DNA from: an uncultured Barnesiella sp.
GTDB lineage: Bacteria; Bacteroidota; Bacteroidia; Bacteroidales; Muribaculaceae
Assembly (NCBI GenBank): GCA_964490275.1
Contig: CAZBBL010000001.1
Coordinates: forward strand, 1-38,901
Direction: 5' to 3'
DNA: 38,901 bases
The first letter of the stretch is position 1; every line of letters begins with the position of its first letter. The notes below the pieces were generated by a model, which was not told the DNA's origin, ran no database searches, and saw nothing but the letters and a program-made list of their open reading frames with translations. Positions 1 through 38,901 of the stretch are shown in pieces. Made by a program: the position numbers and the translations under genes.

Positions 1-146
1 CCTCCTCCACCTCTAACCCCTCCGTCTCCGCCCACCTTTATCCCACCCTGCCCCCATACCACGCTTAAATGACAACACCGCCAAATAGCAACGACCCATC
101 CACTTCCTCATCTCACCACTCCGGCCAAGGCCCTATTGATGATGAG

Positions 147-1703
147 ATGATTGTAGCATCTAAGACCGACAATGGGCGTATAGCCAAAAACACGCTATAT
201 CTATATCTGCGTATGATTGTGATGATGGTCATTAGCCTCTACACATCGCGCATTATATTGGATGCACTGGGCATTGACAACTTTGGCATCTATAGCGTTG
301 TAGGTGGCATGGTCGCAATGTTTAGTTTCATAAATGGAGCTATGGCTAACTCAACCGTACGCTTCATCACTTTTGCCATTGGAGAATGCGACCTCAATAA
401 AGCCAAAAGGGCGCTCAACTCAGCCTTGGCCATACATATAGGTATCGCTGCCATCATCGTAATAGCAGCAGAAACCATAGGCGTATGGTTTCTATACAAT
501 GAGATGAGCATCCCGGATGGCAAAATTGACAGCGCTTTTTGGGTTTTGCAGTTGAGCATTGCAGCCACAGCATTGGCAGTTATAACGCTCCCCATCAACT
601 CGTTGATTGTTGCGCACGAGAAGATGTCGGCCTATGCCTACCTATCTATAATTGATGTAGTAGCTAAATTGGTAATTGTTTACTTTCTACCATTAATGTC
701 TGAAAGCTTTCGTTTGGTAGGTTATGGGCTACTGCTTCTTGGCACACAAATCATCTACTTCATAATAAATCTAATCTACTGTAGGTCTAAATTTTCAGAA
801 TGTCGATTTGGGTTTGATTTCAAAAGAGAAAAAAAGCTCATAAAAGAGATGATTTCATTTTCGGCATGGAGCCTATTTGGCTGCATCGCATCAATAGGCT
901 GTGGGCAAGGGGTCAATATGCTGCTCAATGTTTACAGCGGCGTCGTGGCAAATGCAGCACGATCAATAGCATTTCAGGTGCAAGGAGCAGTATCAAAGTT
1001 TTCCGGTGGGTTCCAAACCGCCGTTACGCCACAGATTATCAAGAGCTATGCGCAACAGCGTTTTGAATATATGCACAAGTTAATATGCTCGAGCGCCAAG
1101 ATGTCATACTATTTGATGTTCATATTGTCACTACCAATTATGCTGTTGATGGACGACATATTGTCGCTGTGGCTCGTAGAAACGCCACAAGGCACCTTGA
1201 TATTTGTCAAGATTATCATGATTACGTCTTTGATTGACGTACTTTCGGGCCCAATAATGAAGAGCGTCGATGCCAGCGGTCGCATAAAGAAATACCACCT
1301 ATATGTAGGTGGCTTCTTAATATTGGTATTTCCAACATCATGGTTTATACTGAGTTTGGGAGCTGAGTCATATTCAGTGTTTATAGTTCAATTGGTATTC
1401 TCGTCGTTGGCTTTATTCCTACGGTTAAGAATCAGCCAAGAGCTAACCAGGCTTACAATAAAAATGTTTGTAAAGCAGGTGATTGTCCCAATTCTGAGGG
1501 TGAGTATTCCAGCCGGTATATGCGGATTTTTCATCGCAGAGTTGCCCATAAACAACGCGTTGCTAAAGGTAATTATTTGTACATTGATTACGATCATATC
1601 AACCGGTATAATCACATGGCATTTAGGTATGGAGACATACGAGCGTAATGTCATTCTCGACCGATTCAAATTTTTAAGACGCATCATACCATGCACAAAA
1701 TAA
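147..1703 (+). CDS. wzx: Wzx-type polysaccharide flippase (MATE/MOP superfamily)
   Basis: Starts RIAKNTLYLYLRMIVMMVISLYTSRIILDALGIDNFGIYSVVGG, the typical Bacteroidales flippase N-terminus; about 12-14 hydrophobic segments. Start placed at ATG 147; the ORF extends to 69 through low-complexity S/H/P sequence. Confidence 0.9.
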   Translation: MIVASKTDNGRIAKNTLYLYLRMIVMMVISLYTSRIILDALGIDNFGIYSVVGGMVAMFSFINGAMANSTVRFITFAIGECDLNKAKRALNSALAIHIGIAAIIVIAAETIGVWFLYNEMSIPDGKIDSAFWVLQLSIAATALAVITLPINSLIVAHEKMSAYAYLSIIDVVAKLVIVYFLPLMSESFRLVGYGLLLLGTQIIYFIINLIYCRSKFSECRFGFDFKREKKLIKEMISFSAWSLFGCIASIGCGQGVNMLLNVYSGVVANAARSIAFQVQGAVSKFSGGFQTAVTPQIIKSYAQQRFEYMHKLICSSAKMSYYLMFILSLPIMLLMDDILSLWLVETPQGTLIFVKIIMITSLIDVLSGPIMKSVDASGRIKKYHLYVGGFLILVFPTSWFILSLGAESYSVFIVQLVFSSLALFLRLRISQELTRLTIKMFVKQVIVPILRVSIPAGICGFFIAELPINNALLKVIICTLITIISTGIITWHLGMETYERNVILDRFKFLRRIIPCTK

Positions 1704-3721
1704 AGAGCGTCATCTTAGCATTGCTTATTTCGGCTACTTCTGCCGTTGCAGCTGATTTTGTTGTTGTAGGCAATCCCGGCAATAAACCGGCAAAATGTGG
1801 CTACGGTAGCGTAGCTTACAAATACGAAATCGGCCAATGCGAGGTTAGCAATGAACTTTATTGTGAATTTCTCAATAATGTTGCTGTCAACGGCGACCCA
1901 TACAAGCTCTATTCACCACTAATGCAAGACCATTTTTTGGGCGGAATTGAGCGCATAGTCACATCTGATGGGTATCGCTACCGCATCAAAACAGGCTACG
2001 GCAATAAAGCCGTCGGAGGAGTTACATGGCAAAGCGCTGCCCGTCTCTGCAATTGGCTACACTACAATTCAGACAAAATAGAATCTGGCGAACCATACAC
2101 AAATTTTCGAACTCAGACTGAAGGCACAGCGACCATCGGAGCCTACGATACCTCAAAAACTGCCGTCAAGCGCAATAAAGGTGCAAAATATTTCTTACCG
2201 ACCAAAGATGAATGGCTTAAAGCCGCTTTTTTCAACGGCAAAGAATGGGTTTCCGACAAAATCGCATCAGGAGCCAATATATATTCGACCAAAACCGGTT
2301 GGGGATGTCCATTCCCACACGTAAAAGAGTGTGGTAAACAAACCGAAAAAACTCATTACGGCACATACGACCAACAGGGCAATATGGCCGAATGGGTTGA
2401 AGACAACGACAACAGTCGCAAATTAGCGCTCGGTGGCAGCATGATACGTCCGGCAAAATATGCCGAAGCAGGGCATCAAGAAGGAGATTTCCCCGACAAA
2501 TCCATCATCAGCTTCGGTCTACGCCTGGGGCGCACAGCAGATAGTACAGCGCGCAAAACTCTTAGCATTCAACCGACGACCTCAAACAAGGCAGATATAG
2601 ATAGGAATAAACCAACTGAATATGTGCTCATCGGCGACGCAGGCAATCAAGGCGACATCGTCAATCAAAACTATGGTCACGTCAACTACGAATTTTACAT
2701 TTCACGCACCGAGCTATCCAATGCTCAATATTGCCAATTTCTCAACGCCATAGCATCGAAGTCAGACCCCAACGGGCTCTATGATTCAAACATGTCGACA
2801 TCGGTGCTCGGTGGCATTGACCGCACTAAGCGAGCCAACGGTTTTACCTATACTGTCAAAGACGGATTTGAGCGTCTCCCGGTTGTCTATATTGACTATT
2901 TTGACATAGCTCGATACTGCAATTGGCTACACTATGGGAAGCCCACCGGCGAGCAACGACTCGGCACAACCGAAGGTTCAGCCGAACAAGGAGCCTACGA
3001 CACTACCGACTTTGCGGCAGTAGCTAAAGGAGAGAAGCCTGCCAACGACAATCTCTGCCGGCGAAATAGCGGTGCTAAATATTGGATTCCCAACCGCGAC
3101 GAATGGTATAAAGCGGCCTACTACGACCCCGAGAAACTTGGCAACAGACCATACCATGACTACCCTACTCGCTCATCGGAACGGCCAGGCCAAGACCAAG
3201 CCAACTATATGGTCGACGACCATCTTGCCATCCCGGGCAAATACTTAGCTCCGGTCGACAGTTTTGCTAATGCGCCATCATATTACGGCACGCTGCAACA
3301 AGGTGGCAATGTATGGGAATTTATCGAAGATTGGCAATACGATGGAGTCGGCACACTTGCTTTACGTGGAGGCAGTTTCTCATACACTGAATATGGATTG
3401 AATGCACTCAACGAAGACCCTGCCGGCATTGGCGAAAGCTCCCATCTTTTTGGCGCTCGCATTGCTCACGCAGTTGATAGCAATGGGTATCAGCCTATTG
3501 CCGATGCGTTCACCGACAAGCTTACTTCCGACATCAAGCAGCTAAGCGACAAAAAGCTATTGATGATATTTGGGCTAATACTACTATTAGCCACAGTCGG
3601 TATTATTTTTATTTTTTCAAGAATTTACAAATTTATATGCTCAAATATATCAAGAAAATCAGAGCCAAAATTGCCATCAAGCGAAAGCTCCGACAAATCG
3701 ATTGCGACTATCGACAAATAG
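1691..3721 (+). CDS. Secreted, C-terminally membrane-anchored protein with two tandem FGE/SUMF1-like (C-type-lectin-fold) domains
   Basis: Signal peptide MHKIKSVILALLISATSAVA. FGE-family motifs occur twice (EVSNELYCEFLN/ELSNAQYCQFLN; LPTKDEWLKAA/IPNRDEWYKAA; YGTYDQQGNMAEW/YGTLQQGGNVWEF; LGGS/RGGS; FGLRL/FGARI). TM helix LLMIFGLILLLATVGIIFIF near the C-terminus. Confidence 0.8.
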   Translation: MHKIKSVILALLISATSAVAADFVVVGNPGNKPAKCGYGSVAYKYEIGQCEVSNELYCEFLNNVAVNGDPYKLYSPLMQDHFLGGIERIVTSDGYRYRIKTGYGNKAVGGVTWQSAARLCNWLHYNSDKIESGEPYTNFRTQTEGTATIGAYDTSKTAVKRNKGAKYFLPTKDEWLKAAFFNGKEWVSDKIASGANIYSTKTGWGCPFPHVKECGKQTEKTHYGTYDQQGNMAEWVEDNDNSRKLALGGSMIRPAKYAEAGHQEGDFPDKSIISFGLRLGRTADSTARKTLSIQPTTSNKADIDRNKPTEYVLIGDAGNQGDIVNQNYGHVNYEFYISRTELSNAQYCQFLNAIASKSDPNGLYDSNMSTSVLGGIDRTKRANGFTYTVKDGFERLPVVYIDYFDIARYCNWLHYGKPTGEQRLGTTEGSAEQGAYDTTDFAAVAKGEKPANDNLCRRNSGAKYWIPNRDEWYKAAYYDPEKLGNRPYHDYPTRSSERPGQDQANYMVDDHLAIPGKYLAPVDSFANAPSYYGTLQQGGNVWEFIEDWQYDGVGTLALRGGSFSYTEYGLNALNEDPAGIGESSHLFGARIAHAVDSNGYQPIADAFTDKLTSDIKQLSDKKLLMIFGLILLLATVGIIFIFSRIYKFICSNISRKSEPKLPSSESSDKSIATIDK

Positions 3722-4911
3722 TAGCGTCGGGAGTAAGGTCAGACGCTGATCAACGACGGCTACTTTTGGTGCCATGCGATTTAGAGGCGATTGGTGGCTC
3801 ACGCGGCGATGAAGCAATGATTTTCAGCGTAATACAGCATTTTCGCGAGATATATCCCAATATACCGGTCACGATTTTATCGGCTACTGAACACGGTTGC
3901 CAATATGTTGAGCAATTGCCATTGACCGATATTAGCAGCTACTATAACAGCCAATTCACCAACGATATAAGGCCTATAGCTAAGGTAATAACAGAGACTA
4001 ATCCAAGCCACGCTGTAGTGCTCGGAGCCGACTGCATGGACGGCCACTACTCTCCTATAGCCAGCGCAATTTTGCTCTACAGCCACCGTCTGCTCACTGC
4101 TGCCGGAGTTGATTCAATTCTTACCGGATTTAGCTTCAACACCCATCCTAATCGACAAATTTGTCGTATGTTTAACGACGGCACAACAACATACTGCCTC
4201 CGCGACCCCGAGTCGCTTCGCCGCTTCTTGATAGCCACAAAAGCCCCGGCTCGGCTCACTGCCGACGTAGCTTTTATGCTCTACCCGGTTGAGACACCGC
4301 GAGTAAGCCAACTAACAGAGACCATCAACGCTATACGAAACGAGCGCCATGGAGCCATATTTATCGGATTCAACTACCACTCGATGTTTTCATCGAGTGG
4401 CTTGATTGGCGACAACGGCTCAACCATCAACGCAATCGCTGACAACTTTAAGGTCTTATTAGAGGCCAATTCGAAGGTAAACATCATAATGATACCCCAC
4501 GACGACCGTCCCCGCCTGACCGACCTCAACACCCTGCGCCCAATCTATCAAAAACTTATTGACTTTGGATTTGTTAAGCGAGTTAGGCTCATCGACGATG
4601 TTTGGCGTGCGGTAGAAATAAAAGCGTTGTGTCGGCAGCTCGACGGTGTAATAAGCGGGCGTATGCACCTTGCTATAGCCGCCATGGGCATGACCACTCC
4701 GGTCTTTACAATCACTTATCAAGGCAAATTTGCCGGGCTCTACCAACATTTTGGCTATCCTTGCCAATGGATGAGTACACCTGAGAACTTTCTTCAGCCG
4801 ACATCTGCCAAAACAATGATTTCATTTGTCGATAACACTGGCAACTTGAAATCAATACTTGCAAACCGACTTAGCGCCGTAGAGTCGCTGTCAAAATCTA
4901 CATTTCTATGA
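3637..4911 (+). CDS. Polysaccharide pyruvyl transferase family protein (WcaK-like)
   Basis: Motifs SRGDEAMI, LRDPESL, TADVAFML, ISGRMHLAIAA, ITYQGKF. Confidence 0.85.
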   Translation: MLKYIKKIRAKIAIKRKLRQIDCDYRQIVASGVRSDADQRRLLLVPCDLEAIGGSRGDEAMIFSVIQHFREIYPNIPVTILSATEHGCQYVEQLPLTDISSYYNSQFTNDIRPIAKVITETNPSHAVVLGADCMDGHYSPIASAILLYSHRLLTAAGVDSILTGFSFNTHPNRQICRMFNDGTTTYCLRDPESLRRFLIATKAPARLTADVAFMLYPVETPRVSQLTETINAIRNERHGAIFIGFNYHSMFSSSGLIGDNGSTINAIADNFKVLLEANSKVNIIMIPHDDRPRLTDLNTLRPIYQKLIDFGFVKRVRLIDDVWRAVEIKALCRQLDGVISGRMHLAIAAMGMTTPVFTITYQGKFAGLYQHFGYPCQWMSTPENFLQPTSAKTMISFVDNTGNLKSILANRLSAVESLSKSTFL

Positions 4912-6017
4912 AACGCATATTGATAGTGTCTGACTGCCCAACCCACCCCGTCATCGGAGGCAATCGCATGTGCATTTTGGAATATGCAACGATGCTCTCC
5001 AAACAAGGCTACGACGTATGGTTTATGTTGGTCGTCAATGGTGATGTAAGCGCTACCGACATCGACCTAACTCAAGCATATTGGGGCGGACGATTCCTCC
5101 GCTACGATTGCCCAACGCTACAAACCTATTGGCGCAAGATTCTCGCACGCATCAGCTCCAAATGCACCCAACAAGTTGATTTCTACTTCCCTTGGGGTCT
5201 TAATCGGTTTATCAACGACTGTCAGCGGCGCCACAACTTCGACGGCATGATTGTCAACTATATATGGCTATCAAAAGCCTCTGTGACCGACATCCCCACG
5301 AAAGCAATCTTCACACACGACGTTTTTGCATATCGCAGAGAGAAGATATCCGGCTATGCCTGGCGCTCATTTAGCGTCGCTGAGGAAGCCAAAGCCATTC
5401 GTCGCTTCAGCAACATCCTCGCTATTCAAGACAACGAATCGACCTACTACTCCTACCTCGCACCGCGAAGCCGTATCGCCACAGTATATTCTTCGTTTAA
5501 CTATGTCGAGCAACCGCTCACCCATACCAAAAACATATTGTTTTTCTCGGGGGGTGGCAACCTCAACATATCGGCCATCAAGGCTTTTTGGACAAACGTA
5601 TGGCCTCGCGTCATAGCGGCCGAGCCACAAGCTCAACTGCTTATCGGAGGCAAAATCTCCGACTGTTTGACCAAGGCTGAACTACCGGCTCAAGTATCAG
5701 CCATGGGTCGCTACGATAATCCCGCCGACTTTTATGCATTGGGCGATATCGCAATCAACCCAATCACCGAAGGCACAGGTCTTAAAATCAAGACAATGGA
5801 GGCCATTGCATATGGAAAAGTAACGATAGTGACGCCACACAGTGCCGACGGCATCTACGACAAAGCCAACGCCCCTCTCGCTATTGCTAATACCGACACC
5901 GAGTTTGCCAATCTCATCATCACTAACCTGCGCAATCTCAACCGTCAAGACAACCGCAATTATATCCAATCTCTCAACCAATACATCTCCAACCAATACT
6001 CCTCAATCTTTAAATAA
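4908..6017 (+). CDS. Glycosyltransferase, GT-B/GT4-like
   Basis: C-terminal DIAINPITEGTGLKIKTMEAIAYGK motif; ATGA overlap with the upstream stop. Confidence 0.8.
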   Translation: MKRILIVSDCPTHPVIGGNRMCILEYATMLSKQGYDVWFMLVVNGDVSATDIDLTQAYWGGRFLRYDCPTLQTYWRKILARISSKCTQQVDFYFPWGLNRFINDCQRRHNFDGMIVNYIWLSKASVTDIPTKAIFTHDVFAYRREKISGYAWRSFSVAEEAKAIRRFSNILAIQDNESTYYSYLAPRSRIATVYSSFNYVEQPLTHTKNILFFSGGGNLNISAIKAFWTNVWPRVIAAEPQAQLLIGGKISDCLTKAELPAQVSAMGRYDNPADFYALGDIAINPITEGTGLKIKTMEAIAYGKVTIVTPHSADGIYDKANAPLAIANTDTEFANLIITNLRNLNRQDNRNYIQSLNQYISNQYSSIFK

Positions 6018-6023
6018 GACCGC

Positions 6024-7076
6024 ATGGCAAAAAAAACATTAATAGTATCTCTACATATTGGAGGTGGCTGTTTTCAATATGGCAATGAGCTTTTTTCGAG
6101 GGTGACGTTTCCCCACGACATATATATTCCAAATGATGTAACAGAGCCGCTTAAAATTAGCGGGTACAAGCAACTGACATATTGGAAGAAGTCGAAACTA
6201 CTCAGAACATTGTCTCTATTGTATTTTCTTGTCCGCATTGTAGTTCTTGGGAACATCGGATATTACGACAAATTAATATTGGCCGGCTACACAACTTGGG
6301 ACTACTATATAATGAAGGCATGGCAGTTAACTCGTCGTCCATCCTACTTTGTTGTTCATGACGGCGTAATGCATACCGGCGAGAACAAAACCAAAACTCA
6401 AAATCGCTTGATTAGCACAATGCGGATGGCTACAAACCTTATTTTCTTAAGCGCATTTGTACGTGACAACCTAAAGCAGCGCTATGAAATTGACAAGCCA
6501 TATATTATTGTCCCGCACGGGTTAATCGACTATGGAGATATCGAGCCATCGTCACAAGTCAAAGTTCCCAACCTGCTCTTTGTAGGCCGTATTGGTGAAT
6601 ATAAAGGCGTTGATATACTGCTCGAAGCAATAAAAAATGTCGACAAATCGCTGTTCAATCGTTTGGTTATCGCCGGACAATGGATTTCAACCGTGCCAAA
6701 GGATATCCCTGAAAAAGTTGAAATTATCAATCAATGGCTCACCAATGACCAAATACGCGATTTTATATCACAGTCTGACGTAATGATATTCCCATACCGC
6801 GAGGCTTCACAATCGGGAGTTGCCACTTTAGCTGTCAGATATGAGAAACCATCCATTGTTTCGAATGTAGGAGCCTTAGCCGAACAATTTCCATGCGGTA
6901 GTGCAATAATTATCAACGACATATCTGCCGACAAACTTAGCTTGGCTATAGAAAATATATGTAGCGATTTATCTTTGCGCAACAAAATGCAGCAAGCCAT
7001 ACGCCAAGGTAAAAACCGTTATGAATGGGACAAAATTGCAGAACAATTCAATCTACAAATGACCGATAAACGATGA
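6024..7076 (+). CDS. Glycosyltransferase family 4
   Basis: LLFVGRIGEYKGVDILLEA; DVMIFPYREASQSGV; IVSNVGAL. Confidence 0.9.
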   Translation: MAKKTLIVSLHIGGGCFQYGNELFSRVTFPHDIYIPNDVTEPLKISGYKQLTYWKKSKLLRTLSLLYFLVRIVVLGNIGYYDKLILAGYTTWDYYIMKAWQLTRRPSYFVVHDGVMHTGENKTKTQNRLISTMRMATNLIFLSAFVRDNLKQRYEIDKPYIIVPHGLIDYGDIEPSSQVKVPNLLFVGRIGEYKGVDILLEAIKNVDKSLFNRLVIAGQWISTVPKDIPEKVEIINQWLTNDQIRDFISQSDVMIFPYREASQSGVATLAVRYEKPSIVSNVGALAEQFPCGSAIIINDISADKLSLAIENICSDLSLRNKMQQAIRQGKNRYEWDKIAEQFNLQMTDKR

Positions 7077-8200
7077 AAATACTGATGTTGACAACGGGGA
7101 CATCGTTAATGGATGGCATCAACCGGCATATACTGACGATTGCACCGGCCATAAATGCTCGCAATGGCTATGAAGTAGCTGTGTGTACGGTAGAGCCTTC
7201 CGGCGAGCTCAACCAAGTCCTCATGCAACATGGCGTCAAGGTATATTCTCTTGGCTACGCCAATGGTCATCGCCCCGGCATATTGCGCAGCTACTACAAG
7301 GTGCTCCGCGACTTCTGCCCCGACATAGTACATCTCCATGTAATGGCAATTATGGAGCGCATCATCTCATCATGCTGCTTCAAACACATAAAATATGTGC
7401 AAACAATCCATGGTATCAGTGACGCAAAACCGGGCAAGCCGAGTTTTAAAAATCGAGTTGAGCAATTTATCACTCGCCACTTTCGCCTACAGATTTCGGC
7501 TCGCTGCTATATCTCAGACGGAGTGCGCCGAGCCTTGAGCCGTGGCGCGACGACCGACGCCATTGAGCAAGTATGTTACAACCCTATCAACTTTGGTGCT
7601 CTACCGCCCAAAAGTCGTCGCTTGCAACAAATTGTCGGTCTTGACCTTGGGACACCAACTATCGGCACGGCCTGTCGCATAGCGTCAGTTAAAAACCCTC
7701 AGGCGTTCACTAAGGTAATGTGCATGGTTCTCAAGGCTATGCCGTCGGCCCACGCCATCGTTATGGGCGATGGCGATGCCGATTTAATCGCTGATTGCAA
7801 GGCAATAATCGACAGTCAAGGTGTCAACGACCGTTTCCATTGGCTCGGATATCGTGCCGATGCTTCTCAGCTGGTCAACGACCTCGATTGCTTCGTAATG
7901 ACAAGTATTTCTGAAGGACTGCCGACATCTGTTCTCGAGTGTATGGCCGTAGAAACTCCGGTAGCTATGCTTCGTGGCAACGGAGGTCTGATTGATATCG
8001 ACATACTCAACCAATCGACTCCTATCGTTGCCATCGCCGACAAAGACGATCACAACGCGTTGGCCTCGCAAATCGTTGAATTGCTCAACAACCCCGAGCA
8101 AGCCCAAACGCAGGCCCGCAACGCCTATGCCGTCGGCAAAGCCAACTTCAGTCTCGAGAGCGTGGCGTCTCAACTATGTTCGCTCTATTCTCAACTCTAA
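7073..8200 (+). CDS. Glycosyltransferase family 4
   Basis: WLGYRAD, DCFVMTSISEGLPTSVLECMA (EX7E motif); ATGA overlap with the upstream stop. Confidence 0.9.
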   Translation: MKILMLTTGTSLMDGINRHILTIAPAINARNGYEVAVCTVEPSGELNQVLMQHGVKVYSLGYANGHRPGILRSYYKVLRDFCPDIVHLHVMAIMERIISSCCFKHIKYVQTIHGISDAKPGKPSFKNRVEQFITRHFRLQISARCYISDGVRRALSRGATTDAIEQVCYNPINFGALPPKSRRLQQIVGLDLGTPTIGTACRIASVKNPQAFTKVMCMVLKAMPSAHAIVMGDGDADLIADCKAIIDSQGVNDRFHWLGYRADASQLVNDLDCFVMTSISEGLPTSVLECMAVETPVAMLRGNGGLIDIDILNQSTPIVAIADKDDHNALASQIVELLNNPEQAQTQARNAYAVGKANFSLESVASQLCSLYSQL

Positions 8201-8694
8201 TGAACAGCATCTCACTCTATTTCGCCAATAAAATAATCAGGCTGCTGCCTGAAACCCGATGTTTCTCGTTTAAGCGATGGCTACTACGCCGAGCCGGCGC
8301 CAATATCGGACAAAATGTGCGTATCTGCTCATCGACATTTATCACCGGAACGGGCCATCTCTCAATCGGCGACAACACGTGGGTAGGCCACAAAACCGTC
8401 ATCGTATGCTCACGTGAGATTAACATCGGCGCGAATATCGACATAGCGCCCATGGTTTATATCGGTGATGGCAGCCACATCATATCCCCCAATGGCTCGC
8501 ATATAGCCGGGGAAGGTATTTCCCGGTCTATCACCATTGAAGATGGTGCCTGGCTTTGTGCCGGGGCCAGACTTCTCCCCGGGATAACCGTCGGAAGCAA
8601 AAGCGTCGTAGGCGCCGGAGCCGTGGTCAACAAATCTATACCGGCCAACACTATTTATGCAGGTGTCCCTGCCAAATTTATCAGAAATGTTTAA
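8200..8694 (+). CDS. Hexapeptide-repeat (LbH) sugar O-acetyltransferase
   Basis: Hexapeptide repeats IGQNVRI/IGDNTWV/IEDGAWL, VVGAGAVV, AGVPAKFIR; start at the TAATG overlap (8200). Confidence 0.88.
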   Translation: MNSISLYFANKIIRLLPETRCFSFKRWLLRRAGANIGQNVRICSSTFITGTGHLSIGDNTWVGHKTVIVCSREINIGANIDIAPMVYIGDGSHIISPNGSHIAGEGISRSITIEDGAWLCAGARLLPGITVGSKSVVGAGAVVNKSIPANTIYAGVPAKFIRNV

Positions 8695-9883
8695 AACACT
8701 AAAAAAATACTCTTTTCTGAGCATACTGACGGCACTAATTGTCGCCAATAACATTATCCAGTTTACGCCATCATTTGATATTGCCTACTATTGTTTTATG
8801 GCTGTGGTTTTATGCATCGTGATTCTTAAAGGTGGCGTAGGCATAAAATCGTGGGCTATGATACTGCTCTATGCATTTTGCGCGTTGAGCATCGTATTCA
8901 ACACCATACCGGTATATTTTAAAGCGCCCTTACGTTTGGTTTCGTTTTTCATAGTAAGTATGGTTGCCGCACCGGGCATCTCGTCAAAATTTATAGATAA
9001 ATTTCGCTGCGACACCTTTACGCTATTACAATATTTTATGGCTATAATGACGCTCATCTCTTTTCCGCTCTACCTAATGGGCATAAATGCGATGGCCTTG
9101 GAATCCAATGGGCAATCGGGTATTACGACACACTCTATGCTGATGGGCCCGGTTGCAGCCAATGCATTTATATTTGCCATCTACAAACTATTAGTCGAAA
9201 AAAAATGGAGAAAAGGCGGTAACGCCAAAATATTCTTCACCACAGTGATGATTATTTCGTTTCCCATGATACTGCTTTCGCGGTCACGCACTACTATCTT
9301 GGCTGCAATTGGTGGACTACTGGTACTACTTGTACTAAAGAGCAAATTCAAAGTATCACGTTTTATGAATATGGCAATATTAATTGTTGCCGTGGGAGCT
9401 TTGACCTACCCTATTTGGGATAAATACACAACCGGAGTGGCCGAAAAGAATGAAGGGTCTATTAATGCTGGTGGCATTACATCTTCACGCGATGCACTTT
9501 GGCAAGATCGAATTGACGAATTTAAAAGCAGCCCGATTATCGGCATTGGATTTGCTTCAGTCGAAAAAGGTTCTGTAGATATGATATACGGCCATGTTGA
9601 AACTGGGAATAGTTGGTTAACGCTTTTATCAATGACAGGGTTGTTAGGATTCATAGCCTTCTTCTTCGTTTTCAAAGGTGCCATTCGACGTATTAAACTA
9701 TATATACTTAAGGCTGATGCACCATCATACTGCTTCGTAGGGGCGTTATTGGCTTTCTATGCAATACACATGATTGCCGAAGGCTATATTTTCGGTGCCG
9801 GCAACTTCCTTTTCTTTAATCTTTGGCTAACGATTGGCGTTATCTATGCCATTCCCAGTGCTAATATGCGAGTTATACCATAG
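8687..9883 (+). CDS. O-antigen polymerase/ligase-family membrane protein (Wzy-like), copy 1
   Basis: About 11 TM segments; LLSRSRT; SRDALWQDRIDEFKSSPIIGIGF; NSWLTLLSMTGLLGF (Wzy_C-like region). Confidence 0.8.
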   Translation: MFKTLKKYSFLSILTALIVANNIIQFTPSFDIAYYCFMAVVLCIVILKGGVGIKSWAMILLYAFCALSIVFNTIPVYFKAPLRLVSFFIVSMVAAPGISSKFIDKFRCDTFTLLQYFMAIMTLISFPLYLMGINAMALESNGQSGITTHSMLMGPVAANAFIFAIYKLLVEKKWRKGGNAKIFFTTVMIISFPMILLSRSRTTILAAIGGLLVLLVLKSKFKVSRFMNMAILIVAVGALTYPIWDKYTTGVAEKNEGSINAGGITSSRDALWQDRIDEFKSSPIIGIGFASVEKGSVDMIYGHVETGNSWLTLLSMTGLLGFIAFFFVFKGAIRRIKLYILKADAPSYCFVGALLAFYAIHMIAEGYIFGAGNFLFFNLWLTIGVIYAIPSANMRVIP

Positions 9884-9915
9884 GTATTTATGTTGTTAAA
9901 TTAAATAGCATAAAA

Positions 9916-10962
9916 ATGAGGCGCGAATACGACTTCGTATATCTGACAAACACTCCGTCGTTTTATAAGCTCAATTTGTGTCAGCTTATAGCCGAGCGCG
10001 GATGCCGCGTGCTGCTGGTGCTCTACGGCTATGGCTCTGAGGCGGTAAACACATCGCTCGAACGGGATGGAAATTGGGCTTTCGACTACGAGTTTATCAA
10101 TCGCGGCGACTCCAATGCCCGCTCTAAGTGGGCTACGTTTTGGCGGTTGCTGTCGCTGATGCGCCACATTAAAGCTCGCCGAGTAATCTTTGCCGGATGG
10201 CTCGCTGCTGAATACAATATCTATGCGCTGATATCGCGCCGTCGACGCAATCTGATGGTCGTAGAGTCGTCGGCCTACGAGTCGTCGCTGTCGGGGCTGA
10301 AAGGATGGGCCAAACGACTGATTATAGGTCGCATGAGCGGTGCACTCCCTTCGGGTAAACCTCAACTCGAGCTGTTGCGTGCAGCCCGATTCAAGGGCGC
10401 GACACAGATTACCGGTTCGGTTGGCGTTTTCAATATGGGCCGTCGTCCGGCGCTCCACCCTACGCCTACGGCCTCGCCTCGCTATATCTATGTAGGTCGA
10501 CTGATTGAATGTAAAAATCTACGTTTTTTGGTAGAGCAATTCAATGCCAACGGCCGACAATTGACCATCGTTGGCAAGGGTGAGCTCGAAGCTGAACTCA
10601 AAGCGATGGCTCGCGACAACATATCGTTTGTCGGATTTATCGACAACGACCGCCTCGGCGAGGTCTACCAAGCCCACGACATCTTCATTCTCCCTTCGCT
10701 GACCGAGCCGTGGGGATTGGTGGTCGAGGAGGCTATCTATTGGGGGCTGCCCGTAGTGGTCAGCGACCGCGTCGGCTCAAATATCGACATGGTCGAGGAA
10801 CTCGCCACGGGCGTAATCTTCAAGCATAGCGACGGCGCCGACTTGGAGCGAGCGCTCTCTCAAATCGAAAGCAATTATTCACAATATGCCAACGCCGTAG
10901 CGAATGTCGACTTTGCTCGACGCGTTAACGCTCAGGTGGAGGCTTACTTAAAGTTGAAATGA
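9916..10962 (+). CDS. Glycosyltransferase family 4
   Basis: YVGRLIECKN; DIFILPSLTEPWGLVVEEAIYWGLPVVVSD. Confidence 0.9.
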   Translation: MRREYDFVYLTNTPSFYKLNLCQLIAERGCRVLLVLYGYGSEAVNTSLERDGNWAFDYEFINRGDSNARSKWATFWRLLSLMRHIKARRVIFAGWLAAEYNIYALISRRRRNLMVVESSAYESSLSGLKGWAKRLIIGRMSGALPSGKPQLELLRAARFKGATQITGSVGVFNMGRRPALHPTPTASPRYIYVGRLIECKNLRFLVEQFNANGRQLTIVGKGELEAELKAMARDNISFVGFIDNDRLGEVYQAHDIFILPSLTEPWGLVVEEAIYWGLPVVVSDRVGSNIDMVEELATGVIFKHSDGADLERALSQIESNYSQYANAVANVDFARRVNAQVEAYLKLK

Positions 10963-12167
10963 TAAAAATCTTGCGACAGGCGATAGCTCAAAGGCAGCAT
11001 CTATTGATGGGGCTGGGCATATTGCTGATTGTCCTCAAACTCACAGCCGTCGTCGTCACTGTGCCCGGCGTTTCGGCCCACACGTTCTCAGCAATTGTTA
11101 TGGCGCTAATGGGCTTGGTGATTATCACCGGCAAAGAAATTCACATCAACTTCACGCTCGGTGCTTTTTGTATCGTAGCTCTCGAATCGTTGATGCTAAA
11201 CCATCCCCCCGGACAGCTCCAAGGTGGCGAACATCTCGCCTATTTCATCTTGATGCTGACGCTGCTGTCGCCACTTATCAACAACAGCGATATGCACATG
11301 TGGCGTCGCTGGATGTGGCGTGCTCTGATTTGGGGCTTGCGCTGTATCGTCAGCGTCAGCGCCATCATGTACATACCGTTTGAAATCAACCATCCACCGG
11401 TGAAAGCCATATTCGGCGGATGCGTCTGCATGGGTATGCTCCTGGGCATCATCGCGGCCATCGTCAGCATCGACTCTGCTTGGCAACTATTCCGTTGCCA
11501 CCGACGCAGATACATCTATATAGTTCACTGTCTGCTGTTTATAGCATCATTGATACTCACCGTTGCCTCAGGCTCGCGCTGCGCGATTCTCGCCTCGATT
11601 GGCGGACTGATTGTCGTCGCCTGGTGGCAACGTAGCAACCGCCACATGTGGATTGGCTTGGCCGCTACTGCTGTCGTCATAACCGTTGCCCTGACCTTCT
11701 CCGGAATGCACACCACCGAAGCCGTAGGCTATAAATTCAGCCTCGCCCAAGAGCATGGGTCGATATCCTACTCGCGCGACCGGCTCTGGGCCATGCGATT
11801 CGACGAATTTAAATCGAGCCCCATTATCGGCATCGGATTTGCCACCTCTTTTGTCGAGCAAGGCAAATATGTCACCAAACATAGCGACAAACGCATCGAG
11901 CGCCTACGCGAACCGGGGTCTTCCTGGCTCACTGTGCTCTCCAACGTCGGCCTGCTTGGCTTCGGCCTGTTTGTCGCCTTCAACGTCGGATTGATACGCA
12001 GGCTCAAACGGCGTATCTCACAAGGCGACACCTACGCCCGGCTACTGTTGGCGCTTACCATCGCATTGTGGATTCACGGATGCTTCGAGGGGTGGGTGTT
12101 ATATGCCGGATCGATAACCTTTGTCATCTACTGGCTGCTCACTTCTCAAATTTACGACCACGACTAA
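10959..12167 (+). CDS. O-antigen polymerase/ligase-family membrane protein (Wzy-like), copy 2
   Basis: Multi-TM; ASGSRCA; SRDRLWAMRFDEFKSSPIIGIGF; SSWLTVLSNVGLLGF. Confidence 0.8.
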   Translation: MIKILRQAIAQRQHLLMGLGILLIVLKLTAVVVTVPGVSAHTFSAIVMALMGLVIITGKEIHINFTLGAFCIVALESLMLNHPPGQLQGGEHLAYFILMLTLLSPLINNSDMHMWRRWMWRALIWGLRCIVSVSAIMYIPFEINHPPVKAIFGGCVCMGMLLGIIAAIVSIDSAWQLFRCHRRRYIYIVHCLLFIASLILTVASGSRCAILASIGGLIVVAWWQRSNRHMWIGLAATAVVITVALTFSGMHTTEAVGYKFSLAQEHGSISYSRDRLWAMRFDEFKSSPIIGIGFATSFVEQGKYVTKHSDKRIERLREPGSSWLTVLSNVGLLGFGLFVAFNVGLIRRLKRRISQGDTYARLLLALTIALWIHGCFEGWVLYAGSITFVIYWLLTSQIYDHD

Positions 12168-12168
12168 C

Positions 12169-13287
12169 ATGAAAATACTCCATACCTTAGGCGGATTTAG
12201 CATTGACGGTGGCGGCGGTGTCACCACCTGCACCTACCAGCTACTCAAAGCGCTGCGTGCTCGCGGTGTCGACATCGACGTGCTCGCCCCCAAGCGCCCC
12301 GGCCAACAGATTATCGGTGAGGGTGAGCCTTGGATTAAAACCGTGCCATGCGATTACCGCACACCACTATGCCTGTCGCGCAACCTCAAGGAGTTTCTCG
12401 CTGAGTCAGACTACGATATCTACCACTCCAACGGCTTGTGGATGCACATCAATCATATCACTCCCAAAATAGCCCGTGCCAAAAAGCGTCCCTACATCAT
12501 ATCGCCCCACGGCATGCTGTTTCCCGAAGCCTTGCATCGCAGCTACGCCAAAAAGTGGCCGCTGATAAAGCTTTGGTTTGGCAACGATATAGCTCGCGCT
12601 ACCACAATCCACGCCACCTGTCAAAGCGAAGCCGACGCCGTCGGCGCCTTTGGCTACCATGGCCGCATCGACATAATACCAAACCTCACCGTAATCCCCG
12701 ACTATACCTCGCAAATCTACGCCGCAAAGTCGGCAACAATGGCTCGCGAGCCTCGACATATCGGTTTCTTGGGCCGTTTGCATCCCCGTAAAGGCATAGA
12801 TTTACTCATCCAAGGCCTTGCCATGAGCGGCAGCGGCAGCTCTATGCAACTCGACATCATCGGCATGGGCGAGCAATCCTATGTCGATTCGCTCAAGAAG
12901 CTCGCCTCAGACCTCGGCCTCGCCGACAACGTCAACTTCGTAGGCTTTGTCGACGGACGCGCCAAGTTTGAAGCCCTCGCTCGGCTATCTGCGCTTTTCG
13001 TGCCGAGCGACTTCGAAAACTTCGGCATGATTGTGCCCGAAGCCCTCGTAGTCGGCACCCCCGTCATGGCCTCGACCGGCACCCCCTGGCAAGAGCTCAA
13101 CGACAGAGATTGCGGATGGTGGCGCGACCGCTCAGCCCGCTCTATTGCCGAAGTGATCGACACCGTTGCCGCTATGACCAACAATCAACTCTGCGCCATG
13201 GGCAGCCGCGGACGCGACCTCGTGTTGCAAAAATACTCTGCCGACGCCATCGCCGGGCAATTTATCGACCTCTACAACTCTCTCTGA
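12169..13287 (+). CDS. Glycosyltransferase family 4
   Basis: PYIISPHGML; FLGRLHPRKGIDLL; PSDFENFGMIVPEALVVGTPV; start at ATG 12169. Confidence 0.9.
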   Translation: MKILHTLGGFSIDGGGGVTTCTYQLLKALRARGVDIDVLAPKRPGQQIIGEGEPWIKTVPCDYRTPLCLSRNLKEFLAESDYDIYHSNGLWMHINHITPKIARAKKRPYIISPHGMLFPEALHRSYAKKWPLIKLWFGNDIARATTIHATCQSEADAVGAFGYHGRIDIIPNLTVIPDYTSQIYAAKSATMAREPRHIGFLGRLHPRKGIDLLIQGLAMSGSGSSMQLDIIGMGEQSYVDSLKKLASDLGLADNVNFVGFVDGRAKFEALARLSALFVPSDFENFGMIVPEALVVGTPVMASTGTPWQELNDRDCGWWRDRSARSIAEVIDTVAAMTNNQLCAMGSRGRDLVLQKYSADAIAGQFIDLYNSL

Positions 13288-13300
13288 CACTCTCACTATA

Positions 13301-13840
13301 ATGGACGACCTCTCAAACTACCACGAAGAGAAGCCCCACCTGGCCAAACGCATCCTCTGGCGAATAGTCAATGCCACGCTGTTCCGACTCTTTTCCGGAG
13401 TTTATTGCCGCAACATACGCCGTTGGCTGCTCGTAATTTTCGGCGCAAAAATAAGCCGTGGCTCACTCGTCTACGCCAACTGCTCGATTTTCGCCCCGTG
13501 GAACCTCTCCATAGGCCGAGGCGCATGCATCGGCCCCCACACCACTCTCTTCTGCAAAGCGCCAATCACCATCGGCGACAACACCGTCATCTCTCAAGGC
13601 ACATACCTTTGCACCGGCTCTCACGACATCTCCTCGCTGATGCTGCCGATTAAAAATCGGCCCATCACCATCGGCAACAACGTCTGGGTTGCCTCCGAAG
13701 CCTTCGTTGGCCCCGGCGTCACCATCGGCGACGGCGCCGTCGTCGCTGCACGAGCCGCAGTCTTCGACGATGTAGCCCCGTGGAGCGTAGTGCGCGGCAA
13801 CCCCGCCACAGTCATCAAACAACGCATCATCAAACCCTAA
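13301..13840 (+). CDS. WcaF-like LbH acetyltransferase, copy 1
   Basis: IFAPWNLSIG, ISQGTYLCTGSHD, GPGVTIGDGAVVAARAAV, GNPA. Confidence 0.9.
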   Translation: MDDLSNYHEEKPHLAKRILWRIVNATLFRLFSGVYCRNIRRWLLVIFGAKISRGSLVYANCSIFAPWNLSIGRGACIGPHTTLFCKAPITIGDNTVISQGTYLCTGSHDISSLMLPIKNRPITIGNNVWVASEAFVGPGVTIGDGAVVAARAAVFDDVAPWSVVRGNPATVIKQRIIKP

Positions 13841-13852
13841 CCCTGCACTCTT

Positions 13853-14743
13853 ATGCTCGACCTTACCGTCATCATCCTCACCAAAAACGAGCAAATACAT
13901 ATCCAACGTGCCATCGACAACGTCAAGCCTATAGCTCGGCGTATCATCATCGTCGACAGCGAATCTACCGACGACACGTGTGCGATAGCCGGTGCAGCCG
14001 GTGCCGAAGTTGTAGTGCACCAATGGCCCGGCAACCAAGCCGCACAATTCAATTGGGCTATCGACAACCTCGACATCACCACCCGCTGGATACTCCGCAT
14101 CGACGCCGACGAATGGCTCTCTGACCAACTCAAAGAGGAGATGACTGAAAAGCTGCCAACCATGGCCGACGACGTCTCAGCCATCACACTCCAATTGGGA
14201 CGTTACTTTTTAGGGCGCCGTCTACGGCACGGCATAATCAACACCGTCGCCGTCGCTCGCATATTCCGCACAGGCCGCGTCCGCTACGAAAACCGCCTCA
14301 TGGACGAGCATATCAACATACTCAGCGGCACTACAGCCACATTCCGCCACAAATTATACGACGACAACCGCCGACCGCTCTCCGACTTCATCAAGAAACA
14401 CGACAACTACGCCCTGCGCGAAGCCGCTACGCTGCTCAACCAGCGCTACTGTTTCTCAGTCGACCAAGTTGGCGAACTCGCCAAAGAAGCAAAAGCCAAA
14501 CGCCGACAGAAATCGCGCTATAGCCGCATGCCTCTGCTTTGGCGCGCCTTTGGCTACTTCTGCTATCGCTACTTCCTGCGCTTGGGATTTCTCGACGGTC
14601 GCGAAGGCTTCCTTTGGGACTTTCTCCAAGGCTTCTGGTATCGCACGCTGGTCGATGCAAAGCTCATCGAAATACAAAAAGCTTGTGGCGACGACCCTCA
14701 AGCCATACGCGAGCACCTCGCCTCTTTAGACATAAAATTTTAG
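13853..14743 (+). CDS. Glycosyltransferase family 2
   Basis: IILTKNE, VDSESTDDT, WILRIDADE (DXD), LGFLDGREG. Confidence 0.9.
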   Translation: MLDLTVIILTKNEQIHIQRAIDNVKPIARRIIIVDSESTDDTCAIAGAAGAEVVVHQWPGNQAAQFNWAIDNLDITTRWILRIDADEWLSDQLKEEMTEKLPTMADDVSAITLQLGRYFLGRRLRHGIINTVAVARIFRTGRVRYENRLMDEHINILSGTTATFRHKLYDDNRRPLSDFIKKHDNYALREAATLLNQRYCFSVDQVGELAKEAKAKRRQKSRYSRMPLLWRAFGYFCYRYFLRLGFLDGREGFLWDFLQGFWYRTLVDAKLIEIQKACGDDPQAIREHLASLDIKF

Positions 14744-14754
14744 ACACACAATCG

Positions 14755-15876
14755 ATGTCACAATCCATCACACCATCTCGTCAACATTTCCATTGGCTCG
14801 ACCTGCTACGATTCGTTGCAGCCTTTCTGGTCTTGGCTTGCCACTTTAGAGGCGCATTCTTCCAAGAATGGACAGAGCTACCGGCCAAAGATCACAACAC
14901 GTCGACATTCATATTCTTCTACGCTACCCGCTTGGGCCAAGAAGCCGTTTTGTTTTTCTTCATCCTTTCAGGCTTTTTGGTCGGAGGACGCACTATCCAA
15001 CGCGCCATCGACGGTACATTCTCCCTCCCAAACTTCGCCATCGACCGCGCCGTCAGAATCTACCTGCCACTGATATCCGCCCTCCTCATCTTGATACCCG
15101 TTGCCTACATTTGTGGCACCCCGCTGTCATATACCGATTGGTTTGGCTCGCTCTTCCAATTGCAAAACATCTATACGACGCCTGCCATCGAAACCTTGTG
15201 GTCGCTCAACTATGAAGTGTATTTCTACATTTTCATCGGTGCCGCAGCTACATTATTAATCAGCTATAAATCAGGTCATTACAAACGGGGGGGGTACGCA
15301 GCGCTCATTCTCATCGTTGTATTCATGGTTTTCACCAAGCTCTCGGCCCACTATATTTTTATATGGCTGATGGGAGCCATGGCCTACTTAGTGATGCCAC
15401 GCAAACGCAATCGTGCCGTGCTCTACCTCTCGTTTTTAGCCACTATCGCAATGTCGGTAGCCATACAATGTTCGGGCGGGTCGAAATTTGAGGTCGGCAT
15501 TACTAAATATATCTCTCAAATCAACCCCAAAACCGTCGAGATATTGTTTGCCTTGGCTTCATGCTTGTTCATACAGCAACTCACCCTCAGCCAGCCCCGA
15601 CTTCGTTTGGGCAAACTCATTGAGCGCTCCGGCACTCGCTTGGCAGCATTCTCCTATACGCTCTACCTCGTCCACGTACCAATTTTGAGGCTGCTCGAGC
15701 ATTTCGGCGCACCCAAATCTGCCGAGATTTCTCTCTCGTCCATAGCTCTCTACTTACTATGGCTCGCAATCGCACTTTTATCATCCTATATAATCTACTT
15801 CTTTTTTGAAAAACGCACGTCAGACTGCAAACGCTTCTTGAAACGAAAACTTATCAAACATCAACCCCTCTCCTAA
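14755..15876 (+). CDS. Membrane-bound acyltransferase family 3 (OafA-like O-acyltransferase)
   Basis: WLDLLRFVAAFLVLACH, FFILSGFLV, RAVRIY, LWSLNYEVYFY, SYTLYLVH, FFEK; start at ATG 14755. Confidence 0.9.
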   Translation: MSQSITPSRQHFHWLDLLRFVAAFLVLACHFRGAFFQEWTELPAKDHNTSTFIFFYATRLGQEAVLFFFILSGFLVGGRTIQRAIDGTFSLPNFAIDRAVRIYLPLISALLILIPVAYICGTPLSYTDWFGSLFQLQNIYTTPAIETLWSLNYEVYFYIFIGAAATLLISYKSGHYKRGGYAALILIVVFMVFTKLSAHYIFIWLMGAMAYLVMPRKRNRAVLYLSFLATIAMSVAIQCSGGSKFEVGITKYISQINPKTVEILFALASCLFIQQLTLSQPRLRLGKLIERSGTRLAAFSYTLYLVHVPILRLLEHFGAPKSAEISLSSIALYLLWLAIALLSSYIIYFFFEKRTSDCKRFLKRKLIKHQPLS

Positions 15877-15924
15877 AATAAACGTCTCACCCAACGCTCG
15901 CACCGACGCGCCTATCTGACTATT

Positions 15925-16710
15925 ATGAAAATTTCAATCGTTACGGCAGCCTACAACTCGGCCGGCACCATCGCTGACACCATCAAAAGCGTGCTCAGCC
16001 AAACTCATGCCGATTGGGAACACATCATCGTCGACGGCGCCTCTACCGACGCTACCGTCGAGATTGTAAAATCATTCTCCGACCGCTACAACGGACGCCT
16101 TCGCCTCATCAGCGAACCCGACCACGGCATCTACGATGCCATGAACAAAGGCCTCGCAGCCGCCTCGGGCGACATCGTCGGCATCCTCAACTCCGACGAC
16201 TTCTTCACACGCAACAACGTGCTCCAACGTATCGTCGACGCCTTCAACTCCGACGCCAACATCGATGCCGTCTATGGCGACATCATGTACACCGACCCGA
16301 CCGACACTTCGCGCATCGTACGCTACTACAGCTCCGACGCCTTCCGACGCTGGAAAATGAGAATGGGCTTCATGCCCGCCCACCCTTCATTCTATTGTCG
16401 CCGACAGCTCTACGAAACTCATGGCGACTTCGACACAAGCTTCAAAGTGGCCGCCGACTTCGAAAACCTCTTGCGCATCATCTACGTAGGCAAAGCTCGC
16501 TGCAAATACTTGCCAATGAACTTCGTCACCATGCGCTCGGGAGGTGCCTCAACATCGGGCCTCACCTCTCATCGCTCAATCCTCAACGACCATATACGCG
16601 CCTACCGCAAAAACCACGTCCGCTCGGGCTACATGTTCGACCTACTTCGCTACCCCTACAAAGTGGCCGAACTCGTCTCTTTCCGGCTCCACTCTCACCG
16701 TAATGATTGA
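15925..16710 (+). CDS. Glycosyltransferase family 2 (WcaE/WfgS-like)
   Basis: MKISIVT, VDGASTD, SEPDHGIYDAMNKG, ILNSDD, MPAHPSF. Confidence 0.92.
   Translation: MKISIVTAAYNSAGTIADTIKSVLSQTHADWEHIIVDGASTDATVEIVKSFSDRYNGRLRLISEPDHGIYDAMNKGLAAASGDIVGILNSDDFFTRNNVLQRIVDAFNSDANIDAVYGDIMYTDPTDTSRIVRYYSSDAFRRWKMRMGFMPAHPSFYCRRQLYETHGDFDTSFKVAADFENLLRIIYVGKARCKYLPMNFVTMRSGGASTSGLTSHRSILNDHIRAYRKNHVRSGYMFDLLRYPYKVAELVSFRLHSHRND
16677..16705 (+). repeat. Left copy of a 29-bp direct repeat (inside the GT2 3' end)
   Basis: CTCTTTCCGGCTCCACTCTCACCGTAATG; matches 23828-23856 at 27/29 positions. Confidence 0.92.
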
Positions 16711-16739
16711 CAATACAAATCTCTCTACAAATATTTGCT

Positions 16740-17291
16740 ATGCAACCATCAAAATCATCTAAATATCAAAACCACCTCAGCTTCAAGCACAAGCTCATAC
16801 GCTTGCTATGGGCCATCACATGGACGCTATTAGCGCGGTGGATTCCTCGACAAGTAGGCAATGGATGGAAACGATTTCTATTGAGATTGTTTGGCGCCAA
16901 AATAGCTTCTACGGCCGGCATCCACAATTCGGCTCGTATATACTATCCGCCCAATCTCATAATGGGCAAAAATGCTTGCATAGCCTCTAAGGTCAATTGT
17001 TATAACGTAGCCCCGGTAATAATACACGACAACGTTACAGTGTCGCAATACACCTATCTTTGCACAGCCTCTCACGATATAAGCTCTAAGGATCATACGC
17101 TTATCACCGCACCAATAATCATCGAAGATGAAGCTTGGGTGGCCGCAGATGCCTACATCGGCATGGGTGTTACCATTGGCAAAGGTGCTGTCGTCGGTGC
17201 CAGAGCCGCCGTTTTTAAAGACGTAGCCCCATGGACAGTCGTCGGGGGCAATCCGGCAAAATTCATCAAACTACGCAAAATTTTATCATAA
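16740..17291 (+). CDS. WcaF-like LbH acetyltransferase, copy 2
   Basis: VSQYTYLCTASHD, GVTIGKGAVVGARAAVFKDVAPWTVVGGNPA; ATG 16740 preferred over TTG 16707. Confidence 0.9.
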   Translation: MQPSKSSKYQNHLSFKHKLIRLLWAITWTLLARWIPRQVGNGWKRFLLRLFGAKIASTAGIHNSARIYYPPNLIMGKNACIASKVNCYNVAPVIIHDNVTVSQYTYLCTASHDISSKDHTLITAPIIIEDEAWVAADAYIGMGVTIGKGAVVGARAAVFKDVAPWTVVGGNPAKFIKLRKILS

Positions 17292-17297
17292 AATACA

Positions 17298-18239
17298 ATG
17301 AAAGCTTTTCTATTTCCAGGCCAAGGCACTCAAAAAGAGCATATGGGGAAAGATCTTTACGACAATTTCCCAAAAGCCAAAGCCATATTTGAAATAGCTA
17401 ACGACATCCTCGGCGAACGATTCAGTGATATCCTATTTTCCGCTAATGAGGATTTACTCATGGATACTCGCTATACGCAAATGGGCATTTTTATTTATGA
17501 GGTTGCCGTCGCTATGTCTCAAACCGATATCGTGCCTGATTTCACCGCCGGACACTCGCTTGGTGAATACGCCGCTCTTGTAGTCGCAGGCGCTCTATCA
17601 TTTGAGGAAACAATACCCTTCATCAAGACACGTGGGCAGGTATTTTACGAAGCATTCCAGAAACACCCCAGCGCTATGGGCGCAATCATTGGTATCGCCG
17701 AAGAACAAGTGCAGCAAGTACTCAACAGAGTGAGCGATGAGGATGGCGAGAATCTTTACATTGCCAACTACAACGGCCCCGGCCAGTTAGTCGTGACCGG
17801 AGGCCGCGCTTCTGTAAAAAAAGCCTGCAAAATATTGAAAGAGCAAGGAGCTAAACGTGCTCTCGTATTACCACAAAAAGGTGTCGGCCACTCCCCAAAT
17901 TCGGTTGAAGAAGGACGGATCCTCGGCCAAGAACTCATGAAACTTACTTGGCACACGCCTCGCATACCGGTTTATCAAGATGCAGACGGATTGCCTCATA
18001 CCGACCCCAATGAGCTGCTAGAAAACGAAATAAAGTTGATGACTTATCCTGTTCAATGGACAGACATCACCAACAACATGGCAAAAGACGGCGTGCGCGA
18101 ATTCTATGAATGTGGCACTGACGATACACTGCAAAAAATCGTAAGGCGTATGTATCCTAATTTAAAAGTCGATTCTATCGTCAACGTCCCATCATACAAA
18201 GGCATTGTCAGAGACTATTCATTCAAGCCTGAGCTATAA
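17298..18239 (+). CDS. fabD: Malonyl-CoA:ACP transacylase-like acyltransferase (cassette copy)
   Basis: FPGQG, catalytic GHSLG, ANYNGPGQLVV; second motif is GVGHS rather than GAFHS. Confidence 0.88.
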   Translation: MKAFLFPGQGTQKEHMGKDLYDNFPKAKAIFEIANDILGERFSDILFSANEDLLMDTRYTQMGIFIYEVAVAMSQTDIVPDFTAGHSLGEYAALVVAGALSFEETIPFIKTRGQVFYEAFQKHPSAMGAIIGIAEEQVQQVLNRVSDEDGENLYIANYNGPGQLVVTGGRASVKKACKILKEQGAKRALVLPQKGVGHSPNSVEEGRILGQELMKLTWHTPRIPVYQDADGLPHTDPNELLENEIKLMTYPVQWTDITNNMAKDGVREFYECGTDDTLQKIVRRMYPNLKVDSIVNVPSYKGIVRDYSFKPEL

Positions 18240-18277
18240 ATAATAAACATTTTACAAATCTATAAAAATTTTTATCT

Positions 18278-18505
18278 ATGACATTAGACCAATTTGTGGC
18301 AAGATTTGCCGAAGAATTTGAAGAAACACCCCAGGACCTTTTTACTGCCGACGCTCAGTTCAAAAGCTTCGAAGAATGGAGCTCGCTGACCGCCCTTTCA
18401 ATCATCGCTATGGTTGATGACGAATTCGACAAAAGTCTCACCGGTGCAGACATACGCAATTGCACCACAATAGAAGATTTGTACAATCTCGTTCAAAGTA
18501 AATAA
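18278..18505 (+). CDS. Acyl carrier protein
   Basis: 75 aa, acidic; EWSSL (variant of the DSL phosphopantetheine-attachment motif); TIEDLY tail. Confidence 0.88.
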   Translation: MTLDQFVARFAEEFEETPQDLFTADAQFKSFEEWSSLTALSIIAMVDDEFDKSLTGADIRNCTTIEDLYNLVQSK

Positions 18506-19263
18506 TGGCATACAATCCTTTTTCTCTTGAAGGTAAAACCATCCTCATTACGGGAGCCTCGTCCGGCATCGGACGAGGCATTGCCGTAGAGTGCTCTAAA
18601 TTGGGAGCTACATTGATCATTAATGGCCGTGATAATCAACGATTATCCGAAACAATATCTATGCTTGAAGGCGTCGGACACCAATCTGTCGTGGCCGACT
18701 TATCTAATCAAGAAGGGATTGACACTCTTATTGATGCCTGCCCTCAACTCAATGGTATTGTTCACAGCGCCGGAATCCCTAAAATTTGCCCTGTCAAAAA
18801 CATTAAGCGTGAGTTAATCGAAGAAATAATCAATGTCAACGAAATCGCCCCAATCCTTCTGACATCCGGACTTCTCAAAAAAAAGAAGGTCCTAAAGGGA
18901 TCTTCTATCGTCTTCATTGCATCAATCTCGGGAGTTTTTATCGCGAATACAGGAGAAGCTCCTTATTCAGCGACAAAAGGCGCTTTAGCCGGATTCGCCA
19001 AAACAGCAGCATTTGAATTAGCTACACTCGGTACTCGAGTCAATACTATTTGTCCGGGCCTCGTCCCCACCAATATCCTGAATTTAAGCAATACCATCTT
19101 CTCAAAAGAACAACTCGAAGAAACCATGTATGGACGTTATCCGCTTAAACGCGTAGGCACACCTGAAGATATAGCCTACGGAGCAATCTACTTACTGTCT
19201 GATGCTTCATCATGGGTAACCGGTACCAATCTTTTAATTGACGGTGGTTACTGTCTAATGTAA
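18505..19263 (+). CDS. SDR oxidoreductase (FabG-like ketoacyl reductase)
   Basis: TGASSGIG, YSATK (YxxxK), RVNTICPG, IDGG; TAATG coupling to the ACP gene. Confidence 0.9.
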   Translation: MAYNPFSLEGKTILITGASSGIGRGIAVECSKLGATLIINGRDNQRLSETISMLEGVGHQSVVADLSNQEGIDTLIDACPQLNGIVHSAGIPKICPVKNIKRELIEEIINVNEIAPILLTSGLLKKKKVLKGSSIVFIASISGVFIANTGEAPYSATKGALAGFAKTAAFELATLGTRVNTICPGLVPTNILNLSNTIFSKEQLEETMYGRYPLKRVGTPEDIAYGAIYLLSDASSWVTGTNLLIDGGYCLM

Positions 19264-19271
19264 TTTTTGTT

Positions 19272-20324
19272 ATGGCCCTTTTAAAATTCAAAGATATAGG
19301 TATTAAAGCCATAAGCGCTACCGTACCACATACTATAGTAAAGACCGACTCCCTAACTGACTATTACTCTAAGGAGGAGCTCGACAAATTTATCGCTGCC
19401 ACCGGCGTTGAGCAACGGCGTTTTGCCGACAAAGATGTTTGTGCTTCTGACCTTTGCGAAAAGTCAGCCTTACAAATCTTTAATGAGACCTCTATCGCTC
19501 GTTCAGATATTGATGCGCTGTTTTTTATTAGCCAAAGTCCTGACTATAAAATTCCGGGCACATCTGTTATTCTTCAGCACAAACTCGGTTTAAGCAAAGA
19601 CATAATCGTATATGATGTAAATATGTCTTGTTCCGGCTTTATACACGGGTTGTTAATGGCTTACTCTTTTCTCCAACATCCCGACATAAACAATGTTATG
19701 ATTATGGTCGGAGAGACATTATCTCATATGATTTCACTACAAGATAAAGGCACCGGCAAGCTCTTGGGCGATGCCGGCACTGTAGCTGTAATCGGGAAAG
19801 GGCAACAGTTTGGCGAAAGCTTCTTCTCAATGAATAGCGATGGCTCAAATCTTAATTCGGTTATTCTCCCTGCCGGGGGGGGTAGAATACCTTCTTCTGA
19901 AGAGACTCTAAAAATGACCAAGCATGAAGATGGCTCGATTCGTAGCCTCGAACAAATTAATATGGTCGGCGAAGACGTGTTTAGCTTCGCCATTTCAGTC
20001 CTACCCAAAGATATAAAGAAGCTACTTGCCTTTGCCAATAAAGGAATCGATGAAATTGACGTTTATGCCTTTCACCAAGCAAATAATTTTATGTCTAATT
20101 ATATCGCTAAGAAGGCAAAAGCAAATCCCGACAAAATACTCCACTCAATTCAAAAATATGGCAATACAGCCGGCACTTCTATACCACTTTGTATGGTTGA
20201 AAATCGCGACAAAATTCATATAAACAATTCTGTACTGATGAATGCCATCGGAGCAGGATTTGCCTATGGCACAGTATTGATAAACATCGCCGATTGTCAA
20301 ATACTTCCCTTATCTGAAATGTAA
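19272..20324 (+). CDS. 3-oxoacyl-ACP synthase III family protein (FabH-like), copy 1
   Basis: Triad Cys (MSCSG), His (FHQAN), Asn (YGNT); LGDAG; GAGF. Confidence 0.9.
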   Translation: MALLKFKDIGIKAISATVPHTIVKTDSLTDYYSKEELDKFIAATGVEQRRFADKDVCASDLCEKSALQIFNETSIARSDIDALFFISQSPDYKIPGTSVILQHKLGLSKDIIVYDVNMSCSGFIHGLLMAYSFLQHPDINNVMIMVGETLSHMISLQDKGTGKLLGDAGTVAVIGKGQQFGESFFSMNSDGSNLNSVILPAGGGRIPSSEETLKMTKHEDGSIRSLEQINMVGEDVFSFAISVLPKDIKKLLAFANKGIDEIDVYAFHQANNFMSNYIAKKAKANPDKILHSIQKYGNTAGTSIPLCMVENRDKIHINNSVLMNAIGAGFAYGTVLINIADCQILPLSEM

Positions 20325-20325
20325 T

Positions 20326-21327
20326 ATGCACGCATATATTAAAGCATTATCCTATTACCTACCATCCGCTATTTTGGATAATGAAACTATTGCCAATGAA
20401 TTCCCTGAATGGTCTGTTGAAAAAATCGACAAAAAAATTGGAATCTCAAAACGTCATATCGCGGCTGATGGTGAAACCGCCAGCGACTTAGCTATTGGAG
20501 CAGCCGAAAAACTGTTTGTCGATTATTCAGTCAATAGAGCTGAGATTGACTACCTTATCTTTGTCACTCAAAGCCCCGACTATCACCTTCCTACAACAGC
20601 CTGTACAATTCAGAAACGTCTTGGCCTAAGTTTTAATATCGTTGCCATAGATGTCGCTCTCGGATGCTCCGGATTTGTCACCGGCCTTTCGTTAGCAAAA
20701 GCAGTTATTTTAGCCGGGCAAGCCAAAAACGTACTATTGCTCACTGCTGAAACTTATTCCAAATATATGCATCCCAAAGATAAGAGCAACCGCACCATCT
20801 TTGGCGATGGGGCTGCTGCGACCCTAATTAGTACTGATGGCTTTGCAAAGATAGGCAACTTCATTATCGGGACAGATGGGAATGGCGCAGAAAATCTAAT
20901 CGTAAAATCAGGATGTGCTCGCTATCCCAAGCCACTAAACGACCTTTCGTTTGATGAGTATGGAAATCCTCATTCGTCAGACTATTTATACATGGATGGC
21001 CCTGCGATACTCAACTACTCCATCGAGAGCATACCTCGTCTCGTATCTAATGTATTATCGGCAAACGGTTTATGCTTAGACGATATCGATTTACATGTAT
21101 ACCATCAAGCCAATTTATTTCTCGCTAAGCTCGAGCGTAAGAAGCTCAAAATAGCCCCTGAAAAATACTATGTAAACATTACAAATGTTGGCAACACCGT
21201 GTCGTCTACAATTCCTATTGCGCTATGCCTGGCATTAGAAGACGGCTCGTTGCGCAAAGGCATGAAAGTTCTTTCAGTTGCTCAAGGTTTAGGATATACT
21301 TGGGGTGGAATGGTATTATATTTCTAA
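20326..21327 (+). CDS. 3-oxoacyl-ACP synthase III family protein (FabH-like), copy 2
   Basis: Triad Cys (LGCSG), His (YHQAN), Asn (VGNT); IFGDGAAA; GLGYTWG. Confidence 0.9.
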   Translation: MHAYIKALSYYLPSAILDNETIANEFPEWSVEKIDKKIGISKRHIAADGETASDLAIGAAEKLFVDYSVNRAEIDYLIFVTQSPDYHLPTTACTIQKRLGLSFNIVAIDVALGCSGFVTGLSLAKAVILAGQAKNVLLLTAETYSKYMHPKDKSNRTIFGDGAAATLISTDGFAKIGNFIIGTDGNGAENLIVKSGCARYPKPLNDLSFDEYGNPHSSDYLYMDGPAILNYSIESIPRLVSNVLSANGLCLDDIDLHVYHQANLFLAKLERKKLKIAPEKYYVNITNVGNTVSSTIPIALCLALEDGSLRKGMKVLSVAQGLGYTWGGMVLYF

Positions 21328-21329
21328 GC

Positions 21330-21944
21330 ATGATACATATCGAAAGATTCATTAACGAATTGATGTCATCAAACTGTTACATTGTTTGGGACGATGAAAT
21401 TCACAGATGCATCATTATCGACCCGGCGAGCGAATTCTCGACAAGAGAAATCGAATTTATATATAATCAACAGCTCACACTTGATTATATCATTCTGACA
21501 CACGAGCACACAGATCACACTTGGGGCGTAAATGCTCTTTTATCAAAATTCAATGCTAAGGTTATTAGCACCAATGAATGCAAAAACAATCTTCCTAATG
21601 CCGGGAATGCATACTTTAAGCTCTATTACGAACGAGACAACTATTCTTACCAAGTCAGACGAGTTGACATTACTGCCGAACAACTCGCATGGAACTTGGT
21701 TTGGGGAGACCATACAATCAAATTAATCGACACTAAAGGTCACAGCATGGGGTCTATGTGTATCGACATCGACAACATGCTTTTCTCGGGTGACACCATT
21801 ATGCAATACAAACCCTATATCAACAAGCATAATGGCAGCAAAAAGCTTTATCAAGAAAGTGTTGATTTGATATTAAGCTTATATCACGGTGATACTATGA
21901 TTTATCCCGGACACGGCAAACCGTTCCTACTAAAAGACCGATAA
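21330..21944 (+). CDS. Metallo-beta-lactamase-fold hydrolase (glyoxalase II-like)
   Basis: THEHTDH (HxHxDH), GHSMGS, FSGD, PGHG; start at ATG 21330. Confidence 0.9.
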   Translation: MIHIERFINELMSSNCYIVWDDEIHRCIIIDPASEFSTREIEFIYNQQLTLDYIILTHEHTDHTWGVNALLSKFNAKVISTNECKNNLPNAGNAYFKLYYERDNYSYQVRRVDITAEQLAWNLVWGDHTIKLIDTKGHSMGSMCIDIDNMLFSGDTIMQYKPYINKHNGSKKLYQESVDLILSLYHGDTMIYPGHGKPFLLKDR

Positions 21945-23035
21945 TGATCAATTTCTACAACCTTACATTCAAAGAATTAATTCACGGAGCCAATATTAAC
22001 TTTTCAGACCCCTACCACATCGCTTCGTCATTATGCCCCGAAATGAAAGATGCTCTATTGCATAATCCTTCAGGCTTTCAGCCAGACGAAGTTTGTCAAA
22101 TCTTGGCTTTAGACGATGACACTGTCATTGGATGCACCAACCCATATAGCGGACGCATAAAAATCGATGGCGAAATTAGTATCGTGCAAAACGGTTCCTA
22201 CTTGTTTGCCCACGAAGGCTACCGCAAGGAAAACATTGGTGGCGAACTATTTATGACCATATCAAGCATTCATCCATCAAAGAAATGTTATTTCTCAGGC
22301 ATCTCCCACATGGCCATGGGACTATACCACGCCTTGAAATACACCATTTTTGAGTATCCGCGCATGATATATCTCAAAAATTGCAAAAGCGTGGTCAAAT
22401 CATTATTCCACACCCAAAGCGATATTGTGATGCCAATCGTTTGGATTGGGAACGCAGCTCTATGGCTACACCGCTATATCTTACGACTAAGCAACCGCCT
22501 TTGTCGCAACGATTATACAATCAAGCAGGTCGATTCAGTGCCACAAGATGTTATTGATATTGTCAACGCCGACGCTCACCCATTCACCGAATATCACGAC
22601 CGCGAATGGTTTGAATGGTGCTTAAAATATAAATTCACCGAACAGCCACGCATAAAACGTCTTTTCTTGATAAAGAAGGGCAACAAAACCGAAGGCTTCT
22701 TTCTTACAAAAGAGCAATTCTACGAGCAAGCAAGTGGCCGCGGTTTTAAAAACGTCACCCTCGGTTCTGTAATGGAATGGGGTATCGCCTCCGACTCTCA
22801 GCTATCTGAAAAAGACATCTATCTACTTGCCATTGACAGCTTCAGCCCAGACGTAGACGGCATCGTTTATGCTACAACCGATAAAACGATCTCACATAGT
22901 CTACGCAAGTGGCTGTTTATCGGCATCGGTACCGCCAATGCTGCTTTTAAATTTAAAGGCAACAAGGATCCCCGTTTGAAAGATATTAACAATTGGCGCA
23001 TACGTTTAGCCGCCAGCGATACTCTTCTCAACTAA
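21944..23035 (+). CDS. Uncharacterised protein, probable GNAT-fold acyltransferase
   Basis: LFAHEGYRKENIGGEL resembles GNAT motif A; later HDREWFEW resembles the second lobe of tandem-GNAT proteins. The fold call is inference. TAATG coupling to the upstream gene. Confidence 0.55.
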   Translation: MINFYNLTFKELIHGANINFSDPYHIASSLCPEMKDALLHNPSGFQPDEVCQILALDDDTVIGCTNPYSGRIKIDGEISIVQNGSYLFAHEGYRKENIGGELFMTISSIHPSKKCYFSGISHMAMGLYHALKYTIFEYPRMIYLKNCKSVVKSLFHTQSDIVMPIVWIGNAALWLHRYILRLSNRLCRNDYTIKQVDSVPQDVIDIVNADAHPFTEYHDREWFEWCLKYKFTEQPRIKRLFLIKKGNKTEGFFLTKEQFYEQASGRGFKNVTLGSVMEWGIASDSQLSEKDIYLLAIDSFSPDVDGIVYATTDKTISHSLRKWLFIGIGTANAAFKFKGNKDPRLKDINNWRIRLAASDTLLN

Positions 23036-23038
23036 ATT

Positions 23039-23827
23039 ATGAAAGTAATTCTGCACGCCGACGATTTCGGCTTCAATCAAGATACTCTCGACGCCACTAT
23101 CGAATGCTTTAAACTTGGCGCCCTATCGAGCTGCTCTATAATGGCAAATTGCGAATCCTCTAAAGCTGCTTTCGACTTCGCCCGTCGCAATCCGCAATTT
23201 AGCTATGGCGTACACCTGGTTTATGTCGACAACCTCAAGCCAATACTAGCTCCCGACAAAATACCATCCCTCGTCAATGACCAAGGCACATTCCTCCCCT
23301 CCAACGATGTCCGAAAAGCTGCACTCCTCCATAAACTGTCAATTAAGCAAATTATAGCCGAGTCTCAGGCTCAAATCGACCTCGTTAAAAGTGCCGGTAT
23401 CGATTTGACACACCTCGACAGTCACGGCCATCTACATAAATTTCCATCTATTTCAGGTGCATTTAAGCAACTAAACATAAATGGCTTACCAATTAGACGA
23501 GTACGTGGCGTACAAAATATCTTTATCAAGCAACCAAGCAAAACATCTCCCAACTATTGGCTCAACAAATACTTCAAGCACAATCTATCCCGCAACTTCC
23601 ACAATCCCGACTACTTCTATATGAGCGCCCATAACATGGATATCGGTTGGGCCGACTCTATTCTATCCATTATGAACCGTCTACCCGACAACGCAACAAT
23701 TGAAATTGGCATCCATCCAGGCAAATCTGAGCGATGGCGGCAATACGAGTTCGCCGACATTATCGACTTCTCAACCAAGCTACGACAAGAAGGTATACAC
23801 AAAATCATTTCTTGGAAGGACATCTAA
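23039..23827 (+). CDS. YdjC/ChbG-family carbohydrate deacetylase
   Basis: HADDFG, GVHL, HLDSHGHLH, EIGIHPG. Confidence 0.88.
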   Translation: MKVILHADDFGFNQDTLDATIECFKLGALSSCSIMANCESSKAAFDFARRNPQFSYGVHLVYVDNLKPILAPDKIPSLVNDQGTFLPSNDVRKAALLHKLSIKQIIAESQAQIDLVKSAGIDLTHLDSHGHLHKFPSISGAFKQLNINGLPIRRVRGVQNIFIKQPSKTSPNYWLNKYFKHNLSRNFHNPDYFYMSAHNMDIGWADSILSIMNRLPDNATIEIGIHPGKSERWRQYEFADIIDFSTKLRQEGIHKIISWKDI

Positions 23828-23856
23828 CTCTTTCCGACTCCACTCTCATCGTAATG
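23828..23856 (+). repeat. Right copy of the 29-bp direct repeat (starts right after the YdjC stop, ends on the GT4 ATG)
   Basis: CTCTTTCCGACTCCACTCTCATCGTAATG; 27/29 identical to 16677-16705. Confidence 0.92.
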
Positions 23857-25035
23857 GATAGTCGTAAGCTTAACATACTGTTTATAATGGGGCGCTATCC
23901 CAATGTCGGCGGCGTCGAAAGCGTGTCGACACTGCTGGCCAACCGGCTGGCTGCTCGCGGCCATAGCGTCTCAATCGTATCGTTTGAGCAACCGATGCCA
24001 CAACTCGCTGCCAAAGAGCTCAACCCGGCAGTGAAGCTCTATAGCCTCAAATTTCCGGTGAAACTCCGCAGCAACCTTCAAGAGTTCAGAGACATCCTCC
24101 GCCAAGAGCATACCGATATCATCATCAACCAATGGGCCTTGCCTTGGTATGTCAATCGCTTCATCAATCGCGCTCGTCGCGGCACCAACTGCCGCCTCGT
24201 CAGCGTGCTCCACAACAAGCCCGACGGCAACACGCGCATCCAAGGCGCCGACATGGCTATCAAAGCCCGCAACGGGTTTCTCCCGCTGCTACGCCTGAAA
24301 AAATGGGCTGCGACCACCGCCACTCGGCTGTCGCTGCGCTATGTCTATCGCCACAGCGATTGGTTTACGGTGTTGTCTGACAGTTTCGTCCCCATATTTA
24401 AGCAGTTTATCCACGACAACGACGGCTCTCGATTGTCGGCTCTGGGCAACCCGCTCTGCATCGCCCAGACCTCCTCAATCCGCCCGATAGCCGAGCGCAA
24501 CGGCTTTATCTATGTAGGTCGAGTCGAAGAAAATCAAAAACGTGTGTCGCGCTTGGTCGACATCTGGCAGCTATTGCTCGCCGCCAACCCGGCACGCCAC
24601 CTCACCATCGTCGGCGACGGCCCCGACCTCGACTCACTGAAAAAACAGTTTGCCCAACGACGGCTCACAAACGTAGAGTTTGTCGGATATGCCGACCCGG
24701 CGCCCTACTACGACCATGCCTCGATACTTTTGATGGTATCGCAATACGAAGGCTTTGGCCTCGTCATCATCGAAGCCATGAGCCGTGGCGTAGTGCCCGT
24801 AGTGCTCAATTCGTTTACGGCTTGCGCCGACGTCATCCCCAACGGCAGCGTCGGTCTAAAAATACCAACCCCCTTCGAGGCAACGGCGTTTGCCGACGCC
24901 ATCAACCGCCTCGAGGCCGACCCCTCTCAGCTCCAAGCCATGTCTACCGACGCCATAGAGTGGTCAAAACAATTCTCGCCCGACGCTATCACCGACCGTT
25001 GGCTCGAGCTTTTCAACCGGCTGCTTAATGCCTAA
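23854..25035 (+). CDS. Glycosyltransferase family 4
   Basis: GGVE, YVGRVEENQKRV, IVGDGPD, SQYEGFGLVIIEAMSRG; start at ATG 23854. Confidence 0.9.
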   Translation: MDSRKLNILFIMGRYPNVGGVESVSTLLANRLAARGHSVSIVSFEQPMPQLAAKELNPAVKLYSLKFPVKLRSNLQEFRDILRQEHTDIIINQWALPWYVNRFINRARRGTNCRLVSVLHNKPDGNTRIQGADMAIKARNGFLPLLRLKKWAATTATRLSLRYVYRHSDWFTVLSDSFVPIFKQFIHDNDGSRLSALGNPLCIAQTSSIRPIAERNGFIYVGRVEENQKRVSRLVDIWQLLLAANPARHLTIVGDGPDLDSLKKQFAQRRLTNVEFVGYADPAPYYDHASILLMVSQYEGFGLVIIEAMSRGVVPVVLNSFTACADVIPNGSVGLKIPTPFEATAFADAINRLEADPSQLQAMSTDAIEWSKQFSPDAITDRWLELFNRLLNA

Positions 25036-25087
25036 AACTTGTTCTCCGACAAGCGTTTAAGCACCTCATTCACATTACCGTCTTACA

Positions 25088-26149
25088 ATGGCTATAATAC
25101 AAACTGCCGGCATCCAATCGCCGCTGCTATCTATTGTCATCACCTGCTACAACGCCTCGGCCTACATCGAGCGCTGCCTCAACAGCGTCGTTGTCGACAA
25201 CGATTGTTCGCGCACCGAAGTGATTTGTGTCGACGACGGTTCGGCCGACAACACTCCGGCGCTGCTGCGCGATTTCGCCTCGCGCTACCCCCAACAAATC
25301 TCACTCATTGCCAAAGAAAATGGCGGTCCGTCGTCGGCGCGCAACGCCGGCATGGACTTGGCCCGCGGTCGCTTCTTGATGTTTATCGACGTCGACGACT
25401 ATATCAATGCCGACACCCTTGTCAAAATCTACGACATCTGCGACGACGCCAACCACCCCGACGTAGCTATCTTCAGCTACAACCGCGTAGCACGCTCGGG
25501 CGTAGCCTCTCAAGTTATCTTCGACGACAAAACCTATACCGACCGCGATTTAGATCTCTTTTTCCGCGTCATCTACGGCAACTTCCACCCCTGGGCTAAA
25601 GTCTACTCCGTCGACTTTCTCAACGGCGCTCGCTACGACAACTCGCTCCGATTCCTCGAAGATTGCCATTTCAATACACTCGTATTCAGCCGTTGCAAGA
25701 AAATCTCAACCTACTCGTTGGTGTTGTACAACTATATTTTCAACGGCCAAAACCTGACGTCGAAATATTATGGCGACTATTTTTGGTACACACTCTCGAC
25801 CAATCGCGACGTGCTTACTCATACCTACGCCAACCTCCAATGCTCCGAGCAATCGCGCCAAGAGCTGTTAGCACAAGCCTACCACGGCTATGCCTTCGAC
25901 ATCCTTATCGAAATCTATAGCATCTATCGCGCCGGCAATCGCCCCAAGCGCCACAAATACAGCCTGTTGAAGGCCATCCTTCGCGACATTCCCCAAATAA
26001 TGCCAATCAACCAATGGCACGCCCAGCTCAACACCGGCATCCCCTCCATTTTCTCTCGACTCACACGCATTCATCCTCGTCTTGGTCACCTATTTCTTTC
26101 GTCCATATTTAGCATTGAACGCATAAAAAAACGCATTTATGGCAAGTAA
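25088..26149 (+). CDS. Glycosyltransferase family 2
   Basis: VDDGSAD, KENGGPSSARNAG, FIDVDD, WAKVY, FLED. Confidence 0.9.
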   Translation: MAIIQTAGIQSPLLSIVITCYNASAYIERCLNSVVVDNDCSRTEVICVDDGSADNTPALLRDFASRYPQQISLIAKENGGPSSARNAGMDLARGRFLMFIDVDDYINADTLVKIYDICDDANHPDVAIFSYNRVARSGVASQVIFDDKTYTDRDLDLFFRVIYGNFHPWAKVYSVDFLNGARYDNSLRFLEDCHFNTLVFSRCKKISTYSLVLYNYIFNGQNLTSKYYGDYFWYTLSTNRDVLTHTYANLQCSEQSRQELLAQAYHGYAFDILIEIYSIYRAGNRPKRHKYSLLKAILRDIPQIMPINQWHAQLNTGIPSIFSRLTRIHPRLGHLFLSSIFSIERIKKRIYGK

Positions 26150-27170
26150 GTCTAACGCTGACAACATAAGCACGTGCATATCTATCGCCATGTGTAGCGA
26201 CAACCGCGGTGTGCCGATGATGCACATGGCGTTGAAATCAATCTTCGACTCCAACCGCGACGAAGAGCTCGACATCAACATCATCACCGACGACATCTCT
26301 CAAGAAAACCGCCAAAAGCTCGACACGCTTGCCGCAGCGTTCAACCGCCACATCTCGATTCACACTATCACGCAACAAGATATCGACAAACTCGACTTGC
26401 CTATTCTTAAAACCTCGAGATGGAACAAATCTGCAGCCTACCGATTCTTGCTACAAGAGCTGCTCCCCAACCTCAACCGCGTCTTATATCTCGACATCGA
26501 CATCATTGTGCGCCGCTCGCTCATGCAAATTTGGACATACGACCTCGGCGACTACGTTTTAGGCGCCGTTACCGAAATAAACTGTTCAAAAGAAATCGAA
26601 CGTATCGGCATCGTCGACAACGCCGACCTTGGCTATATCAATTCCGGCGTGATGCTTATCAACCTCGGTCTTTGGCGACAAATGGATTTAAGCGCCAAAC
26701 TGATTAAGGCTATGGACAACAATGCCGACACTTACCTCTATCCCGACCAAGATGCCATCAACCAACGGCTTTGGAACGACATCAAACGTCTGCCCATGAC
26801 ATTCAACGTCCAATACAACTACTTCACCTTCAGCAACCGAAAAGAGATTTTCCCCGGACAGCTTCAAGTGTTGGCAAACCCGGTGATTATCCACTTCTCT
26901 CGTCCCGAAAAGCCTTGGCATAAGGGGACCTACAACAAATGGTTTAAGCGCGAACTCATACTCCGGTATTGCAACATGGAGCCACACACCGAAGGCCTGA
27001 TGGACTCTGTGCGCTACGAACCGCAAAAAGCCAAGTCCACATTCAGCCAACGCCTGCTGCTAATCTACCTCAAAGCCGGCAGCTTCGTCAAGCAACGTCT
27101 CATACGTATGCACATCTTCCTCGCCCCAAGCTGGAAATTGCAAACCTACGACCCGTTCCCCGACGCCTGA
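26139..27170 (+). CDS. Glycosyltransferase family 8
   Basis: AYRFLL, RVLYLDID, YINSGVMLINL, PDQDAIN, IIHF..EKPW. Confidence 0.92.
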   Translation: MASKSNADNISTCISIAMCSDNRGVPMMHMALKSIFDSNRDEELDINIITDDISQENRQKLDTLAAAFNRHISIHTITQQDIDKLDLPILKTSRWNKSAAYRFLLQELLPNLNRVLYLDIDIIVRRSLMQIWTYDLGDYVLGAVTEINCSKEIERIGIVDNADLGYINSGVMLINLGLWRQMDLSAKLIKAMDNNADTYLYPDQDAINQRLWNDIKRLPMTFNVQYNYFTFSNRKEIFPGQLQVLANPVIIHFSRPEKPWHKGTYNKWFKRELILRYCNMEPHTEGLMDSVRYEPQKAKSTFSQRLLLIYLKAGSFVKQRLIRMHIFLAPSWKLQTYDPFPDA

Positions 27171-27210
27171 CATCCCTCCCCACAAGCACCATCATCTATC
27201 GCTATATATC

Positions 27211-27254
27211 AACGACCAAGGGCAGCGCCAACCATAGCGCTGCCCTTGGTCGTT
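27211..27254. terminator. Perfect 18-bp hairpin between convergent genes; likely bidirectional terminator ending the polysaccharide operon
   Basis: AACGACCAAGGGCAGCGC-caaccata-GCGCTGCCCTTGGTCGTT. Confidence 0.8.
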
Positions 27255-27271
27255 TATGGGGTAATCTATTG

Positions 27272-28363
27272 TTATTGCGCAGCTACCGTTGCCGGACCGG
27301 TGGTAGCAATAGCGCCGGTGGCCGGGTTGAAAATCAAATAGATAGGCGCTTTGCGGTCGGTGAAGCTTGCCGGATTCATGCCGTAGACCACACCAAGTTG
27401 CGACAACTCTACTTCGCTGCTCGCCAACGTGCGGCCTTGCGAAGTGATATCTATACGAGCCTTGCCGGGGATGCAATATGCCACGCCCCCTTTGGGGAAT
27501 GGCAGCGGCGTACCCTTGTCGGTCAGTGGCAGCTCGCCACGCTCGGTTTCGGTCATCGACATATATACCGGGAAGCCCGATAGGTCATTTGAACCGGTGA
27601 TACCGTTGACAGCCGAAATGCGAGCAATCACATAGTCGGCCACGTCGCCGTCGGGCATATACGTGAAGGTGCGCACATCGGTGCTTACCGACGTGGTGCC
27701 AACAAACATCGCCATCAGAGCTTGCTCTTGAGCATTGATATTGTCCATGACGATTTTCATAGCCTGACCGTCGGGGGGCATCACATCAGCCTGACCGGTG
27801 ATGAGGTCGGTGCGGCTTTGACGAAGGTTGTAAATCTGTTGAGCTGCCAGCTCGGCCCTCTTGGCCGACGAATTGCTTTGCAACATCTCCTCGGTGATTA
27901 CCTGGCGGGCAGCATCGGTCTCCAAGGGCGTCGGCTCGGCCTTCTTGGCTTGAGGCAGAGCCACCGCAGCGGGCTGATAAGTGCGCTCGGTATTGATAGC
28001 CAACGGCAAATTATCGTCGCCGACGACGAGATATGGCGCATAGCCACCTTTGAGCGTCACCAAATAGCGCTGCTCTTGATCGGCAACACCGTGAGTAGTC
28101 ACCGTAGCCGACACGATATCGGCCGTAACCGACGGCGCCGTTATCGGATTGTCGATATTGAGATATTTCTTGGCATATTTATAAAACTCGCCGGGCTGAC
28201 GCACGGTGATTTGCGCTTCGATAGTGACATCGACGGCAGTTTTTGGCAGCGTATAGACGACGCCATAGTCGTTGGCCTTCGACGCAGCCAATTGCTTGGT
28301 TGATTGCGCCGTAGCACCAATAGCGACGACTGCCAAAGCCGACATTATCAGTAGTCTTTTCAT
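27272..28363 (-). CDS. Secreted conserved Bacteroidales protein (DUF4831-like)
   Basis: Signal peptide MKRLLIMSALAVVAIGATA; GVVYTLPKT, PGEFYKYAKKYL, IYNLRQSR..LITG. Family recalled, not searched. Confidence 0.7.
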   Translation of the reverse strand: MKRLLIMSALAVVAIGATAQSTKQLAASKANDYGVVYTLPKTAVDVTIEAQITVRQPGEFYKYAKKYLNIDNPITAPSVTADIVSATVTTHGVADQEQRYLVTLKGGYAPYLVVGDDNLPLAINTERTYQPAAVALPQAKKAEPTPLETDAARQVITEEMLQSNSSAKRAELAAQQIYNLRQSRTDLITGQADVMPPDGQAMKIVMDNINAQEQALMAMFVGTTSVSTDVRTFTYMPDGDVADYVIARISAVNGITGSNDLSGFPVYMSMTETERGELPLTDKGTPLPFPKGGVAYCIPGKARIDITSQGRTLASSEVELSQLGVVYGMNPASFTDRKAPIYLIFNPATGAIATTGPATVAAQ

Positions 28364-28385
28364 ATATAGCAATAGTCGAGAATGT

Positions 28386-29906
28386 TTAGTTGGGTTCCAT
28401 GATAGCCTTGATGGCACGGCCTACATTGTCGGCGATATCGCCGGCGGTAGTGCCGTAGGTGCCATGATCTTCAGCTGCCAACTGGCCGGCCAAGCCATGC
28501 ACATAGACACCAATCAGCGCAGCCGTCTCGGGCGGATAGCCCTGAGCGAGCATACCGGCAATGACACCGGTAAGCACGTCGCCACTGCCACACGTAGCCA
28601 TAGCCGGTGTGCCCGACGAATTAAACAATATTTTGCCGTCGGGACGTACCAGCGCCGTGTAGTGGCTCTTCAAAACTATCAAGATATTGTATTGACGCGC
28701 CATCTCTACAGCCTTGCGCAAGCGAGCTTCGTCGCCGGCGTGCGAGCCAAACAAGCGGTCAAACTCTCCGGCATGGGGCGTGATAATCGACAATACCGGT
28801 ATCAGATTGAGCAACGACGGCTTCGAGGCAATACAATTCAACGCATCGGCGTCGAGAATCACCGGAGTCTTGGTCGTCGACAAAAACTCCTCAAGCGCAC
28901 GTATCGTTTGCTCTCTCACACCGATACCCGGGCCGATAGCCACTGCGTCGTAGTGGCGCGAAGGCTGTATGCGCTCGATGACCAGCTCACCGGGATTGTG
29001 GCTAAAAAGCGCCTCAGGCACAGCCGTTTGCAAGATATTAAAGCCACATTTGGGCGACTCTACCGTCACCTTACCGGCTCCGGCACGCAGCGCACCGCGC
29101 GTTGCCAGCAGCGCCGCTCCCATCATGCCATAGCTGCCGGCATAAATGATAGCCGACCCATAATTGGCCTTCGTTGAAAACGGTTTGCGAGGCTTCAAAT
29201 AGCGATAGACGTCGATATCCTCCACCAAATAAAAACGCGAACGGATATCGGCCGTAGCGGCTTTGCTCAAGCCGATGTCGACAGTCTTCCACTCACCGAT
29301 AAGCTCGGCATTGTCTGATATGAAAAACGACAGACGCGGAAACTGCACTGCCATCGTCAGCGTTGCGTGAACCACATCGCGGCTTATCAGCGTCGGATTC
29401 CAATCGCCGGCCAAGCCCGAAGGTATATCTATCGACACAACCGTAGCGTGAGCCTCATTGATACGCTGCACCAGGTAGCTAAACCCACCCTTCAACGGTT
29501 CGCGCAGCCCCGATCCAAACAATCCGTCGATAATCAGCAAATTGCGCTGCAAATCGGGCATCATACAATTGTCGATTACCTCGGTCATACCTACTTGCGG
29601 CATATCGCGCAACATATCGCGACACGCTGCACACTCGGTCGACAACTTATTGCCCCCGATATTAAACAAGTAGACGTGGCATCTGAAACCCTGCTCGGCA
29701 AGCAATCGCGTCACCGCCAGAGCGTCGGCGCCATTATTGCCCGGCCCGGCAAACACCATCACCGGCTTCGACGGACGCCACCGCGCCTGTATCTCGGCTG
29801 CGACAGCCTCGGCCACGCGCTCTATTAGCTCCATCGCCGACACTCCATCGTTCTCGATTGTATATTTGTCAATCTGACGTATCTCGTTGGTCGTAAATAT
29901 CTTCAT
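28386..29906 (-). CDS. nnr: Bifunctional NAD(P)H-hydrate epimerase/dehydratase (YjeF)
   Basis: GPGNNGAD, DGLFGSG, DIPSG, IGPGIG, LDADAL, TPHAGEF, GSGDVLTG; start at ATG 29906. Confidence 0.95.
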   Translation of the reverse strand: MKIFTTNEIRQIDKYTIENDGVSAMELIERVAEAVAAEIQARWRPSKPVMVFAGPGNNGADALAVTRLLAEQGFRCHVYLFNIGGNKLSTECAACRDMLRDMPQVGMTEVIDNCMMPDLQRNLLIIDGLFGSGLREPLKGGFSYLVQRINEAHATVVSIDIPSGLAGDWNPTLISRDVVHATLTMAVQFPRLSFFISDNAELIGEWKTVDIGLSKAATADIRSRFYLVEDIDVYRYLKPRKPFSTKANYGSAIIYAGSYGMMGAALLATRGALRAGAGKVTVESPKCGFNILQTAVPEALFSHNPGELVIERIQPSRHYDAVAIGPGIGVREQTIRALEEFLSTTKTPVILDADALNCIASKPSLLNLIPVLSIITPHAGEFDRLFGSHAGDEARLRKAVEMARQYNILIVLKSHYTALVRPDGKILFNSSGTPAMATCGSGDVLTGVIAGMLAQGYPPETAALIGVYVHGLAGQLAAEDHGTYGTTAGDIADNVGRAIKAIMEPN

Positions 29907-29960
29907 ATTATTGTTTTTCTGCGATAGCAAATCCTTTACTTGCCCTCCGCAATGAAAATC

Positions 29961-29968
29961 CAAAATTA
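29961..29968 (-). promoter_or_regulatory. Bacteroidota -7 promoter box for nnr
   Basis: TAATTTTG on the minus strand matches TAnnTTTG, about 55 nt upstream of ATG 29906. Confidence 0.6.
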
Positions 29969-30032
29969 CAGATTTTTTTGGTGTTCACAAAAAAACTTAG
30001 CCTATTATCTTTCATCTCTCGAAATCATTCGC

Positions 30033-30040
30033 TAATTTTG
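30033..30040 (+). promoter_or_regulatory. Bacteroidota -7 promoter box for hpt
   Basis: TAATTTTG matches TAnnTTTG, 16 nt before the ATG. Confidence 0.6.
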
Positions 30041-30056
30041 CACAAATTTTCAGACG

Positions 30057-30602
30057 ATGAAACAAGTGACCTACAACGGGCTCACATTTGAGCCATACAT
30101 TGAACGCGAGAAAATCGACAACCGTATCAAAGTGCTCGCCGAGCAAATCAAACACGACTGCGCCGGCAAAAAGCCACTGTTTTTATGCGTCCTCAACGGT
30201 GCTTTCCCATTTGCTGCCGACCTCTTCCGCGCCGTCGACATCGACGCCGAAATCTCCTTCATCCGCCTCAAAAGCTACGAAGGTATGGGCTCTACCGGAG
30301 TCGTAAAAGAAGTTATCGGCCTTAGCGAAGACATCAAAGACCGCACCGTCATCGTTGTCGAAGACATCGTTGACACCGGCAACACCATCCAACGCCTGTT
30401 GCAAACCCTCAACGCTCATCAACCCGCCGAAATCAAAGTAGCTACCCTGCTGTTTAAGCCCGAAGCTCTTCAAGTCGACGTCAAACCCGACTACGTAGGT
30501 TTCGAAATCCCCTCCAAATTTATCATCGGATTCGGCCTCGACCTCGACGGCATGGCTCGCAACCTCCCCGACATCTACGCTCTCAAAGAGAACAAAGACT
30601 AA
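30057..30602 (+). CDS. hpt: Hypoxanthine phosphoribosyltransferase
   Basis: [23 protein letters not shown] (PRPP-binding), FIIGFGLD. Confidence 0.95.
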
Positions 30603-30743
30603 TCTCCCTCCCCATTGCGACCAAACCATCAATACCCTAAAGCATGATACCGTCGGAAAACTGCTTACCACCACTGCCGACTCCGCGTCGCCGTGGCCAA
30701 AAATCAGTTTAATATTGCATCTATTTTAACCCGACACTCAATT

Positions 30744-31319
30744 ATGATTAATATTGTCATCTTCGGTGCCCCCGGTAGCGGCAAAGGCACACAAAGCGAA
30801 ATCCTCATCGAAAAATACGGCCTGTTTCATATCTCCACAGGCGACCTGCTGCGCGGTCACATCAAAAACGGCACCGAACTCGGACGCATCGCCGACTCTT
30901 ACATCTCTAAAGGCCAACTCATCCCCGACCAACTGATGTTTGACATCCTTGCCGACGTCATCGACGCAAACACCGCTACCGCCAAAGGTTTCATCCTCGA
31001 CGGTTTCCCCCGCACAATCAACCAAGCCGAAGAACTCAAAAAATTCTTCAACCAACGTGGCCTCAAAATCAACGCTGTAGTTGGCCTCGAAGTACCCGAG
31101 CAAGAACTCATCGACCGCCTCATCAAACGTGGCGAGCAATCAGGTCGTAGCGACGACAATCTCGAGACTATCACAAAACGCCTCGACGTATATCACAACC
31201 AAACTCTCCCCATACGCGAATTTTACGTCAACGAAGGTTGCTACTGCCCCATCCACGCTACAGGCTCAATCGACGAAATCTTCGGCCGCATCGCCTCAGC
31301 CATCGACGCCCGCATCTAA
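30744..31319 (+). CDS. adk: Adenylate kinase (short-LID type)
   Basis: GAPGSGKGTQ, HISTGDLLR, ILDGFPRT, GRSDDN; start at ATG 30744. Confidence 0.95.
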   Translation: MINIVIFGAPGSGKGTQSEILIEKYGLFHISTGDLLRGHIKNGTELGRIADSYISKGQLIPDQLMFDILADVIDANTATAKGFILDGFPRTINQAEELKKFFNQRGLKINAVVGLEVPEQELIDRLIKRGEQSGRSDDNLETITKRLDVYHNQTLPIREFYVNEGCYCPIHATGSIDEIFGRIASAIDARI

Positions 31320-31351
31320 TCTCGCATCATCCCAATCCATCAACCACATAC

Positions 31352-31383
31352 AAGCGCCGTCCCGCCATCCCGGGTCGGCGCTT
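31352..31383 (+). terminator. GC-rich hairpin after adk (possible terminator; U-tract weak)
   Basis: AAGCGCCG-t-CCCG ccatcc CGGG-t-CGGCGCTT. Confidence 0.5.
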
Positions 31384-31408
31384 CGCATTTCAAAACACCA
31401 ACCTTATT

Positions 31409-31587
31409 GTAGGGCGAAATTTATTTTCGTTGACGCATCCACTATTAATGAAGCCGTCGTCGCCAGACAAAGATACCGCCATGTTTGTAGGGGCGAAATT
31501 CATTTCGCCCGCCACCATCAAACGCCTATAATCCAAACTATTATCGTCGCTCACGCGACTCTCGGGCGAAATAAATCACGCCCCTAC
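31409..31587. repeat. GTAG-type REP-like palindromes: one degenerate copy plus an inverted pair
   Basis: 31409 GTAGGGCGAAATTTATTTTCG; 31487-31511 GTAGGGGCGAAATTCATTTCGCCCG; 31563-31587 reverse complement GTAGGGGCGTGATTTATTTCGCCCG (22/25 identical to the previous copy). Confidence 0.75.
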
Positions 31588-31628
31588 ATCATGGCCGCAA
31601 GTCTTATGCGACTTGCGGCCATGGCGAT

Positions 31629-31659
31629 AAAAAAACCGGACATCCTGAGGACGTCCGGT
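31629..31659 (-). terminator. Rho-independent terminator of the small lipoprotein gene
   Basis: Minus strand ACCGGACGTCC-tca-GGATGTCCGGT running into a T7 tract. Confidence 0.8.
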
Positions 31660-31685
31660 CTTTATTAGCTTGTCTTGACTCGCTA

Positions 31686-31910
31686 TTAAGCTTGAGCGGG
31701 AGCTTCCTCTGCGGGAGCTTCAGCGTTTTCAGCTTGCTCTTCAGCGGGAGCAGCTTCTTCAGCAACTTCTTCAACGGGAGCAGCAGCTTCTTCAGCAACT
31801 TCTTCAGTAGCTTCAGCAGGAGTAGCTTCTTCAACGTTAGTATCAGCTTTTTTGCAAGATACCATTGCTACACATGCGAGAACAGCGAGTGATAAAAATA
31901 CTTTTTTCAT
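31686..31910 (-). CDS. Small acidic Ala/Glu/Pro-rich lipoprotein
   Basis: MKK + hydrophobic core + MVSC lipobox; repeats of EEVAEEAA; has its own promoter box and terminator. Confidence 0.85.
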   Translation of the reverse strand: MKKVFLSLAVLACVAMVSCKKADTNVEEATPAEATEEVAEEAAAPVEEVAEEAAPAEEQAENAEAPAEEAPAQA

Positions 31911-31960
31911 TTTTGTAAGAATTTAATAATAAAACAATAATTTGTGCTTCAAAAACGCTA

Positions 31961-31990
31961 CAAAGTTAGGCAAATTTTTTTGTATGCAAA
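31961..31990 (-). promoter_or_regulatory. Bacteroidota sigma-A promoter (-33/-7) for the small lipoprotein gene
   Basis: Minus strand TTTG-N18-TAACTTTG. Confidence 0.7.
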
Positions 31991-32074
31991 TATTTTTTGA
32001 GATTTTTTTTGTTTAATATTTGCCAAAAGGGCTTACAAACCTATCTATCAGCGTATTATAGTGTGAATTTTATC

Positions 32075-33793
32075 TTATTTTTTTATTTCAACCTCGCTAT
32101 TTAGCTCTGCGACAATGCTATTAGCCATGGCTACAGCCTTGGTAATATGGTCGCAAATGTGGTCGGCGGGGATGAGTTTGTCGAAGTTGGCATGCTCCAG
32201 GGTGGCACGCACGCCGGGATTAACGCCCGAGAGCACCACGTGGATACCCTCGCTATGAGAAGAATTGACGAGTATCTCGAGGTTGTGGAGGCCGGTAGCG
32301 TCGATAAACGACACCTTACGCATACGCAGGATGCGCACCTTGGGCGTTTCGACCATCGTGTTGCGCATCAACTCGTCAAACTTAGTAGCCACGCCAAAGA
32401 AGAACGGGCCGTCGATTTCGTAGACCGACACGCCGGGAGCCACGTCGAGCACCTCGTGATTGTCGGAGTCGGTACCCTCGGCCACGTCGAGCTGTTCGCC
32501 ATACACCTTGATTTGAGTGTTCTGCATTACACGGCGCAGGAACAGCACTACGGCGAGCATCAAGCCAATCTCGATAGCGATAGTAAGGTCGAAGATGACG
32601 GTAAGGAAGAATGTCACCAGCAGCACGGCCACGTCGCTGCGAGGTGTGCGGATGATGCCGACGATTGTGCGCCAACCGCTCATGTTGTAGGCCACCATAA
32701 TCAATACGGCTGCCAGACACGACATCGGTATAAGATTAATCAGAGGCATCAAGAACAAGAAAATCAGCAGCAGCACTACGGCGTGAACCACACCGGCAAC
32801 AGGCGTGCGGCCACCGTTGGTGATATTGGTCATCGTGCGGGCGATAGCACCGGTAACGGGGATACCGCCAAACAGAGGCACTACGATGTTAGCCACGCCC
32901 TGACCGATAAGCTCGGTATTGGAGTTGGTGCGTGAGCCGGTGATACCGTCGGCCACCGTAGCCGACAGCAGCGACTCGATAGCGCCCAACACGGCGATAG
33001 TAAATGCCGAGGGGAGCAGTTGGTTGATTGTAGCCATATCCAACGAAAATCCGTGAGGCTCGGGGATGCTTGTCGAGAGACCTTGGAAGCGGCTGCCGAT
33101 AGTCTCAACGCCGACAAACGTGTCGGTAAATTGGTTGAGAATCCACACCAACACCGTAGAGATAATGATAGCAATCAGTGCGCCGGGCAGCTTCTTCGAA
33201 ATCTTGGGAGTGACGATAATGATAGCCAAAGCCACCACGCCTACCACCAACGTAGGCCAATCGATGCTGCCCAAGTTGCTCAGATATGCACCCCATTTAG
33301 GCAGAAACTCGCTCGGCACCTTGTCGATTTGCAGTCCGAAGAAATCTTTGATTTGCGTCGAGAAGATTGTCAGCGCTATACCCGCGGTGAAGCCCACCAC
33401 AATCGGGTATGGAATAAACTTAATGACCGTGCCAAGCTTAAACACGCCCATCAACACCAATATCAACCCCGCCATAAAGGTGGCTATTGCCAACCCCTCG
33501 AGGCCGTATGTAGCAATAATGTTGTAGACGATGACGATAAATGCGCCGGTAGGGCCACCGATCTGCACCGAGCAGCCACCTAAGGCCGACACTAAAAATC
33601 CGCCGATGATAGCGGTAATCAAACCGATTGTGGGGTTCACGCCCGAAGCAATACCAAAGGCAATCGCCAACGGCAACGCCACGATGCCCACTACCACGCC
33701 GGCAATCAAATCGGCACGGAAACGTGCCATGTCGTAGTGGCGGAGGGTCGAAAACAACTTCGGTTTGAAGTCGAGAGCTCCTGAAAAATTCAT
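32075..33793 (-). CDS. SulP-family anion permease with C-terminal STAS domain
   Basis: DLIAGVVVGIVALPLAIAFGIASG, QIGGPTGAF, IESLLSA, EIDGPFFFG, FIDATG. Confidence 0.93.
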   Translation of the reverse strand: MNFSGALDFKPKLFSTLRHYDMARFRADLIAGVVVGIVALPLAIAFGIASGVNPTIGLITAIIGGFLVSALGGCSVQIGGPTGAFIVIVYNIIATYGLEGLAIATFMAGLILVLMGVFKLGTVIKFIPYPIVVGFTAGIALTIFSTQIKDFFGLQIDKVPSEFLPKWGAYLSNLGSIDWPTLVVGVVALAIIIVTPKISKKLPGALIAIIISTVLVWILNQFTDTFVGVETIGSRFQGLSTSIPEPHGFSLDMATINQLLPSAFTIAVLGAIESLLSATVADGITGSRTNSNTELIGQGVANIVVPLFGGIPVTGAIARTMTNITNGGRTPVAGVVHAVVLLLIFLFLMPLINLIPMSCLAAVLIMVAYNMSGWRTIVGIIRTPRSDVAVLLVTFFLTVIFDLTIAIEIGLMLAVVLFLRRVMQNTQIKVYGEQLDVAEGTDSDNHEVLDVAPGVSVYEIDGPFFFGVATKFDELMRNTMVETPKVRILRMRKVSFIDATGLHNLEILVNSSHSEGIHVVLSGVNPGVRATLEHANFDKLIPADHICDHITKAVAMANSIVAELNSEVEIKK

Positions 33794-33919
33794 AACTTTT
33801 TTTACCTTATATTATTTATATGTATTGTACCTAAAAAAAAGACTTTCAGAGCCGACCGCGCTATCTTCCGCGCTGCACTATTATAGGCCGACCCGATTGC
33901 AAACTCCTTAAAATTTTTG

Positions 33920-33927
33920 CAAATTTA
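33920..33927 (-). promoter_or_regulatory. Candidate -7 promoter box for the SulP gene
   Basis: TAAATTTG on the minus strand matches TAnnTTTG. Confidence 0.5.
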
Positions 33928-34029
33928 GCAACTTTAACCCATATCCCCCAACAACCATCAAATTTTAACTATCGGCGCACCCTCTCCCCGGCCTGCCGAA
34001 GCAAGCCGGGAAGCGAGGCGGCGAAGGGT

Positions 34030-35232
34030 CTAAATACTATCCGGAGCGCAGCTGTCGTCAGCGTCGACGTCCAACGCACCGACGCTTTTCTCATCCTCCA
34101 AGCCCTCATATTGAGAGAAGATGACGTCGCGACACGACAAATCGCCGTTTACCGATGCAAACTTCAGGTTGTTGCTACATTGATAGCTGCGATCGAGAAA
34201 CGCTATATAGTCTGCCTCCTCGTTGTAAACAGCCAAGCCAAACCGATTAGCCCAAATGGCTTGGGTGTAGCCATAGATTTTCTTAATCTTATTGCCGTCG
34301 GCGTTGTAGATTTCGACACCGCCGGCACGCGACGACGTGACAAACTTGTCGTAGTCCATCAAACTGATGTTGTGGAATTTCGGACTGAGGATGCTCGTCC
34401 CGTCGAATGTCATCACGCCCATACCGCCGTCTTTGAGGCCATAGACTATATATTTGTCGTTGTATTCGCTCACATACGACACGCCGGCCGGGCAGCGATA
34501 CACCTCTTGGCCCTTCTTGTCGACAAAAGCCAAACGGCCGTTATCGTCTTTGGTGATGATATAGCCGTAGCGATACAAGGTAGTGCCTACGTTGTCTGAT
34601 TTCATCTTATAGACCGTGTTGCCCTGCTTGTCGATGATATAATTGGTTTGCGTCTCTTCGGTTTCTTTGATTGTGACAAATGCCAAATCTTCCAAAAACG
34701 ATTGAGCCGACGAATATTTAGGCTCAATCACCACGTTGCCGTCGACATCGATATAGCCAAACTTATAGTCTGACGTGCCTACGACCAACAAGCCATCGCT
34801 ATAGGCCTCGCCGGCCATCACTACCTCCTTGCCGTCGATAGGCATGATGGTGAAGCGGCGCGACCCGTCGGCGTTTAGCACACAGATACGTTCGCCCGGA
34901 TAGCAAGCCGGCACTACCCCATCGTGGACATAGCCGACAGCCGTCAGCCCGTCGGCCAACAGTCGCGGACGTTTGCCAAACTCATAAAGCGACAGCCCTT
35001 CGCTCTCATTTACCGAGAAGCAACCGCCAACCACAGCCGACGGACGTTCGGCAAACTCGTCGCTCATATATATTTTGCCATCGGGGCCATAAAAGCCCCA
35101 TCCGTTTTTGCCAACCTCTTGGACAGCCATATACTCGACCAAGTCCCAACGGTCGGTCGGTTCTGATTTTCCACACGAAACCATCGCCAGCGCCGTCGCT
35201 GCGAAAGCCATTGCTAAAAATTTGTTTGACAT
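34030..35232 (-). CDS. WG-repeat-containing lipoprotein
   Basis: Lipobox AMVSC; repeats such as GWGFYGPDGK, KFGYIDVDGNVVIEPKY, MGVMTFDGTSILSPKF; start at ATG 35232. Confidence 0.75.
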   Translation of the reverse strand: MSNKFLAMAFAATALAMVSCGKSEPTDRWDLVEYMAVQEVGKNGWGFYGPDGKIYMSDEFAERPSAVVGGCFSVNESEGLSLYEFGKRPRLLADGLTAVGYVHDGVVPACYPGERICVLNADGSRRFTIMPIDGKEVVMAGEAYSDGLLVVGTSDYKFGYIDVDGNVVIEPKYSSAQSFLEDLAFVTIKETEETQTNYIIDKQGNTVYKMKSDNVGTTLYRYGYIITKDDNGRLAFVDKKGQEVYRCPAGVSYVSEYNDKYIVYGLKDGGMGVMTFDGTSILSPKFHNISLMDYDKFVTSSRAGGVEIYNADGNKIKKIYGYTQAIWANRFGLAVYNEEADYIAFLDRSYQCSNNLKFASVNGDLSCRDVIFSQYEGLEDEKSVGALDVDADDSCAPDSI

Positions 35233-35286
35233 AAGATAGTGTGTAATTATTTTTGATTTTGTGAATAACTGCAATTGCTCAGCTGT

Positions 35287-36060
35287 CTACTTTGCTGCCG
35301 GCACCAGTCGCGACGACATCTCCCACAGCGCATATAGCGGTATGAACACCACAAAGAGCGTCACAGGGTCGCCCGTAGGCGTAATCAGCGCTGCGGCAAT
35401 CAGTAGTGCAACGATAGCGTGGCGGCGATAGCGTGCAAAAAAGCTGCGTCGCAACAGCCCCATCCGCCCCAACAGCCAGGCCAACAGAGGCAGCTCAAAC
35501 ACCACCCCCATCACCAAGACAATCATCAAAAAATTGTCCATATACGAGTCGAGCGAAATCGTGTTGGGTATCATCGCGCTCAGCTGGTAAGTAGCCAAAA
35601 AGCGCAGCGTCAGCGGAAACACGAGGAAATAGCCGACTCCCACGCCCAGATAAAACATCACGTTGCCCGCCACGAAAGCCCTTGTGGCATGGCGGCGTTC
35701 GCGCTCATACAGCCCCGGCTTGACAAAGCCCCACAGCAGGTAGATAACCACCGGGAAGCCAAACACCAGCGCCAAATAAAACGAGGTCGACAAATGGGTG
35801 AACATCTGCGACGCCAACTGATAGTTGACTAAATCGACATGGAAATCGCCCGTCGCGGCGCTGCCGTCGATAGCGTCAAACAGTGCATACAGCGGGAAAT
35901 CGCCACGACACGGAGCCAAAATCACGCCGTCGAAAATCTCGGGCATAAAGACAAAAAAAGCCACGGCAAGCCCTGCTATGACAAGGCCCACCTTGAGCAA
36001 CACCGAGCGCAGCACATCGAAATGTTGCCAAAAGCCCATTTCTTGAGCGTCGTCAGACAT
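35287..36060 (-). CDS. tatC: Twin-arginine translocase subunit TatC
   Basis: MGFWQHFDVLR, LWGFVKPGLYERE, FELP, AALITPTGDP. Confidence 0.95.
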   Translation of the reverse strand: MSDDAQEMGFWQHFDVLRSVLLKVGLVIAGLAVAFFVFMPEIFDGVILAPCRGDFPLYALFDAIDGSAATGDFHVDLVNYQLASQMFTHLSTSFYLALVFGFPVVIYLLWGFVKPGLYERERRHATRAFVAGNVMFYLGVGVGYFLVFPLTLRFLATYQLSAMIPNTISLDSYMDNFLMIVLVMGVVFELPLLAWLLGRMGLLRRSFFARYRRHAIVALLIAAALITPTGDPVTLFVVFIPLYALWEMSSRLVPAAK

Positions 36061-36083
36061 CGGCAGTCGTCAGATTGGTTGGC

Positions 36084-36278
36084 TTACGATTTTTTATCGT
36101 CGTCGGCCTTTTTATCGTCGGCCTTTATTTCATCTTCGGCCTCGTGGAGCCCCTGCTTAAAACTGCGGACGCCCTTGCCCAAACCGCGCATCAGTTCGGG
36201 TATCTTCTTGCCTCCAAAGAGCAGCAATATCACTACGAGGATTATAATCCATTCCCAGCCTCTAAGATTTGAAAGCAT
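36084..36278 (-). CDS. tatA: Twin-arginine translocase subunit TatA/E
   Basis: [33 protein letters not shown]. Confidence 0.95.
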
Positions 36279-36387
36279 ATTGTATAAATGATTTAAGATT
36301 GACAATCTGTTTGTTTGGCAACCGCTCAGGGGCGGCCGTTTCGTGGGTAAAGTTAAGCATTATGTTTAAAGTGTGAAAACATTTTCG

Positions 36388-36395
36388 TAACTTTG
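36388..36395 (+). promoter_or_regulatory. Bacteroidota -7 promoter box for housekeeping fabD
   Basis: TAACTTTG, 50 nt before ATG 36446. Confidence 0.65.
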
Positions 36396-36445
36396 CGCCC
36401 GAAAACCAATCTGAGATATCACCAATCATAATAATTTATAGATTT

Positions 36446-37324
36446 ATGAAAGCATTTGTGTTTCCCGGTCAAGGCGCCCAATTCGTTGGAATGGGCAAAG
36501 ACCTCTACGACACCAATCCCGTAGCGCACGACATGTTTGAAAAAGCCAACGAAATCCTCGGCTTCCGCATCACCGACCTGATGTTTGAAGGCACCGACGA
36601 AGACTTGCGTCAAACTCGCGTTACCCAACCCGCGATTTTCCTCCACTCTGTAATCCTCGCCAAAACTCTCGGCGACGAGTTTCAACCCTCTATGACCGCC
36701 GGCCACTCGCTCGGCGAATTTTCAGCCCTCGTAGCTGCCGGCGCTATGGCCTTTGAAGATGGTCTCCGTCTGGTTTCGGCTCGTGCTCAAGCCATGCAAA
36801 AAGCTTGCGAGCTCAAGCCCTCTACCATGGCTGCCGTATTGGCTTTGCCCGACGCTACCGTCGAAGAAATCTGCTCAGGCATCGACGGCGTTGTCGTTTG
36901 TGCCAACTACAACTGCCCCGGCCAAATCGTCATCTCAGGCGAAATCGAAGCTATCGACGCTGCTTGCGAGAAGCTGCTTGTTGCCGGCGCTAAGCGTGCA
37001 TTGAAGCTCAAAGTGGGCGGCGCGTTCCACTCTCCCTGCATGGAGCCTGCGCGTGCCGAATTGGCTGCCGCTATCGAAGCCACCGACATCCACACCCCCA
37101 TCTGCCCCGTTTACCAAAACGTAGACGCTAAGCCCCACACCGACCCCGCCGAAATCAAAGCCAACTTGGTTGCTCAACTGACAGCCCCCGTACGTTGGAC
37201 TCAATCTGTTCAAAACATGATTGCCGACGGCGCTACAGAGTTTGTCGAACTCGGCCCGGGCAAAGTGCTCCAAGGCTTGGTTAGCAAAATCGACCGCAGC
37301 GTAGCCGTTTCAGGTCGTCAATAA
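36446..37324 (+). CDS. fabD: Malonyl-CoA:ACP transacylase (housekeeping)
   Basis: FPGQG, TQPAIF, GHSLGE, GGAFHSP, ELGPGKVL. Confidence 0.96.
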   Translation: MKAFVFPGQGAQFVGMGKDLYDTNPVAHDMFEKANEILGFRITDLMFEGTDEDLRQTRVTQPAIFLHSVILAKTLGDEFQPSMTAGHSLGEFSALVAAGAMAFEDGLRLVSARAQAMQKACELKPSTMAAVLALPDATVEEICSGIDGVVVCANYNCPGQIVISGEIEAIDAACEKLLVAGAKRALKLKVGGAFHSPCMEPARAELAAAIEATDIHTPICPVYQNVDAKPHTDPAEIKANLVAQLTAPVRWTQSVQNMIADGATEFVELGPGKVLQGLVSKIDRSVAVSGRQ

Positions 37325-37358
37325 TCAACGATTCTCACAACCACCTAAAGGTTACAAC

Positions 37359-37387
37359 GAAGGCGAGTCCATTGCGGGCTCGCCTTC
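37359..37387. terminator. Hairpin between convergent fabD and thioredoxin genes
   Basis: GAAGGCGAGTCC-attgc-GGGCTCGCCTTC. Confidence 0.7.
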
Positions 37388-37411
37388 ATTAATTTCGTCA
37401 AAAGAGATACG

Positions 37412-37885
37412 TTAGATATTCTTGTCGAGGAAAGAATAAAATTCGTCTTTAGACATCAATCCTACGTTAGATTGTATCTCGCCGTTGGGGGTGATTAAAA
37501 CAACCATCGGGATAGACTCTACGCCGAAGTTTTCGGCCAAAGAAGAATATTTGTCGATATCAACCTCGAGGAATTGCACCTTGCCGTCGTAGTCGCTCTT
37601 AGCCTGATAGAAGGTGGGAGTAAACTGCTTGCAGGGGCCACACCATGTGGCATTGAAGTCAATAACAACAGGCTGGTCTGAGGCGAGTTTTTCGCCAAGT
37701 TCGCCGGCCAATACGTCATAAATCTCTTGAGCCTCGGTAGACGCTTGCTCAGTAGCTTCGCCATTTTCGGCTACTTGCTCTGAATCGGTGTCAGCTGCTT
37801 GGCTGTCGGCTTTGCCCGAGCATGAAGCCAGCGACATCATAGCTGCTACGCAGAGCGCTCCTACAAATGATTTTACGATTTTCAT
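37412..37885 (-). CDS. Thioredoxin-domain lipoprotein
   Basis: Lipobox LASC, acidic linker, DFNATWCGPCK, SIP cis-Pro loop. Confidence 0.9.
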   Translation of the reverse strand: MKIVKSFVGALCVAAMMSLASCSGKADSQAADTDSEQVAENGEATEQASTEAQEIYDVLAGELGEKLASDQPVVIDFNATWCGPCKQFTPTFYQAKSDYDGKVQFLEVDIDKYSSLAENFGVESIPMVVLITPNGEIQSNVGLMSKDEFYSFLDKNI

Positions 37886-37959
37886 GATTAGAATGTCACT
37901 ATTTTTTAATTGTTTGCAATTGTGATATTTGCGGGGTGTGATTGTTGGGTAGAGGGGTA

Positions 37960-38385
37960 TTATTCCTCGGAGGGTTGTGCAGCCAAGCGCTCGTCGATCA
38001 TGCGATAGAGCTCATCTTTGGAGATGTCGCCCATCAAGCATTCGTCGCTTGCGCCACCGGCGAGTATGAATTTCACTACCGGCAACACCTCGGTGTCGAT
38101 GCCCAGGGGCATTATCACATCGAAGTTATCTTTGTCGACGGTGACAAACTCTACGCGTCCGGCATAGTCGTTGGCGGCTTGGGCAAACAACGCTGCGTCG
38201 ACCTCTACGCCTACGACGGTGAGATGGTCGGTGACACGCTCTATTTGTTCAAACGTGGTGACGTGTTGCACACCGGTGGGCACGGGGTCTTTGCCTGCAC
38301 GACGACAGCAGAAGACCGCCGCCGCTATCAATACGGCGACGGTCACTACTGTAATTGTCAATCGTTTTTTGCTTTTGCTATTCAT
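37960..38385 (-). CDS. Membrane-anchored thioredoxin-like protein lacking CxxC
   Basis: N-terminal hydrophobic helix; C-terminal half aligns by eye with the neighbouring thioredoxin. Confidence 0.6.
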   Translation of the reverse strand: MNSKSKKRLTITVVTVAVLIAAAVFCCRRAGKDPVPTGVQHVTTFEQIERVTDHLTVVGVEVDAALFAQAANDYAGRVEFVTVDKDNFDVIMPLGIDTEVLPVVKFILAGGASDECLMGDISKDELYRMIDERLAAQPSEE

Positions 38386-38404
38386 TAGTGGGTTGGGCTA
38401 ATGA

Positions 38405-38901
38405 TTAGAGAGCACCTGCCAAAGCGTCGTTGGTTTTGTGGACGGCTTCTGCGCTCTTGTGGAAGAGAGCTTTTTCGGCGTCGTTGAGCGGGAGTTCAAC
38501 GATTTTTTCGATACCGTCTTTGCCAAGGATACAGGGAACGCCGATGCAAAGATCGCTTTCGCCATATTCGCCTTCGAGCAAAGCTGAGCAGGGGATAAGT
38601 TTCTTTTGGTCGCCGAGCACAGCACCTACAACTTGAGCTGCAGCTGCACCGGGAGCATACCATGCTGATGTGCCGAGGAGTTTGGTGAGGGTTGCACCGC
38701 CTACCATTGTGTCGGCAGCTACTTTAGCGATAGCTTCTTCAGAGAGGAACTCTGTAGCGGGCACGCCGCGATAAGCAGCGAAGCGAGTCAACGGAATCAT
38801 AGTTGTGTCGCCGTGGCCACCGATTACGATGCCTTCGATTTCTTTAGCGTTAGCGCCGAGAGCTTGGCTCAAGAAATATTTGAAGCGAGCGCTGTCGAGT
38901 G
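38405..38901 (-). CDS. mdh: Malate dehydrogenase, 3' part (5' end lies beyond the window)
   Basis: LDSARF at the window edge, IGGHGDTTMIP, GTSAWYAPG, GEYG, IGVP. Confidence 0.92.
   Translation of the reverse strand, partial: LDSARFKYFLSQALGANAKEIEGIVIGGHGDTTMIPLTRFAAYRGVPATEFLSEEAIAKVAADTMVGGATLTKLLGTSAWYAPGAAAAQVVGAVLGDQKKLIPCSALLEGEYGESDLCIGVPCILGKDGIEKIVELPLNDAEKALFHKSAEAVHKTNDALAGAL

Follow-up and report, generated by a model that had tools for sequence, protein, structure and literature searches.

Islands such as e14 at icd integrate at the 3′ end of a gene and restore it. According to the accessible part of Furuta, Abe, & Kobayashi (2010; PMC2853133), integration of genomic islands at gene 3′ ends, with tRNA genes among the cases, is carried out by a tyrosine recombinase and leaves the gene restored. 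The same part of that paper describes insertion with long target duplication, in which an insert of less than 20 kb carrying restriction-modification genes and no mobility gene lies between unique, near-identical direct repeats of more than 30 bp, and an empty site is present in another strain; the target is an operon-like structure and the repeat extends across a translation stop and start, so that the target genes remain intact. No Bacteroidota species is named among the cases given there. With regard to cargo, the closest described system is the R1 gene group, wfpC-wfpG, of the Flavobacterium psychrophilum O-polysaccharide locus. In the available text of Cisar et al. (2019; PMC6519341), wfpC-F (an ACP, two KAS, and one reductase) are proposed to make a 3,5-dihydroxyhexanoyl group and a PglD homologue acylates UDP-Qui2NAc4NH2; the R1 genes are strain-variable, and strains differing in them differ antigenically. 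Polysaccharide loci of the Bacteroidales are very diverse and horizontally exchanged, as stated in the section available from PMC3090145.

In this study, we analysed a 38,901-nt stretch of DNA (the window) from an uncultured Barnesiella sp., and we propose, with a probability of roughly two thirds, that a nine-gene, 7.1-kb block predicted to act in hydroxyacyl synthesis and attachment entered a single time, probably with no dedicated recombinase involved, where the stop of a GT2 gene overlaps the start of a GT4 gene, leaving a 29-bp duplication (Table 1). We found no description of this cassette, or of a scar of this kind in Bacteroidales capsule loci, in the open-access literature. The locus resembles the cases presented in the accessible part of PMC2853133 in the size of the insert (7,151 bp), in the lack of a mobility gene, in the unique near-identical direct repeat, in the operon-like target with the repeat across stop and start, and in the empty site, which is here inferred from proteins only. 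It differs from them in that the duplication measures 29 bp where more than 30 bp is required, and in that the insert holds no restriction-modification genes but genes for polysaccharide acylation. With the 3′-end islands it shares the duplicated gene end and the whole target gene; unlike them, it lacks an integrase within or next to the insert, shows no dyad symmetry, and is ragged at one end.

Table 1. Features of the insertion locus (positions are those of the window)
Feature	Position	Strand	Remarks
Degenerate third copy of 16-nt repeat core	13288..13303	+	Between resident GT4e stop and wcaF1 ATG; 14/16 versus left copy
Resident GT2 glycosyltransferase	15925..16710	+	PF00535, E 1e-29; HRND* here, HRNG* in other cluster members P0141-P0144
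Left 29-bp repeat	16677..16705	+	GT2 tail plus copy of GT4 start codon
Insert left end, ragged	16706..16742	+	TGA closing GT2, then QYKSLYKYLL running into wcaF2 start
wcaF2, WcaF-like hexapeptide O-acyl/acetyltransferase	16740..17291	+	NF007797, E 3e-47, below its cut-off
FabD-like malonyl-CoA:ACP transacylase	17298..18239	+	GHSLG intact; 42% identity to housekeeping fabD at 36446
Dedicated acyl carrier protein	18278..18505	+	PF00550
FabG-like SDR ketoreductase	18505..19263	+	GxxxGIG and YxxxK intact
FabH-like KAS III no. 1	19272..20324	+	Cys-His-Asn motifs; 83% identity to Bacteroides sp. HGM04668 gene
FabH-like KAS III no. 2	20326..21327	+	Cys-His-Asn motifs; NF006829 above cut-off
Metallo-beta-lactamase-fold (MBL) hydrolase, candidate thioesterase	21330..21944	+	PF00753; HEHTDH; start codon uncertain
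Tandem-GNAT protein, N-myristoyltransferase-like fold, candidate N-acyltransferase	21944..23035	+	Fold; 363-aa gene
YdjC-family carbohydrate deacetylase	23039..23827	+	PF04794, E 1e-42; stop codon is the insert's final base
Right 29-bp repeat	23828..23856	+	Displaced GT2 tail overlapping GT4 ATG; X4 contig crosses it
Resident GT4 glycosyltransferase, downstream partner of empty junction	23854..25035	+	PF00534; 6-member cluster

The repeat pair reported in the initial annotation is real, its coordinates, identity (27 of 29 bases), and spacing (7,151 bp) all being confirmed. As was also described there, the left copy codes for SFRLHSHRN(D*), the tail of GT2; the right copy begins flush with the TAA of ydjC (23827), holds the GT4 ATG (23854), and translates as SFRLHSHRNG* in the frame of GT2; and both mismatches between the copies are synonymous in that frame. 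No other pair of 29-mers with at most two mismatches occurs in the whole window, none of 30 order-4 Markov shuffles yielded a comparable pair, and the suggested genome search revealed no third full copy, nor any additional one at up to seven mismatches in the 1.97-Mb assembly (80.7% complete). The similarity of the copies stops sharply at both sides of the 29 bp, and their longest uninterrupted identity is 11 bp. Dyad symmetry is absent from the repeat, as is any internal palindrome of at least 6 bp, and in the 60-nt windows round each copy the single self-complementary word of at least 6 nt is a 6-mer in the GT4 start, beyond the repeat. Among 40 relatives, a GT2 orthologue was found in 12 and a GT4 orthologue in one (42%), where gene order is different; one of the GT2 orthologues, 71-72% identical and the final gene of its locus, ends in SFRLHMHRN*, so the tail of GT2 is a conserved coding stretch.

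The key prediction of the initial annotation, an intact empty allele, was borne out at the protein level. The remaining members of the GT2 protein cluster all end in HRNG (4/4, from 11 contig sightings, possibly in few samples), which is the product expected of an empty site or of loop-out. Eight of the nine cassette proteins were found, and all eight are singletons; of the 15 non-cassette proteins found, 14 have 3-10 cluster members and one (GT4b) is a singleton. For wzy2, GT4e, wcaF1, GT2a, acyltransferase-3, GT2, GT4, GT2c, and GT8, which lie on both sides of the cassette, the longest contigs of the members measure 73,679 and 50,482 bp, and the members are placed on a common contig solely by equal contig size. 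The HRNG strains form a sister lineage whose flank proteins differ mostly by 1-7% in amino acids. Because every other GT2 member ends in HRNG and every cassette protein found is a singleton, it is likely that the sister strains are without the nine cassette genes and that an intact empty allele exists; the same two observations support the earlier proposal that a nine-gene module entered the junction of an ancestral coupled GT2-GT4 pair with duplication of the gene tail. Exact pattern scans for empty-site DNA of metagenome contigs and viral contigs, collections from which near-identical records may be missing, gave no match, and a GT4 protein scan returned two remote loci only (28% identity).

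The nine cassette genes were confirmed by Pfam/NCBIfam, save the 363-aa gene, which was assigned by fold. By itself this tandem-GNAT protein has no Pfam match, weak GNAT matches being found in 8 of its 42 homologues; its AlphaFold model (pLDDT 93) has N-myristoyltransferases as top Foldseek matches (E ~1e-12, TM ~0.55). The cassette contains no promoter of the Bacteroidota type, and no convincing terminator was found. Its GC content is 42.8%, compared with 53.9% and 52.7% in the flanks and 50.7% in the genome, so that the lower GC noticed in the initial annotation is a real contrast, though smaller than its hand-picked lines implied. GC3 is 0.39-0.49 for the cassette genes versus 0.55-0.73 for the ten flank genes closest to them. 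Positions 1-9900, at the 5′ end of the locus, are likewise GC-poor (45.8%), and thus the cassette is not singled out by low GC alone.

The genes fabD-ACP-fabG-fabH-fabH-MBL-GNAT-ydjC occur in the same order in the uncultured Bacteroides sp. HGM04668 (NZ_CAAFEE010000373.1), with 58-83% amino-acid identity and inside a related GT4-wcaF-GT2-GT2 locus. That block differs in that wcaF follows ydjC, whereas here it precedes fabD, and in that no repeat brackets it. Partial versions are present in a Mediterranea sp. and in genome G802, and bracketing target repeats were absent from the 13 loci with related modules that were examined. A ~65-bp repeat round the G802 module was rejected as a parallel, having three copies in that genome and adjoining a transposase-like fragment, presumably IS66-like. 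Among 400 own-family genomes we found no close fabH1 (E 1e-110) and no close GNAT, with a single remote GNAT match (28%); the module was found neither in 400 order-level genomes nor in viral contigs, and plasmids gave one fabH1 match only (33%). From these distributions the cassette appears to be of foreign origin. Homologues of wcaF2 are present in 13 of 200 own-family genomes (57-71% identity), and the homologues nearest to it are own-family ones, yet it falls inside no starred clade.

The peptide QYKSLYKYLL at the left end of the insert is likely the remnant of a donor GT4 C-terminus: against a profile of 10 GT4 tails, an equal or higher score was reached by 0 of 5000 shuffles and by 0.24% of random cassette windows, in what was a post hoc finding. 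On a second reading, the 35-nt leader may be an old wcaF N-terminus beginning at the ATG of the repeat. It seems that donor DNA from another polysaccharide locus, of the order GT4′-wcaF-module, could have been joined in through template switching or the repair of a break, with the tail of the donor GT4 as the site of the left joint and the ydjC stop as that of the right one. A circular intermediate, considered in view of wcaF preceding fabD here and following ydjC in the HGM04668 and Mediterranea blocks, was set aside since the GT4-tail remnant implies a native GT4′-wcaF order in the donor and since wcaF2 is nearest to own-family homologues. The TGA now closing GT2 ends it at the same codon position as in the empty allele. 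The insertion would have been retained because GT2 regained its stop there and because the start of GT4 and the 26 bases before it were preserved, and for the same reason the new genes are likely carried on the operon transcript. It is likely that neither neighbouring gene was broken, and a switchable module is less fitting.

The 29-mer could instead be an att-like site for a tyrosine recombinase acting in trans, in which case the block would be a reversible plug-in and the three gene starts with the CACTCTCA..TAATG core would carry a reused docking site; we regard this as unlikely. Both neighbouring genes are intact, as such a site would have it, and the repeat is below 30 bp, a range set aside by Furuta et al. 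as typical of site-specific recombination in the accessible part of their paper (PMC2853133). Genome-wide, the 16-nt core has three matches at up to two mismatches, all within this locus (0.07 expected in the window); each ends on a start codon, and two, the third copy among them, head a wcaF-led block. In line with the initial annotation, the window ORFs scanned include no tyrosine or serine recombinase, and the nine cassette genes hold no integrase or transposase; the source genome holds three PF00589 genes, two of them integrase-like and one of XerC/D size, all on other contigs, so that action in trans is possible, and no PF00239 or PF07508 match was found in the 80.7%-complete genome. Only five runs hold the stretch, all at low share (0.10-0.15), and a contig of one of them, X1, terminates exactly at 16705, the end of the left repeat, which could reflect both alleles coexisting in one sample. 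The contigs of these runs, at a depth of 2-10 too thin to test excision, contain no joint or circle, and in a second comparison nothing covered the right repeat. Against such a site, the four genes between the third and left copies are present in the empty-site lineage. The term att-like, used in the initial annotation, is at odds with the missing dyad symmetry, with perfect identity over 11 bp only, and with an insert that begins within a donor GT4 tail and not at a defined element end; this ragged end and the related modules without bracketing target repeats also speak against a plug-in or removable module. On these sequence features, a single insertion that needed no recombinase and duplicated its target is favoured over a removable cassette, and within this lineage the old and fixed state, offered as an alternative in the initial annotation, fits better than a plug-in. 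The one-off event leaves the third core copy at 13288 without explanation. That the core is a docking site at which Bacteroidales stack and drop whole polysaccharide-decoration modules with the operon unbroken, integrase-free or driven in trans and still polymorphic in populations, is a quite improbable suggestion; if true, it would amount to a cassette system for capsule chemistry.

We also doubt strongly that the species has long been in the filled state, with the present empty alleles arising secondarily via loop-out between the copies. Loop-out would yield exactly the HRNG product, and variation among runs is of similar extent in the cassette and in the flanks (~1.3% versus 2.0% by hand tally of 32 of 304 pieces, the junction-spanning piece excluded), indicating that the cassette is not very recent. 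Nevertheless, since the left copy includes the GT4 ATG, the insertion still had to come first, and cassette GC3 has not drifted toward the host value. RecA-type recombination needs roughly 20-30 bp of perfect identity, more than the 11 bp available, and loop-out would be harmless though expected rare. Chance similarity or mis-assembly is very improbable, for although the metagenome-assembled genome is fragmented (192 contigs, 80.7% complete) and no contig among the matches listed crosses the left junction, the window is free of N characters, the shuffles produced no such repeat, the 151-nt X4 contig (23782-23932, three differences) extends 46 and 76 nt to either side of the right junction, pieces of the cassette and of its flanks co-occur in four runs from four studies, and the other GT2 alleles end as loop-out predicts.

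Returning to the inserted block, its predicted product is a small hydroxyacyl group on a surface polysaccharide. FabD would put malonyl onto the ACP, FabG and the pair of FabH enzymes may produce a 3-hydroxy- or 3,5-dihydroxy-acyl-ACP, YdjC may deacetylate an N-acetylated sugar and so expose its amine, the chain would be transferred by the tandem-GNAT protein, or by WcaF2 in the case of O-acylation, and the MBL-fold protein might edit the ACP. Set beside the F. psychrophilum genes in the available text of PMC6519341, the locus likewise has a dedicated ACP, two KAS III, and a ketoreductase, with catalytic motifs present, inside a polysaccharide locus. In contrast to the R1 genes, it has FabD, the MBL hydrolase, the tandem-GNAT protein, YdjC, and WcaF, and the block was added to an otherwise unchanged operon in which the scar is still visible. 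The cassette holds no PglD-type transferase, its hexapeptide protein being WcaF-like rather than NeuD/PglD-like, and with regard to linked 4-amino-sugar synthesis (PglE/PglF) no DegT aminotransferase was found among the window ORFs scanned, the locus start lying beyond the contig edge; hence the acceptor sugar and the chain are putative. Two strong DegT genes are present elsewhere in the genome (contigs C69 and C11).

Since both the type of scar and the kind of cargo are known, what is gained is one clean case, together with a tandem-GNAT family of ~80 proteins that is uncharacterised, and not a new principle. The step that adds a single module to a polysaccharide locus is seldom caught, and here one can see the scar, what is likely the empty allele, and a relative of the module from another family. 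The filled and empty strains may thus offer a natural near-isogenic pair for learning what the FabD/ACP/FabH/GNAT/YdjC block puts on the capsule and whether this alters recognition by antibodies or phages.

In this analysis we show that the nine-gene acyl block between GT2 and GT4 is bracketed by a 29-bp direct repeat, as the initial annotation had claimed. The two copies share 27/29 bases at a spacing of 7,151 bp, their similarity stops at both ends, no comparable 29-bp pair occurs elsewhere in the window, the genome contains no further copy at up to seven mismatches, and a comparable repeat was yielded by none of 30 Markov shuffles. The left copy forms the 3' end of the GT2 gene; the right copy directly abuts the ydjC stop on one side and runs into the GT4 start on the other, and both mismatches between the copies are synonymous in the GT2 frame. 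Moreover, GC content is 42.8% in the cassette against 53.9% and 52.7% in its flanks; the locus is likewise GC-poor (45.8%) in its 5' part. We favor, with a probability of about 0.68, one insertion event, without a recombinase and through break repair or template switching, that was retained because both neighboring genes were unharmed.

The window covers the 3' portion of a Wzy-type polysaccharide locus, followed by housekeeping genes. The locus encodes a putative flippase (lacking a Pfam match), a pyruvyl transferase, GT4 and GT2 glycosyltransferases, two Wzy-like proteins, acyltransferases and a GT8, and a DUF4831 match is also present in the window; together with the homologous loci in Bacteroides and Mediterranea, this match points to a Bacteroidales genome. 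The cassette genes lie on the same strand with intergenic gaps below 40 nt, in the order wcaF2, fabD, ACP, fabG, fabH, fabH, MBL hydrolase, a gene encoding 363 aa, and ydjC. FabD, FabG, the two FabH enzymes, YdjC and the MBL protein carry their catalytic motifs. The 363-aa product has some 80 homologues and a confident predicted model (pLDDT 93) with a tandem-GNAT fold, closest to N-myristoyltransferases (TM ~0.55).

Positions of features in the window and in two comparison loci
Feature	Position	Remark
5' part of locus	1-9900
Protein with two FGE-sulfatase-like domains	1691-3721	Secreted-looking, 676 aa, between putative flippase and pyruvyl transferase; unusual cargo in a capsule locus
GT4b	6024-7076	GC3 low (0.41)
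Third copy of repeat core	13288-13303	Between resident GT4e stop and wcaF1 (resident copy) start; ends on wcaF1 ATG
GT2a	13853-14743
GT2 gene	15925-16710
Left repeat copy	16677-16705
Right repeat copy	23828-23856
Contig spanning right junction	23782-23932
GT4 start	23854
Palindromic REP-like repeat (TGTAGGGGCGAAAT...)	31486-31588	3' of adk; dispersed family with many genomic copies, including contigs C3, C19, C129 and C137
49-bp direct repeat, polysaccharide locus L039 (G952:C30)	15085 and 16763 (reversed locus)	Spacing 1,678 bp
Repeat around related acyl module, locus L035 (G802)	1190-1255 / 12609-12673	Not a target duplication; three-copy insertion-sequence end remnant

Loop-out between the repeat copies predicts a GT2 product ending HRNG, and the other members of the GT2 90% cluster (n = 5) end SFRLHSHRNG in 4/4 cases, on 11 contigs behind which there are possibly few samples. 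Exact protein look-ups found 23 of 30 queries (8 cassette, 15 non-cassette). Each of the eight cassette proteins found was a singleton, seen only on the contig of the window; no exact match was obtained for the MBL protein under two start guesses, for one alternative wcaF2 start or for four further non-cassette proteins. Clusters of 3-10 members were obtained for 14 of the 15 non-cassette proteins. The exception is GT4b, a singleton whose neighbors, where found, have three members each; no repeat was found flanking its ends, and it is possibly a second lineage-specific gene. For genes on either side of the site, cluster members have longest contigs of 73,679 and 50,482 bp, and we infer that these contigs carry GT2 joined straight to GT4. 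DNA searches of metagenome and viral contigs, collections that may leave out near-identical records, gave no match to the GT2-GT4 junction itself. The HRNG strains represent a sister lineage, since their flank proteins mostly differ from the window by 1-7% of residues. GT2a differs from four sister-lineage alleles by a dense cluster of changes at residues 112-134, resembling a patch recombined in from a divergent donor. For proteins of the locus's 5' part, cluster members are listed on a 28,009-bp contig but not on those of 73,679 and 50,482 bp; therefore this upstream block may also vary by strain.

It was also proposed that the cassette is a removable module. A reversible element driven in trans seems improbable to us. 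The genome does encode three PF00589 proteins, each outside this contig, and nothing matching a serine recombinase. The longest perfect identity within the repeat is 11 bp, and dyad symmetry is absent from it. One contig from X1, a sequencing run matching the window, stops precisely at 16705, which may fit a filled/empty branch or a chance end at low depth. Among the contigs listed from the runs none joins the flanks past the cassette; a narrower mapping had no cover at the right repeat. The insertion and the empty allele are well supported, if indirectly, whereas removability is unsupported.

Somewhat less probable still is that the empty alleles arose by secondary loop-out, which would give the same HRNG ending. 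The duplicated unit holds the GT4 ATG, and therefore the GT2-GT4 overlap predates the duplication. The GT2 tail is genuine coding sequence, as the orthologue in genome G007, the last gene of its locus, ends SFRLHMHRN*. An artefact is very improbable, with cassette and flank pieces both covered by contigs of four runs from four studies (divergence ~1.3% in the cassette and ~2.0% in the flanks, from a hand tally of 32 of 304 pieces omitting the junction-spanning one) and one contig spanning the right junction.

Returning to a single insertion, the right end of the insert is the ydjC stop, and its left end provides the GT2 stop at the codon used in the empty allele, followed by QYKSLYKYLL. The insert likely starts within a donor gene, because this peptide resembles the C-termini of GT4 genes commonly upstream of wcaF in the window's own family; although spotted post hoc, its score against a profile of 10 such tails was equalled by 0/5000 shuffles and, among random cassette windows, by 0.24%. 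A module scan across genomes gave three loci from 20 candidates. Bacteroides sp. HGM04668 has the identical fabD-to-ydjC order (58-83% identity), followed by wcaF-GT2-GT2 and with no bracketing repeat, and Mediterranea carries the module in shuffled order. A fabH1 homologue occurs in 10/400 further Bacteroidaceae genomes; the nine loci examined are ACP-fabH-fabG blocks, mainly amid polysaccharide genes, with no target repeats. In the window's own family, close fabH1 was found in 0/400 genomes and a remote GNAT homologue in 1/400, whereas wcaF2 shares 57-71% identity with genes in 13/200. For this reason the donor was probably an own-family relative with a previously acquired Bacteroidaceae-type module.

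The insertion works like those with long target duplication described by Furuta et al. (PMC2853133), where repeats likewise span stop and start codons; since a 29-bp repeat and the lack of RM genes here place it outside their formal criteria, we class it as a variant. In the open-access literature we found neither the cassette described nor a scar of this type in a capsule locus of Bacteroidales. Strain diversity of Bacteroidales polysaccharide loci has been ascribed to transposons, phage and transfer (PMC3090145), and the term direct repeat is absent from the portion of that paper available. In L039, the 49-bp repeat is a duplication of an acyltransferase-like gene's 5' end and possibly a similar scar. 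The 16-nt repeat core (CACTCTCA..TAATG) recurs with two mismatches upstream of wcaF1; only three matches exist genome-wide, all within the locus (0.07 expected in the window). This copy could mark an earlier insertion ahead of the same GT4 start, could be a site that was used again, or could stem from the region's C-rich spacers; the four genes it would delimit are present in the empty-site lineage.

With regard to function, the block would likely build a short hydroxyacyl chain on its dedicated ACP, and the chain may then be transferred to a sugar amine exposed by YdjC or to a hydroxyl via WcaF2. The predicted hydroxyacyl product has a precedent in Flavobacterium psychrophilum, where wfpC-F are the proposed makers of a 3,5-dihydroxyhexanoyl group and have been linked to antigenic differences (PMC6519341).
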